In this document: in pieces, positions 1 to 64,000 of the stretch | How the letters are laid out: each line of letters starts with the position of its first letter | How positions within the stretch are numbered: position 1 is the first letter of the stretch | DNA from: Escherichia coli | GTDB taxonomy: Bacteria; Pseudomonadota; Gammaproteobacteria; Enterobacterales; Enterobacteriaceae | Strand: one strand, 5' to 3' | Assembly: GCF_044324785.1 (NCBI RefSeq) | Contig: NZ_CP172127.1 | DNA: 64,000 nt | Made by a program: the position numbers and the translations under genes | The notes under the pieces: generated by a model | Databases searched by the model: none | What the model saw: the letters and a program-made list of their open reading frames with translations, nothing else | What the model was told of the DNA's origin: nothing

Positions 1-11993: not shown

Positions 11994-12201
11994 AGCGGCA
12001 ACCTTCTGCAAATGTGCATCGAATGAAGCATAAGTGTAGTTTGCTTTTGCCGCTCTCATCATGCTGTACGAAAGGTGTTTGCGTGGTCAGTAAGAAGTGC
12101 CAGTTTTATATACCTTTTTCTTCTATTCGATAGCTTTTCGTTTTTTAAATCGGAGTGATCTTGCCATTATAGTCAGTTAACGATTAAAAAAGGATAAAAA
12201 A

Positions 12202-13020
12202 GTGAAACTGACAACACATCATCTACGGGCGGGGGCCGCATTATTACTGGCAGGAATTCTGCTGGCAGGTTGCGACCAGAGCAGCAGCGATGAAAAGCAC
12301 ATTAAAGTGGGCGTTATTAATGGCGCAGAACAAGATGTCGCGGAAGTCGCTAAAAAGGTGGCAAAAGAGAAATATGGCCTCGATGTTGAACTGGTAGGAT
12401 TTAGCGGTTCGTTGCTACCGAACGATGCGACAAATCATGGCGAGCTTGATGCGAATGTCTTCCAGCATCGACCCTTTCTTGAACAAGATAATCAGGCGCA
12501 TGGTTATAAACTGGTAGCGGTGGGAAATACGTTTGTCTTCCCCATGGCGGGTTATTCCAAAAAAATCAAAACCGTGGCGCAAATAAAAGAAGGCGCGACA
12601 GTGGCGATCCCCAACGACCCGACCAACCTTGGTCGCGCGCTTTTACTGTTGCAAAAAGAGAAGCTAATTACTCTGAAAGAGGGAAAAGGGTTACTACCTA
12701 CCGCGCTGGATATAACCGAGAATCCTCGTCATTTGCAGATTATGGAACTCGAGGGGGCGCAGCTCCCGCGCGTACTGGATGATCCCAAAGTTGATGTGGC
12801 GATTATCAGCACCACTTACATTCAGCAGACCGGGCTTTCTCCGGTGCACGACAGCGTATTTATTGAAGATAAGAATTCGCCGTATGTGAATATTTTGGTG
12901 GCACGGGAAGATAATAAGAATGCAGAAAACGTGAAGGAATTTCTGCAATCTTATCAATCGCCCGAAGTCGCTAAAGCGGCAGAAACCATCTTTAACGGTG
13001 GCGCGGTGCCTGGCTGGTAA
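12202..13020 (+). CDS. nlpA: Lipoprotein-28 (NlpA), methionine-binding-protein family
   Basis: 272 aa with lipobox LLAGC and the NlpA/MetQ fold signature; conserved position between yicS and yicL. Confidence 0.9.
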   Translation: MKLTTHHLRAGAALLLAGILLAGCDQSSSDEKHIKVGVINGAEQDVAEVAKKVAKEKYGLDVELVGFSGSLLPNDATNHGELDANVFQHRPFLEQDNQAHGYKLVAVGNTFVFPMAGYSKKIKTVAQIKEGATVAIPNDPTNLGRALLLLQKEKLITLKEGKGLLPTALDITENPRHLQIMELEGAQLPRVLDDPKVDVAIISTTYIQQTGLSPVHDSVFIEDKNSPYVNILVAREDNKNAENVKEFLQSYQSPEVAKAAETIFNGGAVPGW

Positions 13021-13023
13021 TTC

Positions 13024-13947
13024 TCACTCATCCCGCGCCGGACGATTTATTTTTCTGGCGCGGCGACGGGAATCCATTGAAATCAAAATCACTGATGACA
13101 GAATCAGAAGCGTTCCCAGCCAGTCCGGTAATGTGAATGTGATCCCCAGCAACAGCAAAGAGAGCAGCGCGCTACTTAATGGTTCTGCACAGCTCAAAAT
13201 GCTGGCTTTTGGACCGCCAATTAATTGTGCTCCTTTCAGGTACAGACTAAATGTCAGGGACGTACCAATGACCACCAAATAAAAAAACGCCAGAATCAAA
13301 CTGCCGTTAACGACAAAGTTTGTTCCTTGTCTGGCATAAAAAGGCAACAGAATCAGACCGCCGATCAGCATACTCCAGCCGACGACCGGTAACGTGCCAT
13401 AGCGGGCAATCAGCGTTGAGGGATAGGTGGTATAGAATGCAGCAGCAAATGCCGAGGCAATGCCCCAGAATAACGCGGCAGGAGAGATCGATAATGACGT
13501 CGGATTACCGTGTGTCACCAATAAAAAAGTCCCGATCAGCGATGTCAAAATAGCGCAGAAAACCAGAATGCCCGGGCGAGATTTACGCACCAGTGAGAAC
13601 CAGGCGACGATAATCGTCGGTGAGAGGAATTGCAGCACTGTTGCCGTGGCAGCATTCGATTTTTCAATGGTTAGCAAAAAAGTGAGCTGTACAGTTAGCG
13701 CGCCAACCACGGAAAAAATCAGCAGACTAATGGCATCTTTGTGATTGTTAATAATAGAAAAGATTTTATCGCCATGAACAAATGACAGCGTCAGCAGAAT
13801 CAAACCGGCGAATATCAAACGCGTCATAGTCAAAAACTGCGACGACATCTGGCTTTGCTCCATGATGTATTGCGCGCAGACCCCTGAACTTCCCCACAAC
13901 ACGGCGGCAATCAGAACGTTCAGCATCCCCTTTCTGGTGGAACCCAT
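13024..13947 (-). CDS. yicL: EamA/DMT-family inner-membrane transporter YicL
   Basis: 307 aa, multiple transmembrane segments, conserved synteny with nlpA and setC. Confidence 0.8.
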
Positions 13948-14057
13948 TTTTCCCTCTGCATACTGTTTTGTCGTTTATCTATGCAGGCATGATAGCAAAA
14001 ATGGCGAGGATGGCTCTGTTTGCGCCACGCCGATTTTTCTTAGCTCAGACTGGTGAG

Positions 14058-15242
14058 CTAAATATCTTTAATAAACAGCAGACAAATCATCGCAATACCC
14101 AGCATTCCTATCGCCAGCCAGAACAACGCGTGGTAGCTCCAGATTTCAACCATAATTCCGTCAACAGAGCCGGCGATAATCCAGCCGACACGTGAGGTAT
14201 TTGCATATAACGTTGTCGCAGAGCCTATTTTTTCAGGCATCAGATCCTGAAAATAAAGCATGCCGATACCACAGAGAATACCAAGGAAGATGGCATTTAG
14301 AATTTGCAATTCCAGCTCAACTGCCGGAGTTGTCGCCATGAGTACGCTGGTGTAAAAACACATTCCACTCACGATAGCAATGAGCATTAATAGTCGCTTA
14401 CCAATACGTTTCATGTAATAGCCTGCGATTAACATCATCGGAATTTCCAGACCGGCAGCGATACCAATCATTTCTCCAGCCAGTTTATCGGTTAGATGCA
14501 GTTCATCAATAATAAATAGCGGCATATTTATCATGTAGAGATTATTCGCCGCCCACATCATTGAACAGACCACAAAAAGTAGCCGCGTATCCCGCTTCCT
14601 ATGGGTGGAGGGTAAAATTTCTATGGGTTGGGTAACGACAGGAATATTTCTTTGTATTGATGGCAAAAACAACCAGACTATCAGTCCGCAAACAACAAAT
14701 GCGATGGCAGCGGTGAGATACATCACTTTAAAACTAAATCCCATTGCCAGTTCATAAGCGAGCGGTGGCCCGATAACCCAGGCAAGCGAGATCTGAGCAC
14801 GTAAAAATGTACTGAACATGACCGTCTCACGGCCTGTTCTGTCGGCGTGTTCACGGGCGAGGGCGAACATTTGCGGGTTTGCAGTGGAAGCAAAACTACT
14901 CAGAAGTACGCCCGTTGAGAGGAGAATGAAGTAGTTGCGATTCCACGCAAAAAGCGTGCAGGCCAGCACTCCAAATAAGCAACATAGCAGGATCAGTAAT
15001 TTACGGTCGCCTTGTTTATCGGAGTGTCTTGCCAGAAATTGACTGACCAGAATTCCCATAATAGCGCTACCGGTGAAGAAAAAACCTACCATTATAGGAC
15101 GAGCTTTCAGTTCATCTGCGAGGAATATACTTAGGGTAGGAGTCTGAAGAGCGCCCGCAATACCAGTCAGAAAGGCGACAAGTAAAAATGCCGCGGCAGT
15201 GAGATCAAGTATTTTTGATGGAGTGGTAGCCGTTTTTTGCAT
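14058..15242 (-). CDS. setC: MFS sugar efflux transporter SetC
   Basis: 394 aa, 12-TM MFS profile, immediately adjacent to the selC-side attachment region as in K-12. Confidence 0.8.
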   Translation of the reverse strand: MQKTATTPSKILDLTAAAFLLVAFLTGIAGALQTPTLSIFLADELKARPIMVGFFFTGSAIMGILVSQFLARHSDKQGDRKLLILLCCLFGVLACTLFAWNRNYFILLSTGVLLSSFASTANPQMFALAREHADRTGRETVMFSTFLRAQISLAWVIGPPLAYELAMGFSFKVMYLTAAIAFVVCGLIVWLFLPSIQRNIPVVTQPIEILPSTHRKRDTRLLFVVCSMMWAANNLYMINMPLFIIDELHLTDKLAGEMIGIAAGLEIPMMLIAGYYMKRIGKRLLMLIAIVSGMCFYTSVLMATTPAVELELQILNAIFLGILCGIGMLYFQDLMPEKIGSATTLYANTSRVGWIIAGSVDGIMVEIWSYHALFWLAIGMLGIAMICLLFIKDI

Positions 15243-15639
15243 TCTTCTGAATCACCGGGCGACAAAATATAACTGAGTTACAAATAAGTACCAGTCGAAT
15301 GAGTATTGTATTAAGAATTTTTGAGTATCGCTGATACAACCAGAAATCAATGCTAGCGCAATATTATAGGGCCAGCAATTGAGATTATTAGCAAAAGCAT
15401 GTTAAGAATTAATTACCGAATTTATATATTAATTATATTAAGGCATTGAGCTATTTTTGATAGTAAAAATAAAACAAGTTGATTTGATATATTAAATGAA
15501 TAAATTAATCTTGATGGCAGTCTGATTATTGGTGAAGTTTATAGGTCAGTTTTTTCGCCAGCGGTTAAAGAAATAGAATCGTCGTATAAAAAAGGGTGTT
15601 CTGGGGCGAGTAAAACAACATCTTCACCTTAATGGCGAT

Positions 15640-15860
15640 ACAGTTGGCTGAGAGTCAGCAGGGGGGCAAACCACCTGCAAATAAACACGGCGCATGCTGG
15701 CGCGAATATCGCGGATGCGTTCGAGGACAGAAGAACCGACAGGCGGATTCTTCAGTCGCTCATCGTCCATCACAAAACCTTTGATCAGGTATTCCTGAAG
15801 CCGATTGAATATTGAGCAGTAGAAAATCTCTGGATTGACAGTATTACAAGGGGTTGGAGA
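15640..15860 (-). pseudogene. Short coding-like remnant, possibly RhuM-family (minus strand: …NRLQEYLIKGFVMDDERLKNPPVGSSVLERIRDIRASMRRVYLQV…)
   Basis: Open frame without a proper start; the peptide resembles the RhuM virulence-protein family known from selC-associated islands. Recognition is from memory only. Confidence 0.3.
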
Positions 15861-15868
15861 ATGTCAGA

Positions 15869-15892
15869 AGAGGCATTTTGGCGGAAGATCAC
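15869..15892. repeat. Distal attachment-site direct repeat: 24-bp copy of the selC 3' end (tggcggaagatcacaggagtcgaa)
   Basis: Exact 24-bp identity with 57010..57033, which is the 3' end of tRNA-Sec. Confidence 0.8.
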
Positions 15893-16037
15893 AGGAGTCG
15901 AATATGAATGTTAATGTTTTGATTTTAAATGATTAATCTGTGTTGGATAAATGAGTAACCCCCATAAGAACCCCCAAATAACTTTGTGTAAGGGAATGAA
16001 GCTAAAATACACAATCGAATCAATTCTTAGAGCTTTA

Positions 16038-16880
16038 TTATGAAGGTAACACTCCCGGATAGTGTTTCGCAATAATATCATTCAGCCTGTCAACCAGTTC
16101 TGGTTTCCTGAACCTGATGTGCGCGGAGCCTTTCTTAAAGTATCTGATGCTGAACATCTCATCTTCATAGCATTCTTTACCCTGAACAGACCGGATGTGA
16201 TCATCCAGACGAATAGTGATGTTTTCCCGGTTGTCGGGGATCGGTTTGCCGCTGAACAGATGTAGCATTCTTTCCAGGTCGACGAGTCGGTCAGTCTGTT
16301 GCCCGGTGATAAGATGAAACCCCCACCGGTCCCACCTCACCAGGTTGTTGACGATAATTTTACTGCCAAATTTGCAGGGGCAATTGGTTTTGTAATTCCA
16401 GCTCAGTCCCCTGAAGACGTTGATCACCCCTCGCTCAAACACCTCATCCTTATTCTGGTGTAGTTGTTCAAATGTGATCAGAATGTTCGCTTCACTGATT
16501 TCCGGAAAATTATCGTACTCCAGTGACCGGTACCATGTATCACGGGCCTGTGCATCCATTAAGGAAAGCATCCCTGAACGTTGCATCAGGTCACGCCAGA
16601 TTTCGCGATCGAGATTGCGTGTGATGGCTTTCATTGCGGTTTCCGGTTTCTCCATCAGCCAGCAGCCGCAGCGAAAATCCTGTTTCATGGCCCAGCCCGG
16701 GGCGGCTTTACCGCCAATACTTTCTGTCATTGCTGATATTTCAGCCAGTTGCCGGATAAGTGTGTCGATTTGCAGCAGTGTACTCTTTCGTACAGCCAGA
16801 ATGTGGCGGATACTGGTTGAGCAGATAACGTCCGTATGCCCGGTGACCACTTCCGGACGGGAGATTGTGATGTCTGACAT
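16038..16880 (-). CDS. Conserved island-end protein (DUF4942-like, methyltransferase-like)
   Basis: 280 aa; terminal gene of the yeeP…cbtA-type module; a truncated second copy of its 5' end is at 30782..30940. Confidence 0.5.
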   Translation of the reverse strand: MSDITISRPEVVTGHTDVICSTSIRHILAVRKSTLLQIDTLIRQLAEISAMTESIGGKAAPGWAMKQDFRCGCWLMEKPETAMKAITRNLDREIWRDLMQRSGMLSLMDAQARDTWYRSLEYDNFPEISEANILITFEQLHQNKDEVFERGVINVFRGLSWNYKTNCPCKFGSKIIVNNLVRWDRWGFHLITGQQTDRLVDLERMLHLFSGKPIPDNRENITIRLDDHIRSVQGKECYEDEMFSIRYFKKGSAHIRFRKPELVDRLNDIIAKHYPGVLPS

Positions 16881-16964
16881 TATCGGTTTCCCTTTTGGTT
16901 TATAAACGAAAACGCCAGCCCTGTTCAGGCTGGCGTCAGTGGAATGAAGTATGGTGAGTGAGGC

Positions 16965-17390
16965 TCACGCGCTCAGGTGAATGAGTTGCAGGTGACGCAG
17001 GGTGCGGACATCCTCCCTGGCCTGTTCGATACAGGGCAACAATGCTGCCGAATCCGTTTTATCCTCATCGTTGTCGAAAATAATTCCGGACCCGCAGTCG
17101 ATATTGTCCTGCAGCCACGCAATGAGGATATCCAGCGCTGTTTCAGTGGTTAATGGCATCACGCTCTGTATCACTGTATTGTCTTCCGGCAACTGATGAG
17201 AGCTGGCAGAAGTCGCCGGTGTTTCGGTAGCGTCACGTTCATCCACCACGCGGAGTGAATAACCGTTTTCAGCGACCTTGTTAATCAGTTCAGTGAGCTC
17301 AACACCATCAATGTCAACGACAATTCGCCCTATATTCAGTGCCTGTACGTTAACGCTGTCTGCTTCCAATGTCAGGGCCAGTTTCATCAT
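16965..17390 (-). CDS. Hypothetical protein downstream of cbtA (YeeW-like position)
   Basis: 141 aa, acidic; overlaps the cbtA stop by 4 bp; its 3' end is duplicated at 30616..30705. Confidence 0.55.
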   Translation of the reverse strand: MMKLALTLEADSVNVQALNIGRIVVDIDGVELTELINKVAENGYSLRVVDERDATETPATSASSHQLPEDNTVIQSVMPLTTETALDILIAWLQDNIDCGSGIIFDNDEDKTDSAALLPCIEQAREDVRTLRHLQLIHLSA

Positions 17391-17761
17391 TTCGCCTCCG
17401 GATACTTACCCAGGGTAATGTTATTTACCGTTCTGTAATTGTCGCGGGTCATCAGGCCGGTCGCCCTGCGAGCCCGGAGGATATCGATGCTGTTTATTAA
17501 CTGAGAGCGGGTACAGGCGCTGAATCCCGGCTGGTTGGTACGCACCAGCGCGTATTTTTCCACGAGAAAGTTCACCGCATCACACAGTGAAATGCCTGCC
17601 TCAATATGCAGCTCAATCACGCGTTCATCCGCGAACGGTGTGTCATTCAGCGTAAGGCTGTAATGCTGGTCCAGTAACCGGGTGAGCAGTGTCTGCCAGA
17701 TGGTGACGGGAGACGGGCAGCACGATGCCTCCCGTACATGCGTGTCGGGTAATGTTTTCAT
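17387..17761 (-). CDS. cbtA: CbtA/YeeV-family type IV toxin (cytoskeleton-binding toxin)
   Basis: 124 aa; …WQTLLTRLLDQHYSLTLNDTPFADERVIELHIEAGISLCDAVNFLVEKYALVRTNQPGFSACTRSQLINSIDILRARRATGLMTRDNYRTVNNITLGK… matches the family. Confidence 0.85.
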   Translation of the reverse strand: MKTLPDTHVREASCCPSPVTIWQTLLTRLLDQHYSLTLNDTPFADERVIELHIEAGISLCDAVNFLVEKYALVRTNQPGFSACTRSQLINSIDILRARRATGLMTRDNYRTVNNITLGKYPEAK

Positions 17762-17850
17762 AATGAAGATTTTCCTGATATGCAGAGATAAAAAATGGGA
17801 CAGTGGCGTGGTGAAAACACCAGGCCGGAGCAGAAGATTATTCTGATGAT

Positions 17851-18219
17851 TTACTTTTTCGTTTCGGGCGTCGGATAAACAGCCAGATAAACGTAACCAC
17901 AGGAGCCGAGGGTGTCGGCTTCACAGGTCAGCCCCTTCGCATACAGTGTCACGGTATGCTGATGGCGGGGATTCAGTTCACCGCTGGTGAGCATGAGCTC
18001 CAGTTGTTTCATCGGCAGCGGAAAGGCCTGGTCCGGATGGTACGCATCCGCATCTCTGAACCGGCCTCTGATACCGGCACGGTCGGCAAGGTAATGCAAC
18101 CGGTTACCCTCCTGCACCAGACGTGCCCCGAAACAGGGCGTCACGGTGCAGGGCAGTCCCCACCAGAGGCGGTCGTGATTGTCGTCGTGATGCGTTGTCC
18201 CGGGGAGTGTGTCTGACAC
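17851..18219 (-). CDS. cbeA: CbeA/YeeU-family antitoxin
   Basis: GTG start (VSDTLPGTT…) gives 122 aa matching YeeU; the track ORF 17851..18339 has an unsupported N-terminal extension. Confidence 0.8.
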   Translation of the reverse strand: MSDTLPGTTHHDDNHDRLWWGLPCTVTPCFGARLVQEGNRLHYLADRAGIRGRFRDADAYHPDQAFPLPMKQLELMLTSGELNPRHQHTVTLYAKGLTCEADTLGSCGYVYLAVYPTPETKK

Positions 18220-18268
18220 GATAAAATCCTCACAGAAAATCGTTGAATGATAGTTTAACTTTGACAGG

Positions 18269-18913
18269 TCAGCCGGTGCGCAGACCGGCTTCGGTGAAGG
18301 TGTATTCGTTGATGAGAAGGGCCTCATCCACAGGGGCATCTGAGGTCAGCCTGTTGTGCTCGTTTTCCAGTTGACGGTACAGCCATAAGGCCAGGTCGCG
18401 CAGGGCTTCGCTGACAGCGGCTTCCGCATCTGTTGTCATAGTCTGACCAGTCGGACTGTTCCGGGTAACAGTGATATCCATGCTGTACGGATGGCAGTAG
18501 CGTCCCCGGCGGTGGATTTCAGCCTGCAGTTGCCAGAAGTTACGCTTCTGCACCGCCTGCAGGGCATCCGCGATACGATGGAGTTCATGCTCCTGTGGGG
18601 CATACTTCCGGATTATCCGGGCTGTCGCCGGCTGCCAGTGCCAGCGTCCTTCAAAACAGGCTCCGTCCCCCTGGCTGCAGCATCCGCTGAACCAGATGCA
18701 CGGCTCTTCCATAAACCTGCCGTTGCTGAGCCGGAAAACGCGCTGGCGGAGGTCAATTCCGAAAATGTCACAGACCGCCCTGAAGTCCTCATACACGTTT
18801 TCATACCAGTTGCTGTCAGCATGATGCTGACGGTACCCGTCGCGGGCTTTTCCCCGTACCGGGCAGGAAAGTTCATCCAGCGTATACACTGTGATGGTGA
18901 TAATGCTGCTCAT
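18269..18913 (-). CDS. Hypothetical protein (214 aa) between the DUF987 gene and the antitoxin
   Basis: Long ORF in operon orientation; Cys/Trp-rich segment CIWFSGCCSQGDGACFEGRWHW; no family recognised. Confidence 0.5.
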   Translation of the reverse strand: MSSIITITVYTLDELSCPVRGKARDGYRQHHADSNWYENVYEDFRAVCDIFGIDLRQRVFRLSNGRFMEEPCIWFSGCCSQGDGACFEGRWHWQPATARIIRKYAPQEHELHRIADALQAVQKRNFWQLQAEIHRRGRYCHPYSMDITVTRNSPTGQTMTTDAEAAVSEALRDLALWLYRQLENEHNRLTSDAPVDEALLINEYTFTEAGLRTG

Positions 18914-18931
18914 CAGAATCCCCTTTCTGAT

Positions 18932-19153
18932 TCAGTTCAGGGTGACGCTCATCAGCCGGACATACGGGCCAAAACTGTCCTTACGGCGTTCAGCAAACAC
19001 GGCCAGCACACCGGGAATATCCTGTACTTCACGACCGGTATACGTCTCAGCACTGCCGTGCCAGCGGTACTTACCGGTGCAGAACGGAAATAGACGGGAT
19101 GCAGGATGCTGTTGGTGAATACGCATGGCTTCACCACGGGTGATAATTTTCAT
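18932..19153 (-). CDS. Small YeeT-like protein (DUF987)
   Basis: 73 aa; conserved position between the RadC-like gene and the toxin-antitoxin pair. Confidence 0.65.
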   Translation of the reverse strand: MKIITRGEAMRIHQQHPASRLFPFCTGKYRWHGSAETYTGREVQDIPGVLAVFAERRKDSFGPYVRLMSVTLN

Positions 19154-19215
19154 AATGGGATACCTCTGAAGACAGAAGATAAAAGTGAAAACAGGTGTGA
19201 TGTGGTTGTGACGGG

Positions 19216-19692
19216 TTAAAGCAGACCATGTTCGGCAAAGGAGAAAACCTGGCTGCCACCGACTATCAGATGGTCCGGCACCCGGATATCCACCAGGCCC
19301 AGTGCCTGTACCAGACGTTCCGTGATAAGGCGGTCTGCCTTGCTGGGTGTGACTTCACCGGACGGGTGATTGTGCGCCAGCACCACGGCAGCGGCATTGT
19401 GGTACAGGGCGCGTTTAATCACTTCCCGGGGATGGACTTCCGTGCGGTTGATGGTGCCGGTGAAGAGGGTTTCACCGGCAATCAGCTGATTCTGGTTGTT
19501 CAGATACAGCACCCGGAATTCTTCACGCTCCAGTCCCGCCATGTTCAGAATCAGCCATTCCCGTGCCGCATGCGTGGAGGTGAAGGCCACGCCGGGTTCA
19601 TGAAGATGGCGGTCCAGGGCTTTCAGGGCCCGCTGAATGAGGCTGCGCTCTCTGGTTGTCATTTCTCCGGGCAGAAAGGAAATCTGTTGCAT
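19216..19692 (-). CDS. RadC-like JAB-domain protein (YeeS/YfjY family)
   Basis: 158 aa; JAMM motif region …VVLAHNHPSGEVTPSKAD…. Confidence 0.85.
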   Translation of the reverse strand: MQQISFLPGEMTTRERSLIQRALKALDRHLHEPGVAFTSTHAAREWLILNMAGLEREEFRVLYLNNQNQLIAGETLFTGTINRTEVHPREVIKRALYHNAAAVVLAHNHPSGEVTPSKADRLITERLVQALGLVDIRVPDHLIVGGSQVFSFAEHGLL

Positions 19693-19707
19693 TGTTCCGG
19701 CCCCCTT

Positions 19708-20193
19708 TCAGTCAATGATGCGCATAATGGCGCTGCATTCCGGATGCTGCAGGGCGTAATCCCGCAGACGGTAATAATGAACCGTCATGGCATAACACTC
19801 CGTACGGCAGGCGTGATGACTGTACGTCATCAGACAGGCAGCAATGCCGGCGGCTTCCGGGCTCATTTCAGCGCGGTTACCGTTCATGGCATTGAACAGT
19901 ACCCATGTTTCGTCATCATCATCATCCGGTTCGGGGGCCATAAATGCCCCGCCGTTGTTCAGGGTGTACAGATTCCAGATACCACCGCAGTAGTCTTCGC
20001 ACAGACGGTCCATCCAGCCGAAGACACGGGGCTCCAGGGTCACCCACTGTGGAATGAGGCCAAAATGCTGCGGCCAGAAGCTGATGCGCTGTTCATCAGG
20101 GACGGGAGTGGCAACCAGTTGAGACTGGTTATTCCCTGATGCAGTAGTTACGGAAACAGAAGGTGTGGTGGAGCTATGCGAAAAGGTTGTCAT
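19708..20193 (-). CDS. Antirestriction protein, KlcA/ArdB family
   Basis: 161 aa; acidic stretch PEPDDDDDETW and characteristic position upstream of the RadC-like gene. Confidence 0.7.
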   Translation of the reverse strand: MTTFSHSSTTPSVSVTTASGNNQSQLVATPVPDEQRISFWPQHFGLIPQWVTLEPRVFGWMDRLCEDYCGGIWNLYTLNNGGAFMAPEPDDDDDETWVLFNAMNGNRAEMSPEAAGIAACLMTYSHHACRTECYAMTVHYYRLRDYALQHPECSAIMRIID

Positions 20194-20284
20194 GAGATGA
20201 TTCCTTATAAAAAGTAAATGAATGGAAGAATGCCTGGGGACTGGTACAGACGTGAGTCAGGGCTGCACTTTCAGGGAAACAGCA

Positions 20285-21103
20285 TCAGCGCATGCTCTCC
20301 AGCAGCGTTTCTGCCATCACCCACAATGCGCGGTTGAGTTTTATATCGGTATCAATGCTGTGAATGGCCCGGGTATGGATACGTTTTCCTTTTGCACTGC
20401 GACCGGAAATCCCGCCTTTCAGCATATTCTCCTGGATGGTCTGATAAGCACTCCACAGGTCCTTACCGTAATCCTCCCGGCGTCGTGGTGTCAGAATGTC
20501 GGCGGTGGTGACGGGCTGATGTTCGTCACCATAACGGTAAGTCAGTGCCGCCTGTGCCAGCGCCTGGCGTGCCGGTGGCGGCAGGACCAGCGACTGCATG
20601 GCATCACGCTTCTCCTCTATCCGGTCAAACACGCCCACCACCTCGTAAGCCCCTTCAATGACTCTGTCCACCACATTTCCCCGGTGCGGAACACGCACTT
20701 CCCCCAGAGACTGACCGCAGACGCATCCGTTCTGGCAGACGAACCTGAAGTAACCCGGCAGCATCTGGTAGCTGGAGGTACCGTCATGAGAGTTGAGCAG
20801 AATAATTTCAGGGACATGTTGTCCGTTTATCTCCCCGTCACGGCGCAGACGCAGCATGTGTTTGGTATACCCCCGGCGGCCCGGGTCACGTACGCGGGTC
20901 TGGCAGGCGAAGAATGGCTGAAAGCCTTCCCGCTGCAGGCTTTCCAGCACGGTGATGGTGGGGATGTATGTATAGTTCCGGCTCCGGGAGGTGTGTTTAT
21001 CTTCCCCGAAAATCCCGGGCACATGGTGCATCAGCTCTTCACGGGTCAGCGGACGGTCACGGCGTATCTGGTTCGCATAACCAAAACGACTGGCTAATCG
21101 CAT
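20285..21103 (-). CDS. DUF932-family protein (YfjQ/YafZ-like)
   Basis: 272 aa; immediately downstream of the GTPase gene, as in CP4-type elements. Confidence 0.7.
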   Translation of the reverse strand: MRLASRFGYANQIRRDRPLTREELMHHVPGIFGEDKHTSRSRNYTYIPTITVLESLQREGFQPFFACQTRVRDPGRRGYTKHMLRLRRDGEINGQHVPEIILLNSHDGTSSYQMLPGYFRFVCQNGCVCGQSLGEVRVPHRGNVVDRVIEGAYEVVGVFDRIEEKRDAMQSLVLPPPARQALAQAALTYRYGDEHQPVTTADILTPRRREDYGKDLWSAYQTIQENMLKGGISGRSAKGKRIHTRAIHSIDTDIKLNRALWVMAETLLESMR

Positions 21104-21288
21104 ACTTTGCTCCTTATCAGTGGTTAAGACTGAATGACGTAATCAATGAAAAAGCCGCGTCTCACGGAGAAGACGCGGCCTGATGGATGAAATGAATGAG
21201 GGTTTACCGAAGCCCTTCAGCATTGTGGTGACGCAACCGGAAATGCGTTTCCTGGTTATCGCCGGGGCCGGTCAAAAAGCGGGGACAT

Positions 21289-22173
21289 TCAGAACAGGCG
21301 ATCCCACAGTGTGATCAGCAGGCGGATAATGCGATCACGGGCTTTGCGCAGAAGCTGCAGCATCCAGGCCGGAAAGCTGAACCGGGCAATGGCAGCGTCA
21401 AAACTCTGGCCGATGGCGTCACCAAAAGCCTGCTGTGCGTGTTGCTGATCCTGCGCAGTGCGCTTTTCATTCCGGATATGCGAATAAACCGCGCTGGTTG
21501 CCTGTGGTGGCAGGGCGTGGATCATCAGAGACACAAATGCCGGAAGATTCCAGCCGGCAGGAGCGGCAACGGGGAGTACCGGAAATGATGAAGGGAACAG
21601 GGTTGCCACCCGGGCTGTCACCGTCGCCAGCGAGAGTTCCTGGTGACGGGACGGGCATTTTTCTGTGTCGTTCCATTCTTCAGCAGGAAATACGCGATCG
21701 GCATGGCTGAGAACAAACAGAAAACGCGAGGGATCTGCACCTTCATTCAGTAAAAACTGATGCATGGCGATGTCGGCAGCATACGCACGTTCATCAGCCC
21801 GCAGGATCCAGATAATCAGATCCAGTTCGGGCAGTAACTGACTGTAAAGTGCCCGGTATTCCTGATCATGCTGTGGTGTTTCGCCAGTGCCGGGCAGATC
21901 GACCAGCGTCATTCTTCGTTCACCGGGCTGAAAGGTAAGACGATGAGCCTGACGGGTGCAGCCGTTCAGCGGATGCGTGGCGCAGACACGGGACTGAAAA
22001 ATGGCATTGCACAGGCTGCTTTTTCCGGCACCGGATTTACCCATAATGCCAATCACGGGCTCGTAATGAATAACACTGTGGAGATGTTCAAGGATTTTCT
22101 GGCGAATTTCTTCAGGAAGAAACGTCAGATATGATTTCACTTGTGCGGAGAGGGAAGAATGGCTGAATGACAT
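21289..22173 (-). CDS. GTPase-family protein (YeeP/YfjP/YkfA-like, P-loop)
   Basis: 294 aa; Walker A GIMGKSGAGKSSL and G-motifs DLPG…; first gene of the CP4-like module. Confidence 0.8.
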   Translation of the reverse strand: MSFSHSSLSAQVKSYLTFLPEEIRQKILEHLHSVIHYEPVIGIMGKSGAGKSSLCNAIFQSRVCATHPLNGCTRQAHRLTFQPGERRMTLVDLPGTGETPQHDQEYRALYSQLLPELDLIIWILRADERAYAADIAMHQFLLNEGADPSRFLFVLSHADRVFPAEEWNDTEKCPSRHQELSLATVTARVATLFPSSFPVLPVAAPAGWNLPAFVSLMIHALPPQATSAVYSHIRNEKRTAQDQQHAQQAFGDAIGQSFDAAIARFSFPAWMLQLLRKARDRIIRLLITLWDRLF

Positions 22174-22275
22174 ACCGGTATCCTGTTGATTTCACTGAAC
22201 CGGATCACACTAATCCGGTTTATCATTCAGGTAATATGGGCGTGAAAAAATCTGGAGTGACAAAGTTCGGGAGGA

Positions 22276-23229
22276 GTGATGGCATCACTGTCGATTAATA
22301 CGCTACGCCGAATGAGCATTTGTAAAAGTCAGGCCTGGAAAGATACCCAGCGAATACTGAAGCGTAGTGGACTTGTGTACAGAGGGGAACGGTCAGAATC
22401 GTTTGATCCTGAGAAACATTTTAATCGTTATACGGTGCGTTATCTGTACCTGCTTAACATAATTGCGCTTAAGATAAGGTCGGTTAGTAAATTTTCCTGT
22501 TGGATCGAGGTGGGACAATGCCATCGTATGACTGGTAAACATTTATCTCTTAATGCCCCGCCTTTTATGCTGATTCCGCGTAGTATCCGGAGAAAAGTGG
22601 ATGGATTCAGACAGTCAAAAGGTGAAGCAACCCCAAAATCGGCTCAACCGTTCACGGGCAGTTTGTATGAGGTTTTGAGAAAGGAGAGCGATTCAGCTAA
22701 GCTGGACGCATGGATTGCTGAACTGCCTCTGAACTTGCAGGAGGAGGGAAAGGAAATCTCAGTCATGGGATTTAGTCCACGGGCTGTGGCCCGACCTGTT
22801 CTTCGGTCAGCATCCCCGACGTTTGAACTGTTTTATCAGGAGTATCAATCCCTAAGATTAAAATCTGTTTTTAAATTTGAACCAAGATTTGAACAACTTT
22901 TAACAAGACTGAGCTTTAGAAAACAATCAATTCTCAGAAAACAACAATACAGGGTTAAATCGCAATTACTGGAGAGACTGGGGAATGTGTTGTTTTTCAC
23001 GTCGCTTTATAACCAGGGATGTTTAGAGGAGTTTATAAATGCACTTGTGGAAAAGGAGGACATTTATCTGAAAATGTCCCCTGGGGAGGAAAAGGTGAAA
23101 GCACACCAGAAAATGGTTAACTACATTGAAGCGTTCTGCAACAAAATGACGGAAAAATACCTGATGCCCGCAGCAAGCAGACACTACAAAAAGAAGAAAA
23201 TCGCCAGGAGCGAAAGTGGTGAAAGTTAA
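22276..23229 (+). CDS. Hypothetical protein (317 aa, basic), cargo gene of unknown function
   Basis: Long ORF divergent from the GTPase gene; no recognisable motifs; start codon uncertain. Confidence 0.5.
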   Translation: MMASLSINTLRRMSICKSQAWKDTQRILKRSGLVYRGERSESFDPEKHFNRYTVRYLYLLNIIALKIRSVSKFSCWIEVGQCHRMTGKHLSLNAPPFMLIPRSIRRKVDGFRQSKGEATPKSAQPFTGSLYEVLRKESDSAKLDAWIAELPLNLQEEGKEISVMGFSPRAVARPVLRSASPTFELFYQEYQSLRLKSVFKFEPRFEQLLTRLSFRKQSILRKQQYRVKSQLLERLGNVLFFTSLYNQGCLEEFINALVEKEDIYLKMSPGEEKVKAHQKMVNYIEAFCNKMTEKYLMPAASRHYKKKKIARSESGES

Positions 23230-24101
23230 TCCAGTCTACCGTACAGAATCAGTTGTTCCAGAATAGCCTGCTGTGTTGTTTTCCGCTCTCTGGTCAGTCT
23301 GTCCAGAGCGCTTTTTGCGGATGGCGATATCTTTACGTTGATTTGTACCCGTTTATCTTTTTTTCCATCGATAAACTGTTTTCTGAATGCATTGTGCATC
23401 TTGTCGAAAAATCTTTCTTTTGCAGCGAATCCTAGGTGAAATTCTTTTGGCGTCAGTAAACAGGGTGTGTCTGTGGGGAATAACATTTTTAGTAAAACTA
23501 CAATGGCAATATATCTTTCGTTATCATTTACAGGATTAAACCAGGAAAGATATGTGGGTGAGATACGTGCATCAATATATTCCCATGCCCATTTCAGTTG
23601 TTCGGTATTCTTTTTAAGCCATTTGGCTTCGTTTCTCTTTTCGAGTCCCAGCCAGTTTTGATGCATTATTGAGATAATCCGATCTGCTTCCCCATAAAGG
23701 ATTAACGCATTAATCCATTTCCCTATAACATTCAGTCGTGTTTCATGACTTGAAGGAATAATTGTCATGGGGTTATCCTTCATAACGATCACCCCCTTCA
23801 AGGCAGAGTTGAACTCAGATTCATTATTAAGTTTAAGTTTTTCGGGAACTGTATGAGACATAATTAACCAGAACCAGAATGCTGCAATTTCATTTTTTCT
23901 GATCCATTCAGGTATGTGATTATCTGCCAGATTATTATCATTCAATAAATGCTCAGTTGTTTTATTTTTCCAGTCATATCTATTCACGTTATAACCGCCT
24001 TTATATTGTTTCATCTGATTACGCCTCAATCGTTTTCTTTTCTGGTGATTTTCACCATCACATGTCAGTTGTATATGCAAGGGGATCAATAAAAATATCA
24101 C
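23226..24101 (-). CDS. Hypothetical protein with a C-terminal ribbon-helix-helix-like segment (start probably the internal Met at about 24014)
   Basis: 291-aa ORF; C-terminus KRVQINVKISPSAKSALDRLTRERKTTQQAILEQLILYG resembles CopG/RHH DNA-binding motifs; convergent with and overlapping the previous gene by 4 bp. Confidence 0.5.
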   Translation of the reverse strand: MIFLLIPLHIQLTCDGENHQKRKRLRRNQMKQYKGGYNVNRYDWKNKTTEHLLNDNNLADNHIPEWIRKNEIAAFWFWLIMSHTVPEKLKLNNESEFNSALKGVIVMKDNPMTIIPSSHETRLNVIGKWINALILYGEADRIISIMHQNWLGLEKRNEAKWLKKNTEQLKWAWEYIDARISPTYLSWFNPVNDNERYIAIVVLLKMLFPTDTPCLLTPKEFHLGFAAKERFFDKMHNAFRKQFIDGKKDKRVQINVKISPSAKSALDRLTRERKTTQQAILEQLILYGRLD

Positions 24102-25711
24102 CCTGCAAGCACTTCAAAGCTGATTATGGGGATATTCTAGAACTATTCACAAAACTATTCCAGACATATCAAGAACTATTTCTTGACCTATTCATAATAA
24201 AATAAAACATGCTATCAACTACGGCTCATATTCTCCTTGGGGGTGTCGTTGTACTGTTCGACTGTTCTTGTGGTCAGATTAACAATCTGAAGAGTAAAAG
24301 CGACAGTAATCTGTCTGTTATAGTGGCGATAAAAACACTGAATGCGCATCCTGTATGTGAAATCCTGTCATGTAGAGCAGTAAGCAATGACAGACATGCA
24401 TGTTATATGTGAAGGGGGCCGGGAGACGACATAATCAGTATGGCTGTCATTCTGGTTGTAAAACGCGATCACTTTCCGGGGGTAAAAGATGATATGGAGG
24501 TTGACAAACGGTTTGCTTCGGATTGTCTTTTCTGGGGCCTGAAATACGAGGGCAGAAAAATAATTCCAGAGTAAATCTGCTCTGTTTTTAGGACAGAAAA
24601 CTCCATGCTGGCTGTAAAAGTGAAAAATTAACACCCAGTATGTATGGAAGTCTGAAGATGTTGAGAATGTCGGTATGATACTATATACACATATTTTACT
24701 AAGTATTTTTACTAAGCATTTCAGTAAGTGTTATACACGTATTTTCTACTAAGTGTTTTACCAGACATACACGTGTTTTCATAAACAGCCCTATAAGTGT
24801 TTTCATTAAGCATTGCTGTACACATTGCTTTGTCTGAAACACATCCAGTTTAGTAAATCTTTACGTTAGCTAAAATCAGTTTAAAGCTGCTGTAAAACCT
24901 TTCTGTTTAAGCAATCAATCTGCTATTCGATTTTACTGATGTTGCGTTTAACCTTTTCTGAGATTTCGAGTTTCGACGTTAGCATGAGAAAAGTATCTTT
25001 ACGCTAAATCAACCCGAACTTTCCTGAAGTAATCTGACGTTTTTTTCGATGTGCTTACGACGATTCTGTTAAACGACTTTCTGGATGTTTTGATAACAAT
25101 CAGATTGAGGCATTAACGATTCCTGACGTTTTCTTTTCCGTGTAAGGTCATTCTTTTTGTCATGAGGTTTCTTCTTGCATTGCGAAAGTGTGATGAACGG
25201 TTTTGGTGTTTTTGATTCAGATAAGGTTTACGTTATCGATGGTTAATCGTTTTTATGGTGCGTAGTGAAACGTAACTTTTTCAGGATGAGAAAATCGATT
25301 CTGATGTTGGTGATTTTTGTTCTTGTGGCGGGGTTTATCTGTAAACAGGTTTTAAACGTGTCATTCACATCCGTGATTGAGTTGTGTGATTAAGCTGTAG
25401 GTTTTGGGGTTGTTGTTGATTTGCATTACCAGGAAGCGTTCTGGTTGCGTTTCTGGTGTTTTGTTCGAATGTTCTGTGGATCCTTTTCCCTTCTGACTTT
25501 TCTCGTTGTCCATGTCGTTTTTAAATCCATTCGCTGTTCTTGAGTGTTTTTACCCTGCGTGTAGAATTATCTTTTCGTTCCGGGATGGTTTGTTCCGTTT
25601 CAATCACTCTTAATCAGAGAGTTGTAGCATTGCTCAATGCCGGATGCCGTAAAGTTTTACCGCGGTGATTAATGATGTGAAGTCAATCCAAATCAACGGA
25701 GATCTCTCATC
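24102..25711. other. About 1.6-kb non-coding, AT-rich region with short direct repeats upstream of Gp2-like genes
   Basis: No ORF above 90 aa on either strand; repeated TACTAAG motifs within 24690..24770 and two copies of GTGTTTTCAT. Confidence 0.5.
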
Positions 25712-26443
25712 ATGAATCAACCAATACACAATGCTTACTGGTTATCCCGTTTTGAAAGTATTCTCAACAGTGCCCTGGCGCAGCACCGTGCCGTCTCGTT
25801 AATCCGGGTGGATTTACGTTTCCCTGAGTATATGCCTGCCACCATCATGGATACCGATTTAGATTCAGCGGTGATTTCTCGTTTTTTTGCATCCCTGAAA
25901 GCAAAAATTCAGGCTTACCAGCGACATAAACGACGTGCCAACAAGCGTGTGCGTGCAACCACTCTGCGTTATTTCTGGTGTCGGGAGTTTGGCAAGGAAA
26001 AAGGCAGGAAACATTATCACGTGATATTACTGCTCAACAAAGATACCTGGTGCTCGCCAGGGGATTTCACCGTTCCTTCTTCGCTGGCGACACTGATCAA
26101 GCTGGCATGGTGTAGTGCTCTGCATCTTGAGCCCTGGCAGGGTAATGGACTGGTTCATTTTTCCAGGCGGACGCCTTTCCGTAAACCGACATCATCTGAT
26201 GCTCGCCCTTCTTCCGATGATACGCCTTTGTCGGGTGGATGTTCTGAAACCAGGAAGGCTTCAGACAAAAAGCCGGGTGAAGCCGCTGTTCTCTGGATCA
26301 AGCGTGGTGATGTGGAAGCGCTGCAGAAAGCCCGGAACAGAGCCAGTTATCTCGTGAAATATGAGACGAAGCAGCATGACGGTTCCGGGCAACGTAATTA
26401 TGGTTGCAGTCGTGGGCCGGGGCGTCTGCTGGATGGCAGGTGA
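25712..26443 (+). CDS. Inovirus Gp2-like / YagK-YfjJ family protein (HUH-type)
   Basis: 243 aa; HYHVILLL motif and family-typical N-terminus (AYWLSRFESILNSAL…). Confidence 0.7.
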   Translation: MNQPIHNAYWLSRFESILNSALAQHRAVSLIRVDLRFPEYMPATIMDTDLDSAVISRFFASLKAKIQAYQRHKRRANKRVRATTLRYFWCREFGKEKGRKHYHVILLLNKDTWCSPGDFTVPSSLATLIKLAWCSALHLEPWQGNGLVHFSRRTPFRKPTSSDARPSSDDTPLSGGCSETRKASDKKPGEAAVLWIKRGDVEALQKARNRASYLVKYETKQHDGSGQRNYGCSRGPGRLLDGR

Positions 26444-26769
26444 GCCCTGTAAAACGACATCCGGTGCCTGAGCTTATGCTACAGGACGTTGGCTGACGCC
26501 CTTAGCTCGTTTTCTGAAAAAGTCGTCCTGAAGTCATGCAACGGTATTTTTCTCTGCTTTCGCTCCTGGAAACACTCCGTCGGTAAAACCTTACTGTCCT
26601 GCTTAATGATGTGAACCGAAGTCAACGGAGAGCATTCATTCTGAACCTGCATCCGGTGTTCTGTCCCTTGTCGGTTACCTGATCTTCCCGTTCTGCCGCG
26701 GTTTTTCACTTATTCCATCAACCCCATACGCAAGCCATAACACGTCAGCGCATCCACGGGCAGGACGCG

Positions 26770-27372
26770 TTGTGGGCTGCGTATAACGGAACATATCTTA
26801 TGAATGCTATCCCTTATTTCGACTATAGCATGGCGCCCTTCTGGCCATCTTATCAGAACAAAATCATCGGCGTTCTCAACCGTGTGTTGCGCGAGCAGTC
26901 CTGCTCCCGAATACGGCGGATCCTGCTTCGTCTGCCGGGGGAACATGGCAACATCTTCAGCGACAGAAAAACCTGGTTCGGTATGGCCTTTATCGAAACC
27001 GTCAGTGCGCTGATGAATGCAACCCCCGGACGCGACCTCTGCTGGCTCCTGACACGTCATCCTGAAAAACCGGAATACCACGTGGTGCTGTGCGTCAGAC
27101 AGGAATATTTCGACGGCCCTGAGCTGGACCGGTTGATTCTGGATGCCTGGAGCAACGTACTGGGCTTCGCGTCACCGGGTGAAGCAGCACCGTACCAGAA
27201 ACAGATAACCCGGGATGTGGTGCTGGACAGTTGTTCACCGGACTGCGAAGAGAGACTCAAAGAGCTGATATGGGCGTTCAGTGATTTCGCCCGCGATCGT
27301 CGTGGTGTGCGCGATCCGGAAGCCCGTTACCTCGCCGGTAATCCCTGGTATCCCGTAGCAGGCCAGCTCTGA
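26770..27372 (+). CDS. Second Gp2-like/YagK-family paralogue (putative)
   Basis: 200 aa; EYHVVLCV motif in comparable position. Confidence 0.5.
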   Translation: MWAAYNGTYLMNAIPYFDYSMAPFWPSYQNKIIGVLNRVLREQSCSRIRRILLRLPGEHGNIFSDRKTWFGMAFIETVSALMNATPGRDLCWLLTRHPEKPEYHVVLCVRQEYFDGPELDRLILDAWSNVLGFASPGEAAPYQKQITRDVVLDSCSPDCEERLKELIWAFSDFARDRRGVRDPEARYLAGNPWYPVAGQL

Positions 27373-27440
27373 AAGCTCAGCTCAGCAGATTCACCCGCAT
27401 TTGCCCAACATTCATAAATCTCACAGAGGACATTCTGACC

Positions 27441-27677
27441 ATGTTGACCTCAATGACAGGTCACGACAGCGTATTGCTGCGTGCCGACGATCCCCTGATC
27501 GACATGAACTACATCACCAGCTTCACTGGTATGACCGACAAATGGTTTTACAAGCTGATCAGTGAAGGCCATTTCCCTAAACCCATCAAACTGGGGCGCA
27601 GCAGCCGCTGGTACAAAAGTGAAGTGGAGCAGTGGATGCAGCAACGAATCGAGGCATCACGAGGGGCAGCAGCATGA
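27441..27677 (+). CDS. alpA: AlpA-family phage/island regulatory protein (excisionase-like DNA-binding)
   Basis: 78 aa; …NYITSFTGMTDKWFYKLISEGHFPKPIKLGRSSRWYKSEVEQWM… typical AlpA helix-turn-helix. Confidence 0.8.
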   Translation: MLTSMTGHDSVLLRADDPLIDMNYITSFTGMTDKWFYKLISEGHFPKPIKLGRSSRWYKSEVEQWMQQRIEASRGAAA

Positions 27678-27877
27678 AACGTGTTGTAATGCCGGTACGC
27701 TGGCAATGTGCAAAATACCAGCGTTGGTATTGTGGAAATCAGCCCTGTCCCTGGTGCTGGCGACCTGCTGCCCCCGTCTGTCATTCCTCGTTCTTCGCTG
27801 TAACAGGCATCGTACCGGTCTCGGCGTGCTTTCCTGCGTACCGACACCGGTTCAGCAACATTCAAGGGGATCAAATC

Positions 27878-28426
27878 GTGCAAATAACCGAAACCGTACT
27901 TTCAGAGCCGGTGGAAATCCGGCGTTTTATTCAGCAGGCGGTGGATCACTGGCCGCGTCTGCTGGCCGTCCACTTCACACTCCATTCGGCAGAAGGAAAC
28001 ATCAACGGACAACAGATTCATGCATTCTGTACTTCCTTTTACCGACAGGTGCACGAGCGTATTACTGAACGTAATCACACGGCCAGTCCAGCACCACCGG
28101 TGGTATTACGCTGGTTGCGGGAACAACATGGAGGAGCAACAATGCGATGCCTGTTGCTGCTCAGCCAGACGAGCATTTGCCATCCACGGGTCAGTGCCAC
28201 GGTTGATGAAGAATGTTCGCAACGGGTGGATTTATTGCAACAGACATGGCGGGTGATAAGTGCTGACGGACAATGCCGGGTGGAAAGGTGTTTTCAGGCT
28301 GCCCGGGGTGATACATCCGGCCAGTATATTGCGTTAAAAACAGTTGCATTGTCTCTGGGGTTACCGGTTGTGACCGGTATTACCCATCGCCCGGTACAGC
28401 GCTGTACATTGATTACAGCTCAGTGA
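27878..28426 (+). CDS. Hypothetical protein (182 aa from GTG start with AGGGGA ribosome-binding site)
   Basis: The track ORF 27632..28426 overlaps alpA; a GTG at 27878 preceded by aagggga is a more plausible start. Confidence 0.4.
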   Translation: MQITETVLSEPVEIRRFIQQAVDHWPRLLAVHFTLHSAEGNINGQQIHAFCTSFYRQVHERITERNHTASPAPPVVLRWLREQHGGATMRCLLLLSQTSICHPRVSATVDEECSQRVDLLQQTWRVISADGQCRVERCFQAARGDTSGQYIALKTVALSLGLPVVTGITHRPVQRCTLITAQ

Positions 28427-28443
28427 ACAGCGCTGTTGTGCAG

Positions 28444-28746
28444 TCAACGAGGTTTTCTGTCTTTTCGTCGGTCATTCAGCATCATTAAACGGGTCTCTGC
28501 CTCTTTCTGTTCCTGTGGTGTCACTTCCCCGCACGGCTGACCGTTCAGGTTGTAACGGGCGCCACCTGCTATTAACGCACGGTAATAGCGCGGAGACTGC
28601 ACATAAGACGCCACTGCTGCATGTAATGTACCAGCGCCAAACGCCAGTTCTCGGATGGCGATATCCTGTATCAGGTCGTCAGGTATCCCCACTTTAAGTG
28701 GTTTTGTTTTTTTCCCGGTTGAATGACTCAGGCCAGAGTTCCACAA
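28444..28746 (-). CDS. Hypothetical small protein (100 aa)
   Basis: ORF only; possibly one gene with the upstream ORF 28761..28955 split by a frameshift. Confidence 0.3.
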   Translation of the reverse strand: MWNSGLSHSTGKKTKPLKVGIPDDLIQDIAIRELAFGAGTLHAAVASYVQSPRYYRALIAGGARYNLNGQPCGEVTPQEQKEAETRLMMLNDRRKDRKPR

Positions 28747-29295
28747 GACGAATAATGCGCTTACGGTTTTTGCTCTGGCGTTTTGTCATGTCGCCACGGT
28801 GTTTTATCAGCAGGTTTCTGTTTATCGTTCAACTGTGGTATCTGGTCACCGGCCTTCATTTTGTATGCTGTGTCCGTTTTATTCTGCAGCGGCGTTGCCG
28901 GTGATTTACTGAAAATACCCTGCGGTTTACGGTTAATGGTCAGAGTTACCATCAATTTTGTTACCTCGCGCTGTCAATGGAAGTAGTACCTCATCCGATA
29001 TCTGAAAATGTTTTCCGGTGGATGTTACAGCGAATTTCATGTAAGACATGTTGTTGTCGGTATTGTTCAGTACTGTGCGTTGTGAGCGTATTCGTTATCA
29101 GACAGAGGGGCAGGGAACAAATGGCGTGTGAAGCAATCAGCAGGTAATATTAATGGCAGGACCAGCAGGTTCTTTAAACAAACGAACATGCTGTAATTGA
29201 TATTTTGCTTATTGTATTTTCTTTTTAGTTATTAAATTAATTTATTTACGAAAAATTTTCTGCAGATACAGGATGGGAATTCAGTGGATTTGCCC

Positions 29296-30201
29296 CTATA
29301 TTTCCAGACACCTGTTATCACTTAACCCATTACTGGCCTGCTGCCGCAGATATTCCCGTGGCGAGCGATAACCCAGTGCACTATGCGGATGCCATTCGTT
29401 ATAATGCTCGAACGCCTCTGCAAGGTTCTTTGCTGCCGTTAACCCGTCTGGTTTAGGCATGATACTGATGTAGTCACGCTTTATCGTTTTCACGAAGCTC
29501 TCTGCTATGCCGTTACTCTCCGGACTCCGCACCGCCGTGTTCTTCGGTTCAAGCCCCAACATCCGGGCAAACTGCCGTGTTTCATTAGCCCGGTAGCATG
29601 AACCATTATCCGTCAGCCACTCTACTGGAGACGCCGGAAGCTCGTTGCCGAAGCGGCGTTCCACCGCTCCCAGCATGACGTCCTGTACTGTTTCACTGTT
29701 GAAGCCGCCCGTAGTGACCGCCCAGTGCAGTGCCTCACGGTCACAGCAGTCCAGCGCGAACGTGACTCGCAGTTTTTCTCCGTTATCACAGCGGAACTCG
29801 AACCCGTCAGAGCACCATCGTTGATTGCTTTCTTTCACGGCCACTTTGCCAGTATGTGCCCGTTTCGATGGCGGTACAGCGGTTTTTCGCTCAAGCAACA
29901 GCGCATTCTGGCGCATGATCCGGTAAACACGTTTGGCATTGATCGCAGGCATACCATCAAGTTCGGCCTGTCTGCGAAGCAGCGCCCATACCCGACGATA
30001 ACCATACGTGGGCAGCTCTCCGATAACATGGTGTATACGGAGAAGCACATCCGTATCATCTGAGTGACGGCTGCGGCGACCATCTTTCCAGTCATCGGTT
30101 CGTCTGAGAATTACGTGCAACTGCGCACGCGACACCCGGAGACAACGGCTGACTAAGCTTACTCCCCATCCCCGGGCAATAAGGGCGCGTGCGCTATCCA
30201 C
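29296..30201 (-). CDS. insD: IS2 transposase InsD (orfB)
   Basis: 301 aa with integrase-core motifs; recognised as IS2 InsD. Confidence 0.9.
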
Positions 30202-30524
30202 TTTTTTGCCCGTCCATATTCAACGGCTTCTTTGAGGAGTTCATTTTCCATCGTTTTCTTGCCGAGCAGGCGCTGGAGTTCTTTAATCTGCTTCATGGCG
30301 GCAGCAAGTTCAGAGGCAGGAACAACCTGTTCTCCGGCGGCGACAGCAGTAAGACTTCCTTCCTGGTATTGCTTACGCCAGAGAAATAACTGGCTGGCTG
30401 CTACACCATGTTGCCGGGCAACGAGGGAGACCGTCATCCCCGGTTCAAAGCTCTGCTGAACAATTGCGATCTTTTCCTGTGTGGTACGCCGTCTGCGTTT
30501 CTCCGGTCCTAAGACATCAATCAT
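30159..30524 (-). CDS. insC: IS2 InsC (orfA)
   Basis: 121 aa from [40 protein letters not shown]…; overlaps insD in the usual -1 frameshift arrangement. Confidence 0.9.
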
Positions 30525-30615
30525 CTGCTCTCCAATGACTAGTCTAAAAACTAGTATTAAGACTATCACTTATTTAAGTGATATTGGTTGTCTGGAGATT
30601 CAGGGGGCCAGTCTA

Positions 30616-30940
30616 TTCGGCAGCACTGTTGCCCTGTATCGAACAGGCCAGAGAGGATGTCCGTACCCTGCGTCATCTGCAGCTTCTGCACCAGAACCGG
30701 TGAATATCACTCACCACGCTTCATTACCCTGACGCCAGCCTGAATACGGCTGGCGTTTTCGTTTATAAACCAAAAGGAAAAATGATGATGTCAGATACCA
30801 CACTCTCCCGCCCGGAGGTGGTCAGCGGGCATACGGACGTTATCTATTCCACCTCAGTCTGCCACATTCTGGCTGTACGAAAGAGTACACTGTTGCCAAT
30901 CGACACAATTATCCGGCATCAAGTGAGCGATATCAGTTAA
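30616..30940 (+). pseudogene. Inverted partial duplicate of the module end: 3' fragment of the yeeW-like gene plus truncated 5' part of the DUF4942-like gene
   Basis: 30616..30780 is near-identical to the reverse complement of about 16880..17050; 30782 ATG gives MMMSDTTLSRPEVVSGHTDVIYSTSVCHILAVRKSTLL… then stops at 30938. Confidence 0.7.
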
Positions 30941-31340
30941 CCGATATAGATGGGGAAGATGCTTTTATCCGGATTGGATCTATCGCGATGGTGCGAGTAC
31001 CACTTGATGCAATGGAGCCTGTCGAGGCAGATGACGAGTAACAGAGCTCGGTATCTCAATCAGGACCTGATTGTCCTGGTTCGATGCCGAAAACCAGTGA
31101 TTTTTCGTGTTGGTATCTGTGTTGGTATAGGATGGTGTTGTTTATTATTAACAATTTTAAATCATGAGGTTAAATCGCATGTTTGAGTCAGGCCTTCGCA
31201 TCAATATCAAAACAATCAATAAATAAGTCCTTTAACCTAGCCACGACCAATCATTGATCAACCACGAAATCCTCTCCGAAACACAGTCCCAATCCCTAAA
31301 CCCTACGCTCAACATCGAAACCCGCTTATCACCATCCCCC

Positions 31341-32210
31341 TCATCCCCTGAACACCTCCCGCCGGTGCCACGCCACAAACCCCTCCTGGGGATAGCATTC
31401 TTTCCCCATCGGCAAGGTAATCGGCTTACCATCAAAATCCCAGAACAACCTGCCAACGATGCCTCCGCCGTTCACCGCCGGCGAAACCTGGATGCGCATA
31501 TCCTCATCCAGACCAATGGATCCTTTATCAAAAGCCTTATGGTGAATCGCGCAGAGCGCCAGGCCGTTAGGGATTTCGCAGGGGCCGCCGTGCTGCTTCC
31601 ACTTGATATGGGCCGCTTCCAGGGCGACGGAGGTATTATCATGGCGCATATTGAAGCCGCAGATAGCGCACTCATAGTTATAGGCGCGCAGCACCTGCTG
31701 GCGAAAATGCGGGTCGCGCTCTTTGCGGATCTGCAGCAGATCAAACCCCATCTCTTCAGCCAGTTCTTCCTGAATACTCTCCGGAAAGTGCGCCTCGAGG
31801 ATCTGATGGGCGAGGGTATTGATCAGCTTCTTATTTCTGTTAAGTAACGCAAAATGCTGCTCATCAAAGCCGCCGGCGACGTGGCAGAGCTCCAGCTCTT
31901 TGCCGGGCGGCTGTCGGCTGCCCTGGGTTGAGCACTGTTCGCTGTTGTGTAGCTCCCAGAAGCCGTCGCCTTTCAGGCGCCAGAAGGGCATGTCCGGCCG
32001 GTACTGGCGGCGCTGCGGGCCAAAGCGTTCCAGCAGGCTATGCAGCTCATCACGTATCTCCGAGGCGTAGTCGAACATCCGCGCATGGCCGCGCTGGTAT
32101 TGCGAGAGGACGTACAGCAGCAATAGTGGTTTATGCGGCGCACGCTGTTCGCCTTTGCGCCAGATGGTGATGTTCTCGATCGCGTGTTGCAGGGTCGTGC
32201 TGGAGGGCAT
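31341..32210 (-). CDS. HNH endonuclease-domain protein, putative modification-dependent (type IV-like) restriction nuclease
   Basis: HNH core YECAICGFNMRHDNTSVALEAAHIKWKQHGGPCEIPNGLALCAIHHKAFDKG in the C-terminal half; N-terminal about 180 aa unassigned. Start taken at the second Met (MPSSTT…). Confidence 0.6.
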   Translation of the reverse strand: MPSSTTLQHAIENITIWRKGEQRAPHKPLLLLYVLSQYQRGHARMFDYASEIRDELHSLLERFGPQRRQYRPDMPFWRLKGDGFWELHNSEQCSTQGSRQPPGKELELCHVAGGFDEQHFALLNRNKKLINTLAHQILEAHFPESIQEELAEEMGFDLLQIRKERDPHFRQQVLRAYNYECAICGFNMRHDNTSVALEAAHIKWKQHGGPCEIPNGLALCAIHHKAFDKGSIGLDEDMRIQVSPAVNGGGIVGRLFWDFDGKPITLPMGKECYPQEGFVAWHRREVFRG

Positions 32211-32389
32211 AGCGTTACATTGGCAGCTAAATAAATGCGATGATGCTCGCAAAATCCTTGCCGATCAACCTACCAGATGCGGCGATTCTACGTGGATCGC
32301 GATTTAATTATCACTGCCAGTTATTTGTTCGAAAAGACCATAGCTTTCTATTTATACTCAAGCTTCGCGCCATCAGATAGCTATGTCTT

Positions 32390-33028
32390 ATGAAAAAACT
32401 ACCGGACCATTTATCCAGGGAATGCATCATCGCCGCCATTCGCGCTTACGATGCAGGCGTTGCGCATCAGTTTAAAAGCGCGCGTCTGTATGAGATCGAG
32501 TTTGAGGGGCGTCGGTATCCTTCAAAAGCCATCGTCGGGTTAGCGGCCACGCTTGCGACGGGAACGGAATTTACCCCGGCGGATTTCAGCGGGGGGATTA
32601 AATCAAAATGCGTGCGTCTGTTACTGGAGCAAGGATTTACGATCGCGTCGCAGGGCGCTGGCGATGACGAGGTTGCGCTTTTCCCCGATGAGGGGCAGAC
32701 GACCATGGAGTACGTGGAAGGGGCGGCGTTGCAGGTGGTGGTCAATCGCTATGAGCGCGACCGTCAGGCTCGTCAGGCGGCGCTTCGCCTGCATGGCTGC
32801 CAGTGTCAGGTATGCGGTCTGGATATGGCCAGCCGCTATGGCGATATCGGCCAGGGCTTTATCCATATCCACCATCTCATCCCGCTGGCCGGGATAAAGC
32901 AGGACTACCGCCTGAACCCTGAAACCGATCTGATCCCGGTATGTCCCAACTGCCATGCGATGCTGCACCGGCGAGATCCGCCGTTTACCCCCGAAGAGCT
33001 GAAGGCCCGGCTGCGCCCCACAGACTGA
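32390..33028 (+). CDS. McrA-like HNH endonuclease with a distinct N-terminal domain
   Basis: C-terminus CQCQVCGLDMASRYGDIGQGFIHIHHLIPLAGIKQDYRLNPETDLIPVCPNCHAMLHRRD parallels the E. coli McrA HNH motif (C.NCG…HHVIPLS…CPNCH..LH). Confidence 0.65.
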   Translation: MKKLPDHLSRECIIAAIRAYDAGVAHQFKSARLYEIEFEGRRYPSKAIVGLAATLATGTEFTPADFSGGIKSKCVRLLLEQGFTIASQGAGDDEVALFPDEGQTTMEYVEGAALQVVVNRYERDRQARQAALRLHGCQCQVCGLDMASRYGDIGQGFIHIHHLIPLAGIKQDYRLNPETDLIPVCPNCHAMLHRRDPPFTPEELKARLRPTD

Positions 33029-33072
33029 CATCCGACAGCGCTCGCTTTAATTACATCAAACACACCACAAAC

Positions 33073-33099
33073 CCCACGCTACCTTACCGGTAGCGTGGG
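33073..33099. terminator. Hairpin between convergent genes (HNH + / GH43 -)
   Basis: Perfect 11-bp stem CCCACGCTACC / GGTAGCGTGGG with TTACC loop; T-rich flanks are modest. Confidence 0.45.
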
Positions 33100-33110
33100 C
33101 CCACTCTCTT

Positions 33111-34790
33111 TTACTTATCCCGCGTCTCGCCAGCCTCCCAGCTGTAGCTGCCATCGGCCGCTAAGCTATCGCCCAGCTCCTGATACTCGAACTGATAAAA
33201 CTCAGCCTGGGTGCCGTACCCGGCGTAGTCTACCGCCGCCAGGCCGACGAACGCCCCGGTAAAGAACCCGCCGTAGCTCTGCAACACATAGTCATCGGAC
33301 AGCACCGCGGCATCCAGCTGGACCGGGATCTCGGTGAACGTCACGCCATCGAAGCTGTATTCATAGCTGTAGGTCTGCTTGCGGACTTTGGTCCGGAACC
33401 AGACGTATTCCACGCCGTCCGGCACCTTGATGGCGTTATCTTTCAGGTACGACGTGTATTTCCCGCGGTTATTTTCGCCGACTTCGATGACCTTGCCGTT
33501 AATTTCATTCCAGGTCAGGAAGACGAAGCTCCAGTGGCGGTCGTTATAGTAATTCGTTAACCCGGCCATCTGCTGGTAGCTGAAGGGCTCGAATTTCACC
33601 TTCACCGCGGCGTCAAAATAGAAGGCCTGCCAGCGGCGGGCAATCAGCGACAGATCATGCGTATTGGCTAACGAGCCCTGGCCGATTAAGGTTAATTTGC
33701 CGTTACCGGTGGTGCCCATTTTGGCCGTAAACGGCACCCGCAGGGTATTCCAGTTCGGGTCGAGGGCTGGCGACGTAAAGTCATCCTGCTGGCTATTATC
33801 GCTGGCGCTTTCGGTGAAGATGGCGTCTTTCGGTCCTTCGACGAAGGTTTTCCCGCCGTGACCGCCTTCAATACGCGGCCAGCCCTCGTCATCCCAGTAC
33901 ACTTTCTGGATCGCGGTTTCCCGGCCGAGGGTTGACCAGCCGCGCGGGTCGTAGATGGATTCCCCCGGGCGATTCCACGGCCGGGCGCAGAGCGAGGCGT
34001 AATACCATTCGCCTTCCGGGGTGGAGACCAGCGCGCCATGGCCCTGTTTCTGGATGTAGCTGTCCGGGGTGTCGACGTTGGTTAAGAACACGTCGCCCGG
34101 CTCGGTTTCAAAGCTGTCGGCCTCGAGGGTTTTCGACCGCGCCACCACCTCCTGGTGGGTAAACACGGTGCCGCCCTGGGCGGCAAACAGGTAGTAGTAG
34201 CCGTTCAGTTTATAGAGGTGCGGCCCCTCGACCAGCGCTACGGCGGTGCCGCGGTAGATGGTGCGCGCGGTTTCCGGCATTAACTTCAGCGTGTTGGTAT
34301 CCAGCTCCGTTAAGGTAATGCCATCGAAGGGGTGATGGTACTCCCGGTGATCCCAGGTTTGCTGGACGATATATTTCCGGCCATCGTCGTCATGGAACAG
34401 CGAGGCGTCAAACCCGACTCCGTTCAGCTTGATCGGGTCGCTCCACGGGCCCCGAATATCCTTCGCGGTGGTCAGGTAGTTGGTCATGTCTTTGAAGGCG
34501 CCTTCGGTGACCTTCACATCGGTATACACCAACCAGAATTGCCCGTCGGCCCAGGAGAGCGCCGGCGCCCAAATGCCGCCGGAGGAGGGGTTGCCCTTCA
34601 TGTCCAGCAGGGTGGTGGTGGAGAGCGGCGAAGGCAGCAGGTTCCAGTTTTTCAGGTCTTTCGACTCATGTAAACGCACGCCCGGAAACCACTCAAACGT
34701 CGAGTTGGCAATATAGTACGTATCCTCGACGCGAATAATACTGGGGTCGGCATTAAAGCCGCGTAATATCGGGTTTTGAATAAGTGACAT
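33111..34790 (-). CDS. xynB: Glycoside hydrolase family 43 beta-xylosidase / alpha-L-arabinofuranosidase
   Basis: 559 aa; N-terminal five-bladed propeller catalytic signature (…GFNADPSIIRVEDTYYIANSTFEWFPGVRLHESKDLKNW…) and C-terminal beta-sandwich typical of XynB-type enzymes. Confidence 0.8.
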   Translation of the reverse strand: MSLIQNPILRGFNADPSIIRVEDTYYIANSTFEWFPGVRLHESKDLKNWNLLPSPLSTTTLLDMKGNPSSGGIWAPALSWADGQFWLVYTDVKVTEGAFKDMTNYLTTAKDIRGPWSDPIKLNGVGFDASLFHDDDGRKYIVQQTWDHREYHHPFDGITLTELDTNTLKLMPETARTIYRGTAVALVEGPHLYKLNGYYYLFAAQGGTVFTHQEVVARSKTLEADSFETEPGDVFLTNVDTPDSYIQKQGHGALVSTPEGEWYYASLCARPWNRPGESIYDPRGWSTLGRETAIQKVYWDDEGWPRIEGGHGGKTFVEGPKDAIFTESASDNSQQDDFTSPALDPNWNTLRVPFTAKMGTTGNGKLTLIGQGSLANTHDLSLIARRWQAFYFDAAVKVKFEPFSYQQMAGLTNYYNDRHWSFVFLTWNEINGKVIEVGENNRGKYTSYLKDNAIKVPDGVEYVWFRTKVRKQTYSYEYSFDGVTFTEIPVQLDAAVLSDDYVLQSYGGFFTGAFVGLAAVDYAGYGTQAEFYQFEYQELGDSLAADGSYSWEAGETRDK

Positions 34791-34848
34791 TTCATTACAC
34801 CTTTTAAAATGGAAAGTGACGAATCGGTCTGATTTATAATTTTTTTAA

Positions 34849-36342
34849 CTACACGCGGATCTCATCCAGCTGACGGTTGATGTCGGTAACATGTTTATCG
34901 GAGATCGGATAAACCTGGATAATCACCATCGAAATAGCGGCCAGCGCGATCGGGATCCACACCGCGGTCATAATGATCCCGTCGATGGCGCTGGCGCTCT
35001 GCACGGCGCCGCTTTCATTAAAGCCATACACCGCCAGCAGCCACAGCGGGATCGCGCCGCCGATGGTGAAGCCGATCTTGAAGAAGAGTCCCATAATGGC
35101 ATTGATAATGGCGGCATTGCGTTTGCCAGATTTTAATTCGCCGTACGCGATGACTTCCGGTACCAGCGCCCACATAAAGCCGGTGGCGGAGGTTAAGCCC
35201 CACTGTTTAATAAAGGTGGCGATGTAGGCCAGCCACAGGGCGTCGTGCATCCCTTCGCGGGACCAGACGTAGGTCAGCAGTTCGCCGACGATAAACATGG
35301 CGAGGAACAGATGGAAGAAGCCTTTTTTACCAAAGATTTTTTTCAGTTTCGGCCAGAAAATCGGGAAGGCGATGCCGGGAATAGACGCGACGAGACCCAC
35401 CGCGCCCATCCATTCGGAGTGGCCGACGACGTACTGGTTGAAGAAGCCGTTAACAGTGTTCATGAAGAACATGAAGGTAAAGGCCAGCATAAAGAACATG
35501 CCCAGAATAACCAGCGGGCGGTTATGTCGGAGCTCGTGGAAAAGGTCGGTGGTTTTGACGTTGGCGGTCTGCTCGGCGGTCGCGACAACGCGTTCTTTGG
35601 TGAATTTATAACAGATAAACAGAGCCACCGCGCCGATGATCATATAGATGGCGTACACGCCAAACCAGGCGTAATTTGCCGACGGATCGGTATAATTCCC
35701 CAGATTCAGCTCAAGGCCAAAAAAGCCGGTGTCTTTCAGGCTGCGATCTTTCGGCGCCGCCATCTGCACAAACATCGGGAACAGGGTATAGACCAGCAGG
35801 TTGGCGCTGTTGGCCAGCATCATGCGGGTACTGGTCAGTTTATCGATCGATTCCGGGTCGCGGGTCAGCGACGCATTCAGCGAGCCATAGGGAATATTGA
35901 CTAAGGAATAAACCAGGTCCAGCGCCAGATAAATAATAAAGGCGAAAGCCACCGAACCTTTCACTCCGGGGATGGGCGCGAACAGTAATGCCGAGAGGAT
36001 CACCAGCGGCACGCCGGCTCGTAACAGCCACGGACGATATTTCCCTGCCTTCGAGGTTCGTTTATCCACGTAGGTGCCGACCATCGGATCCCAAAACACG
36101 TTAATTATGCGGACAAAAAGAAAAATAAAGCCTGCCGTTGCCGTGCTGATGGTATTTACCGTCAGCATATGCAAAGCCAGAAAACCCCCAATTGTGCCGA
36201 AAACCAGGTTTTGCGCAAAGTCGCCCATGCCATAACCAATTCGTTCTCCACGGGTTAATTTATGATATTCATCATGCCGACTGTGCATTATGTTTTTACT
36301 CATTCTAAGCAGACTCCGGTTTGTTTTGTGTAGGTGAAACAC
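34849..36342 (-). CDS. Glycoside-pentoside-hexuronide (GPH) family cation symporter, probable xyloside transporter
   Basis: Up to 497 aa (start uncertain); motif GERIGYGMGDFAQN and 12-TM profile; operon with the GH43 gene. Confidence 0.8.
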   Translation of the reverse strand: MFHLHKTNRSLLRMSKNIMHSRHDEYHKLTRGERIGYGMGDFAQNLVFGTIGGFLALHMLTVNTISTATAGFIFLFVRIINVFWDPMVGTYVDKRTSKAGKYRPWLLRAGVPLVILSALLFAPIPGVKGSVAFAFIIYLALDLVYSLVNIPYGSLNASLTRDPESIDKLTSTRMMLANSANLLVYTLFPMFVQMAAPKDRSLKDTGFFGLELNLGNYTDPSANYAWFGVYAIYMIIGAVALFICYKFTKERVVATAEQTANVKTTDLFHELRHNRPLVILGMFFMLAFTFMFFMNTVNGFFNQYVVGHSEWMGAVGLVASIPGIAFPIFWPKLKKIFGKKGFFHLFLAMFIVGELLTYVWSREGMHDALWLAYIATFIKQWGLTSATGFMWALVPEVIAYGELKSGKRNAAIINAIMGLFFKIGFTIGGAIPLWLLAVYGFNESGAVQSASAIDGIIMTAVWIPIALAAISMVIIQVYPISDKHVTDINRQLDEIRV

Positions 36343-36714
36343 TTTCTGACACAGTTGACATGGAAGAATCTATTACGTTTTTAAATTAAGTAATTATGTT
36401 TTTTTACTTCTGTGATCCTCGAAGCAAAGACCTGTATCACTTGCGTTGAGCCGCCATCCGCCGCTAATTTTTTGGCAGACAGGCAATGTGACAAAACCGG
36501 CATTTTAATTCGCTATGCCCACCTGAATTCCCCAGGAAGTGTACTCTATACGCGCGCGAAGCGAGATATTTAAAATAGTTTTATTTGCGAGATGGCTCAC
36601 ATTTGAGCATTTTCTCAATCGCTGAGTGAAATAACGTAATTGAGCAACCGACGATGAGAATACACGATGTGTCACAGTTGTTAATTTTCGGCTTCCTCAA
36701 TTTCGGAGTTCATC

Positions 36715-38034
<1,320 letters not shown>

Positions 38035-38364
38035 ATTTGGCTGACATGCCCCTGCGGGGGCATGTATTCCGCCGTGTGCCCGCTGCCGGGAAATAGCGTT
38101 TATTTGTTCGTGTTGTATTTATGCTGTCTGTGCCGAAAGGCTATCTGTTTGACTGTCTATAGAGGAACAATCCGCCGCGCGGATGGTTCTGCCATTGTGC
38201 CACCTTTTTAATATCAGTGAGGGAGGGCGAGTAGCGATAATTGTGTAATGCCTCTGTGACCGTACAAAATAAAAAATAACTTGTTCTGATGATAGCGACA
38301 TATTCTGTCAGCTCAGAATAGGCTGGTTATTGTCTGAATAAAATTAACCTATATTGAGAAACTC

Positions 38365-39747
38365 ATGACAATGATAAAAAAACTTCCATTAACCATGGCG
38401 GTTATCGCCGCGTTTTTTCCGCTTACCTCTGTAATGGCGCAAGAATTTACTCAGGAACAGATCGACGCCATCGTCGCCAAAGCCGTTGATAAAGCGCTGG
38501 CCGACCGCCAGGCGAAAATTGACGCCGCGGCCGACAAAAAGGTCGACGTCATTACCAACCCACAGACCACCGCCGCCTCGCCGGATATGGCCATTCCGTT
38601 CGGCCTCAAGTTCAGCGGCTATGCCCGCTATGGCGCCCATTTCCAGACCGGCGACCAGAAATATGTCGGCGTCGACGGCTCCTATAACGGCGCCTCGGCG
38701 ATCGGCCGTCTGGGCAACGAAAGCAACGGCGGCGAATTCCAGATCAGCAAAGCCTTCAAAAGCGCGCAGGGGGCTATCTGGGATCTCAACGTCATGTTCG
38801 ACCACTGGAGCGACGAGGTTAACCTGAAGAAGGCCTACGTCGGCGTCACCAACGTGCTGGAATCCAATCCCAACGCCTATATCTGGGCCGGCCGCGACTT
38901 CCACCAGCGTCCGCAACAGGGGATCAACGACTACTTCTGGATGAACCACGACGGCCAGGGCGCCGGGGTGAAGAACTTTGATATCGGCGGCGTGCAGTTC
39001 GACGTGGCGGCGGTGTCGCAGGTGAAATCCTGTAGCCCGGAAGTGATGGCCGACGAGACCAACCCGTCGCGTATCACCTGTACCGGCAGCTCCGACACCG
39101 GGGACAACGGCCACTACGCGCTGACCACCAAAACCCACAACATCAAGGCCGGGCCGATCGACGTCGAGGTGTACGCCAACTACGGCTTTGACTCGAAGGC
39201 GGTGGACAGCGACGCGCGTCTCGAAGCCTGGCAGGGCGGCCTGGTGCTGAGCCACACCAACGACAGCGGGGTGAACAAGGTGATCCTGCGCTACTCCGAT
39301 AACTCGGATAACAGCGTCTACAACAAAACCGACGACCTGACCACGGTCTACGCTAGCTTCGAGGGCAGCCATAAGTTCACCCAGCAGGCGCAGGTGGAAT
39401 ATCTGCTGGCCTTCCACGACTACGACAACGGCAAAGATAATACCGACAACCGCAAAAACTACGGTGCCATCGTGCGGCCGATGTACTTCTGGAACGACGT
39501 GCACTCCACCTGGCTGGAAGCGGGCTACCAGCGCGTGGACTACGACCAGGGCGGGGATAACCACGGCTGGAAGCTGACGCTGTCGCAGAACATCGCCATC
39601 GGCATGGGGCCGGAGTTCCGTCCGATGCTGCGCTTCTACGTGACCGGCGGTCAGGTGGACAACGAGCATACCGCTAAGGTCAACGGCACCAAAGACCAGC
39701 AGCTGGATTCGCTGAACGTCGGCGGGATGTTTGAGGCGTGGTTCTGA
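38365..39747 (+). CDS. Carbohydrate-selective outer-membrane porin (LamB/ScrY family) with N-terminal coiled-coil extension
   Basis: 460 aa; signal peptide, ScrY-like N-terminal helical extension, C-terminal aromatic end (…MFEAWF). Confidence 0.65.
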   Translation: MTMIKKLPLTMAVIAAFFPLTSVMAQEFTQEQIDAIVAKAVDKALADRQAKIDAAADKKVDVITNPQTTAASPDMAIPFGLKFSGYARYGAHFQTGDQKYVGVDGSYNGASAIGRLGNESNGGEFQISKAFKSAQGAIWDLNVMFDHWSDEVNLKKAYVGVTNVLESNPNAYIWAGRDFHQRPQQGINDYFWMNHDGQGAGVKNFDIGGVQFDVAAVSQVKSCSPEVMADETNPSRITCTGSSDTGDNGHYALTTKTHNIKAGPIDVEVYANYGFDSKAVDSDARLEAWQGGLVLSHTNDSGVNKVILRYSDNSDNSVYNKTDDLTTVYASFEGSHKFTQQAQVEYLLAFHDYDNGKDNTDNRKNYGAIVRPMYFWNDVHSTWLEAGYQRVDYDQGGDNHGWKLTLSQNIAIGMGPEFRPMLRFYVTGGQVDNEHTAKVNGTKDQQLDSLNVGGMFEAWF

Positions 39748-39819
39748 TGCGATAGCGTTGTCGAAGGAGCGTTCCCGGCTGGCGCTACGCTTAGCCGGGC
39801 TACGACTGGTGCGCTCCAT

Positions 39820-40045
39820 TTATGCCGGATGGCGGCATACATGCCTTATCCGGCCTACGTTTCTGAGGAGGCCTGCGGGATACCCCCCAGGCCCGGCAGG
39901 CGCAGCGCCGCCGGGCAGGACACTTCAAGCTCCATACCTGTGGTTGTGCCGGATGGCGGCATAAATGCCTTATCCGGCCTACGTTCCTGAGGAGGCCTGC
40001 GGGATCCCCTCCCAGGCCCGCGCAAGCGCAGCGCCGCCGGGCAGC
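39820..40045. repeat. Two tandem copies of a REP-type palindromic unit (about 95 bp each)
   Basis: …tgccggatggcggcata(c/a)atgccttatccggcctacg…gaggaggcctgcggga…caggcccg…gcgccgccgggcag appears twice (about 39823 and about 39948). Confidence 0.6.
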
Positions 40046-40059
40046 TGGCCCAGGTTCCC

Positions 40060-41019
40060 TCAGTTCACCGTCAGGCGCAGGGCAAGATCCTGCGGGTAGG
40101 GGTCAAAATAGTTCTGCGCCTGCAGGTAGCGATCCGGATACTCGGCCAGATAGTGCTTAAGCAGCGTCAGCGGCGCGAGGATCGGCAGCAGCCCGGCGCG
40201 ATAGTTGAGGATCACCTCCCGCAGCTCGCCGCGCTGGCGGCTGTTCAGCTGGTCGCGGAAATAACCCTGAATATGCATCAGCACGTTGGTGTGGTTTTTC
40301 CGAGAGGCGGGCCGCTTGAGGATCGCCATCAGCTTTTCGCGATAGACCTCGAAGAAAGCCTCCAGATCCTCCCATTCATGCAGCGAGGCGACGAAGGGGC
40401 CGATCTCGCGGTAGCCCGCCTGGTGGTGAGCCAGCAGCTGCAGCTTGTAGCGGCTGTGAAAGGCCAGCAGGCCGTGGCGGGTCAGGCCGCGGGCGCGCAG
40501 GGCGTTGAGTTCATGCAGGGCGAAGACGCGCTCGACAAAATTCTCCCGCAGCAGCGGATCGTGCAGCCGGCCATCCTCTTCCACCGGAAGCCACGGGTAG
40601 CGCGCCATCAGGGCGCCGGTAAACAGCCCCACGCCTTCCTTACGCCCGCGATTGCCTTTTTCATCATACAGCCGCACGCGCTCCATCCCGCAGATCGGCG
40701 ATTTGGCGCAGACGATAAAGCCCGACAGCTCGCCCAGGGTTGCCAGATGGGCGTTGGCGAAATCGGCCATCTTCTCCGTCACATCCTCGTGCGGGGCGTG
40801 GCTGAAGCGCATGCGGATCTCCCCGACCGGGGTCTGCACCAGCCGGAGCGCCGGGCGGGGAACGGGCAGGCCGATCGCCATCTCCGGGCAGACGGGCTTA
40901 AACGCCACCCACTGCGCGAGCTCATCCATCACAAAGCCCATACGCTTATGCCCGCCGTCGAATCGCACGGCTGAGCCGGTTAAACATCCGCTGATCCCAA
41001 TGACAGGTTGCGTGTTCAT
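40060..41019 (-). CDS. YbgA-family protein (DUF523 plus DUF1722)
   Basis: 319 aa; N-terminus MNTQPVIGISGCLTGSAVRFDGGHK… is typical of the family. Confidence 0.65.
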   Translation of the reverse strand: MNTQPVIGISGCLTGSAVRFDGGHKRMGFVMDELAQWVAFKPVCPEMAIGLPVPRPALRLVQTPVGEIRMRFSHAPHEDVTEKMADFANAHLATLGELSGFIVCAKSPICGMERVRLYDEKGNRGRKEGVGLFTGALMARYPWLPVEEDGRLHDPLLRENFVERVFALHELNALRARGLTRHGLLAFHSRYKLQLLAHHQAGYREIGPFVASLHEWEDLEAFFEVYREKLMAILKRPASRKNHTNVLMHIQGYFRDQLNSRQRGELREVILNYRAGLLPILAPLTLLKHYLAEYPDRYLQAQNYFDPYPQDLALRLTVN

Positions 41020-41567
41020 GGCGCTGTCCTCTCTTCTGCTGTGGTTCGGGTAAAGAAAAGGGTCACGGTGGCCACCGTAATGCCGAATTTCTTCATCTCG
41101 GTTTTGTTAAACAAATGGCTGCCGTCCTGCAGGAACATCCAGTCGTCAAAGTGCAGCAGCCACCGGCTGCCGCTGGCCTCGACGTTCATGCTGTAGCGCC
41201 AGTGAAAGGCATTGCCTGCCGCCTGGCCGCTGGCCACGCCTTCGATATCCCCGGCGGTGCCCTGATAATGGTTATCGCCGGTGCGGCGAATGCGCCACAC
41301 CCGCTGCTGTTTCTCGCCATCGTCATAGACAAAGCGCTCATGGAGCGTCAGGGTGTCGCCGACGACGTCGCCATCGATCGCTACATGGAAGCGGCGCAGC
41401 TGTTTACCGCGGCGATCCTGCACCATCCCCCACGCCTCGGTTCGACCCTGAAAATAGTGGAAGATGTCGAGGGCGGGCTGCTGCTGCCGGTACTCGGTGA
41501 CCTCGATGCTGCAGCCGGCGAGCATCAGCATCAGCAGCGCCAGGCCACGGGTCAGAATGCGTTTCAT
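41016..41567 (-). CDS. Putative lipoprotein (DUF3833-like)
   Basis: 183 aa; lipobox LAGCS after signal peptide; translationally coupled to the YbgA-family gene. Confidence 0.5.
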   Translation of the reverse strand: MKRILTRGLALLMLMLAGCSIEVTEYRQQQPALDIFHYFQGRTEAWGMVQDRRGKQLRRFHVAIDGDVVGDTLTLHERFVYDDGEKQQRVWRIRRTGDNHYQGTAGDIEGVASGQAAGNAFHWRYSMNVEASGSRWLLHFDDWMFLQDGSHLFNKTEMKKFGITVATVTLFFTRTTAEERTAP

Positions 41568-41606
41568 GGTGTACCTCCGATCAACTGCTGACGCAGTTCG
41601 GGATAA

Positions 41607-43691
41607 GTGGTGCGCGGATCGAGCCAGAACTCGCTGACGCTGAGCGCAGGAGATGTGACCAACAGCGGCCGGATTCAGGGGCAGAACATTACTCTGGATG
41701 CCAGCAGCCTGACCAGCAGCGGTGCTGTTCAGAGTGCGCTGGAGTTGGCTCTGACCCTGAGTGGCGATGTTATTGCTGCCACCGGCAGAAAAATTACCGC
41801 CCTGGGCGATGCCCGCCTTACCGGGAAAGTGCTGGGTAACCAGGGATTAATCAGCGCGAAGACGCTGGAAGTGAATGGTGATTCGCTCAGCAACGGTGGC
41901 GAAATCAGTGGTGTTAACAGCCTGAATGTGACACTCAGTGGTAATCTGCAACAGCACGGTAAAATGCTGACAGGCGGTACATTAAACGTCAACGCCAGAG
42001 ACATCAGCAATAGTGGGCAGCTTCAGGGGGCGGATAACCGAATCACCGCCAGTTCGCTGACCAACTCAGGTCGTGTGCAGGGCGACAGCGGGCTGACTCT
42101 TACATTGCTGAATGCCCTGACCAACCAGACCAGCGGTGTGCTTCTCAGTCAGAACGTATCAGCGCTTTCTGCACCTGTGCTGACTAATGACGGCACCATT
42201 CAGGGCAACGGTAAAACCACGCTCAGCGCGGCAACGCAGGCCCACAACAGTGGCAAGATTCTTTCCGGCGGTGAGCTGACGTTCACCACGCCGGACTACA
42301 GTGGCAGTGGCTGGCTACAGGCCACTGACCTGCTGCTGAACGTGGCGAAGCTTGCCGGTAATGGCACTGTGATGGCGGCGAATCAGGCAACGCTCACAGG
42401 TAACAGTCTGACCAACCGTGGCCTGTTCCAGGCTGCACAACTGAACGTCAACACGCAGACCATCACCAACAGCGGCACGCTGCTGGGTAATCAGGGCCTG
42501 ACAATAAAAGGGAACAGCCTGAACAACGCCGGCGGGAAGGTGTTCAGCGGCGGTGATATGCTTGCTGAAATGGTCTCGCTCAGCGGCGCGGGCCAGCTGG
42601 TTACACTCGGTAACCTGACGCTGAAGCTCACACGTGGTTTGACCGCACAGGGCGTTATCGCCGCGAATAAACAACTCTCCGTCAGCAGCCAGGGTGATAT
42701 TACCAATGGCGCCACATTGCAGGGCAACGGTATCACGCTGAATGCTGCAGGCAGGCTGACCAACAATGGCCAGTTGACCGCCGGCAACGGCACCACGGCA
42801 CTGAGCGGCAGCGGGATTGCGATGAATGCCAGCGGCAGCCTGCAGGCAGGCGGGGACGTCAGCCTGACCAGCAGGGGAGATATCACTCTCGACGGTTTTA
42901 CCGGCACGACGGGTAGTCTGGTGTTAACGGTCGCCGGGGCAGTCATTAACACCGCACTGTTGTATGCGGGCAATAACCTCTCGCTGTTTGCCAGCACCAT
43001 CCGGAACCATCACGGCGATATGCTGGCGGGTTACAGCCTGGTGATGCAGAAAGATGTCAGTGGTGCCGCGAATGCTGAAGTGATTAATACCTCCGGGAAT
43101 ATCGAAACCACCCGCGGTGATATCACCATCAGAACCGGACATTTACTGAATCAGCGGGAGGGTATAAATGAGACAAAATCATACATTCCGGTTGAGAATG
43201 TCGCAGTACCTGATGGTGTAAATTCTGTTTCAGTCAGAGTGGGCGATTTAGGTGAAAATGGATGGGGATATTATGTGAAGTCCTGGAGCGGTACTGCCGG
43301 TGGTGGTTTTGAGGCATGGGCCGTTCCGACTGAAAAGGGAGCCACCCGGAAATTTCTGACTGGCACAACACGCGTCGATGTTGGTGCAACAGGGGGGGAT
43401 GCCAGAATTTCGGCCGGTAATAATCTGCTGATTGACGCGAACAAACTGGATAATACGGGAAGTCATCTTCTTGCCAGCGAGTTTGTCAGCCTGTCGGGTT
43501 CACAACTGAATAATCAGTCCTTCTTTGGCTATACACAGGATGAATACAATGTGTATCGCTATTACGGCAAACTGGCCATGATCCCCAACGACGGGCATCT
43601 GCAGTATGGAGATGCTTCTGCCGATGATCGCGTTACCTTTACTCTCTCCGGAGCTCCGGAATATGTCACCAGAGACACCGGTCAGGCGTAA
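41607..43691 (+). pseudogene. Internal fragment of a CdiA/FhaB-family two-partner-secretion exoprotein (beta-helical repeat region only)
   Basis: 694-aa frame with no credible start or TPS domain; repetitive motifs (…LTNSGRVQGDSGLTL…, …ITNSGTLLGNQGLTI…); the stop codon is contributed by the adjacent IS66-family end. Confidence 0.7.
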
Positions 43692-43758
43692 GCGTACAGC
43701 CTGAACCGTCTGGTCAGAATCTGACGAATTAGACAAAGTGGTGTCCACCAAATAAGTA

Positions 43759-44160
43759 GTGGGAACCAAAGTGTCAGATATGCAGAAAAATGTGACTCCC
43801 GGCAGGCGAAAAGGCTGCCCTAATTATCCTCCCGAATTTAAACAGCAGCTCGTTGCTGCCTCCTGTGAACCCGGGATATCCATCTCAAAACTTGCTCTTG
43901 AAAATGGCATTAACGCCAATCTGTTGTTCAAATGGCGACAACAATGGCGCGAGGGAAAGCTGCTATTACCTTCTTCAGAGAGCCCCCAGCTACTTCCTGT
44001 GACTCTCGATGCAGCTGCCGAACAGCCAGAATCGCTCGCAGAGGGCCCGGAAACCCTCAGTATCAGCTGTGAGGTAACGTTCCGGCACGGGACGCTCCGC
44101 TTCAATGGCAATGTCAGCGAAAAGCTCCTGACTCTGCTGATACAGGAACTGAAGCGATGA
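43759..44160 (+). CDS. IS66-family accessory protein TnpA (orfA)
   Basis: 133 aa; first of three overlapping IS66-type ORFs. Confidence 0.8.
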   Translation: MGTKVSDMQKNVTPGRRKGCPNYPPEFKQQLVAASCEPGISISKLALENGINANLLFKWRQQWREGKLLLPSSESPQLLPVTLDAAAEQPESLAEGPETLSISCEVTFRHGTLRFNGNVSEKLLTLLIQELKR

Positions 44161-44504
44161 TCCCGTTACCTTCCGGGACCAAAATTTGGCTGGTTGCCGG
44201 TATTACCGATATGAGAAATGGCTTCAACGGCCTGGCTGCGAAAGTACAGACGGCGCTGAAAGACGATCCCATGTCCGGCCATGTTTTCATTTTCCGGGGC
44301 CGCAGCGGCAGTCAGGTTAAACTGCTGTGGTCCACCGGTGACGGACTGTGCCTCCTGACCAAACGGCTGGAGCGTGGGCGCTTCGCCTGGCCGTCAGCCC
44401 GTGATGGCAAAGTGTTCCTTACACAGGCGCAGCTGGCGATGCTGCTGGAAGGTATCGACTGGCGACAGCCTAAGCGGCTGCTGACCTCCCTGACCATGCT
44501 GTAA
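44157..44504 (+). CDS. IS66-family TnpB (orfB)
   Basis: 115 aa; [28 protein letters not shown]… typical TnpB; 4-bp overlap with orfA. Confidence 0.85.
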
Positions 44505-44553
44505 ATCTCTTTATCCTGGTTGTCACAGAATAAGCCCGGTAAAATACGGGCTT

Positions 44554-46092
44554 ATGAACGACATCTCTTCTGACGACATCTTCCTGCTGAAACAGCGCCT
44601 GGCCGAACAGGAAGCGCTGATCCACGCCCTGCAGGAAAAGCTGAGCAACCGGGAGCGCGAAATAGACCATCTGCAGGCGCAGCTGGATAAACTCCGCCGG
44701 ATGAACTTCGGCAGTCGTTCCGAAAAAGTCTCCCGCCGTATCGCACACATGGAAGCCGATCTGAACCGGCTTCAGAAAGAGAGCGATACGCTGACTGGTA
44801 GGGTGTATGACCCGGCAGTACAGCGTCCGTTGCGTCAGACCCGCATCCGTAAGCCGTTCCCTGAATCACTACCCCGTGACGAAAAGCGACTGTTGCCTGC
44901 GGCGCCGTGCTGCCCGAACTGCGGCGGTTCACTGAGCTATCTGGGTGAGGATACCGCCGAACAGCTGGAGTTGATGCGTAGCGCCTTCCGGGTTATCCGG
45001 ACGGTACGGGAAAAACATGCCTGTACTCAGTGCGATGCCATCGTGCAGGCACCTGCACCTTCGCGGCCCATCGAGCGGGGTATCGCCGGACCGGAGCTGC
45101 TGGCCCGCGTGCTGACCTCGAAGTATGCAGAGCACACCCCGCTGTATCGCCAGTCAGAAATATACGGCCGGCAAGGTGTGGAGCTGAGCCGTTCACTGCT
45201 GTCGGGCTGGGTGGATGCATGCTGCCGGCTGCTGTCTCCGCTGGAAGAGGCGCTTCATGGCTATGTCATGACTGACGGCAAACTCCATGCCGATGATACC
45301 CCGGTCCAGGTACTGCTGCCGGGTAATAAGAAGACGAAGACCGGGCGGTTGTGGGCGTATGTTCGTGATGACCGCAATGCCGGGTCAGCGTTGGCACCTG
45401 CAGTGTGGTTCGCTTACAGCCCGGACAGAAAAGGCATCCATCCGCAGACTCATCTTGCTTGCTTCAGCGGTGTGCTGCAAGCGGATGCGTACGCCGGGTT
45501 CAACGAGCTGTATCGCAATGGTGGGATAACGGAAGCTGCCTGCTGGGCTCATGCCCGCCGAAAGATCCACGATGTGCACGTCCGCATCCCGTCAGCACTG
45601 ACGGAAGAAGCCCTGGAGCAGATCGGTCAGTTGTACGCCATAGAGGCGGATATAAGGGGAATGCCGGCAGAGCAGCGGCTTGCTGAACGTCAGCGAAAAA
45701 CGAAACCGCTGTTGAAATCCCTGGAAAGCTGGTTGCGTGAAAAGATGAAGACCCTGTCGCGACACTCAGAGTTGGCGAAGGCGTTCGCGTACGCACTTAA
45801 CCAGTGGCCGGCACTGACGTACTATGCGAACGATGGCTGGGTGGAAATCGACAACAACATCGCTGAAAATGCCCTGCGGGCGGTAAGTCTGGGTCGTAAA
45901 AACTTCCTGTTCTTCGGCTCTGGCCATGGTGGTGAGCGGGGAGCGCTACTGTACAGCCTGATAGGGACGTGCAAACTGAATGACGTGGATCCAGAAAGCT
46001 ACCTTCGCCATGTGCTTGGCGTCATAGCAGACTGGCCGGTCAACCGGGTCAGCGAACTGCTTCCGTGGCGCATAGCACTGCCAGCTGAATAA
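44554..46092 (+). CDS. IS66-family transposase (orfC)
   Basis: 512 aa; N-terminal leucine-zipper-like region, CxxC…CxxC zinc motif (CPNCGG…CTQCD) and DDE core. Confidence 0.9.
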
Positions 46093-46129
46093 CACATCCC
46101 CGTCAATACGGCCCTCGCTGTACGCTTAC

Positions 46130-46892
46130 TAATCCGCCGTGAATATAAATCAACAACGAGTGCGAGATAACACCATTTGTCCTGCAGGCGAATAAAACTG
46201 ATGTTGCCGCACCAGACGCGGTTTGGTGCGGCGGGGTGAAATTGCCGGTTCAGTAAATTTGGCAATGGCGGACTTTTGTCTTCGTTTACCCGGTAGTGAT
46301 GTTTAACTGGCTGTCGACTTGTCAGCCCGCATTCCCGCATCAGTCGTCGTGCCAGCCACCGGCCTGCATCAACGCCACTATGGCGCAACATCTGACTGAT
46401 TGCCCGGCTACCGACTGCGCCACGACTGAGAGCATGGACAGCCCTCACCCGACTTCGTAATTCAATTCTTTGCACATTAACAGGACGCTTCACCTGCGCG
46501 TAATAAATGCTACGGTGAATACCGAATAAATGACAAAGAACCCGCACTGGCCACTTTGCTTTCAGCCGTGTGATTAGCGCGACAGTTTCCCCGGGGATTT
46601 CGCTCATCAGCACGGCAGCCTGCTTTAGTATTTCTTTTTCCATCTCAGGGCGCTTTATCTGCGCTTTAAGCTGCTTAATTTAGCGTTGTTCAGGAGTAAT
46701 AGCATTACCAGCGGGCTCAATACCCTGAAGTTCCTGCTTATACAACTGTATCCATTTACGCAAATGGTCAGGGTTGAGCTCGAGTGCCAGCGCGACTTCT
46801 CTGACATCACGCTGGTATTTAACCACCTGTTCGATAGCTTCAAGCTTGAACTCCGGGGAAAAGGTACGTTTAGTCCGACGAGTTTTGATCAT
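46130..46892 (-). pseudogene. IS3-family element remnant: orfA (46680..46892) plus 5' portion of orfB (46130..46643), truncated by the IS66-family insertion
   Basis: The orfB frame runs into the IS66 terminal repeat, where the track ORF 45999..46643 finds its stop. Confidence 0.7.
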
Positions 46893-47031
46893 GCATCACC
46901 TCATTTTCACTTTTTAACATTAACAGTGAAAATGAGGTGTCCTGAATTACCGATCCACTACACAGAGAGTGACCAAAGGATAACGTGTCCTGAGTTTCCC
47001 TATTATAGAGAACTGTTCAGGGAGTCTGACA

Positions 47032-47304
47032 TCAAGAGTGCAGTAGCCTTTTTAATATTTCATTCTCCATTTCAATGCGTTGTAGCTTTTTCCTCAGCTC
47101 ACGTATTTCGATTTGTTCTGGTGTCATCGGAGAGGCTTTTAGTGTTTTGCCCTGACGCTCATCACGCAGTTGTTTGACCCATCTTGTCATTGTGGAAAGG
47201 CCGATATCCATAGCTTTGGCGGCATCTGCCACCGTATAGTTCTGGTCAACAACCAGTTGGGCGGATTAGCGTTTAAACTCTGCGCTAAAATTTCTTTTTT
47301 TCAT
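47032..47304 (-). pseudogene. IS911 orfA remnant carrying a nonsense codon
   Basis: Minus strand reads [32 protein letters not shown]…; TAA replaces the expected GAA at codon 13; the run of A before G is one A shorter than the A6G frameshift motif; IS911-like terminus at about 47376. Confidence 0.7.
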
Positions 47305-47376
47305 TAGGGCACCAGTCTTGTTCTGAGGTGAGCATATCACCTCTGTTCAGGTGACCAAATTCAGTGTGCCATTTCA

Positions 47377-47560
47377 GTCTGTAATGCGCTGTGTGAAAAA
47401 GCTCACTGACAGTCTGAGTATTTGTCTGCAAAGGATGGAGGCCCGTCGAGGGTTCCTGAAAACCACTGGTGTGCTGGCGAATAAGCTGACAAGAATCATC
47501 TGGCGTGTTTTGAGCGATAGTATTGATTTTAATATGCAGAAGGCCGTTGTGATGAATTAA
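47377..47560 (+). pseudogene. Possible C-terminal fragment of an IS110-family transposase
   Basis: …TTGVLANKLTRIIWRVL… resembles IS110-family C-termini; only about 60 codons. Confidence 0.35.
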
Positions 47561-47982
47561 ATAAAAACAGTAAGTTATAGAAAATATTTTTAACTGAGTT
47601 TACATTCACTGATGAGATAACGGCTACCGCCCCTGTAACAGTCTGAAGTTGACCTGGGTAATCAAATACCGGTGTAGTGATTAGGAAACAGGGCCCGGAT
47701 AACATCATGGCGCAGGTCATTGAACCTACTAACGACGCCGGATATATGGTCGCAAACCGCATCGAACCAGTACTTGCCTCATCTGGGACGTCCATATATG
47801 CTCAACAAAAGAGAGCGTTCAGAATCCTAGCCTCACATCATACCTGAAACCGCGTCCCGACCATAGATGATTTTATCGCCGGTTTTTTATGACAATTGTT
47901 ATATTTCCGTAACAATCTTTCCGTAGACTCACGTGCATAAAAATGATTCCCCTTGAAATCGATTTTTTGAAAGGAAACCGCA

Positions 47983-49962
47983 ATGGGCAGACCGTTAAAA
48001 ACTTTATTCAAACGTGAGCATAGTGAAGAAATCAGTAACCCGAGCGATAACCGCGCGTTTTCGCAGGTGGCGGAAGTTTATTTGTCACGCCGCCGTCTGT
48101 TACAGGCCGGCACGGTCGCCGGTGCCGCGGCAGCGTTCCCATTTCTGCTGAAACAGGAAAACGCGCTGGCGAAAGTGGTCTCCAAAGCAAGCGGTAACCT
48201 CGGCAAAGCGACGACGCTCGGTTTCACCAGCCTGCCGGTTTCCACGGAAGATACCGTTATCGTGCCGGAAGGATACATCGCGAAGCCCTTCTACAAATGG
48301 GGCGACGCCACCGGGATTGCCGGAAATCTGCCGGTTTTTAAAACCGACGGTAGCAACACCACGGAAGAACAGGCGGCGCAGGCCGGGATGCACCACGACG
48401 GCATGGCGTGGTTTAGCCTGCCGCAGGGCGGGAACAGCTCCGATCACGGCCTGCTTGCCATAAACCATGAATACATCGATAACGGTCTACTGTTTAAAGA
48501 TGGCGATGCCAACTGGAGCGCCGATAAAGCTCTTAAAGGCCAGAACGCGATGGGCGTGTCGGTCATTGAAGTAAAAAAAGTGCCCCTGGGCTGGGAAGTG
48601 GTGCGCCCGTCATCGTTCGCACGCCGCATCACCGTTAACACGCCGATGAAAATCACCGGTCCGGCGCTGCATAACCCACTGATGCAAACAGTTGACGATC
48701 CGAAAGGCGAAATCATTCTCGGCACCATGCAGAACTGTGCCAACGGATTTACGCCGTGGGGCACCTATCTGACGTGTGAAGAGAACTGGTCCGATATTTT
48801 CGTAAAAAAAGCAGAGATGAACCCGCTGGAAAAACGTTACGGTATCAGCGGGAGCGACGACTCTTACCGCTGGAACGAAGTGGATAAAAGGTTCAGCGTC
48901 GACGCCACGCCGAACGAGCCGAACCGCTTCGGCTGGGTGGTGGAAATCGATCCATACGATCCGCATTCAGTGCCGCGCAAGCACACCGCGCTTGGTCGCA
49001 TCAAACACGAAGGCGCGGCGGTGACAATTGCCCCGGATAACCGCGTTGTGGTCTATATGGGCGATGACCAGAAATTCGAATACATATATAAATTTGTCTC
49101 GGAAGGAAAATTCAACCCGCAGGATCGCAAAGCCAACATGCACCTGCTGGAAAAAGGCACTCTGTACGTGGCGAAATTTAACGACGACGGCAAAGGCGAG
49201 TGGCTACCGCTGGTGTTCGGACAAAATGGGCTCGACGCCAGTAAAGGGTTTGAAAACCAGGGCGACCTGTTGATTAAAACCCGTCTGGCGGCAGACGCCG
49301 TGGGGGCCACTAAAATGGACCGCCCGGAGTGGATTGCGGTCGATCCATATCACGCCGGCAGCGTTTACTGCACGCTCACCAACAACAGCGATCGCGGTAC
49401 GGAAGGAAAAGCGCCAGTGGATGCGGCCAACCCGCGCGCCAAAAACGTTTACGGCCACATCATTCACTGGCTGGAGCATAACGGCGACCCGACCGCGCTG
49501 CAGTTTGCCTGGGATATTCTTGTGATGGGCGGTCGCACCGATACGGACAAACCGGAAACCAAAGGCAGCATGAAGGGTGCGGAATTCGGCAGCGCCGATG
49601 GCCTGAGCTTCGATCACCGCGGCGTGCTATGGATCCAGACCGACGTGTCGTCATCAACCATCAATAGTAAAGATTACAAAGGCATGGGCAACAACCAGAT
49701 GGTGGCGACGATCCCCGGTACCAATGAGTTCCGCCGCTTCCTGACCGGCCCGCGCGGCTGCGAAATCACCGGCATCGCGTTCACTCCGGATAATCGGACG
49801 CTGTTTATTAACATCCAGCACCCTGGCGAGCCAAGCGAAGGGCTTAGCGATCCGCAGCATCCGACGGCAGTATCAAGCTGGCCTGACGGCGATAAGGCTG
49901 GTCGTCCGCGCTCCTCAACTGTCGTTATCGTAAAAGCCGACGGCGGCATAATCGGCACCTGA
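47983..49962 (+). CDS. phoX: PhoX-family alkaline phosphatase (Tat-secreted)
   Basis: 659 aa; twin-arginine signal SRRRLLQAGTVAGAAAA; PhoX/DUF839 architecture. Confidence 0.8.
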   Translation: MGRPLKTLFKREHSEEISNPSDNRAFSQVAEVYLSRRRLLQAGTVAGAAAAFPFLLKQENALAKVVSKASGNLGKATTLGFTSLPVSTEDTVIVPEGYIAKPFYKWGDATGIAGNLPVFKTDGSNTTEEQAAQAGMHHDGMAWFSLPQGGNSSDHGLLAINHEYIDNGLLFKDGDANWSADKALKGQNAMGVSVIEVKKVPLGWEVVRPSSFARRITVNTPMKITGPALHNPLMQTVDDPKGEIILGTMQNCANGFTPWGTYLTCEENWSDIFVKKAEMNPLEKRYGISGSDDSYRWNEVDKRFSVDATPNEPNRFGWVVEIDPYDPHSVPRKHTALGRIKHEGAAVTIAPDNRVVVYMGDDQKFEYIYKFVSEGKFNPQDRKANMHLLEKGTLYVAKFNDDGKGEWLPLVFGQNGLDASKGFENQGDLLIKTRLAADAVGATKMDRPEWIAVDPYHAGSVYCTLTNNSDRGTEGKAPVDAANPRAKNVYGHIIHWLEHNGDPTALQFAWDILVMGGRTDTDKPETKGSMKGAEFGSADGLSFDHRGVLWIQTDVSSSTINSKDYKGMGNNQMVATIPGTNEFRRFLTGPRGCEITGIAFTPDNRTLFINIQHPGEPSEGLSDPQHPTAVSSWPDGDKAGRPRSSTVVIVKADGGIIGT

Positions 49963-49985
49963 TTCTGTTTATCCGTCATTAAAAA

Positions 49986-50011
49986 CGCAGGCGCGGTTAG
50001 CCTGTGTTTTT
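49986..50011 (+). terminator. Putative rho-independent terminator after phoX
   Basis: Short GC stem (cgcaggc…gcctgtg) followed by TTTTT. Confidence 0.35.
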
Positions 50012-50091
50012 ATGGTAAAGTCCTGTCAGTCCGCGCGCTGGCTTCCTTCAACGCTTTGTCGTAATTTTTGTCAGTCTGCTCGTAGTCTGGA

Positions 50092-50455
50092 ATGCCCGGA
50101 ATTCCTCAACGCTATGCCACTGTTCAGGCGCGGTGTGATGAGAGGGGCGTCGCTGGGTTATGCCTTTCCGGGCACGATTCTGGCGATTGGTTTTCTGACT
50201 CCCTAAATGACCGCTGGCTGTCGGAACTACTGGATTACAGGGGGTTACCTTTAATGTCTGTCGGTGTCCTGTTGGTGATTTGCTGTACGATGCGATTTCA
50301 GGCAATAGCCATCGGCGCACTTGATGTCCGGCTGGGACGTATACCAGAGTCACTGGAACAAGCCTCACGTCTGCTGGGAGAAAATGGTACAGGAACTTTT
50401 GTTCGGGTTCACTTTCCTGTGTTGCTCTGGTGAGCAGTGCCCTGCTGGTTTTCAC
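50092..50455 (+). pseudogene. Fragments of an ABC-transporter permease (EAA-loop region), frameshifted
   Basis: …RIPESLEQASRLLGENGTGTFVRVHFPVLL… and …GASLGYAFPGTILAIGF… in different frames without a credible start. Confidence 0.5.
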
Positions 50456-50801
50456 TGATGCGATGAAAGAACTGCCAGTAACACTTCTTTATTCCGAATC
50501 GCTCTTCCGGACGATTAAGTATTGTTCATGGTGGCCGGAGAATGGTTTTCGAACCATAGATGAAGCCAGAAGTTGGTTAAGCAAGTTCACGCAATGGTAC
50601 AACCTGGAACACAAGCACAGCGGTATTAAGTATGTTACTCCGGATGAACGCCATCGCGGAATTGATGCACAAATACTGGAAGCCAGAAAAAAAGTTTATC
50701 GCGAAGCTCGCAAGCGTCATCCTGAGCGCTGGAGCAAACAGTTGCGTGACTGGGAACTCATTCAGGCAGTTTATCTGAATCCAGAAAAAGAAGCGACATA
50801 A
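50430..50801 (+). pseudogene. C-terminal fragment of an integrase-core (rve-type) transposase
   Basis: …WYNLEHKHSGIKYVTPDERHRG… resembles transposase C-termini; the reading frame continues from the permease fragment with no start. Confidence 0.45.
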
Positions 50802-51311
50802 CGTAATTTTATTACATCAGGCGACAACTACCTTGAAAAACGCCGGAAATAACTGACTCTTTACCCGCTGCCATGCAGTGGGCTTTTTTATATCCCCCCT
50901 TCACAAACTCTGCTCACTGGTTATACCGGTTCACCTTTCCGGCTTGTAACCGCATGCACTCTGGACTGCCAGTCAGCTCATGTATGTCTCTTCCTTAATT
51001 GTGTTCATGAACAGGTGACACCTTATCTCCTGACAGAATAAACAAATTTTATTAATTCTGCTCTTCGCCAGCCCACTGCTACCATCTGTCGCGACGGGGC
51101 ATGGCTGCCTGCATGGCATGCATTTGTTGTGTCTGTGCTGACTGAACACGATAAAATTTTCCGGTTAATGAAGATCGATATCATCGATCGATTCGATCGA
51201 AATTATTCTATTGAGAATATCTGTTACCCGCTTTTAAAATATTCAAAGTACTATTTGCAGCAACGGAACAATAGCGGAGGTAATTGAAATAAAAAGATTT
51301 TTGCTGTTTCA

Positions 51312-52028
51312 GTGGTAGCCGCAGCCTGTGTATTTGCAGCAAATGCAGGTGCTGAGGAAGGTAAAAGCGGTTTTTATCTGACCGGTAAAGCCGGTGCCTC
51401 TGTGATGTCACTTTCAGACCAGCGTTTCCTGTCAGGAGATGAGGAAGAAACGTCAAAGTATAAAGGCGGCGATGACCATGATACGGTATTCAGTGGTGGT
51501 ATCGCGGCTGGTTATGATTTTTATCCGCAGTTCAGTATTCCGGTTCGTACAGAACTGGAGTTTTACGCTCGTGGAAAAGCTGATTCGAAGTATAACGTAG
51601 ATAAAGACAGTTGGTCAGGTGGTTACTGGCGTGATGACCTGAAGAATGAGGTGTCAGTCAACACACTAATGCTGAATGCGTACTATGACTTCCGGAATGA
51701 CAGCGCATTCACACCATGGATATCTGCAGGGATTGGCTACGCCAGAATTCACCAGAAAACAACTGGTATCAGTACCTGGGATTATGAGTACGGAAGCAGT
51801 GGTCGCGAATCGTTGTCACGTTCAGGCTCTGCTGACAACTTCGCATGGAGCCTTGGCGCGGGTGTCCGCTATGACGTAACCCCGGACATCGCTCTGGACC
51901 TCAGCTATCGCTATCTTGATGCAGGTGACAGCAGTGTGAGTTACAAGGACGAGTGGGGCGATAAATATAAGTCAGAAGTTGATGTTAAAAGTCATGACAT
52001 CATGCTTGGTATGACTTATAACTTCTGA
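51312..52028 (+). CDS. Outer-membrane beta-barrel protein (opacity/Ail/OmpX-like superfamily); start uncertain
   Basis: Alternating amphipathic strands and C-terminal …LGMTYNF; a better signal peptide (KKIFAVSVVAAACVFAANA) is encoded in frame upstream but lacks an ATG. Confidence 0.55.
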   Translation: MVAAACVFAANAGAEEGKSGFYLTGKAGASVMSLSDQRFLSGDEEETSKYKGGDDHDTVFSGGIAAGYDFYPQFSIPVRTELEFYARGKADSKYNVDKDSWSGGYWRDDLKNEVSVNTLMLNAYYDFRNDSAFTPWISAGIGYARIHQKTTGISTWDYEYGSSGRESLSRSGSADNFAWSLGAGVRYDVTPDIALDLSYRYLDAGDSSVSYKDEWGDKYKSEVDVKSHDIMLGMTYNF

Positions 52029-52208
52029 CGACACTGCTCCTGAACGATAATTGCGTATATTCTGTAATTAAGATAATTGCATATCTTCTGCAATTAAACA
52101 GAAATACCCTGCAGTCTATTACTGCAGGGTTGTCTGTTATCTGTTTTACAGATAATTCTGATTTTTATTATCTTGTTCTCTTCATAATAATGTTGTCGAT
52201 ATACTCCG

Positions 52209-53711
52209 ATGAATATCAGAAAACTGTTTTGTCCGGGAAACACCCCCCGGATTTTATTGTTTTTATTCTTTTTTGTTGTTTCTGTAATAACCACAATTGC
52301 ATGCGGATACACTGAGAAGAATGCCACCGGGAATGTGTTGCTGCTGTTCCTTCTTCTGCTCCTTGCACACAGAAATACCCTCACATCCATTACAGCGCTG
52401 TTATTTCTGTTCTGTTGTGCACTGTATGCGCCTGCCGGTATGACGTACGGTAAAATCAACAACAGTTTTATTGTCGCGTTGCTGCAGACCACAACTGATG
52501 AGGCAGCGGAGTTTACCGGGATGATTCCTGTTTATCATTTTCTGGTCAGTGCCGCGATTCAGGTATTCATGGTGATTTTCTGGCGAACACACCGCCGTGG
52601 TCACCGTAACTGGCTGGCACTGCTGCTGTTCGTATTATGCTCAGTAAACAGCTGGCCGTTGCGGATGGTTAAAGGAACTGTTGTGGGGACAACTGACACA
52701 TTGCGTGAAATGCAACATTATAAACAACTGAGTCAGCACGGGGCTGACAACTGGAAAATCCTGCCGGGAACACCGTTATATGACACAATTGTTATTGTCA
52801 CTGGTGAGAGTGTGCGCAGGGATTATATGTCGGTATATGGCTATCCCGTGCCAACCACGCCGTGGCTGAATACAGCTCCCGGTTTATTTATTGACGGCTA
52901 TACATCGGCAGCAGCCAGTACCGTACCTTCCCTGAGCCGGACACTGATTTATGACTATGAGCAGAACCCTGACTCCGGCAACAACGTGGTGGCGCTGGCA
53001 GCAAAAGCAGGATACAGCACATGGTGGATATCCAATCAGGGAAAGCTGGGGGAGCATGATACACGCATCTCTGTTATTGCTTCTGATGCGGAGCATACCG
53101 TTTTCCTCAAGAAAGGCAGCTTTGCTTCCCGTAAAACGGATGACATGTTGTTGTTACAGGAAACAGAACGTGCACTGGCGGATAAATCCTCTCCGAAGGT
53201 GATTTTTCTGCACATGATGGGGTCTCATCCGAACCCGTGTGACCGGCTTCACTCCTGGCCGAATCATTACCTGGAGCAGTATCCCCGAAAGGTTGCCTGT
53301 TACCTCGCCAGCATCAGTAAACTGGATAACTTTCTCTGTCAGCTTGATGGTATCCTTCGCCGGCATTCCCGTCATTTCGCCATGCTTTACTTTTCTGACC
53401 ATGGTCTGTCGGTCAGCGACAGTGCTAATCCTGTTCATCATGATGGCCATATACAAGGAGGCTACAGCGTTCCCCTGATTATTACCGCCAGTGACATCAC
53501 GTCTCATCAGTCCGTCAGCAGAAAAATCAGTGCCCGTCATTTCGCAGGTATTTTTCAGTGGCTGACCGGCATTCGTACTGAAAATATACCGCCATTCAAT
53601 CCGCTGACAGACGAAGATAATGAACCCATTATGGTTTTTAACGGAGACAAGAATGTACCGACAGACAGCCTTGAGTCACAGCCTCTGATTCTTCCGGGCA
53701 AGGGAAAATAA
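52209..53711 (+). CDS. Inner-membrane sulfatase-fold phosphoethanolamine-transferase-family protein (EptA/OpgE/YhbX superfamily)
   Basis: 500 aa; N-terminal TM helices, then …TIVIVTGESVRRDYMSVYGY… and …VIFLHMMGSHPNPCDRL… resembling the PEtN-transferase HxxGSH motif region. Confidence 0.6.
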   Translation: MNIRKLFCPGNTPRILLFLFFFVVSVITTIACGYTEKNATGNVLLLFLLLLLAHRNTLTSITALLFLFCCALYAPAGMTYGKINNSFIVALLQTTTDEAAEFTGMIPVYHFLVSAAIQVFMVIFWRTHRRGHRNWLALLLFVLCSVNSWPLRMVKGTVVGTTDTLREMQHYKQLSQHGADNWKILPGTPLYDTIVIVTGESVRRDYMSVYGYPVPTTPWLNTAPGLFIDGYTSAAASTVPSLSRTLIYDYEQNPDSGNNVVALAAKAGYSTWWISNQGKLGEHDTRISVIASDAEHTVFLKKGSFASRKTDDMLLLQETERALADKSSPKVIFLHMMGSHPNPCDRLHSWPNHYLEQYPRKVACYLASISKLDNFLCQLDGILRRHSRHFAMLYFSDHGLSVSDSANPVHHDGHIQGGYSVPLIITASDITSHQSVSRKISARHFAGIFQWLTGIRTENIPPFNPLTDEDNEPIMVFNGDKNVPTDSLESQPLILPGKGK

Positions 53712-54070
53712 GCGTAATGTTCATCACCAGGTTATGTACGATGAGTTTTCCACTGTTTATAGCAATTATCTTGCTAATAACCAGACAGGAGTAACCAGAC
53801 CAACCGAAAACACCGGGGAGGTGATTACCCGCTGGCAGAGGAAATCCGGTTTTTTTTGATGTCAGCCATAACGTGTTTGACAATAAAGCATTATGAAAGG
53901 GTGTTAATGAGTCCATGGGATAATTCATAAAAATAATTTACTGTGTTGTCCTTTTCAAAAGAAATATTCAGAAGATAACCCCTGGCTGACAACCAGGGAA
54001 AGGGGACATTAACAGTATTATTATTGGTGGATAAATTATTACTTGTGTGCAGGATACACTAATGCAATAT

Positions 54071-55114
54071 CTACTGATACTGTATGCCAGAATGTTTCCT
54101 GCCTGCTGCTGAAAACGGCAATATCCAGGGCCAGACATATTCACCATTCATATTTCTGCATTTCTGTACAATTTTCTCAGAAAGCGTCTCATCAATTCTT
54201 TCACGCAACTTCTCCTGCTGTCTTAAAATACTTTCGTATATTTCGAAATCATCTTCCTGCATCAGCATTTCGGCGCATTTAATGATTTCTGCCCGTTCAT
54301 GCAGCACAGAGGAATGGTTATAGAGCCAGTTTACAAACAGCAATGCTTCCGGATATTGTCCCCATAATGGTGAGTATGTTGTATAATAATCTTCGGCAGT
54401 ATCCGGCCCTGCAGAATAGTTATGCCATACAGCAAGAGGAAATGGATGCAGATTTCCGCACAGCATTTCCGCGATGTAAGTATTTGCCGCAAATCCGCGA
54501 CGAAATGCAGTTGCAGCTTTTACCAGTTCCCCATTAAGAAAATGCAGAAGACCAAGTTCATACCAGTAAGGTGAAAATTCATCAGCATGTTTTTTCAGTA
54601 CACTGAAGGCTCGCTCATGATCACCTGTTCGTAACAGTTCTGAACCCAACAACCAGCGGGCACCCTGATTATCTTCAGGATTGTATGCCAGTATTTTATC
54701 AGTAAGCATAACCGCATCCTGATGACGCTGTAAGTGCACATTTGCGAGAATTGCTGCATAAAGCGCGCGCAGATAAGGCCGGTTTTCGGGATGCATCCAG
54801 ATGATTTCACCACTGAAACTTTCCGGGATGAGACGATTACCGGCCGCCAGTCCTTTAAGCGCGGCGTTCAGAGCCTTACGCGGGGCATTCTGCTCCAGAA
54901 ATGCATATGCCAGATGAGCGTGTATATCAATAAAGTCAGGCTCCCGTTGAGCAAGATGCCTGAGTTTGTTGATGTAACTCGTCTCGCTGATTTCATCAGT
55001 GTCGTATGCATCAAGCACTTCTTCAAACTCCCCCAGTAATGGGCCAAACCAGGTATCCGGAAATACGAAATAACCCTTGTTATCGTGCACTTCAAAGCAT
55101 AATCTATCGTTCAT
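54071..55114 (-). CDS. Hypothetical alpha-helical (possibly TPR-like) protein adjacent to the integrase
   Basis: 347 aa; no recognisable catalytic motif. Confidence 0.5.
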   Translation of the reverse strand: MNDRLCFEVHDNKGYFVFPDTWFGPLLGEFEEVLDAYDTDEISETSYINKLRHLAQREPDFIDIHAHLAYAFLEQNAPRKALNAALKGLAAGNRLIPESFSGEIIWMHPENRPYLRALYAAILANVHLQRHQDAVMLTDKILAYNPEDNQGARWLLGSELLRTGDHERAFSVLKKHADEFSPYWYELGLLHFLNGELVKAATAFRRGFAANTYIAEMLCGNLHPFPLAVWHNYSAGPDTAEDYYTTYSPLWGQYPEALLFVNWLYNHSSVLHERAEIIKCAEMLMQEDDFEIYESILRQQEKLRERIDETLSEKIVQKCRNMNGEYVWPWILPFSAAGRKHSGIQYQ

Positions 55115-55525
55115 TTTCTGAGCCTGTAAAACATGTGGTGATATAGTCTGAGAGCATAAAAGTTGAGATTCTGTGTATCAAGTCCTGTCTTGGCACCGAA
55201 TGAATATTGCTTACGAAGCCCCTTCATGCTTTCCTTGAGAACAATAATTTTATCTTTATGTGAATCTCATTTTTTATAATGATGTCAGATGATTGAAATG
55301 CTAAATTATATCTGAATCAACTTTTCCTTTGCTAAAGGTATCGAAATAACTGCAAGATTGTATTTTGTAATTGCCAATTTAAAAATGTCAATTTGTTTTT
55401 AATTATGTTTTTGTAATAAGTTTGAAGACACAAAAAAATAATATAATAACAAAAATCCTCCAGCCTTGTAGGCCAGAGGATAAAATACTTAATTGAGGAA
55501 AACATCAGGGAAAAGTATTTCTGAC

Positions 55526-64000: not shown

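Follow-up and report, generated by a model that had tools for sequence, protein, structure and literature searches.

The window analysed here, a 64,000-nucleotide stretch of an Escherichia coli chromosome, carries a 41.1-kb genomic island integrated at the tRNA-Sec gene selC (Table 1). The island is bounded by a direct repeat, TGGCGGAAGATCACAGGAGTCGAA, that occurs exactly twice in the window, once as the 3' end of selC (57010-57033) and once at 15879-15902, an outcome matched by none of 100 shuffled sequences. Beyond the distal copy lie a short leader, a fragment with similarity to RhuM, an AT-rich spacer, and the genes setC and yicL. The fragment has the same orientation as selC and setC and starts 78 nt from the repeat, the same place relative to selC that it occupies in K-12. 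Because the open frame that contains it sits beyond the distal repeat while the island spans 15903-57009, it lies outside the island, between setC and the repeat, where the initial annotation had placed it.

Table 1. Coordinates of the features at the selC locus of the window
Feature	Position	Strand	Basis or remark
yicL	13024-13947	-	Beyond setC
setC, sugar efflux transporter gene	14058..15242	-	Flanks fragment
Spacer, rhuM fragment to setC	15243..15638	.	G+C down to 26% at 15300-15599
79-codon stop-to-stop open frame containing the RhuM fragment	15624..15860	-	ORF scan
RhuM-homologous pseudogene fragment	15639..15800	-	Pfam, BLASTP, tblastn, DNA alignments, RefSeq annotation of the K-12 equivalent
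81-nt leader, selC repeat to rhuM fragment	15798..15878	-	Alignments, profile test
Distal 24-bp direct repeat, attR core, displaced original selC 3' end	15879..15902	.	Alignment with K-12 selC and flank
Present selC island, 41.1 kb	15903..57009	.	P4-type integrase, cargo, CP4-like module ending in DUF4942
attR-side (P) arm of present island, with TTTGGGGGTTCTTATGGGGGT motif	15903..16037	-	Homologous to post-rhuM sequence of other genera
DUF4942 gene, end of CP4-like distal module	16038-16880
Tyrosine integrase (P4-type) of present island	55526..56710	-	Arm-DNA-bind_3, Phage_int_M, Phage_integrase domains
selC (tRNA-Sec)	57010..57104	-	3' 24 nt (57010-57033) = proximal repeat, attL core

The present island is 99.7% identical to that of the ST38 strain ES1, from whose annotation the cargo at 16881-55525 was listed. 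This cargo comprises a phosphoethanolamine transferase, PhoX, a xylA/MFS/GH43/porin sugar cluster, a phosphorothioated-DNA-binding restriction endonuclease with an adjoining HNH endonuclease, copies of ISEc8 and IS3, a truncated autotransporter-like gene and a CbtA/YeeU toxin-antitoxin pair. The flank at 15243-15902 is unlike that of ES1, where the repeat lacks 1 bp and where frameshifts and several substitutions occur; the best match to this flank found anywhere is 98.5% identical. The combination of an ES1-like island with a differing flank reflects either horizontal acquisition of the island or recombination of the flank.

The RhuM-like frame of about 75 codons described in the initial annotation is a genuine open frame of 79 codons, but only about 54 of these are RhuM-like. 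Frame residues 20-64 match profile positions 50-98 of 252 in the Pfam family PF13310 (Virulence_RhuM; E=8e-13), with a score of 48.7 bits for the frame against a gathering cut-off of 33.7, and in BLASTP residues 22-75 align with residues 121-185 of an intact 345-aa E. coli RhuM (E=2e-25). The proposed kinship with the RhuM family therefore holds at the protein level. By tblastn the homologous portion of the frame runs from 15800 to 15639 (54 codons), and the RhuM similarity leaves out 19 codons at the end towards selC and a few at the opposite end. The domain is incomplete: both ends are truncated, the frame lacks a start codon at its 5' end, and no ORF that does begin with one is longer than the 49-codon GTG ORF at 15624-15773. 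The fragment is thus a pseudogene piece and not a member of the RhuM family in the functional sense. NCBIfam holds no model for the fragment or for the intact RhuM protein, and no sequence-related solved structure was found for RhuM.

The alleles closest to the fragment are all from Escherichia: a locus labelled E. coli E69 (L007), that of strain Ec15103 (L002, WP_001280585.1) and that of E. albertii (L014). Over codons 121-185, which are kept, 119 of 130 ungapped nucleotides are identical to the Ec15103 allele (91.5%), and 9 mismatches in 129 nt separate the fragment from L007. Compared with the intact Ec15103 allele, the fragment has in-frame deletions of 24 bp near 15727/15728 and of 9 bp near 15671/15672. 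The 24 bp are retained in all 80 of the intact relatives fetched, so that their loss is the derived state.

The fragment is an ordinary feature and is already recorded in public annotation. In K-12 MG1655, RefSeq/PGAP annotates the same 162 bp, directly downstream of selC, as a rhuM pseudogene (SH04_RS26150; 'rhuM, RhuM family protein, pseudogene, missing N- and C-terminus'), and strain ES1 carries the same pseudogene annotation (RHO05_RS23855) beyond its island. These pseudogenes have locus and fragment in common with the window, and they too are flanked by setC and, opposite it, by selC or the repeat; DNA identity is about 97%. The window differs from K-12 in that the island places the fragment 41 kb from selC, and from both K-12 and ES1 in that its allele is without their lesions, which vary by lineage: K-12 has an internal stop and ES1 two 1-bp deletions, while the window and strain TUM14771 have neither. 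K-12 MG1655 and TUM14771 are both island-free here and carry the fragment sequence, in both cases annotated as a rhuM pseudogene, directly after selC; the present island thus integrated into a K-12-like selC, and the fragment belongs to the E. coli chromosome beside selC, not to the present island. Of 5426 complete E. coli genomes, 4643 have a match of 95-99% identity to the 660-bp stretch between setC and the repeat, with coverage of at least 80% in 3618, and the fragment-plus-setC region is accordingly counted as present in at least 3618 of the 5426. A literature search returned nothing relevant describing the K-12 rhuM relic.

Intact rhuM genes at selC show where such a gene normally stands. 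A 345-aa rhuM is found at selC in 845 E. coli genomes; in Ec15103 it starts 52 nt after selC, and a degenerate copy of the selC 3' end lies 105 nt past its stop codon, behind an island-type attR arm. Scanning one genome per species with a RhuM protein yielded 80 loci, about 24 of which have tRNA-Sec upstream on the same strand, often at a distance of 150-650 nt. A copy of the selC core follows 99-111 nt after the rhuM stop codon in 12 of the 80, as well as in Ec15103, and is preceded by the arm motif TTTGGGGG at about +30 in all such loci except L029. The 12 loci come from Escherichia, Erwinia, Serratia, Yersinia ruckeri, Pseudescherichia vulneris and Hafnia, and the arm of about 100 nt that follows rhuM can be aligned position by position with the distal end of the island in the window (15903-16037). 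A Salmonella assembly, described below, has the selC core copy and arm behind rhuM as well. In all, selC-integrated islands of at least seven genera carry rhuM as their last gene before attR.

Complete examples of a module ending in rhuM, arm and repeat were found in a Salmonella enterica assembly and in two metagenome contigs. Their gene order (DUF932, antirestriction, RadC, DUF987, CbeA, CbtA, DUF5983, DUF4942, rhuM, arm, repeat) is that of the module in the window's island, except that rhuM follows as an additional final gene. Integrase sequence lies between selC and rhuM in further loci (L009, L014, L068 and L020): a full-length gene in an Enterobacter sp. encodes a protein 86% identical to the integrase of the window, and fragments in E. 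albertii, Photorhabdus and Y. ruckeri are 84.6%, 73% and 54% identical to it, respectively. In E. coli IPCEC42 (L005, 5001-5230), a CP4-like island without rhuM directly adjoins the degenerate repeat and the flank that belong to the intact-rhuM haplotype. This arrangement indicates that the same site and arm are used by islands with and without a terminal rhuM.

Two groups of loci in the survey call for separate comment. Five come from metagenome bins labelled Sphingobacterium, Bacillota, Acidimicrobiales and Deltaproteobacteria (L036, L039, L079, L080 and L084); their rhuM is 68-78% identical to the E. coli protein, and in L036 and L039 an enterobacterial-type tRNA-Sec lies just upstream of it. 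Binning contamination is the likely source of these loci, the alternative being horizontal transfer. In Serratia sp. DD3, two rhuM loci each appear on four contigs with identical match-relative coordinates (L025-L028 and L047-L050), which looks like a duplicated assembly and not like eight real copies.

Given that rhuM is typically the last gene inside attR of selC islands equipped with a P4-type integrase and a CP4-like module, the fragment most likely represents what is left of an earlier island. We regard it as probable that it is a dead remnant of a selC island of the same family as the present one. An origin in such an element requires the fragment at island-free selC sites, and it is found there, in K-12. 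The fragment adjoins a displaced tRNA 3' end, and its gene is typical island cargo in relatives. The earlier, largely deleted selC element put forward in the initial annotation is supported by the presence of the fragment, which predates the present island, in K-12 and other island-free strains, by the rhuM-attR order and the arm homology, and by the integrase remnants in relatives. Direct observations are the homology to RhuM, the location with respect to the repeat, the occurrence in island-free strains, the rhuM-attR order elsewhere and the lineage-specific lesions.

The window itself keeps neither a distal repeat nor an attR arm belonging to the old element, nor its integrase or a remnant of one. 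Between 15878 and yicL there is no selC core copy (at up to 5 errors), no arm motif and no DUF4942 remnant, and tblastn gave no integrase match at 13948-15878. No boundary of the old element therefore survives in the window, and its presence at the site is read from relatives, as its own integrase, attR arm and repeat are absent. An element as the carrier of this particular copy, though well supported, is likewise inferred, as is the sequence in which deletions would have reduced it.

A different history appears unlikely, in which a native chromosomal rhuM, next to selC ancestrally in Enterobacterales, degenerated where it stood and the island copies are separate or accreted. The frequency of tRNA-Sec upstream of rhuM on the same strand in the survey, many times within 150-650 nt, and the yicJ-selC-rhuM synteny seen in several genera would be expected of such a gene. 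In Proteus, Morganella and Providencia, moreover, rhuM lies close behind selC and no repeat was found within 6 kb, a pattern that could mean a stable chromosomal gene pair. However, wherever the 3' flank of rhuM is preserved (Escherichia, Salmonella, Hafnia, Yersinia, Serratia, Erwinia, Pseudescherichia) the gene is followed by the arm and a selC core copy, and integrase remnants occur between selC and rhuM. The sequences that follow selC also share a P'-arm consensus, which the K-12 leader weakly resembles and which Proteus, Morganella and Providencia fit too.

The leader between repeat and fragment bears on the same point. Within 23 nt of the repeat it contains CCTCTTCTGA, which the P' arms of extant islands have at an equal offset, and in K-12 the leader weakly resembles the P'-arm consensus common to the post-selC sequences of selC-rhuM loci. 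Against a profile of 12 P' arms, the leader of the window scores a weak 6.1 bits, which none of 2000 shuffles reached, and the score of its final 58 nt is 4.8 bits, a level that 1 shuffle in 2000 attained; pairwise alignments of the leader with single arms were not significant. Searches with 54-nt and 77-nt pieces of the leader and with the AT-rich spacer, carried out against the island, the rest of the window and the 80 loci, matched only the same old layer, in L007, L087 and L004.

The locus labelled E. coli E69 (L007) holds two such layers in succession. Its yicL is only 88.6% identical to that of the window, which identifies it as a divergent Escherichia. Behind selC its order is the selC repeat, a P' arm like the attL of the window, the 3' end of DUF4942 and an intact rhuM; there follow an attR arm, a second repeat, a 111-nt match to the leader, about 40 nt more and the start of a second rhuM, of which only codons 1-17 are present before it is cut off by fliB. 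The match (L007 1871-1980 against window 15907-15798, repeat plus leader) is 83.8% identical over 111 nt (E=2e-27). Since the leader in L007 runs on into a rhuM start codon, the leader of the window is expected once to have done the same. A second locus of this kind, L087, keeps the leader and rhuM codons 1-17 stacked behind a younger rhuM element, and strain CUPF09 has the same old layer, with leader and 5' stub only. CUPF09 is the best match among the 5426 E. coli genomes, in none of which a complete copy of the old layer was found. From these alignments, K-12-type and E69-type chromosomes hold complementary pieces of one old rhuM copy, in front of which, in E69, a younger rhuM-bearing island has integrated. 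The intact-rhuM allele of the 845 genomes is probably a younger integration layer as well.

The segment on the far side of the fragment is variable in its own right. In one haplotype, that of the window, selC and yicL are separated by the rhuM fragment, the AT-rich spacer and setC; in another, also of E. coli, setC is absent and the interval holds an intact rhuM with the attR arm and degenerate repeat behind it, then an orphan ORF of 165 aa. Comparison of window 13977-15671 with L002 4193-5921 places sharp breakpoints 29 bp upstream of yicL and inside rhuM, and downstream the homology of the fragment to the intact allele ends at 15671/15672. The spacer, which at 15243-15638 contains no rhuM, integrase, arm-motif or repeat remnant, is part of this segment of about 1.7 kb (13977-15671) that separates the setC haplotype from the intact-rhuM haplotype. 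A third haplotype, seen in L007 and L087, has fliB at the position of setC, and a Citrobacter locus (L008) has a SulP transporter and a LysR regulator there. Because alternative haplotypes replace setC, setC may be a swapped-in cassette.

These comparisons suggest the following course of events. An earlier island with a P4-type integrase and a CP4-like module, and with rhuM as the last gene before attR, would have occupied selC, and its integrase and body would later have disappeared. A single deletion of some 400 bp, at the GCTT microhomology that marks the junction of leader and rhuM (15798-15801), would have removed rhuM codons 1-120 together with about 40 nt upstream. Everything past codon 185 would also have gone, including the attR arm and repeat, so that the AT-rich setC segment now abuts there. 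The present 41-kb island later entered the 3' end of selC by site-specific recombination, its insertion moving the old selC 3' end and the fragment downstream of it 41 kb away from the tRNA gene.

The absence of a start codon, the deletions and the lineage-different decay indicate that the fragment is most likely without function. It is very improbable that the stretch still acts, whether through the 49-residue peptide of the GTG ORF or as a regulatory or terminator region of selC or setC. The frame is open in the window and in TUM14771, the region is kept in thousands of genomes, and one weak terminator-like hairpin lies at 15638-15624, all of which a functional element might show. Against this, the K-12 stop is upstream of the short ORF and both ES1 frameshifts fall inside it, substitutions among four alleles are non-synonymous as often as synonymous, and about one-fifth of the RhuM domain is left. 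Rfam returned nothing at E<=1 for 15100-16100, and promoter and terminator scans gave counts equal to the shuffle expectation. Together, the lesions and the Rfam, promoter and terminator results form the pattern expected of a neutrally decaying pseudogene. Finally, that the fragment is part of the present island with its true end beyond the repeat, a reading suggested by proximity to the island end only, or that the RhuM similarity arose by chance, has a negligible probability and was rejected, given the identical arrangement directly after selC in island-free K-12 and TUM14771 and the E-values of the protein matches.

Among described systems, one close likeness is to the Salmonella pathogenicity island SPI-3, where rhuM lies at the selC-proximal end and is often deleted (PMC5966662, PMC3680342). 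The likeness concerns the Pfam family and the tRNA gene, which are the same; it extends to the Salmonella assembly in which DUF4942, rhuM, arm and repeat are followed by misL-like genes. Salmonella copies of rhuM differ in that they are usually intact, whereas the window has a 54-codon internal fragment. In that assembly (L089 7068-11442, Salmonella enterica GCA_022415805.1), a CP4-like island ends in DUF4942, rhuM, the attR arm and a 23-nt selC repeat (9151-9173), past which lie a P'-arm-like stub, ACTCTCCCGACCTCAACAA, and misL-like and marT-like SPI-3 genes. The order suggests that the part of SPI-3 nearest selC arose by accretion of an island of the same family.

The intact allele annotated as 'virulence RhuM family protein' in the 845 E. 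coli genomes occupies the same chromosomal position as the fragment and is 91.5% identical over the 130 overlapping nucleotides, but is full length, is backed by the attR arm and degenerate repeat and has the orphan ORF in place of setC. A role as toxin domain has been suggested for RhuM in the gene neighbourhoods of restriction-modification and defence systems (PMC3710099). The intact RhuM of Ec15103 matches the PADLOC PDC-S05 models end to end (E=3e-173), while the fragment of the window covers 65 of the 345 residues, short of full length, and cannot encode the protein; anti-phage defence is a candidate activity of the family.

In the accretion model developed for streptococcal ICEs and CIMEs, att-flanked elements accumulate in tandem and decay. 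L007 and the window resemble this situation in showing stacked, decaying elements at one att site, separated by copies of the repeat; the difference is that the selC elements are islands with P4-type integrases and not ICEs. Extending the argument, rhuM could be the conserved attR-adjacent terminal gene of one selC-island family, marked by a P4-type integrase and a CP4-like module, across Enterobacterales, in which repeated integration and decay stack rhuM fossils, a generalization to which we give somewhat less than an even chance. If it is true, what passes for 'backbone' in K-12 from selC to setC would be left over from an island, SPI-3 would carry the tail of a selC island of this kind at its sugR-rhuM end, and the rhuM-yicL segment, with setC, fliB or the orphan ORF, would be a swap site linked to integration and decay events. 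A resident selC integrase might still act in trans to mobilise minimal rhuM islets with flanking att sites, such as those of E. coli Ec15103 and P. vulneris.

On its own the fragment matters little, being a dead piece annotated by RefSeq in K-12 and in thousands of genomes. The comparative picture of an attR-terminal rhuM, with stacked fossils in Escherichia and Salmonella, is unsurprising at a known integration hotspot and may deserve a short note. The value of the fragment is as a marker: the DNA just downstream of selC, usually called core backbone, probably consists of the remains of an earlier island, one from the family whose members integrate at selC to this day. The order of rhuM, attR arm and repeat offers a simple readout of successive integration layers at the selC hotspot, and reading the layers in this way may help to delimit selC islands such as LEE, SHI-2 and SPI-3 and to annotate RhuM genes, which are candidates for a role in defence or as toxins.

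Follow-up and report, generated by a model that had tools for sequence, protein, structure and literature searches.

The CbtA/CbeA toxin-antitoxin pair has its experimentally studied, functional prototype in the CP4-44 element of Escherichia coli K-12, and the ArdA, ArdB/KlcA and ArdC anti-restriction proteins are spread over plasmids, islands and phages. Protein domains of the early phase of invasion include RadC, ParB, ArdC-N, toprim, a methylase-SNF2 dyad and CbtA (PMC5512222), and anti-defence, methylase, SSB, toxin-antitoxin and uncharacterised families are over-represented in plasmid leading regions (PMC11541004). The supplement of the latter study lists a family under the legacy name of the protein described here; that family cannot be tied to our protein and is probably of the Phd type.

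We analysed a 64,000-nucleotide stretch of E. coli DNA (the window) that holds an island of ~41 kb integrated at selC. The island carries, on the minus strand between the DUF987 gene and the CbeA gene, a gene for a 214-aa protein of the DUF8835/phrog_5162 family. The features of the island and of the locus are as follows.

15879-15904, plus strand: direct repeat of the selC 3' end (24/26), distal boundary of the island
16038-16880, minus strand: DUF4942 protein (PF13708, E 3.6e-68), last gene of the island
16911-16937, minus strand: terminator-like hairpin with an 11 bp stem, after the DUF5983 gene
16965-17390, minus strand: DUF5983_N protein (YeeW-like), 141 aa (PF25638, E 2.3e-28), overlapping the CbtA stop by 4 nt
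17387-17761, minus strand: CbtA/YeeV toxin, 124 aa (PF06755 over its full length, E 2.7e-61; 110/124 identical to K-12 CbtA)
17851-18219, minus strand: CbeA/YeeU type IV antitoxin, 122 aa, GTG start (PF06154, E 8.8e-52; 110/122 identical to K-12 CbeA)
18269-18913, minus strand: DUF8835/phrog_5162 family protein, 214 aa (ORF with a Shine-Dalgarno sequence; identical to WP_045146861.1)
18932-19153, minus strand: DUF987 protein (YeeT-like), 73 aa (PF06174, E 9.7e-40; 71/73 identical to K-12 YeeT)
19216-19692, minus strand: RadC-like JAB protein (YeeS/LfgB-like; PF04002, E 1.2e-44)
19708-20193, minus strand: antirestriction protein (Pfam Antirestrict, PF03230, E 2.4e-37)
20285-21103, minus strand: DUF932 protein (YafZ/YfjQ-like; PF06067, E 6.1e-52)
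21152-21181, minus strand: terminator-like hairpin with a 12 bp stem, upstream of the DUF932 gene
21289-22173, minus strand: YeeP-like GTPase (MMR_HSR1, E 2.2e-14), upstream of the block
55526-56710, minus strand: tyrosine integrase adjoining selC (Phage_integrase, Arm-DNA-bind_3 and Phage_int_M domains)
57010-57104, minus strand: tRNA-Sec (selC), integration site of the island

The genes for DUF932, the antirestriction protein, RadC, DUF987, the DUF8835 protein, CbeA, CbtA and DUF5983 follow one another in this order, tightly spaced and on one strand. Since two strong hairpins bracket this block, the DUF8835 gene is probably co-transcribed with the rest of it. A scan for sigma-70 promoters stayed at chance level, and an Rfam scan returned tRNA-Sec only. 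We take the antirestriction protein to be of the KlcA/ArdB type. At the counterpart of 16965-17390, the annotation of strain ES1 shows two genes, a partial one for DUF5983 and one for DUF957.

The first-pass annotation of this DNA had reported an extra 214-aa gene between DUF987 and the antitoxin, and all three ORFs are indeed present on the minus strand at the positions listed. The ATG of the DUF8835 gene is preceded by the Shine-Dalgarno sequence AAGGGG, and gaps of 18 nt and 49 nt separate the gene from those for DUF987 and CbeA, respectively. Thousands of homologs of the same length, together with dN/dS values of 0.16-0.30 in deep comparisons, indicate that the gene is real; purifying selection extends to the deeper enteric comparisons. 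To call the protein Cys/Trp-rich is accurate for the allele in the window (7 Cys, 3.3%; 6 Trp, 2.8%), but a high Cys content is not a trait of the family, whose members have a median of 3.5 Cys (range 0-10). The toxin and antitoxin had been described as intact and typical, and their identity to the K-12 proteins agrees with this, with the exception of four substitutions in CbeA (L53R, S55R, L62P and L69P) at positions where both full-length alleles compared, K-12 cbeA and L097, have L, S, L and L. Mechanically, the CbeA ORF runs from 17851 to 18339; its real start is the GTG at 18219, which has GAGGA ahead of it and yields a protein of 122 aa, as in K-12.

In the first-pass annotation the 214-aa protein was not recognised as a family known from the reference CP4 prophages; family searches identified it. 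The identical RefSeq protein is named "DUF8835 domain-containing", and the window sequence matched the phrog_5162 profile at E 6.4e-31, its residues 3-212 aligning with profile positions 3-197 of 201. Homologs amounted to 2,288 matches at 90% clustering, and the family comprises 2,753 clusters at 50% identity, nearly all of 200-220 aa and typically of ~214 aa. The protein is therefore intact and unremarkable, one of a very large family that is standard, widely annotated and uncharacterised; the family was already catalogued, and the finding as originally stated is an ordinary one. Its members share the core motif FSGFxSQGDGAcFeG as well as E14, H141, W177, Y179, N202, F206 and G210, and the near-invariant polar residues among them are E14, Q81-G-D83-G, H141 and N202. 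All of the motif and conserved residues are kept in the window except for F78C, inside the motif; with A19V and W26G, also at conserved positions, this is a minor deviation in a protein otherwise of the same kind as its relatives.

Searches of Pfam, NCBIfam (local copies, without the DUF8835 HMM), PADLOC and PDB sequences with the window protein gave zero matches, and 110 family members searched against Pfam pointed to no consistent family. Matches to DUF4518 in 8 of these 110 (best E 0.002) were judged spurious. Family members are almost always single-domain, and the longer ones that we checked contained no informative fused domain. We found no study of the protein in literature on DUF8835, on the phrase "antitoxin ... 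stability system" or on yeeT/yeeU/yeeV islands.

An AF2 model of the protein (pLDDT 96, pTM 0.88) predicts a mixed alpha/beta fold. Foldseek comparison of this model with the PDB produced nothing below E 0.2, a PDB profile search produced chance matches only (herpesvirus gO at E 0.46), and the fold matches in BFVD were uncharacterised phage proteins only; the predicted fold is thus a confident one that has no solved or characterised relative. The constant length, the near-invariant polar residues and the 55-60% identity that alphaproteobacterial copies share with gammaproteobacterial ones together suggest that the protein may be an enzyme, or may bind a nucleic acid or a conserved ligand, and is not an inhibitor of one variable host protein.

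Gene-order comparison with CP4-44, CP4-57 and CP4-6 confirmed the earlier observation that the gene is missing from the reference CP4 prophages: in each of these K-12 elements the antitoxin gene comes directly after that for DUF987. In CP4-44 we identified a deletion scar of the DUF8835 gene. The K-12 reference elements are reduced relative to the arrays that carry the gene, so that an ordinary gene can seem new when K-12 is the sole point of comparison. Across E. coli there are 2,953 places with the DUF8835 gene versus 13,839 with the CbtA/CbeA module, so that ~21% of the latter have it. The order DUF987-DUF8835-CbeA-CbtA occurs in E. coli and in one Salmonella, and the order DUF987-CbeA-DUF8835-CbtA in Klebsiella and S. 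diarizonae, the reversal being seen between enteric variants that are 78% identical. An unrelated 76-aa gene can stand between CbeA and CbtA. Since the order of DUF8835 and CbeA flips and the CbeA/CbtA pair itself can be split, the array is modular.

In a short-spacer allele found in ~455 genomes, the stop of the DUF8835 gene lies 15 nt from the CbeA start, and a TGA-to-TTA change there generates a 343-aa read-through protein in up to 97 records. We rejected these fusions as Rosetta-stone evidence because they arise from a point mutation of a stop codon beside a short spacer, retain CbeA's own Shine-Dalgarno sequence and GTG within the fused ORF, and have their DUF8835 part marked as a pseudogene by PGAP. 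When the two proteins were modelled as one chain with a 25-residue GS linker, AF2 returned a pTM of 0.61 and a pLDDT of ~96 for the DUF8835 part and 60-86 for CbeA; with 4 paired rows and no PAE, this weak result is what two undocked domains would give. Pfam, PDB sequence and profile searches and solved structures revealed no sequence or fold similarity of the DUF8835 protein to CbeA (PF06154) or CbtA (PF06755). Antitoxins of the CbeA/YeeU/YagB/YfjZ group (PF06154) are its immediate neighbours in enterobacterial arrays, in the same probable transcription unit and occasionally fused to it by read-through; they are, however, ~105-125 aa long as against 214 aa, most CbeA genes occur without a DUF8835 gene, and the DUF8835 gene occurs without CbeA in alphaproteobacteria and phages.

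Among the loci examined, CbeA and CbtA were found near the DUF8835 gene in enterobacteria only, and neither lay within 10 kb of it at any of 79 alphaproteobacterial loci. At all 79, the gene stood instead in a fixed conjugative-element array with ArdC, ParB-N, a methylase-helicase and toprim, the full order being ArdC, DUF2958, RadC, ParB-N, small genes, h139 (a conserved upstream partner), DUF8835, a methylase/strawberry-notch (Sno) helicase and toprim. Co-occurrence in fixed order on one strand was seen for h139 in 69/80, the Sno helicase in 61, ParB-N in 58 and toprim in 52. We considered whether h139 might be a homolog of CbeA or DUF987 and rejected this, as BLASTP, Pfam and PDB profile searches indicated no relationship; phages do not carry h139. 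Plasmid pRA04 has SSB, PD-(D/E)XK, DUF932, RadC, DUF6878, small genes and DUF8835 in that order, so that DUF932 and RadC are common to pRA04 and the E. coli array. The conjugative plasmid pOT1-2 has the array beside rep/par, TraG and Trb genes, ~18 kb from TraG and a DUF3363 gene that we presume to be relaxase-associated.

The family is also viral, with members in 57 GenBank phages and at least 443 viral contigs. Phage copies stand among consecutive small genes of unknown function. Of the 117 neighbours in viral contigs, 94 are on the same strand as the DUF8835 gene, and the recognisable neighbours are ArdA and other anti-restriction proteins, recombination exonucleases, DUF932 and DUF3846. 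No recurrent partner emerged from the phage and viral contexts sampled, and CbtA/CbeA were near the gene in a single one of them, an enteric-type contig. The family is thus free-standing on conjugative plasmids and ICEs, tRNA-integrated islands and lytic phages, and it is very probable that the gene is an independent accessory of mobile elements and not a toxin-antitoxin component.

A different view, raised as a possibility in the first-pass annotation, is that the protein is an additional module component. In enterobacteria it might have been recruited as a third partner of CbtA/CbeA, for instance to regulate the module, to modulate CbeA or to serve as another antitoxin. In its favour, all intact enteric arrays examined have the gene next to CbeA, on one side or the other, and it is probably co-transcribed with CbeA and CbtA, has given rise to the short-spacer allele and the read-through proteins, and carries an "antitoxin" label in RefSeq. 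The association is not obligate, however: the pair is missing from 79/79 alphaproteobacterial loci and, the enteric-type contig excepted, from the sampled phage and viral contexts, which offer no recurrent partner in its place; about four-fifths of the E. coli CbtA/CbeA places lack the gene; and CP4-44 has deleted it, yet its pair is the functional prototype. The start signals of CbeA kept inside the fused ORFs, the pseudogene flag, the absence of homology to CbeA or to Phd-type antitoxins and, weakly given 4 paired rows and no PAE, the lack of confident docking at pTM 0.61 argue in the same direction, and we regard a third component as improbable. Many database records go further and name the protein an "antitoxin of a toxin-antitoxin stability system", that is, of the Phd/YefM/StbD type. 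The one point in favour of this is the inherited name, whose "stability system" phrase is a generic literature label on unrelated proteins. Antitoxins of the Phd type have ~80-90 aa. The DUF8835 protein, at 214 aa and with its mixed alpha/beta fold, is unlike them; it matches neither PF02604 nor any other antitoxin family, no PF02604-type match was found in 110 family members, and no cognate toxin is conserved beside it. The Phd-type identity is effectively refuted by sequence, and we give it a negligible chance.

Two further explanations were considered. The protein could be an accessory of DNA processing or of replication and recombination, converting or repairing incoming DNA beside primase, helicase and nuclease genes and not directed against host immunity. 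Consistent with this, the alphaproteobacterial gene lies between ParB-N and the helicase-methylase, toprim and DUF2493 genes, that of pRA04 comes after SSB, a PD-(D/E)XK nuclease and RadC, several phage neighbours are PD-(D/E)XK, YqaJ or RecE-like exonucleases, and the near-invariant polar residues would fit an enzyme. Yet Pfam, PDB profile and fold searches linked the protein to no nuclease, primase or helicase and to no known fold or motif for DNA binding, the median pI of the family (4.8) is unusual for a DNA binder, and in the region examined the E. coli islands that carry the gene lack a replication module belonging to the island; we consider this reading unlikely, though not negligible. 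Alternatively, whatever the family does elsewhere, the copy in the window might be an inactive, decaying passenger of a cryptic island, as A19V, W26G and F78C, the two Leu-to-Pro changes in CbeA, dN/dS values against a close allele of 0.47 (DUF8835) and 0.90 (CbeA), the frequency of DUF8835 deletions and fusions in E. coli, and the IS elements and pseudogenes of the island could all suggest. Decay is hard to reconcile with an intact ORF behind a good Shine-Dalgarno sequence, with purifying selection in the deeper enteric comparisons, and with the recovery of the best match, at least 99% identical, in 46 records (chromosomes from varied human and animal sources), and it would account for the copy with only about one chance in ten.

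The explanation that we favour overall, at somewhat better than even confidence, is that the DUF8835 gene is a free-standing gene with which mobile elements achieve early establishment or counter-defence. Its neighbourhoods on plasmids and phages, with the genes wholly or mostly on one strand, feature ArdC, ParB-N, methylase-helicase, toprim, SSB, RadC, DUF932, Antirestrict-family proteins and ArdA, and the E. coli block would be the enterobacterial version of the early or establishment gene arrays of mobile elements. RadC, ParB, ArdC-N with zincin, toprim, the methylase-SNF2/strawberry-notch dyad and CbtA, all neighbours of the gene, are also domains of polyvalent proteins (Iyer et al. 2017, PMC5512222); unlike those, the DUF8835 protein is almost always a single domain, and in a comparison made through Pfam only it matches none of them. 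Niche and neighbourhoods are likewise held in common with ArdA, ArdB/KlcA and ArdC: the gene has ArdC upstream of it in alphaproteobacteria and an Antirestrict-family protein in E. coli, and some viral contigs place ArdA beside it. There is no homology or fold similarity to these proteins, and both the sequence and the length of the DUF8835 protein vary less than would be expected of an inhibitor of a variable host target.

In the mechanism that we envisage, the protein would act alone, soon after an element enters a new cell, and would protect or establish the incoming DNA by counter-defence or host manipulation. A role specifically in establishment or counter-defence has, in our estimation, a little under an even chance. 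More tentatively still, DUF8835 may represent a new class of invasion-phase effector with an unseen fold, common to conjugative elements, islands and lytic phages across Proteobacteria, which would overcome a conserved barrier of the host by disabling or bypassing it, either through enzymatic action or through sequestration of a conserved molecule, and which in enterobacteria would have been placed beside the cytoskeleton-targeting CbeA/CbtA pair in one establishment operon.

For the window itself the consequences are small: CP4-like islands commonly carry this accessory gene, and the reading of the CbtA/CbeA pair is unchanged. The family, with its thousands of members, constant length, purifying selection, confident unmatched fold and anti-restriction neighbours, is a good target for experiments. 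Should it prove to act in counter-defence or establishment, a role would be gained for one of the many families of uncharacterised function in which the early regions of mobile elements are enriched.

The CbtA/CbeA toxin-antitoxin (TA) pair of the window belongs to a same-strand block ordered GTPase, DUF932, antirestriction (Pfam Antirestrict), RadC, DUF987, DUF8835 (the 214-aa gene), CbeA, CbtA, DUF5983 and DUF4942, with intergenic gaps of -4 to 91 nt. This block closes a ~41-kb island at its distal end; a tyrosine integrase gene of the island adjoins selC. The features are as follows:

15879-15904, repeat of the tRNA-Sec 3' end (24/26), one island boundary
17387-17761 (-), CbtA, 124 aa, PF06755 full length, E 2.7e-61
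17851-18219 (-), CbeA, 122 aa, PF06154, E 8.8e-52, GTG start
18269-18913 (-), DUF8835, 214 aa, with its own Shine-Dalgarno sequence
21289-22173 (-), GTPase, first gene of the same-strand block (Pfam)
57010-57104, tRNA-Sec (selC), the other island boundary

The mechanical ORF of CbeA reaches 18339, and the canonical 122 aa run from the GTG at 18219, which is preceded by GAGGA. Gaps of 18 nt and 49 nt separate DUF8835 from the DUF987 gene (18932-19153) upstream and from CbeA downstream, respectively. Two strong terminator-like hairpins (21181-21152 and 16937-16911) flank the stretch from DUF932 through DUF5983; the hairpin scan found none around DUF8835. Identities to K-12 (CbtA 110/124, CbeA 110/122, DUF987 71/73, RadC 143/148) place the module in the CP4-44 type. 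At 16965-17390, an ORF of 141 aa holds only the N-terminal domain of DUF5983; its counterpart in ES1, a near-identical, collinear strain used for annotation, is annotated as two genes, a partial DUF5983 and a separate DUF957, so a deletion appears to have fused two array genes here.

A convergent pair, 22276-23229 (+) and 23226-24101 (-), encoding 317 and 291 aa, lies immediately upstream of the GTPase gene and is seen again next to the module elsewhere in E. coli (L001, L101); neither gene has a Pfam match and RefSeq names both hypothetical. The island also holds two HNH-endonuclease genes, 31341-32252 (-) and 32390-33028 (+), which may be a candidate defence pair because ES1 annotates the former as a phosphorothioated-DNA-binding restriction endonuclease. 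Further cargo, with IS3 and IS66 elements scattered through it, lies within 33111-39747, 47983-49962 and 52209-53711: a GH43 glycosidase, an MFS transporter, a xylose isomerase and a porin (all four with names taken from ES1), together with a PhoX alkaline phosphatase and an EptA/B-family phosphoethanolamine transferase (confirmed by Pfam). Outside the island, 1-11398, adjoining yicS-nlpA-yicL-setC, contains the end of the inverse autotransporter gene iatC, the regulator gene eilA and type III secretion translocator/chaperone genes (IpaD/SipD-like, YopB/SseC-like and SycD-like).

The claim that the 214-aa gene is missing from the K-12 reference elements was borne out by the gene orders of CP4-44 (yeeS-yeeT-cbeA-cbtA-yeeW), CP4-57 (lfgA-lfgB-ypjJ-yfjZ-ypjF) and CP4-6 (yafX-ykfG-ykfH-yafW-ykfI), in each of which the DUF987 gene is followed directly by the antitoxin. 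Sequence comparison nonetheless identifies the yeeT-cbeA spacer of CP4-44 as a deletion scar of DUF8835 (MG1655, NC_000913.3 2077039-2077111; 7040-7112 of the K-12 locus L011). Its 5' part retains the DUF8835 ribosome-binding site and the opening ~8 codons from the ATG (26/29 nt matching window 18923-18895), its 3' part comprises the 43 nt preceding and beginning cbeA (42/43 identical to window 18242-18200), and the remnant ORF is MSRIIATTGPFLADFL. The same comparison found no remnant in CP4-57 or CP4-6.

DUF8835 had been described as an unrecognised family, yet it is a standard, widely annotated member of these modules, as it is carried by 2,045 of 5,426 complete E. coli genomes (2,953 places, up to 8 per genome), among them Nissle 1917, EC958 and ATCC 25922. 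Searches of local Pfam, NCBIfam, PADLOC and PDB sequence libraries gave no match, and phrog_5162 (unknown function) was matched at 6e-31. Homologs number 2,288 matches among 90%-identity clusters, and clustering the family at 50% identity gives 2,753 clusters, almost every one of 200-220 aa. Relatives occur in 542 species-representative genomes, on 108 plasmid records (41 typed conjugative), in 57 GenBank phage records and in at least 443 viral contigs. An alignment of 110 sequences revealed a conserved core, FSGFxSQGDGAcFeG (residues 75-89), and near-invariant residues including E14, L15, G52, H141, W177, Y179, L182, F206 and G210; the cysteines are unconserved (median 3.5 per member). In deeper enteric and alphaproteobacterial comparisons dN/dS was 0.16-0.30. 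The window alleles depart from otherwise conserved residues in both DUF8835 (A19V, W26G, F78C) and CbeA (L53R, S55R, L62P, L69P), and dN/dS relative to a closely related E. coli allele (0.47 and 0.90, respectively) suggests relaxed constraint on this allele pair. The DUF8835 departures and the two ratios could also point to decay of this particular copy, a reading we regard as quite improbable.

Of the 80 closest loci at species level, 79 come from Alphaproteobacteria and one from Salmonella. No CbtA, CbeA, DUF987, DUF5983 or DUF4942 gene occurs within 10 kb of DUF8835 in any of the 79. There DUF8835 belongs to a stereotyped array on one strand, which runs ArdC-like zincin, DUF2958, (RadC), ParB-N, small genes, h139, DUF8835, a methyltransferase/AAA_34/Helicase_C_4 strawberry-notch protein, toprim, DUF2493 and DUF736. 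Plasmid pRA04 has the order SSB, PD-(D/E)XK, DUF932, RadC, DUF6878, three small genes and DUF8835, so DUF932 and RadC are common to alpha- and gammaproteobacterial arrays. In 69 of the 80 loci (L012-L091), a gene of the h139 family (~139 aa; for example L077 3045-3461 and L002 9592-10008) lies directly upstream of DUF8835 and overlaps its start by 8 nt. Among the many invariant residues of h139 are C10, W59, W88, C96 and a GGG motif. Neither Pfam nor PDB gave a match to h139, phages lack it, and it may be a candidate partner of DUF8835 in Alphaproteobacteria. Phage copies are surrounded by small genes of unknown function, the recognisable neighbours being ArdA/anti-restriction proteins, PD-(D/E)XK, YqaJ and RecE-like exonucleases, DUF932 and DUF3846.

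The first-pass annotation took the toxin and antitoxin to be intact and thought the 214-aa gene could be an additional component of their module. The intact pair and the gene beside it are confirmed; a TA role for the gene is not supported. Taken as a whole, the first-pass interpretation is partly supported, in the intact pair and in the absence of the gene from the K-12 reference elements. An enteric-specific role with CbeA/CbtA could be argued from the adjacency of DUF8835 to CbeA in the enteric arrays examined and from 343-aa read-through DUF8835-CbeA proteins, but it is rather improbable. DUF8835 precedes CbeA in E. coli and a single Salmonella; in Klebsiella michiganensis (L008-L010) and Salmonella diarizonae (L066) it separates CbeA from CbtA. 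These two orders occur in 78%-identical DUF8835 variants, so its position changed recently. An unrelated 76-aa gene likewise splits CbeA from CbtA in a divergent E. coli array (L103), and the array therefore tolerates insertions. The fusion arose by a TGA-to-TTA change (at most 97 records) in a short-spacer allele that lacks 34 nt between the two genes (~455 E. coli genomes); the loci concerned include L097 4575-4740 and L098 (E. coli E308). The fused ORF retains the CbeA Shine-Dalgarno sequence and GTG, and PGAP calls its DUF8835 part a pseudogene. AlphaFold folded the two domains of the fused chain separately around a disordered linker (pTM 0.61), a pattern of undocked domains that we count as a weak negative.

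Beyond the enteric arrays, DUF8835 is independent of the TA pair: CbeA and CbtA were found only in enterobacterial loci among those examined, h139 was rejected as a homolog of CbeA or DUF987, and phage copies have no recurrent partner (117 immediate neighbours, 59 viral contigs). Within E. coli, DUF8835 sits at about one in five CbtA/CbeA places (2,953 versus 13,839), and the K-12 prototype pair is functional without it. That DUF8835 is a literal Phd-type antitoxin deserves almost no credence.

Proteins of the earliest invasion phase of phages and conjugative elements carry RadC, ParB, ArdC-N/zincin, toprim, methylase-SNF2/strawberry-notch dyad and CbtA domains (Iyer et al., PMC5512222); the two contexts of DUF8835 are assembled from stand-alone versions of domains of this set, to which CbtA itself belongs. 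Anti-defence genes, methylases, SSBs, TA genes and numerous uncharacterised families are over-represented in the leading regions of plasmids (PMC11541004). From these neighbours and this enrichment we infer that DUF8835 would be an autonomous establishment or counter-defence gene. Its constant length, an identity of 55-60% across alpha- and gammaproteobacterial versions and its near-invariant polar residues would suit an enzyme, or a protein that binds a conserved molecule, better than a factor inhibiting a single variable host protein; an accessory role in DNA processing or replication is an unlikely but conceivable alternative. What the analysis establishes is the distribution, conservation and fold of DUF8835 and its independence from the TA pair. 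The family is already catalogued yet uncharacterised, so the finding itself was already known, and the family overall is a reasonable target for functional work.

Follow-up and report, generated by a model that had tools for sequence, protein, structure and literature searches.

Described systems and the locus

In CP4-57 of Escherichia coli K-12, abpAB, yfjM and rnlAB fill the slot that lies between yfjJ, a Gp2/YfjJ-like gene, and yfjP, the GTPase gene of the island; AbpAB and RnlAB are anti-phage systems. Repressors of the CopB (RepA2, IncFII) and CopG type are proteins of 45–85 aa that consist essentially of a ribbon-helix-helix (RHH) domain. Stl, the master repressor of the SaPI phage satellites, contains a helix-turn-helix (HTH) and not an RHH. 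RHH antitoxins are common, and type II toxin-antitoxin modules with antitoxins of this kind (ParD, CcdA, RelB) form two-gene units.

The locus described here lies in a 64,000-nucleotide stretch of the E. coli contig NZ_CP172127.1 (hereafter the window), where the slot comparable to that of CP4-57 holds two genes, A and B, that are unrelated to the K-12 occupants. The genes and the cassette that contains them are as follows.

21289..22173, − strand: GTPase gene, the slot's constant neighbour and the first gene of the leftward block GTPase-DUF932-antirestriction-RadC-CbeA/CbtA
22249..24557: variable cassette of ~2.3 kb, delimited by the points at which blastn alignments to loci L028, L029 and L031 break off
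22279..23229, + strand: gene A, encoding 316 aa with a pI of 9.9 and an AF2 fold unmatched beyond its own family
23226..24014, − strand: gene B, encoding 262 aa with a variable, Trp-rich helical N-terminal domain (~210 aa) and a C-terminal RHH

The flanking genes are those recognised in an earlier sequence-only reading of this DNA, namely the GTPase gene on one side and a Gp2-family gene (25712–26443, + strand) and an AlpA-like HTH gene (27441–27677, + strand) on the other. Few accessory elements of E. coli are commoner than the islands with this GTPase, which are present in about a third of complete genomes, and their excision, transfer and effect on the host are poorly understood. The neighbouring GTPase type was found at 2,506 places in 1,871 of 5,426 complete E. 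coli genomes.

Reading frames, composition and selection

Both open reading frames were found as the sequence-only reading had described them, A at 22276/22279..23229 (+ strand, 317/316 aa) and B at 23226..24101 (− strand, 291 aa), in convergent orientation and sharing 4 bp at their stop ends. The 317-aa reading of A starts from a GTG at 22276, one codon upstream of 22279. The likely start of B is ATG 24014 (MKQYKGG...), given the RefSeq/PGAP call, the starts of the homologues, every one of which begins at the equivalent position, and a GAGG located 9 nt upstream of this ATG; the extension up to GTG 24101 is not conserved among homologues.

The region is AT-richer than its flanks, as had been judged by eye, with a GC content of 0.35–0.46 over 22250–24250 versus 0.50–0.60 in the GTPase, DUF932 and Gp2 genes. 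The A+B pair is present in 742 of the 5,426 complete E. coli genomes, and dN/dS values are below 1 (0.39–0.64 for A and 0.23–0.48 for B, versus 0.04–0.32 for neighbouring genes), so these frames are not products of chance. Both genes are under purifying selection, which is weaker than that acting on their neighbours.

Relatives in other islands, plasmids and phages

The gene order GTPase (−), A (+), B (−), non-coding stretch, AlpA-Gp2 (+) is shared by the window, nine E. coli loci of several alleles, Citrobacter amalonaticus and metagenome contigs. In distant islands A is 21–34% and B 21–60% identical, versus 55–69% for the GTPase, 67–70% for AlpA and 73% for DUF932, and the two genes are co-inherited with one GTPase clade and one AlpA clade, with the convergent arrangement retained down to ~25% identity. 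Of the scans of genome collections for relatives, one gave nothing and another a single MAG.

Neither A nor B occurs in 50,697 phage records, while two E. coli plasmids carry A/B genes. One of them is NZ_CP010123; the other, an IncI plasmid, holds A, B, the non-coding stretch, Gp2 and YfjI together within a captured stretch of island. The search for the same genes in other mobile elements or hotspots, as expected of mobile cargo, was thus negative, as there were none in phages and the examined plasmid carries an island fragment.

In K-12, tblastn searches of CP4-57, CP4-6 and CP4-44 that used A, B and the alternative slot proteins as queries identified no homologue, and the GTPase of the window is only 32–36% identical to K-12 YfjP, YkfA and YeeP, while AlpA is 25% identical to K-12 AlpA. 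As both families are absent from these three tested K-12 regions, K-12 should probably offer a clean background for tests. YfjH (318 aa), YagM and YagJ, considered as relatives of A because of their size and position, were ruled out by the same tblastn searches. RgdR, a regulator of a CP4-like prophage (PMC3378721), is an unrelated 99-aa protein; no paper on the A/B genes was found in the literature.

Gene A

The product of A comprises two parts that differ in their conservation among alleles.

22279..22848, + strand: N-terminal core of A, residues 1–190, with 66–92% identity among E. coli alleles
22849..23226, + strand: variable C-terminal half of A, residues 191–316, with 32–92% identity among E. 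coli alleles

This protein had been described as basic and without recognisable motif, and the searches agree with that description: its pI is 9.89 (9.1–9.9 across the A family), it has no match in Pfam, NCBIfam, PADLOC or PDB sequences, and its PHROGs match is non-significant (E 0.15). When single proteins, alignments and distant homologues of A and B were searched against Pfam, NCBIfam, PADLOC, PHROGs and PDB sequences, the only signal was a weak one from the RHH of B. The AF2 model of A is confident (pLDDT 85), matches only members of its own small Enterobacterales family in AFDB50 and has no match among solved structures. By profile and structure searches, neither A nor B is assignable to a characterised family, as had been supposed.

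The N-terminal core contains the motifs S..AW.NTQ..LKRSG, F.F..V..LY.L, I.P..IRRKVD.F.Q, GSLY and PTF.L..E..RL, and is the part common to A and to the single-gene forms designated A'. Conserved positions of A are W20, R104, R105, K106, Y130, E188, R191 and R301. A may act on nucleic acid, judging from its charge, its conserved Arg, Lys and Tyr residues, and the Cys-finger fused to the protein in relatives. The C-terminal half co-varies with B (Spearman 0.57–0.65) but shows no such relation to the N-terminal core (0.2), which suggests that it is swapped together with B; mere physical linkage could also produce this co-variation.

Gene B

The sequence-only reading had noted an RHH-like segment at the end of B, and weak matches of the C-terminus to RHH_1, RepB-RCR_reg and NF010256 are consistent with it.

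23229..23369, − strand: RHH of B, of the CopB/RepA2 type, ~residues 216–262, with the strand RVQINVKIS followed by two helices

The C-terminal segment, RVQINVKIS-PSAKSALDRLTRE-RKTTQQAILEQLIL, has the strand-helix-helix pattern of the RHH superfamily, ~45 aa long and with polar residues alternating along the strand; the AF2 model places helices at residues 231–244 and 248–257 after an extended segment, and all 13 family members align over the C-terminal segment. For B of the window the profile scores are weak (RHH_1, i-E 0.17; PF10723, 0.38; NF010256, E 0.03). Among B homologues, 9 of 10 match NF010256, with the last ~45 residues aligning with the strand-helix-helix of CopB; the best E is 5.9e-7, but the score of 29 bits is far under the curated cut-off of 87, and replication control by B is putative. 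Precomputed PF10723 matches exist for several B-family members, and a C-terminal fragment of B is labelled 'replication regulatory RepB family protein' by PGAP. The RHH matches are all to replication regulators, namely RepA2/CopB (NF010256), RepB-RCR_reg (PF10723) and IncL/M RepC.

B also shares with the CopB/CopG systems the presence of short operator-like repeats beside its gene and of a rolling-circle-type initiator gene nearby. Its RHH belongs with the replication-repressor type, and the neighbouring initiator gene is of the Gp2 type. In contrast to the CopB/CopG-type proteins, B contains an additional N-terminal helical domain of 210 aa, for which no relatives were detected. Among E. coli alleles the RHH is 33–96% identical, versus 19–93% for the N-terminal domain.

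A DNA-binding-type domain joined to a divergent domain, encoded between the two gene blocks of the island, fits the layout of a satellite master repressor such as Stl. B and Stl are alike in linking a conserved DNA-binding module to a very divergent domain, in being encoded where two divergently organised gene blocks of an integrated element meet, and in their high allelic diversity inside one host species. Unlike in the Stl system, the candidate operator of B is 1.5 kb away from the Gp2 and AlpA genes. This island is not known to have a helper phage or inducer, nor A to have a counterpart in the SaPIs.

Four forms of the variable cassette

The edges of the cassette fall beside two conserved non-coding features.

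22174..22278: GTPase/A intergenic region, containing a conserved −10-like TAATAT at 22232–22237
24567..24584: bidirectional terminator-like hairpin, identified by terminator scan on both strands, with an alifold z of −4.2 for 24540–24660 (+ strand)

The intergenic region is nearly invariant across six E. coli alleles, and the promoter core of A, GGTAATAT(A/G)GNCGTGA, recurs in Citrobacter and at one metagenome locus. The left edge of the cassette lies just past this core, and the right edge lies just before the hairpin, which is inside the conserved backbone ~10 bp further on. In many genomes the match ends at query position 549–559.

Between these edges the cassette is exchanged as a block for A'-only or B'-only forms, and comparison of the same slot confirms the suspected polymorphism, with four different occupants on an E. 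coli backbone that is ~92% identical. The four forms are A+B, two single A-like genes with a Cys-finger and one single B-like gene, and they account for 2,467 of the 2,506 GTPase places (~98%), a figure summed from separate searches and not counted locus by locus. There are 1,585 places with an A-like gene but no B, and 72 with a B-like gene but no A. Since every occupant found belongs to the A and/or B superfamilies (hhalign, 95.8–98.9%), the proposal that the slot carries interchangeable cargo is not supported. A+B appears to be one allelic form of a hypervariable locus in the backbone of one CP4-like island lineage. By the same comparisons this locus appears to be the sole strongly polymorphic point of the backbone, filled in ~98% of copies by two uncharacterised families, and the confidently predicted fold of the A family has no relatives outside that family.

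At three loci (L021, L025 and L026) a different insertion of IS66 or IS3 has broken B, while A is intact there, with the same protein sequence. Of the earlier suggestion of a regulator plus effector, the regulator is reasonable for B, but an obligate effector pair is not supported, given the single A-like and B-like genes and the loss of B beside an intact A.

The same observations bear on a type II toxin-antitoxin addiction module, in which A would be the toxin and B an RHH antitoxin that together stabilise the island. The locus resembles such modules in being a two-gene unit with an RHH protein of probable autoregulation, and RHH antitoxins are a common class; B and the variable half of A co-vary, and addiction modules fit the context, as a CbtA/CbeA module is already present on the island. 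However, A and B are convergent, with separate promoters and upstream regions, and so are not co-transcribed from one operon; pairing is not obligate, as each gene is found alone and B has been disrupted independently at three loci without loss of A; B is a folded protein of 262 aa with its RHH at the C-terminal end, unlike the short antitoxins; and A has no known toxin fold. This explanation is therefore very improbable.

The cassette might alternatively encode anti-phage or anti-MGE defence or abortive infection, with A as an effector of new fold, B as a DNA-binding sensor or regulator, possibly together with the adjacent GTPase, and the four forms as arms-race specificities. AbpAB and RnlAB lie at the same relative position in K-12 CP4-57, the A/B region is low in GC, the alleles are very deep within one species (down to 19% identity in the N-terminal domain of B), dN/dS exceeds that of the neighbours, a genome may contain up to four copies, and the GTPase has weak AIG1/dynamin-type matches, all of which would suit such a function. 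On the other hand, none of 25 family members (A and B, 10 distant A, 10 distant B and three alternative slot proteins) matches a defence model in PADLOC-DB v2, the sole PADLOC match across the tested members being JetA at chance level (E 0.011). The convergent genes form no operon, they were not found travelling as a cassette off this backbone or in any of the phage records, the occupant families are constant across genera and not swapped for unrelated systems, and A and B each occur singly. Defence is thus possible but doubtful; a defence or sensing locus, if this is what it is, would give bacterial immunity a new protein family.

A further reading is unlikely. In it, the core of A would have a previously unseen fold and do the work in a conflict or sensing system of a new kind that targets DNA, with the island GTPase as its partner and with the fused Cys-finger or the RHH protein B directing it to its target. 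The four forms would then be alternative specificities that balancing selection maintains in a third of the E. coli genomes.

Candidate operator and possible island control

Upstream of B lies an array of repeats that may serve as its operator.

24130..24195, − strand: ~5 GAATAG-type direct repeats, candidate operator of B, 115–180 bp upstream of the B start

The array is the sole cluster of this motif within the window and overlaps a promoter-like TTGTGA-18-CATAAT (24152->24123, promoter scan). Exact GAATAG at 11-bp spacing occurs four times in L018 and in L019, twice in L022 and not at all in L023, whose RHH strand differs, so that in this handful of alleles the 11-bp-phased motif is found only alongside the QINVKIS strand. 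As the phased array is located upstream of B and tracks the sequence of the RHH strand, B likely autoregulates through this candidate operator.

A role in replication or transfer of the island has to be weighed here, in which B would be a CopG/CopB-like copy-control protein or a relaxosome-type RHH at the origin of the Gp2-like initiator, and A a DNA-processing or origin-binding partner. Consistent with this, all RHH matches of B are to replication regulators, the Gp2-family gene is always on the B side, past a conserved non-coding stretch of 1.5–1.7 kb that contains iteron-like repeats, and the fragment on the IncI plasmid kept A, B, this stretch, Gp2 and YfjI as one. However, the GAATAG array adjoins B and not Gp2 or the iteron-like repeats, and the iteron-like region and Gp2 are unchanged in cassette forms without B or without A, so that origin function cannot depend on either protein. 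Fold searches also reveal no similarity of A to relaxase, Rep or primase folds, and the replication reading is distinctly improbable.

We tentatively favour a hypervariable control or specificity switch of the island over a transferable defence cassette, a reading that is plausible and not firmly held. The locus lies where the leftward block, from the GTPase to CbtA, meets the rightward block of Gp2 and AlpA. B would be a repressor that dimerises through an RHH like those of CopB and CopG and binds the GAATAG repeats, phased at 11 bp, in front of its gene; it would thereby autoregulate and might gate transcription toward the Gp2/AlpA side, while its large, very variable N-terminal domain would sense a signal or bind a partner. 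The conserved basic core of A would be the constant working part, acting on nucleic acid at the island. In the single-gene A' forms it would reach DNA by the fused Cys-rich finger, and in the A+B form B would assist it; the variable C-terminal half of A, exchanged with B, would be an interface or specificity part. A low GC content, deep divergence among allelic lineages and elevated dN/dS would be no less fitting for a function in an arms race, for example defence. If the locus is an island switch, it should show what activates 'cryptic' elements.

Other conserved non-coding elements

Nested inverted repeats (22163–22178/22215–22230 and 22198–22205/22213–22220) lie in or overlap the GTPase/A intergenic region, with the outer left arm overlapping the GTPase start codon. 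They were considered as an operator of B and rejected, as they are identical in L023, which has the other RHH strand, and in the forms without B.

The A+B form of the cassette contains one further conserved block.

24262..24490: nearly invariant non-coding block of the A+B cassette form, with ~90% four-way identity

A protein-coding function of this block was rejected, as the 67-aa ORF has no ATG in one of the alleles and the variable sites have no codon periodicity, and a structured RNA found no support in consensus folding. Rfam gave no match within the block, and a chance-level match only over 20000–30000. The block has 12 variable sites in 230 nt.

Gene layout and conservation

The window is located on the E. 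coli chromosome near setC/yicL/nlpA and carries a CP4-like island, the genes of which were named by comparison with near-identical RefSeq genomes. Gene A, encoding a basic protein, and the convergent gene B are present in the ORF list as the sequence-only reading had described them, with 4 bp common to both ends:

22276/22279-23229, + strand, A, 317/316 aa (ORF list)
23226-24101, - strand, B, longest ORF, 291 aa (ORF list)
start ATG 24014, - strand, B as annotated in RefSeq, 262 aa
21289-22173, - strand, GTPase gene, left neighbour of A and first gene of the leftward block

The start of B is taken as 24014, since it is annotated in RefSeq, all homologues of B begin at this methionine, and GAGG lies 9 nt upstream. 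The leftward block continues after the GTPase gene with DUF932, antirestriction, RadC/JAB, DUF987, CbeA/CbtA and DUF4942 genes; a 214-aa protein encoded between the DUF987 and CbeA-family genes (18269-18913) is hypothetical in all genomes inspected. To the right of B, 1.7 kb without annotated genes precedes Gp2-family, hypothetical, AlpA-like HTH and YagK/YfjJ-domain genes, all rightward. The AT-richness noticed by eye is borne out, with a GC content of 0.35-0.46 across A and B versus 0.50-0.60 in the flanks.

Of 5,426 complete E. coli genomes, 742 carry the 1.7-kb A-B stretch, with as many as four places in a single genome and identity classes ranging from 100% to about 74%; both proteins are annotated as 'hypothetical protein' everywhere. 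Comparing five alleles pairwise gives dN/dS values of 0.39-0.64 (A) and 0.23-0.48 (B), as against 0.11-0.32 for the GTPase gene, 0.22-0.31 for Gp2 and 0.04-0.14 for DUF932 at the same loci. Both genes are thus under purifying selection, clearly more relaxed than that on these neighbours, and this constraint and their wide carriage identify them as real genes rather than chance ORFs. Three independent loci (L021, L025 and L026) contain insertion sequences, one IS66-family ISCro1 and two IS3-family elements, all in B and none in A, the protein sequence of which is unchanged there. This targeting of B may reflect a preference for AT-rich sites or selection for loss of B.

Proteins A and B

Protein A remains as unassignable as it first appeared: searches of Pfam, NCBIfam, PADLOC, PHROGs and PDB sequences gave nothing significant, and a profile search of 1.84 billion representative proteins returned only 48 relatives, about 17 of which are full-length at 23-30% identity. 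The AlphaFold model built from that alignment is confident (pLDDT 84.8, pTM 0.83) and mostly helical with a small sheet, and Foldseek against AFDB50 retrieved nothing but its own family, made up of uncharacterised proteins from E. coli, Hafnia, Salmonella and Citrobacter. The basic character of A extends to the whole family (pI 9.1-9.9), and the conserved polar residues (IRRKVD.F.Q, GSLY, LE..RL) are mostly arginine or lysine, with one tyrosine and one glutamate. A is therefore an uncharacterised family, the predicted fold of which has no detectable relative.

In sequence, B is as isolated as A, a word-indexed search finding E. coli clusters only. Its last ~45 residues (RVQINVKIS, then two helices) weakly match RHH_1, PF10723 and NF010256 (CopB/RepA2 replication repressor), the last recurring in 9 of 10 distant B homologues (best E 5.9e-7; best score 29 bits against a cut-off of 87), and PGAP names an isolated C-terminal fragment a 'replication regulatory RepB family protein'. 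On the basis of these recurrent, below cut-off matches and the fragment name, the RHH-like end suspected from the sequence is accepted as a ribbon-helix-helix (RHH) DNA-binding domain of the CopB/RepA2 branch. It is preceded by a Trp-rich helical domain of about 210 aa, in which the family alignment contains no conserved catalytic-looking motif. B is probably a DNA-binding regulator, and it is a new architecture within a known DNA-binding class.

Distant relatives and synteny

Wherever the contig of a distant A homologue is readable, the next gene converges with A and encodes a protein of 256-291 aa that aligns with B, the two ends overlapping by 4 or 26 bp or being separated by 13-71 bp. Citrobacter amalonaticus Y19 and three metagenome contigs share the order of the window: ...DUF932...WYL-GTPase(-) / A(+) / B(-) / AlpA/Gp2-like(+). 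Identity to these islands is 21-34% for A and 21-60% for B, compared with 55-69% for the GTPase, 67-70% for AlpA and 73% for DUF932. The pair is therefore an ancestral occupant of this position, and no other part of the module evolves faster. The K-12 islands CP4-57, CP4-6 and CP4-44 encode no A or B homologue, and their GTPase and AlpA counterparts are only 32-36% and 25% identical, respectively; the comparable position of CP4-57 is occupied by abpAB, yfjM and rnlAB.

No match to A or B was found among 50,697 phage records. Plasmid records with the genes comprise two E. coli plasmids, with a captured A-B-non-coding-Gp2-YfjI block in the one inspected, and two Klebsiella records that are labelled as plasmids but resemble pieces of chromosome. 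A and B are probably not portable cargo, as position, neighbours and families are constant across genera and the pair was not found in other mobile elements.

Alternative occupants of the slot

Together with the intergenic region next to it, the GTPase gene is found at 2,506 places (1,871 genomes), greatly outnumbering the A+B pair. At inspected loci in which similarity ends about 30 nt before the A start, three other occupants were seen, each a single gene in a backbone otherwise about 92% identical: rightward genes for 407-aa and 376-aa proteins and a leftward gene for a 345-aa protein. The replaced block begins near 22249, just past a promoter-like core, and ends near 24557, just short of a hairpin:

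L028 7575-8798, 407-aa A-like gene, E. coli AR_0011, 976 genomes
L029 7659-8789, 376-aa A-like gene, E. coli A36, 463 genomes
24567-24584, both strands, bidirectional hairpin just beyond the right edge of the replaced block

None of the three proteins has a match in Pfam, NCBIfam or PADLOC. The 407-aa and 376-aa proteins are remote members of the A family (hmmsearch E 2e-7 and 2e-12; hhalign 95.8% and 98.1%), aligning over the conserved N-terminal core of A, and are extended at the N-terminus by about 90 residues that show a C-x4-C...C-x2-H pattern (C-x4-C...LC-x2-HY). This motif is reminiscent of a small zinc finger and matches nothing in Pfam. The 345-aa protein belongs to the B family and contains the RHH (hmmsearch E 5e-25; hhalign 98.9%). 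The 407-aa, 376-aa and B-like forms occupy 1,069, 516 and 72 places (megablast), and A+B 810 (blastn); summed across these separate searches rather than tallied per locus, the four forms account for 2,467 places, about 98% of the GTPase places. That one backbone position alternates between members of two families seems not to have been described before, and a literature search found no paper naming these accessions or describing this locus.

The A+B form is itself mosaic: among its alleles, identity is 66-92% for the N-terminal 190 residues of A, 32-92% for its C-terminal half, 19-93% for the N-terminal domain of B and 33-96% for its RHH. Variation in the C-terminal half of A tracks that in B (rho 0.57-0.65) but not that in the N-terminal core. 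That A and B form an obligate unit, whether toxin-antitoxin or the effector pair suggested from the sequence, is unlikely, because the genes converge, A-like genes stand alone at 1,585 places and B-like genes at 72, and B is interrupted three times beside an intact A.

Regulatory regions

The 105-bp GTPase-A intergenic region is almost invariant in six E. coli alleles, while synonymous sites of the flanking genes differ by 0.1-0.3. Citrobacter and one metagenome locus retain its core, GGTAATAT(A/G)GNCGTGA, some 40 nt ahead of the start of A, and this core probably represents the -10 region of the promoter of A. Two further elements were located:

22163-22230, nested inverted repeat with 16-nt outer arms and 8-nt inner arms AACCGGAT/ATCCGGTT
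24262-24490, non-coding block of the A+B form only

The inverted repeat is invariant in all E. coli slot forms and absent from the Citrobacter and metagenome relatives, thus being E. coli-specific; as the outer left arm covers the GTPase start codon, it could sequester this start site on the mRNA.

Direct repeats of the GAATAG type lie 115-180 bp upstream of the B start, with four exact copies at 11-bp spacing in two alleles (the sole copies in 5 kb), two in another, and three exact plus two degenerate in the window, where the array is the motif's only cluster and overlaps a promoter-like site for B. Allele L023 has no copies, and its RHH strand reads QISALIS instead of QINVKIS. The array matches the pattern expected of an RHH protein binding one DNA face at its own promoter, and autoregulation of B at this candidate operator is reasonably likely.

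The block at 24262-24490 has 12 variable sites per 230 nt in four alleles, while the flanking genes differ strongly, and shows no codon periodicity, Rfam match or consensus-fold signal. It is flanked by the GAATAG array and the hairpin, and could therefore correspond to a divergent transcript or to a region bound by protein.

About seven iteron-like repeats of the ACTAAG(Y)(R)TTT type (24680-24820) lie in the conserved non-coding DNA ahead of the Gp2-family gene. Alleles differ in this array by indels of repeat units, and it may serve the Gp2-like initiator as an origin or as a binding array. That A and B are accessory factors for this initiator would fit the RHH family of B, but is improbable; the idea is weakened by forms without A or without B, in which both Gp2 and the iteron-like region are kept unaltered.

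Possible function of the locus

The locus is tentatively viewed as belonging to the island itself, as a hypervariable site of control or sensing situated where its two gene blocks meet. In this preferred reading, B would act as a CopB/CopG-like repressor, the variable domain of which senses or binds something. The basic core of A would form the constant functional part; in the single-gene forms its own Cys-finger would bring it to DNA, and in the A+B form it would act together with B. This arrangement would resemble the logic of the variable master repressors of phage satellites. The main rival, which we consider rather unlikely, is that the locus represents a new system of defence or sensing in which the GTPase may also take part; this explains the low GC, deep alleles and raised dN/dS equally well and fits the K-12 occupants of the comparable position.

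Other features of the window

Two Gp2/YagK-YfjJ-type genes are present on the island (25712-26443 and 27860-28408), and no integrase gene was seen near them. Beyond them are a frameshifted ProQ/FinO gene (about 28426-28934) and an IS3 element (29296-30569), and the right island end thus looks degraded. Just past the IS3 element, at about 31341-33028, the island appears to carry true defence-type cargo: a divergent HNH endonuclease gene adjoins one whose annotated product is a phosphorothioated-DNA-binding restriction endonuclease. Outside the island, left of yicS/nlpA (3238-11398), the window contains the regulator eilA and type III secretion genes encoding an IpaD/SipD-type tip protein, a YopB/SseC-type translocon and a SycD-type chaperone.

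Follow-up and report, generated by a model that had tools for sequence, protein, structure and literature searches.

The analysis of a 64,000-nt stretch of Escherichia coli DNA (hereafter the window) leads us to read, with somewhat less than even confidence, the unannotated gap in front of an HUH-nuclease gene as control DNA of composite make-up, free of coding sequence, from which the genes of a CP4-57-type genomic island diverge; its right 1.16 kb would form the cis-region of the HUH gene and carry an origin-like locus. The firm part of this result is a previously undescribed sequence signature, composed of Box 1 and Box 2, that accompanies the whole YagK/YfjJ family of HUH proteins. The informative signals are confined to about 280 nt (24553-24830). 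The sequence-only reading had taken the entire gap as a possible origin or nicking site for the downstream proteins, or a regulatory leader, a plausible class of function that is partly supported: roughly 280 nt form a cis-acting region tied to the HUH gene through Box 1, Box 2 and the adjoining repeats, whereas the left 540 nt belong to another module.

RefSeq places no feature between a minus-strand hypothetical CDS (23226-24014) and the plus-strand gene of an "inovirus Gp2 family protein" (25712-26443), so that the gap extends over 24015-25711 (1697 nt), somewhat longer than the 24102-25711 first reported. The region of interest in the window is 100% identical to the chromosome of E. coli SCU-115, and the surrounding element is a CP4-57/CP4-6-like genomic island of E. 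coli adjoining ynjB. To the left of the gap, genes for a GTPase, DUF905, DUF932, antirestriction, RadC/JAB, DUF987, YeeU/CbtA and DUF4942 proteins lie on the minus strand, and to its right the plus strand carries the Gp2 family gene, a hypothetical gene, an AlpA-type HTH gene, a further hypothetical gene, a ProQ/FinO pseudogene and IS debris. Homologues of the gap were found in 1876 of 5426 complete E. coli genomes (median two copies, maximum eight), with essentially no RefSeq annotation inside them. Nucleotide searches of K-12 CP4-57/CP4-6, phages and plasmids with the gap gave no match beyond four E. coli plasmids; among 50,697 phage records there were 0 sequence matches, and no similarity to filamentous-phage origins was seen. 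The islands that carry the gap are largely decayed, with IS fragments and pseudogenes, and any activity of the control region may therefore be vestigial. By BLAST against ten other alleles the gap resolves into a left module (24015-24552), present only in the island variant that bears the minus-strand gene at 23226-24014, and a right module (24553-25711), which is common to all island variants and goes with the HUH gene; variants with unrelated left flanks converge 10-30 nt to the left of Box 1.

The gene at 25712-26443 (+ strand) encodes a 243-aa YagK/YfjJ-family protein that matches the Pfam profiles YagK_YfjJ_C (E 2.9e-36) and REP_ORF2-G2P (E 3e-10) and has an HUH-nuclease fold. Its motifs RVDLRFP, H101-Y-H103-VILLL and R210..Y213-L-V-K216 are retained as RVDLRxP, H-Y-H-V-L-L-L and R-A-x-Y-L-x-K in relatives at 30-50% identity, and correspond to the motif 1, HUH and YxxK signature of Rep-class nucleases. 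By motifs and fold the product is firmly identified as an HUH nuclease, and the gap is thus adjoined by an endonuclease gene with the metal-binding His-U-His and the catalytic Tyr. A search with the sequence profile of the family found no solved structure, a scan of genome contigs with a single protein gave two loci only, and a literature search returned no report of nicking, binding or replication experiments on any family member. The initial count of two Gp2-like genes was roughly right: the first is confirmed by Pfam, and the second ORF (26770-27372, + strand) has no Pfam match and is a remote, degenerate HUH paralog, in which E-Y-H replaces H-Y-H, as indicated by hhalign (probability 93%, E 2.7e-7) and by BLASTP over the stretch that holds the motifs. 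As a further HUH paralog, a third ORF is doubtful (probability 12%). Downstream, an AlpA-type excisionase/regulator gene (27441-27677, + strand; Pfam Phage_AlpA, E 2e-10) is a conserved operon partner of the HUH gene: Gp2 and AlpA genes are also paired in Providencia, in Brenneria, in further lineages and on a Klebsiella plasmid. Providencia has the same order, GTPase (-), gap, HUH (+) and AlpA (+), and Brenneria shares the layout with a different uncharacterised gene in place of the GTPase. The family occurs beside AlpA in islands and plasmids, not in filamentous phages; a 4.5-kb "phage" record with a homologue was set aside as evidence of a replicon, being an unverified, low-coverage contig. 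An analogy with the AlpA antiterminator of P. aeruginosa was also dropped, that AlpA being a different and larger protein with a different site, GGGACG.

Box 1 (AATAATTCCAGAGTAAA, 24559-24575, + strand; consensus nnTAAYTnCAGAGTnAn) lies upstream of YagK/YfjJ-type HUH genes, is conserved across the family as a 12-mer and was found by comparing the upstream regions of HUH-gene homologues. Its exact 13-mer, ATAAYTCCAGAGT, occurs once per locus and always on the gene's strand in 17 loci, which include Providencia, L021 and L022. A position weight matrix (PWM) built from seven sequences was then applied to K-12 and to 20 distant IMG/VR loci (28-38% protein identity; 16 distinct), and in 14 of the 16 distinct remote loci Box 1 was the best score of the whole 5.5-kb locus, 130-630 nt upstream of the gene and on its strand, for which chance gives roughly p ~1e-15 (700-nt window, one strand, 5.5-kb loci). 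The top K-12 matches stand 130 nt upstream of yfjJ and 263 nt upstream of yagK, the Klebsiella plasmid site scores 23.3 against 10.1 for the next best, and Box 1 is unique in the window, at 24.5 against 15.4 for the runner-up. A second, terminating copy was absent from the vicinity in the scanned loci and in the window. Box 1 is a candidate for the sequence that the HUH protein recognises or nicks. A nick site in the loop of a hairpin or cruciform is typical of pMV158, pT181, Ff and CRESS origins; DNA folds of 22 lineages gave no common stem-loop around Box 1. What the window does have is a weak bidirectional terminator-like hairpin (CAGAGTAAATCTGCTCTG, 24567-24590, both strands), preceded by an A-run and followed by a T-run, that overlaps the 3' half of Box 1; its stem is poorly kept in other E. 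coli alleles and absent from other lineages.

Box 2 (24661-24689, + strand) reads TTGAGA-ATGTCGGTATGATACTA-TATACA in the window (full sequence ATGTCGGTATGATACTATATAC; family consensus TGTYGGATAGGTAWTATA) and, with a PWM trained on four sequences, follows Box 1 by 63-100 nt in 11 independent remote loci. Both boxes lie upstream of K-12 yfjJ and yagK, and likewise in Providencia and on the Klebsiella plasmid; across the family they stand about 60-100 bp apart, both on the gene's strand. For the two K-12 genome versions involved here, the coordinate offset is presumably 776. At this offset, a K-12 start site at 292365 falls 7 nt downstream of the palindromic TATAAT of Box 2, on the strand opposite yagK. 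The plus-strand part of the published Cappable-seq table lists this start, at U00096.2 position 292365, as a strong one (PMC4782308). In the K-12 yagK homologue, Box 2 is thus a sigma-70 promoter, as established by these data together with the genomic SELEX of Shimada et al., in which it is a "constitutive" RpoD promoter, TTTAGA-16-TATAAT, flagged as H-NS bound (PMC3946193). The same yagK spacer is bound by RpoH and RpoE holoenzymes (PMC5493296). Since Box 2 is a promoter in the K-12 homologue, the "regulatory leader" of the sequence-only reading is at least part of the answer. Box 2 is probably bidirectional, a property suggested by its AT-palindromic sequence, and its conserved spacer may serve as an operator. 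The window site is aligned to the K-12 site by motif only: it reads TTGAGA-17-TATACA, with an overlapping TG-n-TACTAT, and its -10 is weak.

Directly after Box 2 comes an iteron-like array (24685-24830, + strand) of about ten units of the form (TAAG|ACAC)-RTRTTTT-YAY, within which TACTAAG and GTGTTTTCAT recur. The clustered repeats noted in the sequence-only reading hold up on counting: three of the four TACTAAG matches in the 64 kb fall within 57 nt (24697-24753), GTGTTTTCAT has two exact copies only, at 24773 and 24797, 24 nt apart, and TRF reports a 13-nt array of 5.2 copies at 24694-24759 (score 53). This observation is further strengthened by the RTRTTTT core: 24685-25610 contains 10 copies of it, where dinucleotide shuffles give 2.3 +/- 1.4 (z 5.6); the repeat families D2, D3 and D5 also fall within the array. 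Among E. coli alleles the array varies in length by whole repeat units. Other lineages carry other repeats, namely GTGTTT-type repeats of 11-13 nt (x 3) at the same place in Providencia, an unrelated 22-nt unit (x 3.5; TRF 133) in L036 and 24-35-nt repeats (x 3) in L026, and the repeats after Box 2 in L021 are weaker. Repeats that differ between lineages are therefore present near the candidate nick site in the window, Providencia, L036 and L026, and their role in binding is putative.

Taken together, these elements suggest a scheme in which the HUH protein would bind the repeats and/or the Box 2 spacer and so control its own promoter, and would recognise and perhaps nick Box 1. On this scheme, 24553-24830 would be an origin-like "nick plus bind" locus at which the island, once excised, is replicated or processed. 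The main argument for such a function is the conjunction of a family-constant core with lineage-changing repeats near the promoter of the initiator. Origins of the pMV158 type and of geminiviruses are known to combine a conserved core with variable iterons next to it. That Box 1 and the repeats act as an origin or nick site we rate between rather doubtful and a little under even. The more specific proposal, an unrecognised family of rolling-circle origins served by YagK/YfjJ HUH proteins, in which nicking would take place at Box 1 (TAAYTnCAGAGT) and binding at Box 2 with the repeats, sits at the doubtful end of that range.

With a promoter at Box 2, ordinary operators for another regulator, Box 1 upstream and the repeats downstream, could also account for the layout, and an H-NS-silenced ordinary promoter/operator region is nearly as likely as the origin role. 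Such pure transcriptional control, a serious contender if short of probable, would make Box 2 the promoter, Box 1, the spacer and the repeats its operators, and the T-rich kilobase downstream an H-NS-silenced spacer or leader, with no nicking; the regulator would be AlpA, a different HTH protein of the island, or the HUH-fold protein as a DNA binder only. The RNA polymerase binding and the start site at the K-12 Box 2, with H-NS flagged there, favour this explanation, as do the GC content of 37-42%, the lack of a hairpin at Box 1, the placing of the array where a roadblock operator would sit, and AlpA as the constant operon partner. However, the catalytic His, His and Tyr are kept among relatives at 30-40% identity, which is unexpected for a mere DNA binder, and Box 1 is the same in lineages whose neighbouring regulators and repeat units differ, although an operator would normally be expected to change together with its regulator.

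Beyond the array, the origin-like reading of the cis-region continues into a T-rich stretch (24831-25610, + strand; 41% T, 16% C) that is unstructured, non-repetitive and fast-evolving. Under this reading the T-rich 0.9 kb would probably be transcribed rightward from Box 2, bound by H-NS, or both, and so would be a leader that is transcribed or else a spacer of the H-NS type. At its end lie an attenuator-like hairpin, a possible proximal promoter and a translation-initiation block that is invariant. The strand bias (T>A, G>C) would fit a non-template strand that has long been transcribed, or a strand that is frequently single-stranded. Over the right module as a whole, alleles show 70-90% identity with many indels, against 91-98% for the adjacent HUH gene, and the two identities do not track each other, which indicates that the block consists of old, recombining alleles. 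In the allele alignment the head (24553-24690) is well conserved, several patches of 20-60 nt are invariant and the tail (25630-25711) is nearly so. The T-rich stretch has four GTGTTTT-type motifs, dispersed and lying inside conserved patches. An internal degenerate tandem duplication of the stretch was considered and rejected by self-BLAST, and AA/TT helical phasing was not detected in it. Long leaders are also found elsewhere, and a long non-coding stretch before the gene is a conserved trait of the lineages examined: outside K-12, all homologues looked at are preceded by 450 nt or more of non-coding DNA, and on a Klebsiella IncF/HI1B plasmid the unannotated sequence at this place measures 2.1 kb. 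The distance from Box 2 to the gene is 0.8 kb in L021 and 1.6 kb on the Klebsiella plasmid, so the long leader is not peculiar to E. coli.

Towards the gene, three elements were delineated. The terminator scan placed a terminator-like hairpin at 25428-25465 (+ strand; ACCAGGAAGCG-TTCTGGT-TGCGTTTCTGGT, followed by the U-tract GTTTTGTT), which folds at -6 to -11.6 kcal/mol in four haplotypes and is a candidate attenuator of distal transcription; over six haplotypes, 95.5% of the cells of its part at 25428-25457 are paired, and covariation support was sought there and dismissed (0 double compensatory changes). The promoter scan gave a promoter-like site, TTGAGT-16-TAGAAT (25540-25567, + strand), a possible proximal promoter of the HUH gene that is only partly conserved, other alleles reading TTGCGT..CAGGAT and TTGTGT..TAGGTT. 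The last element is the proximal block (25630-25711, + strand), nearly invariant, with TTTTACCGCGGTGATTAAT at 25655-25673 and the ribosome-binding site GGAG at 25698-25701, and a block resembling it is also found in Providencia and L045.

The terminator-like hairpins bear on another explanation, in which the region chiefly produces non-coding RNA. The candidates are a U-rich RNA of about 770 nt that would start at Box 2 and end at the 25428-25465 hairpin, a divergent RNA of about 110 nt running leftward from Box 2 to the Box 1 hairpin, or both; either could act as a regulator, a sponge or a ProQ/FinO ligand. The strong leftward start site at the K-12 Box 2 agrees with this, and terminator-like hairpins are rightly placed on both strands, the hairpin at 25428-25457 is conserved, the composition is strand-asymmetric and the island carries a ProQ/FinO pseudogene. 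We nevertheless consider it improbable, given the absence of an Rfam match, fold z-scores near zero and the lack of covariation, and further the leftward hairpin that is not kept outside E. coli and the high divergence with indels. Fold z is 0 to +1 on both strands over 24600-25600, and sliding folds of both strands gave z about 0 except at 24480-24680, from which a structured single-strand origin in the gap was likewise rejected. A divergent small RNA from Box 2 was discarded on its weak folds. A known structured RNA was rejected as well: the best hit in Rfam 15 reached 19.9 bits against a gathering score of 45, the rest being at chance level (positions 20-30 kb scanned, and the gap at E<=10). 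The suggested "host for small RNAs" is accordingly not borne out, the covariance-model scan with Rfam being empty and the fold z-scores unremarkable.

The assertion that the gap holds no credible ORF proved correct, its longest mechanical ORF having 88 aa and none being conserved across alleles. A 44-aa ORF at 24440-24574, annotated in strain A23, is frameshifted in alleles L019, L007 and L010, and an 82-aa minus-strand ORF, called by PGAP in AVS0171 and MRE162, contains stops in most alleles, the window included. A hidden gene was rejected on these grounds, since the 44-aa, 67-aa and 82-aa ORFs are not conserved and the six-frame translation is full of stops; no frame of the gap shows residual coding.

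The left 0.54 kb is a module separate from the cis-region of the HUH gene. It holds four AMCTATTY direct repeats (24123-24193, starts 24141, 24153, 24174 and 24186, all plus-strand matches), and this cluster takes in four of the eight matches in the window. The repeats overlap a minus-strand promoter, TTGTGA-18-CATAAT (24152->24123), predicted by the promoter scan for the gene at 23226-24014, and their spacing of 11-12 bp is retained in alleles L009 and L010; the cluster is probably an operator array for this leftward hypothetical gene. The module also holds a highly conserved non-coding block of 290-350 nt (24204-24552) whose core (about 24262-24552) shows about 97% identity in alignments, against 60-80% for its flanks. 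It is present in 735 genomes, mostly at more than 95% identity; the block gave no conserved ORF and no Rfam match, and its fold z is -1.4 (+) and +0.1 (-), which is not significant. That the gap is mostly decayed or junk DNA, left over from a lost gene or filling the space between two modules, and that its low-complexity repeats arose by chance, is very improbable: the gap does evolve faster than the flanking gene, attracts spurious ORF calls, lies in an IS-ridden island and is A-rich on its minus strand like an old AT-rich coding strand, but its length and order are kept across 75%-identical alleles with invariant patches, Box 1 and Box 2 are conserved across genera, long upstream gaps occur in independent lineages, and it lacks a residual coding frame.

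Such findings matter for a protein family that has no assigned function or target and whose genes occur in enterobacterial islands by the thousand, in the two K-12 cryptic prophages of this type and on large resistance plasmids, since a strand-specific, family-wide signature beside a promoter gives biochemical work a definite substrate. Active initiators would explain how excised islands that lack conjugation or packaging genes are amplified or moved; should the proteins be inactive as initiators, a control region is still defined by the signature for a very common, unannotated island module, and it flags spurious "hypothetical protein" calls inside that module. Were the rolling-circle proposal true, CP4-57-like islands, found in about one-third of E. 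coli genomes, would replicate or be processed as single-stranded circles after AlpA-driven excision, and the same would hold for relatives in other Enterobacterales, in Pseudomonas-type islands and on large plasmids.

The origin-like locus was compared with several known systems. A plasmid leading-region Frpo/ssi element or oriT was rejected, as there is no imperfect hairpin of about 300 nt and the antirestriction, DUF932 and RadC genes are oriented away from the gap. Origins of phage-inducible islands and P4-like satellites resemble the locus in the int/AlpA-type module, the initiator-like gene and the adjacent repeats, but their initiators are helicase/primase proteins acting on theta-type origins, whereas the protein here is a small HUH domain without a helicase. 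The Ff (f1/M13) intergenic region shares the Pfam name, the REP_ORF2-G2P similarity and a non-coding region beside the initiator gene; the gap, however, has neither the hairpin-rich (+) and (-) origins nor the packaging signal, and its context is a chromosomal island. From the double-strand origin of the pMV158 family (RepB) it differs in that the nick site of the latter lies in a hairpin loop, of which none is conserved at Box 1, in showing no sequence similarity and no single-strand origin structure, and in belonging to a chromosomal island, not a plasmid. K-12 yagK (CP4-6) and yfjJ (CP4-57) encode members of the same protein family and have the same Box 1 and Box 2 upstream, although with spacers of 150-270 nt, no kilobase leader, no TACTAAG array and no nucleotide similarity to the gap. 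Geminivirus and CRESS-DNA origins have another core, a stem-loop, much smaller spacing and no counterpart of the extra 0.9-kb leader, yet they resemble the locus in their short conserved core beside lineage-specific iterons that overlap the initiator's own promoter, in a bidirectional promoter region, a property that is probable for Box 2, and in their HUH-fold initiator.

The left part of the non-coding gap preceding the gene of the 243-aa HUH protein (YagK/YfjJ family) contains a block of roughly 290-350 nt, itself non-coding (window 24204-24552), that is mostly more than 95% identical across 735 E. coli genomes, while the flanks directly beside it are just 60-80% identical in the same loci. 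This block was searched for a conserved ORF, an Rfam match and a significant fold, and none of these was found in it. At 24141-24193, the AMCTATTY motif is repeated four times in direct orientation, each time on the + strand and in some alleles at a spacing of 11-12 bp; this cluster overlaps the promoter predicted for the leftward hypothetical gene (23226-24014) and resembles an operator array.

Within the gap, RefSeq places "hypothetical protein" calls of 82 aa and 44 aa in three of the compared loci (L004 4356-4604, L019 3961-4209 and L020 2741-2875); their reading frames are not conserved, and the calls are probably spurious. Some alleles carry about 1.1 kb of additional DNA in the T-rich leader that lies in the right part of the gap, where a 176-aa gene on the - strand has been inserted (L013 4113-4643 and L014 4303-4833).

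The island copy in the window (about 15000-37000) adjoins ynjB and is probably immobile, because neither an integrase nor a tRNA is found near it and IS fragments and pseudogenes, among them a frameshifted ProQ/FinO gene, are abundant.

Between its HUH and Tyr motifs, the HUH protein has an insert of some 43 aa that is disordered and low in complexity (residues 152-194; window 26165-26293), present in the E. coli 243-aa subfamily and absent from relatives of 190-200 aa. Degenerate paralogs with a substituted catalytic His lie downstream of the HUH protein gene within the same operon (window 26770-27372 and, more doubtfully, 27632-28426), and a Klebsiella plasmid (locus L046, 5139-5705) has one operon with two HUH-family members. 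A homolog at 42% identity is encoded by the 4.5-kb record "Escherichia phage ECO111 5-P" (OR844780.1; status UNVERIFIED_ORG, coverage 3.7), which most likely represents host island DNA carried in the phage preparation.

For the K-12 yagK-yagL spacer (L003 31126-31153), entries in the published Cappable-seq table give a strong start site that is driven by the palindromic -10 of Box 2, the conserved sigma-70 promoter element, and directed away from yagK, and a second start site in the yagK leader, behind an inverted Box 2-like sequence.

What the first reader, a model, noticed from the sequence alone, without database searches (positions are those of the whole stretch)
29285..30940. IS2 abuts an inverted, truncated duplicate of the module's terminal genes
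Directly beside IS2, the 30616..30940 segment repeats in inverted orientation the 3' end of the yeeW-like gene and the 5' end of the DUF4942-like gene from 16.0-17.4 kb, diverging after about 45 codons. IS2 lacks a clean 5-bp duplication. This looks like the scar of a second CP4-like element, or an IS2-mediated inversion or deletion, that fused another island's end to the present cargo.
Basis: seen in the sequence. Interest (0 to 1): 0.5.

Follow-up and report, generated by a model that had tools for sequence, protein, structure and literature searches.

The report
IS2 deletion scar in selC island
An intact IS2 insertion sequence sits against the cut-off tail of a second, oppositely oriented CP4-type island module, and comparison with other E. 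coli genomes shows this is an ordinary scar left by IS2 insertion followed by a ~35-kb deletion next to the IS.

Summary
IS2 occupies 29285-30615 (minus strand, 1331 bp). Its flanks are TTCAG and TTCGG, so there is no 5-bp duplication. From the first base after IS2, 30616-30918 is an inverted 86%-identical copy of 16750-17052.

It is not a duplicate of the window's own module. It is a paralogue, 99.7% identical to the intact module tail in E. coli ABU 83972. The "yeeW-like" piece is the last 88 nt of a DUF957 gene.

The break in DUF4942 after 44 codons was not made by IS2. It is an old internal deletion that fused DUF4942 to the C-terminus of an HTH regulator, and 1359-1760 of 5426 complete E. 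coli genomes share it.

Strain LH50-c has the same IS2|DUF957' junction but keeps 34,991 bp between the ProQ/FinO flank and IS2. Another 133 genomes have the undeleted breakpoint sequence, and none has a second IS2 there. The window therefore carries a deletion anchored on the IS2 right inverted repeat (IRR). It follows an earlier, unreconstructed loss of the second module's body.

No inversion isomer exists in the collection. Nine independent complete genomes share the right-hand junction, so it is not an assembly artefact.

This is ordinary island mosaicism of low interest.

The parts
29285..30615 (-). Intact IS2 (IS3 family), 1331 bp. orfA lies within 30159-30569 and orfB at 29296-30201, with the A6G -1 frameshift site near 30200. 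The right inverted repeat (IRR) is at 29285 and the left inverted repeat (IRL) at 30615.
   Evidence: Sequence and ORFs. PGAP annotates the identical copy in strain ES1 as an IS3 family transposase with programmed frameshift. Ends and length were checked against four other IS2 copies.
29280..29284 (.). Left deletion breakpoint (TTCAG). The native sequence upstream of the ProQ/FinO pseudogene stops here against the IS2 IRR.
   Evidence: In LH50-c the same sequence continues as ...GAATTCAG|GGTGTCATCACGCC into a LacI-family gene. 133 genomes carry the uninterrupted sequence.
30616..30703 (+). 3' fragment of a DUF957 gene: 88 nt, giving 28 codons plus the stop read from 30617. It is truncated by IS2.
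   Evidence: The translation [28 protein letters not shown] is identical to the C-terminus of the ABU 83972 DUF957 protein. PGAP pseudo-CDS in ES1.
30731..30767 (+). Terminator-like hairpin with a T tract between DUF957 and DUF4942. It is conserved in both copies of the repeat.
   Evidence: Scan result and alignment.
30788..30918 (+). 5' fragment of a DUF4942 gene (first 44 codons). The mechanical ORF at 30782-30940 runs on into foreign sequence.
   Evidence: Alignment to the full-length DUF4942 at 16038-16880. That gene matches Pfam PF13708 at 4.6e-68. PGAP marks the fragment as missing its C-terminus.
30938..31041 (+). C-terminal ~34 codons of a helix-turn-helix regulator, fused to the DUF4942 stump by an old internal deletion.
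   Evidence: 80% nt identity, and 33 of 43 aligned positions identical (stop codon included), to the C-terminus of the 265-aa HTH regulator of strain ZH063. There the gene order is DUF4942 (full) - CopG - RelE - HTH.
31042..31204 (+). Conserved non-coding tail of the CP4-type module. High similarity to other genomes always stops at ~31200-31204.
16750..17052 (-). Counterpart of the repeat in the window's own complete CP4-type module. It spans the DUF957 3' end (DUF957 at 16965-17162), the intergenic hairpin and the DUF4942 5' end (DUF4942 at 16038-16880).
31341..33028 (.). Cargo next to the scar: a phosphorothioated-DNA-binding restriction endonuclease (31341-32252, minus) and an HNH endonuclease (32390-33028, plus).
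   Evidence: NCBIfam NF045808 at E = 2.1e-132, 440 bits against a cut-off of 180. PGAP names.

Best explanation
The segment is a layered rearrangement scar inside the island at tRNA-Sec (selC).

Step 0, old and shared. A CP4-type module of a lineage different from the window's main module lost about 2 kb between codon 44 of DUF4942 and the last ~34 codons of a downstream HTH regulator. This gave the DUF957 - DUF4942' - HTH' tail that many E. coli carry.

Step 1. A copy of that tail lay in the selC island, pointing towards selC and opposite to the main module. IS2 inserted into its DUF957 gene at ...GGATTCGG|CAGC, presumably duplicating TTCGG.

Step 2. The DNA on the IRR side of IS2 was lost: the 5' part of DUF957 and the rest of that module. 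This left TRAP-permease|IS2|DUF957', as seen in strain LH50-c. The mechanism of this step is not reconstructible.

Step 3. In the window's lineage a further 34,991 bp on the same side was removed. One endpoint is exactly the IS2 IRR terminus. The other is in the ProQ/FinO-LacI intergenic region. IS2 remained intact and has no target duplication.

The most likely mechanism for step 3 is a transposase-mediated adjacent deletion (inferred). The remnant has no function of its own: all three gene pieces are pseudogenes.

Shown: the repeat, the paralogy, the shared old junction, the deletion relative to LH50-c and its polarity. Inferred: the order of steps 1 and 2, and transposase rather than homologous recombination as the agent.
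For: Repeat: 303 nt at 86%, E = 5e-101, starting at the first base after IS2.

Paralogy: 99.7% over 590 bp to the intact CbtA-DUF5983-DUF957-DUF4942'-HTH' tail in ABU 83972.

Old junction: at least 80% of 30616-31250 is present in 1359 of 5426 genomes. The HTH' tail is present in 1760, usually once per genome, beside nanS/nanM/nanC. The undeleted layout DUF4942-CopG-RelE-HTH exists in ZH063.

Deletion:
- The IS2|DUF957' junction is identical in LH50-c, with a different left flank.
- The window's left flank continues uninterrupted in LH50-c.
- The missing block is record positions 876774-911764, i.e. 34,991 bp.

Polarity: 133 genomes have the uninterrupted breakpoint sequence, against 8 with IS2 there.

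No second IS2: the reciprocal junction IS2|TTCAGGGTGTC is found in 0 of 5426 genomes.

Missing TSD is meaningful: three control IS2 copies have perfect 5-bp duplications.

Further erosion from the same anchor: A65EC keeps only 29 bp of the IS2 IRL between a truncated antirestriction gene and TTCGGCAGC.

Precedent: IS3-family IS150 adjacent deletions in the long-term evolution experiment lack TSDs and grow stepwise (PMC11708052).
Against: - No genome in the collection preserves the primary insertion (DUF957 5' part - TTCGG|IS2), so step 1 is inferred.
- The agent of the 35-kb deletion cannot be read from the product. Recombination between two IS2 copies gives the same sequence, and an intermediate could simply be unsampled.
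- LH50-c is a sister arrangement, not a demonstrated ancestor. Its main CP4 module is only 89-95% identical to the window's.
- GF60 joins DUF4198-downstream DNA to (T)TCGGCAGC with no IS2 remnant, which the simple model does not explain.
- The 4/5 match between TTCAG and TTCGG could be chance (about 1.6%) or something not understood.
Confidence: 0.72

Rival explanations
1. Homologous recombination between two directly oriented IS2 copies made the junction. One copy was at the ProQ/LacI intergenic site and one at DUF957'. Recombination deleted the 35 kb between them and left one hybrid IS2 without matching flanks.
For: The product is indistinguishable in sequence from an adjacent deletion. IS2 is abundant in these genomes, with up to ~40 places per genome. 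The region is dense in IS elements: IS1, IS2, IS66 and IS110.
Against: No genome among 5426 has IS2 at the ProQ/LacI site with the reciprocal right junction. 133 genomes have that site empty.
Confidence: 0.22
2. An inversion produced the arrangement. It was either IS2-mediated or due to recombination between the two 304-nt inverted repeats, and it flipped a formerly co-oriented module end. On this view 17053-30615 could be an invertible segment.
For: The two copies are in inverted orientation, 13.5 kb apart. The AlpA/YfjJ-like head genes at 25.7-28.4 kb have the same + orientation as the remnant.
Against: - The predicted inversion junction (main DUF957 3' end | IS2 IRL) occurs in 0 of 5426 genomes. 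All nine full-length hits are the known junction at 92.7%.
- The remnant is uniformly 99.7% identical to another lineage, with no mosaic of the two copies.
- The main module keeps its own complete DUF957-DUF4942 end.
- 86% identity over 304 nt is a poor substrate for recombination.
Confidence: 0.03
3. The fragment is an in-situ duplication of the window's own module end, as the finding's title implies, or an assembly artefact at a repeat.
For: Gene content and order of the two copies are the same.
Against: Identity is 86% to the local copy against 99.7% to ABU 83972. The DUF4942'/HTH' junction pre-exists in more than 1300 genomes. Eight independently assembled complete genomes from human, chicken and frog sources share both junctions, and a ninth shares the right one.
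Confidence: 0.02

Closest known systems
IS2 (IS3 family, copy-out/paste-in insertion sequence of E. coli)
   Same: It is 1331 bp long with the characteristic terminal inverted repeats. orfA and orfB overlap at an A6G -1 frameshift site. Other copies in related genomes make 5-bp target duplications.
   Different: This copy has no target duplication. Its IRR flank is a deletion endpoint and its IRL flank is a truncated gene.
IS-mediated adjacent deletions, e.g. IS150 (IS3 family) in the E. coli long-term evolution experiment (PMC11708052)
   Same: The IS is retained intact, there is no TSD, and one endpoint lies exactly at an IS terminus. The size is tens of kb. There is evidence of stepwise extension from the same anchor: LH50-c, then the window type, then A65EC.
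   Different: It is seen here only as natural variation among sequenced isolates, not observed in real time. Transposase involvement is inferred.
CP4-44 / CP4-6 / CP4-57-type island modules of E. coli (GTPase ... antirestriction - RadC - DUF987 - YeeU/CbeA - CbtA - YeeW/DUF5983 - DUF957 - DUF4942)
   Same: The main module at 16.0-22.2 kb has this gene order. The remnant matches the last two genes of such a module and is nearly identical to an intact one in ABU 83972.
   Different: Only 88 nt of DUF957 and 131 nt of DUF4942 remain. The orientation is opposite to the resident module and to the selC integrase.
Right end of the island next to nanS-nanM-nanC (strains STN0717-20, CAU16175, Z142-3). 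From memory this is the leuX island region; that assignment was not tested.
   Same: The DUF957 - DUF4942' - HTH' junction and ~160-bp tail are identical, followed by a phosphorothioate-dependent REase/HNH pair in the same relative position.
   Different: The REase/HNH genes there are only 67-73% identical and mostly degraded, whereas here they are full length. The chromosomal site is selC rather than the nan locus.

Membership tests
IS2 (IS3 family) | Length ~1.33 kb with imperfect terminal inverted repeats TGGATTTGCCCC... / ...GGGGCCAGTCTA | tested here: met
   The copy at 29285-30615 is 1331 bp. The same ends and length are found in the copies in L002, L003 and L006. The canonical sequence is recalled from memory. 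PGAP names related copies 'IS3-like element IS2 family transposase'.
IS2 (IS3 family) | Two overlapping ORFs joined by a programmed -1 frameshift at A6G | tested here: met
   ORFs lie at 30159-30569 and 29296-30201 on the minus strand. AAAAAAG is present near 30200. PGAP annotates 'programmed frameshift' on the identical copy.
IS2 (IS3 family) | 5-bp direct target duplication flanking a simple insertion | tested here: not met
   The flanks are TTCAG and TTCGG. Controls are clean: GCTAC, GTATG and ATTCC. This speaks against a simple insertion, not against identity as IS2.
IS-mediated adjacent deletion | One flank is shared with an undeleted relative, and the other flank is collinear with DNA lying further out on the same side in that relative | tested here: met
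   LH50-c: the right junction is identical, the left flank is found 34,991 bp upstream, and it is continuous there.
IS-mediated adjacent deletion | No pre-existing second IS copy at the distal breakpoint | tested here: met
   0 of 5426 genomes have the reciprocal IS2 junction and 133 have the site empty. Absence of evidence only.
IS-mediated adjacent deletion | Dependence on transposase activity | not testable with these tools
   This requires genetics: the deletion frequency with and without OrfAB, or in a recA-deficient background.
CP4-type island module | Conserved gene order ending CbtA - DUF5983 - DUF957 - DUF4942 | tested here: met
   Main module: PGAP annotation of the identical ES1 sequence, plus Pfam DUF5983_N and DUF4942. 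Remnant: 99.7% identity to the tail of an intact module.
CP4-type island module | Own integrase next to a tRNA attachment site | tested here: inconclusive
   There is one tRNA-Sec (57010-57104) with an adjacent tyrosine recombinase, oriented as the main module. No integrase or att site can be assigned to the remnant.

The most novel reading that the evidence does not exclude
The IS2(IRL)|DUF957' junction may be a long-lived anchor from which the selC island is pruned stepwise in nature. It has four different left partners: TRAP permease in LH50-c, ProQ/FinO in the window type, an antirestriction gene in A65EC, and DUF4198 in GF60. In addition, the conserved end of the CP4-type tail at ~31204 may be a dedicated exchange point. 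Different defence cargo sits there in different strains: a phosphorothioate-dependent REase/HNH pair; an integrase plus type III R-M; an SNF2/methylase/helicase system.
Probability: 0.4. Interest if true: 0.3.

Novelty: already known. Interest (0 to 1): 0.12.

Why it matters
It matters little beyond annotation.

- It explains why this IS2 lacks a target duplication.
- It explains why three short pseudogenes (DUF957', DUF4942', HTH') sit between IS2 and a restriction gene.
- It shows that the selC island of this lineage (strains ES1, ST38 and others) is a deletion derivative of a larger island that carried ~35 kb of sugar-transport, TonB-receptor and TRAP-transporter genes.

It is a tidy natural example of stepwise deletion anchored on an IS3-family element. 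The IS2|DUF957' junction could serve as a lineage marker.

Tried and rejected
- **Second IS2 at the distal breakpoint.** A chimeric query (IS2 IRL + TTCAG + LacI-side sequence) found 0 genomes. IS2 x IS2 recombination is therefore not supported, but not excluded.
- **The primary insertion.** A query of the DUF957 5' part + TTCGG + IS2 IRR found no exact hit. Five two-piece hits are independent IS2 insertions nearby.
- **The inversion isomer.** 0 genomes.
- **H11/H12 (strains 2-1 and Ch1).** These looked as if they shared the left junction. They do not: an IS1 and a transketolase fragment lie between ProQ and an IS2 that has its own clean TSD, GTATG.
- **NCBIfam on the three fragments and the two full-length genes.** No hits, because these DUF families are Pfam-only. 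Pfam was used instead.
- **The step that removed the body of the second module.** I tried to reconstruct it from the TRAP-side flank. The TRAP 3' flank carries three different IS2-family junctions within 11 bp in LH50-c, GF60 and ECCNB12-2. No unambiguous ancestral state was found.
- **Literature search for DUF4942 + CbtA.** Nothing relevant.

Full report
**Setting.** The window is an E. coli chromosome segment essentially identical (99.9%) to strain ES1, NZ_CP133856. tRNA-Sec (selC) lies at 57010-57104 on the minus strand with a tyrosine recombinase next to it. setC lies at 14058-15242. The ~42 kb between them is therefore a selC island.

At the end of the island far from selC sits a complete CP4-type module on the minus strand, in the same orientation as the integrase. 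PGAP annotates it as GTPase, DUF932, antirestriction, JAB/RadC, DUF987, YeeU antitoxin, CbtA toxin, DUF5983 (partial), DUF957 and DUF4942. Pfam confirms DUF4942 for the 280-aa protein (4.6e-68). It finds a DUF5983 N-terminal domain in the 141-aa ORF at 16965-17390. That ORF is an in-frame fusion of the first ~55 codons of DUF5983 to a complete DUF957.

**Observation check.** IS2 occupies 29285-30615 on the minus strand. It is 1331 bp long with both ORFs and the A6G frameshift site intact. Its flanks are TTCAG on the left and TTCGG on the right.

Three IS2 copies fetched from other genomes have perfect 5-bp duplications: GCTAC in STN0717-20, GTATG in strain 2-1 and ATTCC in GF60. The missing duplication here is therefore informative.

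From the first base outside IS2, 30616-30918 is the reverse complement of 17052-16750. The match is 303 nt at 86% identity with E = 5e-101, and it is the only long inverted repeat in the window. It covers three things:
- the last 88 nt of DUF957;
- a conserved terminator-like hairpin (30731-30757);
- the first 131 nt (44 codons) of DUF4942.

**Not a local duplicate.** Strain ABU 83972 has an intact, co-linear tail: CbtA - DUF5983 - DUF957 - DUF4942' - HTH'. That tail is 99.7% identical to window 30615-31204. The remnant is only 86% identical to the window's own module. The remnant therefore comes from a different lineage of CP4-type module. It is a paralogue, not a copy made in place.

**The break after 44 codons is old.** At least 80% of 30616-31250 is present in 1359 of 5426 complete E. 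coli genomes. The HTH' piece plus its tail (30925-31204) is present in 1760 genomes. It usually occurs once per genome, at the end of an island next to nanS-nanM-nanC.

Strain ZH063 has a more distant module that shows the undeleted layout: DUF4942 (full length) - CopG - RelE/ParE - a 265-aa HTH regulator. The C-terminus of that regulator matches window 30938-31040 at 80% nt identity, with 33 of 43 aligned positions identical, stop codon included. The DUF4942'/HTH' junction is therefore an internal deletion of roughly 2 kb that happened long before IS2 arrived.

**What IS2 did.** The junction IS2(IRL)|TTCGGCAGC occurs in nine complete genomes. Eight of them also have the window's left junction: ES1, ST38, I2, YZMc17-1, EC17CM12, ET479, H8 and EC0585. 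They come from human, chicken and frog sources, which rules out an assembly artefact.

The ninth, LH50-c, has a TRAP-transporter permease gene on the left instead, again with no duplication (CAGAC against TTCGG). LH50-c otherwise has the same architecture as the window:
- the CP4 module on the minus strand;
- inovirus-Gp2/YfjJ-like genes, an HTH gene and a ProQ/FinO pseudogene;
- about 35 kb of cargo: LacI, PTS, transketolase, YadA-like, ugpB, IS66, TonB receptor, DUF4198, DsbD and TRAP genes;
- then IS2 and the DUF957' tail.

The window's left flank runs on without interruption in LH50-c, as ...GAATTCAG|GGTGTCATCACGCC. IS2 plus 7.9 kb to its right are 99.76% identical between the two. The difference is a clean 34,991-bp gap, with one end exactly at the IS2 IRR terminus.

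The uninterrupted breakpoint sequence is present in 133 genomes, so the window state is the derived one. No genome has a second IS2 at that site; the reciprocal junction was found 0 times.

An IS retained intact, no TSD and one endpoint at the IS terminus form the signature of an IS-adjacent deletion. IS150, another IS3-family member, shows exactly this behaviour in the long-term evolution experiment, including stepwise growth of the deletion (PMC11708052). Recombination between two IS2 copies would give the same product. It remains a rival at about 0.2.

**Earlier and later steps.** LH50-c also lacks a duplication, so an earlier event had already removed the 5' part of DUF957 and the body of the second module. 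No genome retains the primary insertion. The TRAP flank carries three different IS2-family junctions within 11 bp in three strains. I could not reconstruct this earlier step.

Later erosion is visible in A65EC. Its main module encodes the same proteins as ES1. However, a truncated antirestriction gene is joined to the last 29 bp of the IS2 IRL, followed by TTCGGCAGC. This is a further ~10.6-kb deletion from a window-type ancestor.

GF60 joins DNA downstream of DUF4198 to (T)TCGGCAGC with no IS2 remnant. It also has a separate IS2 with a clean TSD 390 bp upstream. That junction is not explained by the simple model.

**Inversion.** The predicted inversion junction is absent from all 5426 genomes. 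The remnant shows no mosaic of the two repeat copies. I found no support for inversion.

**Function.** None is expected. All three gene pieces are pseudogenes, as PGAP also annotates them. The neighbouring cargo is intact. It consists of a phosphorothioated-DNA-binding restriction endonuclease (NF045808, 2.1e-132) and an HNH endonuclease.

**Verdict.** The feature is an ordinary product of island mosaicism and IS activity, already present and annotated in several RefSeq genomes. Interest is low.

Noticed in passing
window 31200-31204 and rightwards (31341-33028): High similarity of the CP4-type tail to other genomes always stops at ~31200-31204. Beyond that point different strains carry different cargo. 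ABU 83972 has an integrase pseudogene plus type III R-M. STN0717-20 has an SNF2/DNA-methylase/DEAD-helicase block. Elsewhere there are PT-dependent REase/HNH pairs only 67-73% identical to the window's. It looks like a cargo-exchange hot spot.
   Followed up: partly
window 16965-17390 (minus): The main module's 'yeeW-like' 141-aa ORF is an in-frame fusion of the DUF5983 N-terminal domain (~55 codons) to a complete DUF957. The intact DUF5983 in ABU 83972 is 162 aa.
   Followed up: yes
window ~29121/29122: The window, ES1, ST38 and I2 lack 154 bp upstream of the ProQ/FinO pseudogene. Most other genomes have that stretch, and some lack only 124 bp. A short GGGAACAAA(T/C)G repeat lies at the edge.
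   Followed up: partly
L002 15001-16331 and hits H13-H25; one search hits H148-H152: IS2 has hit the DUF5983/DUF957 end of CP4-type modules independently several times. One insertion, with a clean GCTAC duplication in STN0717-20, lies in DUF5983 490 bp upstream of the window's site; a dozen listed genomes (hits H13-H25) show the same match pattern, but only STN0717-20 was opened. At least five other genomes have insertions nearby.
   Followed up: partly
L006 9700-9725 (GF60) and L009 ~8975-9001 (A65EC): Two further derivatives of the same junction exist. A65EC retains a 29-bp IS2 IRL stub. GF60 has no IS2 remnant and a 2-bp (TC) overlap at the join, which is unexplained.
   Followed up: partly
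L003 ~11990-12000, L007 ~14790, L008 ~10797: The 3' flank of the TRAP large-permease gene carries three different IS2-family junctions within 11 bp in three strains. These are an intact IS2, an IS2 variant, and a truncated IS2-like remnant that looks roughly 80% identical to IS2 by eye.
   Followed up: partly
window 1-1173: Four tandem copies of a ~291-nt unit, 60-86% identical to the first copy, run off the left edge of the window. They lie inside a gene annotated as hypothetical, next to type III secretion translocon and chaperone genes.
   Followed up: no
window 39820-39897 and 39944-40021: Two 78-nt direct repeats, 88% identical, with GCCGGATG...CCTTATCCGGCCTAC motifs. These are typical of REP/BIME elements (the family assignment is from memory).
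   Followed up: no
window ~15.7-15.9 kb: A short rhuM pseudogene fragment lies between setC and the DUF4942 end of the main module. This marks the distal border of the selC island.
   Followed up: no

Follow-up and report, generated by a model that had tools for sequence, protein, structure and literature searches.

A conserved divergent cassette of SBD-HNH and head-HNH nuclease genes in a mosaic island of Escherichia coli

Two intact HNH nuclease genes, here designated P1 and P2, are divergently transcribed on an Escherichia coli chromosome, within the 64,000-nucleotide stretch of DNA that was analysed (the window). P1 combines a sulfur-binding domain (SBD) with an HNH_2 nuclease core, while P2 combines the small head domain of ScoMcrA with a McrA-type HNH core; both retain their catalytic residues, the pair is conserved as a cassette, and each gene is also found independently of the other. 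With slightly better than even confidence, the pair is read as two autonomous HNH restriction nucleases, each a single polypeptide without a methyltransferase, that are co-inherited as a cassette and depend on DNA modification. P1 itself is not new, being one more allele of a characterised phosphorothioate (PT)-dependent enzyme, correctly named in RefSeq. The interest rests on P2, whose combination of head and HNH is encoded in roughly a quarter of the complete E. coli genomes.

Locus and genomic island

The P1/P2 pair is situated in a mosaic island of approximately 42 kb at tRNA-SeC, bordered by a SetB/SetC-like transporter gene on one side and by an integrase gene on the other. The interior of the island contains IS3 and IS66 elements, toxin-antitoxin genes, a CbtA/CbeA-type block and a xyloside-utilisation cluster. 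The start codons of P1 and P2 are separated by 179 bp, and the transporter, the integrase, tRNA-SeC and the IS elements mark the surroundings as an island, in agreement with the earlier note, which had described a divergent pair with a gap of about 180 bp inside an island. The features of the locus are as follows.

14058-15242, SetB/SetC-like transporter gene, one island edge
31341-32210, minus strand, P1 gene, 289 aa, 33.36 kDa, with the stop codon at 31341-31343
32211-32389, intergenic region of 179 bp with two back-to-back promoter-like sites
32390-33028, plus strand, P2 gene, 212 aa, 23.5 kDa
33073-33099, GC-rich hairpin, likely terminator (terminator-like scan), between the convergent ends of P2 and a GH43 gene
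55526-56710, integrase gene, other island edge, adjoining tRNA-SeC
57010-57104, tRNA-SeC, integrase-side island edge

The stem of the hairpin downstream of P2 consists of 11 pairs, 8 of which are GC. A structured RNA was also sought, and no Rfam match was obtained at E <= 1 in the intergenic region or its flanks. An antisense ORF of 197 aa (31254-31847), located mostly within P1, was taken as spurious; PGAP annotates P1 alone there.

The 1.9-kb stretch containing P1 and P2 is 99.9-100% identical in 11 of the 5426 complete E. coli genomes. Neither the annotation of GF60, which carries an identical pair and was inspected over 20 kb on each side, nor 20 of the larger ORFs of the window include a dnd or ssp gene. 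SBD-HNH genes are reported to adjoin dnd clusters seldom (PMC7461809).

P1, an SBD-HNH protein

The start of P1 is placed at the ATG at 32210, which is also the choice of PGAP, and a longer ORF beginning with TTG (to 32252) is unnecessary. Against the NCBIfam profile NF045808 (PT-DNA_restrict), P1 scores 440.8 bits, where the cut-off is 180, and its residues 6-288 of 289 cover profile positions 2-284 of 284. Judged from this match, P1 is an ordinary full-length member of the known phosphorothioate-dependent SBD-HNH family. The RefSeq name on the identical P1 DNA is "phosphorothioated DNA-binding restriction endonuclease" (WP_045146950.1, PGAP). Two domains are recognised in P1.

31731-32210, minus strand, sulfur-binding domain (SBD), about residues 1-160 (phmmer, PF26340)
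31506-31670, minus strand, HNH_2 catalytic and zinc-finger core, residues 181-235 (Pfam PF13391, E=1.7e-9)

By phmmer, P1 residues 11-155 align with the SBD of ScoMcrA (5zmo, E=1.3e-6; also 5zmm) and with that of SprMcrA (7cc9, E=6e-5). The SBD is placed at P1 residues 6-156, and PF26340 is precomputed on P0121, a cluster representative 98% identical to P1. The N-terminal half of P1, which had been called unassigned in the earlier note, is thus an SBD of the ScoMcrA/SprMcrA type. This domain carries H26-K27, a KPLLLL motif and M74-P75-F76-W77. H26-K27 aligns with H116-R117 of ScoMcrA, and M74-P75 aligns with Y164-P165, so that the proline is kept and the tyrosine is replaced by methionine; A168 of ScoMcrA corresponds to R78. 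The MPFW sequence is common to all of the enterobacterial P1 homologues compared. P1 thus departs from ScoMcrA in one of the two motifs that contact the sulfur, and it may recognise the sulfur in a somewhat different way. The HNH_2 core follows with the sequence CAICGF...AAHIKW...NGLALCAIHH.

Within this family, cleavage and restriction of PT DNA have been demonstrated for EcoWI and SprMcrA (PMC7461809). EcoWI of E. coli is a homodimer that, with Mg2+, cleaves GpsAAC/GpsTTC at N7/N6; it also abolishes transformation by dnd+ plasmids (PMC7461809). A motif KPzzLL..PF..W has been described for the EcoWI homologues (PMC7461809). PT dependence is therefore expected of P1 by family membership. The modification-dependent (type IV-like) activity earlier proposed for both proteins is accordingly supported for P1, in the type IV / type IIM sense and by membership in NF045808, while for P2 such an activity is putative.

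P2, a head-HNH protein

The RefSeq protein identical to P2 is named only "HNH endonuclease" (WP_045146948.1, PGAP). Its two domains are the following.

32390-32659, plus strand, head domain (ScoMcrA_N, PF26345), residues about 1-90
32804-32974, plus strand, HNH core, residues 139-195 (Pfam PF01844, E=3.6e-6)

The HNH core contains a zinc site formed by C139/C142/C185/C188, together with H161-H162, D180, N187 and H193. In 16 P2 homologues, reaching down to 39% identity, C139, C142, H161, H162, D180, C185, N187, C188, H189 and H193 are invariant. Residues 110-194 align with the HNH of EcoKMcrA (6ghc, E=1e-4), and this alignment confirms the McrA-type nuclease that had been proposed for the second protein. 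The Pfam matches of P1 (HNH_2) and P2 (HNH) likewise uphold the view that both proteins have a clear HNH.

The N-terminal half of P2 is also assigned. Residues 7-86 match the head of ScoMcrA (5zmm residues 6-92), and PF26345 is assigned on P0001, which is 97% identical to P2. The homology to ScoMcrA residues 1-90 extends to both sequence and fold. Conserved positions in the head are H26, F28, Y34, Y43, K46, G50, P63, F66 and G68-G69. The N-terminal halves of P1 and P2 were compared with hhalign, which returned a probability of 2.3%; they are mutually unrelated, as the earlier note had stated, and by this profile comparison head and SBD are not even remotely related.

Among the reader families that had been put forward as candidates for the N-terminal halves (SRA, SBD, EVE/PUA and YTH), the SBD was found in P1, and SRA, EVE/PUA and YTH have no Pfam or structural support in either N-terminal half. 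A structural search with the P2 head gave weak winged-helix-like fold matches, none of them to a DpnI- or HhiV4I-type winged helix. The NEco domain is absent from P2, and in 6ghc only the HNH was matched. The ScoMcrA head has been described as a small, flexibly attached domain of unknown function (PMC6224610). No literature on the domain beyond that description was found, nor any published test of a head-only HNH protein. P2 has a recognised architecture but is itself uncharacterised, and a modification-dependent activity is plausible for it.

Distribution of the pair and of the single genes

A contiguous pair of the P1/P2 type is present in about 336 of the 5426 complete E. coli genomes, the head-HNH gene in 1267 (about 23%) and SBD-HNH-like DNA in 3462; head-HNH genes also exist in many other phyla. 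In K. aerogenes, the same divergent pair has a type I R-M system and an Mrr_N-HNH gene as neighbours, and three Citrobacter species possess it as well. The pair is also present at another E. coli locus, much more common than that of the window, between McrBC-like genes and nanS-nanM-nanC-fimB. The proteins of the K. aerogenes, Citrobacter and nanS/fimB pairs are 79-86% (P1) and 65-80% (P2) identical in amino acid sequence to those of the window. At the nucleotide level, homology among these pairs extends no further than the outer ends of the two genes, beyond which the flanking sequences are unrelated; the two genes are thus transmitted together. An E. coli integrative conjugative element (ICE) contains diverged versions of both genes (51% and 62%), separated by 4 kb.

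Each gene also stands alone. SBD-HNH singletons occur in Salmonella, Enterobacter and E. coli EC291, and no head-HNH gene was detected in the 4-8 kb flanks examined there. Head-HNH singletons occur in Pantoea, with SIR2 and helicase-PLD genes as neighbours, and in non-enterobacterial genomes. All eight sampled E. coli head-HNH loci adjoin an SBD-HNH gene or its relic, the latter being a 150-bp 5' remnant in five of them. The head-HNH gene is intact in seven of the eight, including four of the five relic loci, and is frameshifted in the fifth.

The persistence of the divergent pair across 20-35% amino-acid divergence and four unrelated genomic contexts, the ICE that holds both genes, and the intact or relic SBD-HNH gene at every sampled E. 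coli head-HNH locus are what would be expected if P1 and P2 cooperate. P2 would then be an accessory of a PT-dependent system, acting in a complex or as a second nuclease on PT-cut or nicked DNA, and the pair would correspond to the head, SBD and HNH of ScoMcrA divided over two proteins; in ScoMcrA, head and SBD are indeed fused. Several observations point the other way: SBD-HNH-like DNA is found in far more E. coli genomes than the head-HNH gene, the head-HNH gene remains intact where the SBD-HNH gene has been deleted to a relic, and it is solitary in Pantoea and in non-enterobacterial genomes. Furthermore, EcoWI restricts dnd+ plasmids by itself as a homodimer, the HNH domains of P1 and P2 belong to different Pfam families, and the 150 best head-domain cluster representatives include no head-SBD fusion, a weak negative because the SBD profile was narrow, built from five sequences. 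Cooperation is distinctly unlikely on this evidence. The singletons, the relic loci and the sufficiency of EcoWI alone argue for two autonomous co-inherited enzymes and not for a two-subunit system, and the same evidence speaks against an obligate relationship in the alternative raised in the earlier note, a nuclease with a partner.

Intergenic region and regulation

P1 and P2 appear each to have its own promoter within the 179 bp that separate them. The candidate elements are listed below.

32268-32240, minus strand, candidate P1 promoter, TTGATC (32268-32263), 17-nt spacer, CATCAT (32245-32240)
32329-32358, plus strand, candidate P2 promoter, TCGAAA-18-TATACT (consensus scan)
32236-32251, palindrome TGCGA-N6-TCGCA, overlapping the candidate P1 -10, possible operator

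The pattern TTGAnn, 17-nt spacer, CATSAT is conserved upstream of 8 of the 8 SBD-HNH genes extracted, whether paired or single. The candidate P2 promoter lies 32 nt upstream of P2, and its -10 is kept as TATAAT in K. aerogenes. The evidence for these candidates is their conservation and not the scan, since the total of the promoter consensus scan is not above that of shuffled sequences (3 sites vs 1.8 +/- 1.4).

All of the SBD-HNH genes examined, the singletons and the ICE version among them, are preceded by the palindrome at a distance of approximately 25-45 nt. The Enterobacter copy has one mismatch, a relic of the palindrome is kept in L093, and only one unrelated match exists in 1.13 Mb of loci. 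The palindrome looks like an operator for some factor. If that factor were P2, the head would bind the palindrome over the P1 promoter in the manner of a restriction controller protein, a role to which the overlap with the candidate P1 -10 in a shared intergenic region and the weak winged-helix-like matches of the head would be suited. P2 is nevertheless unlikely to be the factor, because the palindrome also precedes the singleton SBD-HNH genes of Salmonella, Enterobacter and EC291, which have no detected head-HNH gene in the 4-8 kb flanks examined; moreover, the catalytic HNH of P2 is invariant, although a protein with a purely regulatory role could dispense with it. Regulation of P1 by P2 is therefore considered highly improbable.

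About 29 further E. coli genomes contain a match to a 156-bp stretch of the intergenic region. Its interpretation as a repeat or the end of a mobile element was rejected, as the one locus examined is a relic of the P1/P2 locus between IS256 and ISKpn26 fragments.

The head domain across proteins

The head-domain profile collects 4730 clusters at 50% identity. Partner domains were counted in 60 multidomain head representatives, each as the number of members with a match at E <= 0.001, with the following result.

HNH, 23 of 60 representatives
HNH_2, 14 of 60 representatives
EVE, 12 of 60 representatives
McrB-type AAA_5, 9 of 60 representatives
nSTAND3, 7 of 60 representatives
DUF3427, 3 of 60 representatives
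NOV_C, 3 of 60 representatives
SRA, 2 of 60 representatives
AspBHI_N, 1 of 60 representatives

This partner set is the domain vocabulary of modification-dependent restriction. The pairing of the head with a PT sensor in the cassette, together with its fusion to the SBD in ScoMcrA, leads to a concrete hypothesis, namely that the head reads a DNA modification. In its full form, the head (PF26345) would be an unrecognised DNA-modification reader, for a PT context outside the range of the SBD or for another foreign mark, and the head-HNH proteins would constitute a new, very widespread single-gene type IV family kept beside SBD-HNH by selection; this fuller proposal is tentative and less likely than not. 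Within one polypeptide, the head is often located beside a dedicated reader (EVE, SRA or SBD), so that it may instead be an accessory or generic DNA-binding module.

The same association with bona fide readers, which makes the head not obviously a reader itself, is compatible with a P2 that is no modification-dependent defence enzyme. P2 would in that case be an HNH nuclease with weak expression and with either no specificity or one for DNA structure, of a selfish, toxin-like or repair-related kind, hitch-hiking in defence islands with the head as its generic DNA-binding module, and the PADLOC matches, only partial and weak, fit such a protein. Against this stands the absence of an immunity or antitoxin gene beside head-HNH in any context examined. 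Toxicity would also be expected of a non-specific nuclease that is not regulated, whereas nearly a quarter of the complete E. coli genomes carry the gene intact. The domain partners and the neighbours are overwhelmingly parts of restriction systems. Elsewhere the neighbours of head-HNH are defence genes, comprising the type I R-M system with Mrr_N-HNH, McrBC, and SIR2 with helicase-PLD. A non-defence role for P2 is rather unlikely in view of these contexts.

Proposed mode of action

Two enzymes with different specificities, as had been suggested at the outset, are the favoured reading of the pair. In the case of P1, the SBD would dock on an Rp-phosphorothioate linkage of incoming DNA, as in EcoWI and SprMcrA, and the HNH_2 domains of the homodimer would then cut both strands a few bases away, destroying DNA from hosts with the PT modification genes dnd or ssp. 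P2 would act as a second, independent nuclease, in which the McrA-type HNH with its intact catalytic residues would perform the cut. The head is the sole non-catalytic module of P2 and must hence supply its DNA targeting. The target would most likely be a different foreign mark, either another PT context or a modification absent from Dam+ Dcm+ E. coli, and a cassette of P1 and P2 would thereby widen the coverage.

E. coli is normally Dam+, and the occurrence of head-HNH in 23% of its genomes makes a Dam-site specificity of P2 very unlikely. The winged-helix (wH)-HNH enzymes that depend on 6mA are toxic in Dam+ E. coli (PMC11037411).

If the head were a reader, it would add a new domain to the toolkit of modification-dependent restriction and possibly provide a new reagent for mapping DNA modifications, and its cassette with SBD-HNH would broaden the protection against modified invaders.

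Comparison with known systems

EcoWI and SprMcrA are the closest counterparts of P1. Like P1, they are two-domain nucleases composed of an SBD and an HNH_2 zinc-finger domain, with the KPLLLL...PFW motif present in P1, and the P1 gene likewise has no methyltransferase or dnd gene beside it. P1 (289 aa, 33.36 kDa) and EcoWI (predicted 33.4 kDa) fall in the same length class; the masses do not discriminate, as another E. coli allele has 33.44 kDa. An identification of P1 as EcoWI itself was considered and not adopted, as the EcoWI publications give no sequence or accession. No mention of a P2-type partner gene was found in the EcoWI literature consulted, and no description of the conserved P1/P2 pairing in the literature consulted as a whole.

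For P2, the likeness is divided among several systems. The wH-HNH 6mA type IV enzymes (SruGXI and the HhiV4I relatives; PMC11037411) resemble it in possessing a small N-terminal DNA-binding domain of approximately 90-100 aa fused directly to an HNH, the whole protein measuring 210-280 aa, whereas the structural matches of P2 are without the DpnI/HhiV4I-type winged helix. EcoKMcrA (NEco-HNH, 5mC/5hmC-dependent; 6ghc) is similar in its nuclease, with which the C-terminal 85 residues of P2 align over a region that takes in the Cys4 zinc site and the HH...H residues. Compared with EcoKMcrA, the N-terminus of P2 is the ScoMcrA head and not the 5mC-reading NEco.

ScoMcrA of Streptomyces coelicolor (head-SBD-SRA-HNH; PDB 5zmm) is related to both proteins of the window, although the shared domains are only roughly 25-36% identical. 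In the window, head and SBD are encoded by different genes, and each of these genes also encodes a nuclease domain; neither protein has an SRA match, and the nuclease of P1 is HNH_2 and not the ScoMcrA-type HNH. Nevertheless, the pair possesses three of the four domain types of ScoMcrA, the head in P2, the SBD in P1 and the McrA-type HNH in P2.

Conserved site upstream of the SBD-HNH genes

The SBD-HNH genes examined, which encode a sulfur-binding domain joined to an HNH nuclease, share an inverted repeat in front of their start codons.

32236-32251: palindrome TGCGA-N6-TCGCA, recognized by its conservation 5' of SBD-HNH genes

The palindrome lies approximately 25-45 nt 5' of the start in every gene examined, paired and single alike, and it overlaps a promoter-like site, TTGAnn-17-CATSAT, both elements being conserved. 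The SBD-HNH upstream regions of seven loci (L003, L004, L084, L090, L103, L107, and L111) were compared with the window, and the hosts include E. coli, Salmonella, Citrobacter, Klebsiella, and Enterobacter, together with one integrative conjugative element. Judged from sequence, the palindrome looks like an operator candidate for a regulator.

Decay of the pair at other E. coli loci

A match to the intergenic region alone (156 bp; window 32230-32385) occurs in about 29 further complete genomes of E. coli, with 96.8% identity in the three genomes listed.

L002 6001-6156: intergenic copy, by nucleotide match to the window
L116, L118, L119, L120, and L121, about 5118/5125-5267/5274: 150-bp 5' fragment of the SBD-HNH gene
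L105/L106 3125-3214 and L114 6061-6150: 29-aa ORF at the nanS locus, abutting the head-HNH stop codon

The copy in L002, the one locus examined, is flanked by IS256 and ISKpn26 fragments, and this position marks it as a relic of the cassette from which both genes have gone. At the nanS/fimB locus, decay of the pair is asymmetric: the SBD-HNH gene is often reduced to the 150-bp fragment, and the adjoining head-HNH gene is intact in four of the five loci with the fragment. The 29-aa ORF is labeled YthB (Pfam) in some records and "hypothetical protein" in RefSeq; it has no counterpart 3' of the head-HNH gene (P2) in the window.

Surroundings of the pair in the window

7-10654: ETT2/eip-like type III secretion remnants at the left end
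16038-22173, minus strand: CP4-57-like block, partly identified
29296-30569: IS3-family element, orfA/orfB in overlapping frames
31254-31847, plus strand: 197-aa antisense ORF, largely within the coding region of the SBD-HNH gene (P1)

The secretion remnants, interrupted by an IS5-family transposase, comprise an inverse-autotransporter adhesin fragment, SipD-like and translocon-like proteins, and a HilA/EilA-family regulator scoring 953 bits. In the CP4-57-like block, one ORF has an NCBIfam match to RadC/JAB, and GTPase-like matches are seen for another of 294 aa. The ORFs sized as DUF932, an antirestriction protein, and CbtA have no NCBIfam match; the identical gene order in L093 and L119 points to these identities. 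The IS3-family element is located upstream of the P1 stop codon, at a distance of about 770 bp. In GF60, a related strain, a DUF4198 gene is split by it, and the remaining space before P1 is taken up by short fragments of pseudogenes. The antisense ORF, without PGAP annotation, is probably spurious.

Settings in K. aerogenes and on a conjugative element

L090 4260-4919: third small HNH nuclease, 219 aa, Mrr_N + HNH

In K. aerogenes, this gene directly adjoins the pair, forming a cluster of three sensor-HNH genes, and a type I R-M system comes next. Both head-HNH and SBD-HNH are also carried on one E. coli integrative conjugative element (L084-L089 and L094-L096), which encodes an integrase, TraI_2, TraG_N, and ArdC and, close to the end that bears the integrase, modules of the AbiEi or DarT/Macro type.

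Follow-up and report, generated by a model that had tools for sequence, protein, structure and literature searches.

A predicted xyloside-utilisation cassette of Klebsiella pneumoniae origin in a selC genomic island of Escherichia coli

According to its title, the study of Qian, Yomano, Preston, Aldrich & Ingram 2003 (Appl Environ Microbiol 69:5957; cited in PMC9119000) concerns the xynTB operon of Klebsiella oxytoca, an operon for xylodextrin utilisation that was expressed functionally in E. coli. Escherichia coli has a core xyl regulon (xylAB/xylFGHR) of divergent operons, which XylR and CRP activate, with a 36-bp XylR operator beside each promoter and a CRP-like site, and two further loci, yagGH and yicJI, that each pair a GPH-family transporter with a glycosidase for xylose-containing glycosides. 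Here we compared these systems with a block of four genes at 33111-39747 of a 64-kb stretch of E. coli ST38 DNA (64,000 nt; the window), in which an earlier note had recognized genes for xyloside use.

Judged by protein identity, gene order and neighbourhood, the block is an orthologue of the K. oxytoca xynTB operon, extended by a xylose isomerase gene and a porin gene. In K. oxytoca NBRC 105695, the strain used for comparison instead of M5A1, XynT and XynB are 96% and 91% identical at the amino acid level to the proteins of the window, the genes have the same order and orientation, an XylR-type operator lies 84 nt upstream as it does in the window, and the chromosomal neighbourhood is likewise beside ybgA-DUF3833. 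Unlike K. oxytoca, the window, K. pneumoniae and Raoultella add a divergent xylA2-porin unit, of which decay has left a porin remnant and an orphan operator in NBRC 105695. The block resembles the core xyl regulon in its divergent operons, its operators and CRP-like site, a xylA2 promoter that aligns with that of core xylA, and an isomerase 83% identical to XylA; it differs in having no xylB, xylR or ABC transporter, and in a partner operon predicted to serve oligosaccharide uptake and hydrolysis, not monosaccharide uptake. As these components are missing, the cassette would depend on the host regulon and would not replace it. The likeness to yagGH and yicJI is more distant. YagH is a GH43 enzyme with the same two-domain build as XynB, but identities are low (47% to YagH, 28% for XynT to YagG and 24% to YicJ), and YicI, an alpha-xylosidase, belongs to a different family. 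A repressor of its own, XynR, is annotated for yagGH, and neither locus has an isomerase or a porin.

Gene content of the block

The following features were identified in and immediately around the block:
33073-33099, minus strand: terminator-like hairpin ending the xynT-xynB operon (terminator scan)
33111-34790, minus strand: xynB, GH43 beta-xylosidase / alpha-L-arabinofuranosidase with GH43_C2, 559 aa
34849-36288, minus strand: xynT, GPH/MFS_2 symporter, 479 aa in RefSeq
36715-38034, plus strand: xylA2, second (class II) xylose isomerase, 439 aa
38045-38098, plus strand: two hairpins 3' of xylA2 (sequence inspection and terminator scan)
38239-38364, plus strand: conserved region before the porin gene, its leader or promoter (cross-locus comparison)
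38365-39747, plus strand: LamB-family porin

The minus-strand xynT-xynB pair thus diverges from plus-strand xylA2 and the porin gene, and Pfam and NCBIfam placed all four genes of the earlier note at the coordinates it had given. XynB has the expected build of a five-bladed GH43 propeller (PF04616, 299 bits, residues 4-305) followed by a C-terminal GH43_C2 beta-sandwich (PF17851, 184 bits, residues 335-537), and it matches beta-xylosidases of known structure over its full length (PDB 9he8, 963 bits; 1y7b, 3c2u, 2exh and 1yif, 520-580 bits). D14 (NADPS), D128 (GFDASLF) and E188 (VEGPH) are identical in alignments to 9he8 and YagH, and from what is known of GH43 we take them to be the catalytic positions; in the GH43 enzyme XynB3 the catalytic residues are D15, D128 and E187. 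The operon ends in a hairpin with an 11-bp stem (8 G-C pairs) and a T-rich tail, 12 nt past the xynB stop codon. XynT scored 297.6 bits against TIGR00792 (cut-off 231.35) and fell below the cut-offs of the glucuronide, YagG and MelB equivalogs, and so belongs to none of these. An alternative ATG at 36303, after GGAG, would lengthen it to 484 aa. Because it is 96% identical to K. oxytoca XynT and its gene is syntenic with the one there, XynT is predicted to transport xylobiose and xylodextrins.

XylA2 matched two xylose isomerase models over residues 1-438 (NF003998, 784.6 bits, cut-off 459; TIGR02630, 708.6 bits, cut-off 533), and by family match is predicted to be an active class II isomerase. 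It aligns with the host's core XylA without gaps, the two genes being 75.8% identical in nucleotide sequence, and the active-site and metal-binding motif stretches, including DANRGD..GWDTDQF, are all identical between the proteins; the metal-binding residues are those we presume from general knowledge of the enzyme. A tblastn search of the whole 64-kb window found no homologue of XylB, XylR or XylF, which bears out the claim of a second xylA without an adjacent xylulokinase gene; the host genome retains xylBA and xylFGHR approximately 115 kb from the block. The first of the two hairpins after xylA2 has an 8-bp G+C stem (38045-38064), while the second is terminator-like and is followed by a T run (38081-38098).

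The porin matched Pfam LamB in full (PF02264, 245.8 bits, residues 83-460, profile positions 1-378 of 378) and, as in the LamB/ScrY family, it has a signal peptide, the N-terminal sequence being signal-like and ending ...SVMA/QE, and a C-terminal ...EAWF motif. The signal peptide and the barrel are separated by an extension of some 55 residues, which is probably helical in part and includes a heptad-like stretch, IDAIVAKAVDKALADRQAKIDAA; the AlphaFold model of the protein had a pLDDT of 28 and gave no usable fold. Assignment as a maltoporin proper was rejected (NF006860, 139 bits versus a cut-off of 394; NF009061, 30 versus 765). ScrY has an N-terminal periplasmic coiled-coil extension, and the presence of an extension at this place is the sole ScrY-like trait we found: searches of PDB chains with the single sequence and with an 11-sequence profile (E<=10) returned maltoporins only and no match to ScrY, whose entries we presume to be in that library. 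The description of the porin as ScrY-like is thus unsupported by its sequence. Its description as dedicated gains support from recurring linkage to the symporter/xylosidase pair, as the gene adjoins xynTB in varied arrangements in seven genera, among them Raoultella, Leclercia, Pantoea, Serratia, Kluyvera and Enterobacter. The context of the gene is one of xylosides, unlike the maltodextrin or sucrose context of the family, and from this neighbourhood we regard the porin as a candidate xylo-oligosaccharide channel. On Klebsiella plasmids the same porin gene follows lacIZY, a neighbourhood that we read as a rearrangement junction, yet one that means the linkage to xynTB is not absolute. The leader preceding the gene is conserved in 10 loci of 7 genera regardless of the gene upstream, and its predicted two-hairpin structure is accompanied by one compensatory pair only. 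No XylR-type site lay directly upstream of the porin gene in a paired-site scan of the 64-kb window, the hairpins following xylA2 there; in Leclercia the porin gene sits behind a divergent XylR site.

XylR-type operators in the divergent control region

The 426 bp between xynT and xylA2 contain one XylR-type operator facing each operon and a CRP-like site:
36372-36407, minus strand: XylR-type operator facing xynT, two 15-nt direct repeats 21 bp apart
36586-36601, plus strand: CRP-like site TGCGAGATGGCTCACA, abutting the xylA2-side XylR operator
36605-36640, plus strand: XylR-type operator facing xylA2, two direct repeats 21 bp apart, 36 bp

A consensus for XylR has been published (PMC3561964). 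We scanned both strands of the 64 kb with a matrix built solely from the four E. coli IA/IF half-sites. This revealed that the two best paired matches of the window sit in this divergent promoter region, which is what is new here: the xynT-side operator scored 28.8 bits and the xylA2-side operator 25.9 bits, against 16.7 bits for the next independent paired match and a maximum of 19.1 bits in shuffled sequence. The core E. coli xyl operators score 34.6 and 33.2 bits under a similar matrix.

Both operators are conserved. Across approximately 30 enterobacterial loci an XylR-type operator is kept 81-85 nt upstream of xynT within sequence that otherwise diverges, and in these loci, at about 20 kb each, there are almost no XylR-type matches besides the xynT- and xylA2-side sites. 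The xylA2-side operator lies 75 nt before the ATG, a spacing that recurs among these loci, compared to 77 nt for core xylA, and some 90 nt around it align with the core xylA promoter. The CRP-like site has one mismatch to TGTGA-N6-TCACA and aligns with the equivalent element of that promoter; because the count of such matches across the window is not above chance, we treat it as a putative site. Control of the two operons by XylR and CRP is a prediction from operator sequence and position, under which one operator per operon means that intracellular xylose should induce both through the host XylR, alongside the core xyl genes.

The K. pneumoniae fragment and its genomic island

The block is contained in a longer segment of foreign DNA, itself part of a genomic island:
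15879-57104: selC genomic island hosting the fragment (tRNA-Sec, integrase, direct repeat)
31199-41628: K. pneumoniae-derived chromosomal fragment, 10.4 kb, containing the block (blastn and GC)
31341-32210, minus strand: phosphorothioated-DNA-binding restriction endonuclease (NCBIfam NF045808, 440 bits; RefSeq)
32390-33028, plus strand: HNH endonuclease, ScoMcrA_N and HNH (Pfam HNH)
39820-40044: tandem pair of composite REP/BIME-type palindromic units, ~125 bp each (repeat families D1 and D5)
40060-41567, minus strand: ybgA (DUF523/DUF1722) and DUF3833 gene (Pfam)
55526-56710: integrase
57010-57104: tRNA-Sec

A 24-nt direct repeat of the tRNA 3' end (15879-15902 and 57010-57033) bounds the island, which with its tRNA and integrase genes is a tRNA-linked integrase genomic island; yicJ and yicI do lie beside selC in this host, as had been claimed. 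The earlier note was right that the block is richer in GC than the island around it (55.0% versus 50.5% for the remaining island), but its extent was drawn too narrowly, for the GC-rich zone spans 31199-41628 (56.5%), with 49.2% and 49.6% on either side. Mean GC3 is 0.75 in the block; core genes close to xyl in E. coli average 0.56, and the genes flanking the block in K. pneumoniae average 0.84.

By blastn, the 10.4-kb segment shares 96.2-98.6% nucleotide identity with K. pneumoniae-type chromosomes and only 81-87% with Raoultella. Block gene order is fixed on K. pneumoniae chromosomes, and the K. pneumoniae proteins are 97-99% identical to those of the block, in identical order. An identical XylA2 protein is present in 5514 blocks of the collection. 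Of the ten places listed, eight have a K. pneumoniae chromosomal context, chromosome-sized records having been assigned to that species through context shared with CP125156.1 and ATCC 13883; one of the remaining two is E. coli I2 itself and one a mosaic rich in IS and Tn3. A Klebsiella- or Enterobacter-like donor, as suggested previously, can thus be narrowed to K. pneumoniae, with Enterobacter excluded for this copy, and a check of nearest homologues did not return E. coli core genes, host xylA being the 75.8% match given above. On nucleotide identity, the fragment is a piece of K. pneumoniae chromosome within an E. coli ST38 genomic island.

Besides the block, the transferred unit comprises two restriction-type genes, ybgA and the DUF3833 gene. 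Several K. pneumoniae loci have the restriction endonuclease gene at the corresponding position, and the HNH gene adjoins the GH43 gene in K. pneumoniae strain 176 and ATCC 13883; we regard both as hitchhiking cargo, the former from a Klebsiella variable hot spot. Every K. pneumoniae locus shares the order ybgA-DUF3833, the cluster there running on into cfa-like genes, and we consider these two to be core neighbours brought along with the block. REP-type repeats, placed by the earlier note inside the block, are indeed present, but just beyond its end, in a spacer of 66.7% GC between the convergent porin and ybgA genes. The units are G+C-rich imperfect palindromes, 82-88% identical, with weak matches to the REP-derived Rfam family naRNA4 (RF02564; 30.9 and 29.1 bits versus a gathering score of 59.5). 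For most K. pneumoniae loci the alignment is interrupted at this pair, as would fit a varying number of units.

We therefore favour, with a probability of roughly 75%, a beta-xyloside/xylo-oligosaccharide cassette that is native to the K. pneumoniae chromosome, entered E. coli on the 10.4-kb fragment and depends on host XylR and XylB. The fragment is now carried within a mosaic integrase island at selC, and the cassette represents an ordinary though tidy horizontal transfer. A route through a large Klebsiella plasmid, after mobilisation of the chromosomal region by an IS903-like (IS5-family) element and in place of direct transfer, is possible but somewhat doubtful. Two E. coli plasmids and numerous large Klebsiella plasmids, of IncF and other types, carry porin-ybgA-DUF3833 segments approximately 97% identical to the fragment, and these copies end at nucleotide 41628, the sharp right end of the fragment in every comparison, where they abut an IS903-like terminal repeat. 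However, the plasmid copies begin at 38211 and carry neither xynTB nor xylA2, the island copy has no insertion sequence at 41628, and the full 10.4 kb is absent from every plasmid in the collection, the one apparent exception, CP125156.1, being a 5.37-Mb record filed as a plasmid.

Proposed role in E. coli

In the favoured reading of a host-dependent cassette, the LamB-family porin would pass short xylan fragments across the outer membrane, the GPH cation symporter XynT would take them up, and the cytoplasmic GH43 exo-xylosidase XynB would release D-xylose, together with some L-arabinose from substituted oligomers. Xylose would then be isomerised by XylA2 together with host XylA, and the xylulose phosphorylated by host XylB; as the cassette has neither regulator nor kinase of its own, it would draw both from the host. 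The cassette thus probably lets the ST38 strain use short xylan fragments.

An unlikely alternative is that the block is passive baggage in E. coli, having arrived only as a neighbour, in Klebsiella, of the defence genes or of an island junction, with no useful expression or benefit. That the fragment also carries the unrelated ybgA and DUF3833 genes, along with 63 nt left over from the gene beyond them, indicates that the cut ignored function. The block is also rare, with 10-11 carriers among 5426 complete E. coli genomes; in E. coli LH50-c the best place covers only 80% of the query, with a second place elsewhere, and in a 5-Mb record (L087) insertion sequences separate xynT from xylA2. Against this, the E. 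coli carriers share 99.9-100% identity, and in ten of these genomes all four open reading frames are intact and 99.9-100% identical, at a minimum of three chromosomal sites (selC, leuX and beside yghD). The operators fit E. coli XylR about as well as the core ones do, on the scores given above, and the host provides both XylR and XylB. Any fitness benefit of the cassette to E. coli is presumptive.

Equally improbable, in our estimate, is that other pentosides are the true substrates, whether arabino-oligosaccharides, arabinoxylan side chains or small plant or aryl beta-xylosides, with a porin that serves a different sugar. Bifunctionality is common among GH43 enzymes of the XynB type, so that arabinosides may be as important as xylosides, and the closest solved relatives of XynB include 3c2u, which is named a xylosidase/arabinosidase. 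GPH transporters of the XynT clade are annotated only generically, and the porin gene also occurs beside lacIZY on plasmids. On the other side, the XylR-type operators and the co-located isomerase point to xylose as both product and inducer, the best solved matches to XynB are beta-xylosidases, and the orthologous K. oxytoca operon is described, in the title of its reference, as one for xylodextrin utilisation. We retain xylo-oligosaccharides as the most probable substrates of the cassette.

Descent from ancestral or core E. coli DNA, or from Enterobacter in place of Klebsiella, might be suggested by the distant E. coli analogues yagGH (in the CP4-6 prophage) and yicJI (beside selC), but is refuted by the low identities to YagH, YagG and YicJ, by the rarity of the block in E. 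coli, and by Enterobacter-labelled representatives that reach only 87-92% amino acid identity and never show the divergent xylA2-porin arrangement, against the closer and syntenic match to K. pneumoniae.

Gene content, origin and mobility of the cassette

ORF listing and profile searches agreed in placing four genes in the block at 33111-39747, at the positions that an earlier note on this DNA had assigned to them:

33111-34790, minus strand: xynB, GH43 enzyme with a C-terminal GH43_C2, 559 aa (ORF listing and profile searches)
34849-36288, minus strand: xynT, GPH cation symporter, upstream of the GH43 gene on the same strand (TIGR00792, 297.6 bits, cut-off 231)
36715-38034, plus strand: xylA2, divergent xylose isomerase, 439 aa (NF003998, 784.6 bits, cut-off 459)
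38365-39747, plus strand: LamB-family porin, 460 aa (Pfam LamB, 245.8 bits)

The catalytic Asp/Asp/Glu positions are present in XynB, whose closest solved relatives are beta-xylosidases (9he8, 963 bits; 1y7b, 3c2u, 2exh and 1yif, 520-580 bits). xylA2 shares 75.8% nucleotide and 83% amino acid identity with host xylA, and the normal host xylBA/xylFGHR locus is retained about 115 kb away. As tblastn with the host proteins gave no match to XylB, XylR or XylF in the 64-kb window, the description of the block as a second xylA lacking xylB is correct. The block is also without a regulator of its own. As the native E. coli analogues are distant from their cassette counterparts (YagH 47% identical, YagG 28%, YicJ 24%), the cassette is not redundant with them.

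The window sequence matches the E. coli ES1 chromosome identically, as it does a near-identical record labelled strain ST38. In the RefSeq annotation the block lies inside a 41-kb island that extends from setC to tRNA-Sec, with its integrase at 55526-56710 and, at its edges, 24 nt of the tRNA 3' end in direct repeat (15879-15902 and 57010-57033); yicJ and yicI follow tRNA-Sec, so that their proposed position beside selC is borne out. The reported excess of GC was reproduced, at 55.0% for the block versus 50.5% in the remaining island. GC3 was 0.69-0.82 for the four block genes versus 0.46-0.57 for flanking core genes, and the block mean of 0.75 falls between the values for ten E. coli core genes (0.56) and for the genes next to the block in K. 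pneumoniae (0.84). The tract of raised GC extends past both ends of the block, from 31199 to 41628 at 56.5% GC versus about 49% to either side of it, and the transferred unit is larger than had been noted. The REP-type repeats ascribed to the block are real and lie 70-300 nt past its end, as two units of about 125 bp at 39820-40044 in the porin-ybgA spacer, with the typical palindromes GCCGGATG...CCGGCCTAC and GCCCGGC...GCCGGGC. An Rfam search of 31000-42000 at E<=1 returned two sub-threshold REP-type (naRNA4) matches at these repeats and no XylZ-like or other RNA family.

Across 5426 complete E. coli genomes the whole block was present in ten, with one further partial match, and these copies were 99.9-100% identical among themselves. 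A K. pneumoniae record of 5.37 Mb that is catalogued as a plasmid (CP125156.1) was hit in the plasmid collection and carries HNH-GH43-GPH-xylA-porin-ybgA-DUF3833 colinearly at 96.5% identity. The assembly collection has the exact XylA2 protein in 5514 blocks; among the ten places listed, eight are 5.1-5.4-Mb chromosomes or long contigs sharing one fixed context, and the remaining two belong to E. coli I2 and to a mosaic rich in IS/Tn3. This context comprises a variable restriction/defence hot spot, GH43-GPH divergent from xylA2-porin, and ybgA-DUF3833-DUF2878-cfa-like genes up to MlrA and a lipocalin gene. Window 31199-41628 is 96.2-98.6% identical in nucleotide sequence to the fixed-context loci and 81-87% at most to Raoultella, and host xylA stands at 75.8% to xylA2, so the nearest homologues are not E. 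coli core genes of like composition. Together, the identity, the fixed context and the lower Raoultella and host xylA values bear out the proposed Klebsiella- or Enterobacter-like donor and narrow it to K. pneumoniae, an assignment made through the context shared with the named records, strain 176 and ATCC 13883. The earlier note was thus confirmed in its observation and largely right in its interpretation, apart from the size of the unit, the position of the repeats and the ScrY label of the porin.

The same island module, together with the Klebsiella fragment, was found at leuX in E. coli ET479 and beside gspLM/yghD in strain I2. This shared module (GTPase...IS3, PT-restriction enzyme, HNH, xyl block, ybgA) therefore occupies at least three chromosomal sites (selC, leuX and near yghD), which argues for a single capture followed by movement between tRNA sites as cargo of an integrase-island family. 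The right end of the fragment is sharp at 41628, 63 nt inside the next Klebsiella gene, and this breakpoint (position 9228 in both L090 and L091, two compared loci) is common, to the nucleotide, to many large Klebsiella plasmids and two E. coli plasmids. On those plasmids lacIZY-porin-ybgA-DUF3833 ends at an IS903-like (IS5-family) terminal repeat, and the copies begin at the equivalent of window position 38211. The shared breakpoint against an IS903-like element suggests that the 41628 junction was made by an IS, possibly with a plasmid intermediate in the transfer; the full fragment was found on none of the plasmids in the collection searched.

Several neighbouring genes were also recorded. 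The defence pair at 31341-33028, a phosphorothioated-DNA-binding restriction endonuclease with a ScoMcrA_N/HNH protein, was brought in with the fragment, and the position left of xynB in K. pneumoniae is a hot spot at which restriction/defence genes differ between strains. Elsewhere in the island (41607-43691 and 47983-53711), a truncated pseudogene of beta-strand-repeat type (adhesin or autotransporter-like) is accompanied by ISEc8, a PhoX-family phosphatase, an outer-membrane protein and a phosphoethanolamine transferase gene. Beyond nlpA-yicS, 7-11400 contains type III secretion translocon and chaperone genes (YopB/SseC and SycD/LcrH families) and an ORF of more than 1000 aa that runs off the window start; this region is unrelated to the block.

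XylR-type operators in the cassette

The E. coli XylR operator spans about 37 bp, with two direct repeats adjoining the -35 element (PMC3561964). We built a 15-nt matrix from the four half-sites of the host core xylA and xylF promoters and scanned both strands of the whole window for half-site pairs 21 bp apart, with 20 shuffles as control. The two best paired scores both fell in the spacer between the divergent genes:

36372-36407, minus strand: XylR-type operator facing the symporter gene, best paired score in the window (28.8 bits)
36605-36640, plus strand: XylR-type operator facing xylA2, second-best score (25.9 bits)

The next independent match scored 16.7 bits and the maximum over the shuffles was 19.1. 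The distance from the XylR-type site to the ATG is 75 nt for xylA2 versus 77 nt for core xylA, and about 90 nt around the xylA2 operator align with the core xylA promoter, including a CRP-like site with one mismatch at 36586-36601. CRP consensus counts window-wide (31 versus 28.6) were not above chance, and it is position and conservation only that make 36586-36601 a candidate CRP site. A sigma-70 promoter scan, which gave fewer sites than shuffled sequence did and none where promoters were expected, is uninformative; such an outcome would be anticipated for activator-dependent promoters.

When the same matrix was applied to about 30 other enterobacterial loci, a site was found 81-85 nt upstream of the symporter gene, along with a second, divergent XylR-type site in the same spacer and almost no further matches per locus of about 20 kb; in Leclercia this second site is oriented towards the porin. 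The comparison gives strong evidence that the module would belong to the XylR regulon. As it carries XylR operators, the cassette would depend on the host regulator and kinase.

A further XylR-like paired site, the fourth-best in the window at 16.7 bits and below the shuffle maximum, lies just upstream of yicJ at 57288-57323 (plus strand); through it the yicJI alpha-xyloside genes could be responsive to XylR, or it could be a chance match.

The porin and a proposed route for xylo-oligosaccharides

The porin had been called ScrY-like, a label that gained no support from searches of the PDB with the single sequence and with a profile at E<=10, which returned maltoporins only. Its identity as a maltoporin was in turn rejected at 139 bits against a cut-off of 394, and by sequence we place the protein in the LamB family as neither a maltoporin nor detectably ScrY-like. 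A signal peptide and then a partly heptad-like extension of about 55 residues precede the barrel, an arrangement that recalls the ScrY architecture in outline only. An AlphaFold2 model from an 11-sequence alignment (81-93% identity) had a pLDDT of 28.3 and was unusable.

The matrix scan of the window gave no XylR operator directly upstream of the porin; a single half-site-like GTGAATTATCGGAAT occurs further upstream of it in some genera and is absent from the K. pneumoniae-type sequence. Two hairpins lie 3' of xylA2, ahead of the porin, and a leader of about 125 nt (38239-38364) is conserved upstream of the porin in ten loci from seven genera, whichever gene precedes it. RNAalifold folded this leader into two hairpins, the second spanning the ribosome-binding site and start codon; with a covariation term of -0.66 kcal/mol and one compensatory pair only, we do not claim a conserved RNA structure.

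We propose that the porin would admit oligomers, which XynT would import and XynB would hydrolyse in the cytoplasm; XylA2 and XylA would then isomerise the freed xylose, and the host XylB would phosphorylate the xylulose. The same xylose would activate XylR and so switch on both cassette operons and the core regulon. An extra isomerase without a kinase may raise capacity at the first step, which is reversible and often limiting. At a rough probability of 0.4, we tentatively read the LamB-family protein as a xylo-oligosaccharide-specific outer-membrane channel, a substrate class new to this porin family in enterobacteria, and the four genes as a self-contained XylR-regulon add-on needing no regulator or kinase of its own, which moved from K. 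pneumoniae and would let multidrug-resistant E. coli ST38 use xylo- and arabinoxylo-oligosaccharide prebiotics beyond the reach of typical E. coli.

The promotion of xylo-oligosaccharides as prebiotics presumes that Enterobacteriaceae are unable to use them; typical E. coli grows on xylose and is not known to grow on xylodextrins. E. coli ST38 is a multidrug-resistant lineage known for carbapenemase carriage. The cassette is core DNA in K. pneumoniae that has been captured on mobile islands by a few E. coli lineages, ST38 among them, whose gut niche it could widen. It offers a clean case of modular transfer, in which uptake, hydrolysis and one extra catabolic enzyme would be imported while regulation (XylR, CRP) and the committing kinase (XylB) are left to conserved host genes, a reliance that may explain function after a move between genera. 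The transfer is of the ordinary horizontal kind, and sugar-utilisation modules like this one are already known; its genes receive routine annotations and hold nothing surprising to a specialist. What this analysis adds is the K. pneumoniae donor, the xynTB orthology and the putative XylR operators with their implied host dependence. Literature searches returned nothing specific describing this island or a xylo-oligosaccharide porin in enterobacteria. The main points of interest are the specificity of the porin, which we nominate as a candidate for testing, and what the cassette might do for the niche of a multidrug-resistant E. coli lineage.

Distribution of the module in other bacteria

The cassette locus is orthologous to the xynTB operon of K. 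oxytoca, which a reference in PMC9119000 names as a xylodextrin-utilisation operon; the core operon was characterised in 2003. A K. pneumoniae island with xylA-xynT-xynB-xylR has also been reported (PMC4068068); we rejected it as the present locus, since it is a different one with its own xylR.

In a scan with the symporter as query and one genome per species, among whose returns K. variicola and K. quasipneumoniae representatives did not figure, the symporter-xylosidase pair was found at 87-96% amino acid identity in Klebsiella, Raoultella, Leclercia, Phytobacter, Pantoea, Kluyvera, Citrobacter, Serratia, Kosakonia and others. K. pneumoniae and Raoultella show the divergent four-gene layout. 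In Citrobacter freundii and two Kluyvera species xylA2 is present but the porin is missing from that side; the porin lies downstream of the xylosidase in Pantoea, Serratia, Kluyvera genomosp. 3 and one Enterobacter, and is divergent from the symporter in Leclercia. In K. oxytoca and K. michiganensis, ybgA-DUF3833 directly adjoins the symporter-xylosidase pair. The ybgA-xynT gap of K. oxytoca NBRC 105695 (locus L008, 8432-8979 and about 9651) holds only a porin remnant left by deletion, its start joined to the C-terminal third, and an orphan XylR operator of the xylA2 type. This lineage thus appears to have lost xylA2 and the porin, and the remnant and orphan operator indicate that the four-gene form is probably its ancestral state.

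Outside the enterobacteria, the symporter is 76-78% identical in amino acid sequence to proteins of many Bacillota (loci L029-L067: Paenibacillus, Bacillus, Neobacillus), and the symporter and xylosidase of Lactococcus hircilactis (L025) and Streptococcus thoraltensis (L037) share 78-84% identity with their enterobacterial counterparts. Cross-phylum identity this unusually high suggests transfer of xynTB between Bacillota and enterobacteria. Plasmids of mouse-isolate E. coli (NZ_CP019954.1, NZ_CP054663.1, NZ_CP096903.1 and NZ_CP167128.1) carry a different xynT-xynB pair, 85.4% identical in nucleotide sequence to the island copy, which would represent a second, independent route of xynT-xynB into E. 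coli.

Follow-up and report, generated by a model that had tools for sequence, protein, structure and literature searches.

We found that the 694-codon open reading frame in a 64,000-nucleotide stretch of Escherichia coli DNA (hereafter the window) is, with high confidence, an inactive internal remnant of a cdiA gene of class III, the Tsx-receptor type, and that it owes its present form to two separate events. At 100% identity, the window matches the chromosome of E. coli ES1 (NZ_CP133856.1) as well as a second record, which carries the name strain ST38. In the ES1 annotation, PGAP lists the same stretch as a pseudogene without either terminus; the fragment is hence already known as a pseudogene from public genome annotation, and we are dealing with the ordinary decay of a known gene family. 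It is a routine case of a decaying polymorphic-toxin locus, in which the two inactivating events can be ordered via a surviving intermediate, and as such it matters little. The practical consequence is that this 694-codon ORF should be kept out of annotations and counts of adhesins and CDI toxins.

Results and Discussion

The coordinates of the fragment and of its direct neighbours are collected in Table 1.

Table 1. The cdiA remnant, its two junctions and the adjoining elements (positions in the window).
Feature	Position	Strand	Basis and remarks
DUF3833 lipoprotein gene	41016..41567	-	Pfam PF12915, E 1.6e-64; lipobox LAGC; unrelated left neighbour
3'-terminal remnant of a 174-aa gene (last ~20 codons and stop)	41564..41628	-	homology to L014, L015 and L016; PGAP partial CDS
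Uninterrupted frame, 694 codons and stop, GTG start	41607..43691	+	ORF listing; translation without internal stop
8-bp microhomology GAGCCAGA	41621..41628		common to cdiA codons 876-879 and the antisense of the truncated 174-aa gene
cdiA-derived DNA	41629..43687	+	codons ~877-1565 of class III CdiA; blastp to WP_001680718.1
ISEc8 (IS66 family), 2442 bp	43688..46129	+	tnpA, tnpB, transposase; PGAP name; end sequences
Degenerate IS3-family transposase fragments	46130..47300	-	PGAP pseudogenes; in place of the remaining cdiA and cdiI

The frame is open from its GTG to its stop, just as the first-pass annotation, made from the letters alone, had described it. That annotation also held that a start and a TPS secretion domain are missing, and re-checking the upstream sequence led to the same result: an in-frame TAA at 41604-41606 stands immediately 5' of the GTG, so that the frame cannot be extended upstream. 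Pfam recognizes a sole domain in the 694 codons, PF05594 (Fil_haemagg, E 1.8e-11), and a PDB sequence search with the fragment gave no match at E <= 0.01. The homology to cdiA is demonstrated at the nucleotide and at the protein level. By megablast, hundreds of E. coli records have a gene annotated as cdiA that matches positions 41606-43687 with ~98% identity, far more than chance would give. Alignment to full-length CdiA, which had been proposed as a check, places fragment residues 6-694 on residues 877-1565 of the 3236-aa protein WP_001680718.1, with 97.7% identity and without a gap (blastp). The earlier view of the frame as the relic of a larger locus destroyed by rearrangement agrees with both the intact cdiB-cdiA-cdiI locus of N1 and the intermediate found in CP034843.1, which are discussed below.

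CdiA's receptor-binding region is located between FHA-1 and FHA-2 (Ala1345-Trp1668 in CdiA-EC536), and Tsx is the receptor of the class III CdiA effectors (PMC5371414). We estimated the limits of the receptor-binding domain (RBD) by mapping the EC536 Ala1345 and Trp1668 primer motifs onto the N1 protein, where QKD/A is found at 1352-1355 and Y/PLPSGN at 1659-1660, giving an RBD of about 1355-1659. On this scale the FHA-1 repeats of the fragment, which correspond to the distal half of the repeat region (CdiA residues 877-~1354), reach about 43061-43070. The DNA from there to 43687 encodes the first ~211 of the ~305 RBD residues and is non-repetitive. A self-similarity scan with 100-residue windows gave 6-16 significant matches for each of them up to fragment residue ~450, and none or one match past residue ~500, with the repeats ending at CdiA residue ~1355. 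FHA-1 haemagglutinin repeats are thus present across fragment residues 1-~450, as seen from PF05594 and the off-diagonal repeat matches. The statement that the frame consists only of beta-helical repeats did not hold, since ~30% of the fragment is non-repetitive RBD and the self-similarity stops at ~450-500. The RBD itself is incomplete: residues ~1355-1565 of ~1355-1659 are kept, and ISEc8 interrupts the domain at 69% of its length.

The best-matching protein, WP_001680718.1, appears in Table S3 of PMC5371414 (Ruhe et al. 2017) among the predicted class III CdiA proteins, with Endonuclease_NS_2 as its toxin. The RBD sequence of the fragment is of the STECO31/Tsx type (97.7% identity to WP_001680718.1), which places it in the class III lineage by descent. 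With class III CdiA, whose prototype is CdiA-STECO31, the fragment shares the distal half of FHA-1 and the first ~211 RBD residues, and the polymorphism D1438E (Table S3, PMC5371414) is present in the region that it covers. In contrast to a complete class III CdiA, it has no signal peptide, no TPS domain and no FHA-1 up to residue 876, and it is without the last third of the RBD, YP, FHA-2, pretoxin-VENN and the CT toxin; cdiB and cdiI are absent as well. FhaB and other filamentous haemagglutinin-type TpsA adhesins have the PF05594 haemagglutinin-repeat beta-helix in common with the fragment. The fragment, however, is near-identical to E. coli CdiA instead, and its non-repeat part is the class III RBD of CdiA.

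The absence of the partner genes was demonstrated by tblastn. CdiB, full CdiA and CdiI of N1 found nothing in the 64-kb window beyond the fragment. CdiA residues 1-876 gave repeat-level matches to the fragment only and revealed no signal peptide or TPS domain in the window, while residues 1566-3236, which cover FHA-2, pretoxin-VENN and the toxin, gave no match in it. A linked cdiB or cdiI is found neither by tblastn in the window nor in the annotation. The lack of cdiB, of a C-terminal toxin and of an immunity gene had been noticed at first reading, together with the suggestion to search the genome for orphan modules. For this search we used a query made of a carrier-specific anchor, 701 bp of the cdiB 3' end/cdiA 5' end and 701 bp from just upstream of VENN. 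At megablast sensitivity and among the best 14 records, the two 701-bp probes matched no second place on the ES1 chromosome or on four other carrier chromosomes; the ES1 plasmids are separate records. With these two probes, the carrier chromosome gave no sign of further CDI sequence. Because both ends of the gene are lost, the window does not represent an "orphan cdiA-CT/cdiI" module either.

The 5' junction, GGATCGAGCCAGAACTCGCTG, was set by three-way alignments of the window with the intact Klebsiella-like operon (L015, L016, L017) and with N1 cdiA. The window matches the Klebsiella-like operon up to 41628 and cdiA from 41621 on. The two matches overlap at the 8-bp microhomology GAGCCAGA, which identifies the junction as an illegitimate join. 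Positions 41621-41628 can be assigned to cdiA or to the neighbouring gene; we give the start of the cdiA-derived DNA as about 41621-41629. The megablast limit of 41606 was rejected, because in the three-way alignment the similarity of 41606-41620 to cdiA is due to chance and these bases belong to the truncated gene. The GTG and the first five codons (GTG GTG CGC GGA TCG) come from the opposite strand of the 174-aa gene's last codons and not from cdiA; the non-cdiA part of the frame amounts to its first 14-22 nt.

In the intact operon the 174-aa gene precedes DUF3833, and here its 3' end remains. E. coli LH50-c (L017) and a contig labelled Klebsiella (L015) both show this gene order within a longer operon. 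The claim that the fragment abuts an unrelated lipoprotein gene was therefore right in that the DUF3833 gene adjoins, but 40-60 bp of a further gene remnant lie in between. To the left of DUF3833 we found ybgA, a LamB-type porin gene, a second xylA (xylA2), an MFS transporter gene and a gene for a GH43 hydrolase, all within a Klebsiella-like segment at 33000-41628, in which ybgA and DUF3833 have lost the genes that precede them in the native operon. Two tandem copies of a ~100-bp REP/BIME-like palindromic element (GCCGGATGGCGGCAT..ATGCCTTATCCGGCCTAC) occupy 39823-40044, in the intergenic stretch that separates the porin gene from ybgA. The porin-ybgA-DUF3833 block is also found beside lacZY on ~300-kb E. 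coli plasmids.

In plasmid p027_SK3a an IS903-like end interrupts this segment just 3 bp past the ES1 junction, so that the junction may have arisen when an IS flanked by short repeats was lost. Judged from the junction sequence, the 5' event could have been either a simple deletion or such a loss of an intervening IS. A third truncation point of the 174-aa gene was seen on a metagenome contig (ERZ1745016 NODE_1503; L014, 1-640), ~20 bp past the ES1 junction, where the gene joins sequence without a match in the E. coli collection. Taken together, the truncation points in ES1, p027_SK3a and this contig are three independent breakpoints within ~20 bp.

At the 3' junction, the identity to cdiA stops at 43687 (...GGTCAGGC), and the left inverted repeat of ISEc8, GTAAGCGTACAGC, begins with the next base; its 13 bases recur in inverted form at the right end, which finishes at 46129. 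The element carries the gene set tnpA-tnpB-tnpC (PF01527, PF05717, PF03050) on ~2.4 kb between GTAAGCG terminal inverted repeats. The stop codon of the fragment, TAA at 43689-43691, consists of bases 2-4 of the left inverted repeat, exactly as expected from the earlier remark that an IS66-family terminal repeat supplies it. An 8-bp target-site duplication is absent at ISEc8, as the flanks GGTCAGGC on the left and TAATCCGC on the right differ. This argues against a simple insertion and for a deletion or a recombination that affected the right end afterwards. An inversion between ISEc8 copies was considered in addition. Its reciprocal product was searched for with a chimeric query composed of the ISEc8 right end, the putative 8-bp duplication and downstream cdiA, and no contiguous match to this junction was obtained in 5,426 complete E. 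coli genomes, ES1 included. The inversion is thus unsupported, and a 3' deletion is favoured over it. The right end of this ISEc8 is variable in other records: L007, L011 and L013 (GF60), at 3402-3438, hold 37 extra bp (AACTCAGCATCAGCGGTTAATGAGAGGGCTGAACCGA) right after the element (window 46130) that are missing in ES1, and in strain I2 (L008) the match to the window extends only to about 45880, since the right-hand part of ISEc8 differs. These insertions and the I2 variant point to repeated small rearrangements at the right end of this ISEc8.

CP034843.1 (L012) demonstrates which of the two events came first. In this record the 5' junction is identical and ISEc8 is missing. The cdiA sequence there goes on for 7.5 kb, 98.9% identical to N1, across the region for the Endonuclease_NS_2 C-terminal toxin as well as a YezG-type cdiI, and IS1 comes next; two frameshifts already split the gene into three ORFs. 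Because CP034843.1 shares the junction and is free of ISEc8, the 5' truncation preceded the ISEc8 insertion and the deletion. We infer the deletion mechanisms from the junctions as follows. A complete cdiB-cdiA-cdiI locus would once have been located in a tRNA-associated genomic island, in this case the one between setC and selC. An illegitimate event, either a deletion or a replacement, would then have fused cdiA codon ~877 at GAGCCAGA to the antisense 3' end of the 174-aa gene; lost with it were cdiB and, from cdiA, the parts for the signal peptide and the TPS domain and everything else up to codon ~876. ISEc8 would have inserted later, after codon 1565 and within the RBD, and an IS-associated deletion would finally have taken away the remaining cdiA, the nuclease toxin and cdiI.

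Other cdi pseudogenes of E. coli islands, in ZYB39 and CP034843.1, are like the fragment in that IS elements or deletions truncated them in tRNA-associated islands. ZYB39 has a 5'-truncated, frameshifted cdiA beside IS66 fragments. In contrast to both, the fragment in the window lost its two ends, the toxin/immunity module included. ZYB39 (matches H6 and H7), which at first seemed to have ISEc8 at the same site of cdiA, was tried as a progenitor and rejected, because there the IS66 fragment is located upstream of the 5'-truncated cdiA, which is another arrangement.

The nearest full-length cdiA is that of N1 (L002, 9388-19098; 3236 aa), which encodes WP_001680718.1, with cdiB before it and a YezG-family immunity gene after it. 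It is part of an island at a tRNA-Phe gene, in which the tRNA is followed by an integrase, a phosphoethanolamine transferase, an outer-membrane protein, other genes, cdiI-cdiA-cdiB and an HTH/hypothetical backbone. The modules of the window keep the relative order and the orientation of N1: with 88-89% identity to their N1 counterparts, the HTH/hypothetical genes occupy 26.5-28.4 kb, and on the other side the outer-membrane protein and phosphoethanolamine transferase genes (51.3-53.7 kb) are followed by the integrase (55.5-56.7 kb) and the tRNA (57.0 kb). This match in order and orientation supports decay in place, in which a Klebsiella-like segment and ISs would have replaced cdiB and the cdiA 5' end. 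One may alternatively think of the fragment as a passenger of an IS-mediated transposition or of a composite transposon, brought here from elsewhere, in which case it would be no witness to an earlier CDI locus at this site. Such a passenger would fit with ISEc8 directly flanking the fragment in the absence of a target-site duplication, and with the mobility of the Klebsiella-like segment itself, which also occurs, bounded by IS903-like elements, on plasmids of ~300 kb. However, only one side of the fragment has an IS, and the fragment has the orientation and the relative position of the intact cdiA in the N1 island, with backbone modules common to N1 on both sides (26.5-28.4 kb and 51-57 kb). 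CP034843.1, moreover, retains the whole 3' end and cdiI at the same junction. We consequently regard the passenger scenario as very improbable and favour decay in place.

The comparison with CP034843.1 additionally revealed a change of divergence inside the relic. While the flank differs at 8/8,606 positions, the relic differs at 54/2,066, and these differences are distributed unevenly, with 1 in the 448 bp before ~42070 and 53 in the 1,618 bp after it (Fisher p = 3.6e-5). This jump indicates a homologous-recombination breakpoint in the relic at about 41980-42070 (7500-7600 in L012). Among the changes specific to CP034843.1 are G-to-V and D-to-T, five residues apart, which match the G1462V/D1467T allele listed in Table S3 (PMC5371414). 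The domains of CdiA are modular and actively recombined (PMC5371414), and the breakpoint fits this picture. It is conceivable, although we consider it rather doubtful, that the relic acts as a recombination arm, by which the truncation allele and the Klebsiella-like segment spread among lineages or by which FHA-1/RBD sequence is exchanged with intact class III cdiA. If true, such relics would add to the reshuffling of receptor-binding domains and to island mosaicism. The breakpoint, the only mildly interesting point of this relic, accords with the modular way in which cdiA is known to recombine and leaves the pseudogene verdict unchanged.

The whole arrangement is carried by 5 of 5,426 complete E. 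coli genomes. The frame is open over its full 2 kb in the window, and it is open too in all seven of the other carrier loci examined, with 0-5 nt differences and no stops. Since the carriers are only so few nucleotides apart, the open frame reflects recency and not selection. Synonymous and nonsynonymous counts are uninformative here, since allelic polymorphism accounts for most of the differences from N1 and CP034843.1, and only 0-5 nt separate the eight carrier copies from one another. No ribosome-binding site is recognizable ahead of the GTG, and promoter-like matches around the frame occur at chance level only. We infer that the frame is not expressed. A product, if made, could not be exported, because it would have no signal peptide, no TPS domain and no CdiB partner, and with the lost domains it could neither bind Tsx with a complete domain nor deliver a toxin.

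That the frame is intact in 8/8 carriers examined might nevertheless be taken as a sign of an exapted gene, coding for a cytoplasmic or otherwise exported beta-helix/partial-RBD protein, or of a maintained recombination cassette from which intact cdiA genes receive FHA-1/RBD sequence. The sharp change of divergence, showing that relic DNA took part in homologous recombination, would point the same way. The same signal is, however, equally well explained by horizontal spread of the junction with the cdiA homology as crossover arm, and on the ES1 chromosome the two 701-bp cdi probes match nowhere else, so that no close relative is evident there. Exaptation would have to start from a frame without signal peptide, TPS domain or CdiB. 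Its start and first five codons come by chance from antisense sequence without a recognizable ribosome-binding site, its RBD breaks off at 69% of the full length, and an IS end happens to provide its stop; the longer version in CP034843.1 is already frameshifted. We hence give next to no credence to a functional role of either kind. A non-functional pseudogene fragment is the best-supported reading of the 694-codon frame, as judged from its sequence.

The island around the fragment is a ~41-kb mosaic at about 15.3-57.1 kb (15300-57104), between setC and the selC tRNA-Sec gene (57010-57104, minus strand), which the integrase (55526-56710) adjoins. Besides the phosphoethanolamine transferase and outer-membrane protein genes, it contains CP4-like genes, a YeeU/CbtA toxin-antitoxin pair, antirestriction genes, several IS fragments and PhoX. 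A gene annotated as a ScoMcrA-like, phosphorothioated-DNA-binding restriction endonuclease and an adjacent HNH endonuclease gene were found at 31341-33028. In four other E. coli genomes the same endonuclease is linked directly to a truncated DUF3833 gene, which represents another rearrangement variant. Finally, the core side of the window (1-10900) holds a large inverse-autotransporter adhesin gene, iatC, which is cut by the window start, and eilA, coding for a HilA-family regulator, together with type III secretion translocon, tip and chaperone genes of the YopB/SseC, IpaD/SipD and SycD families.
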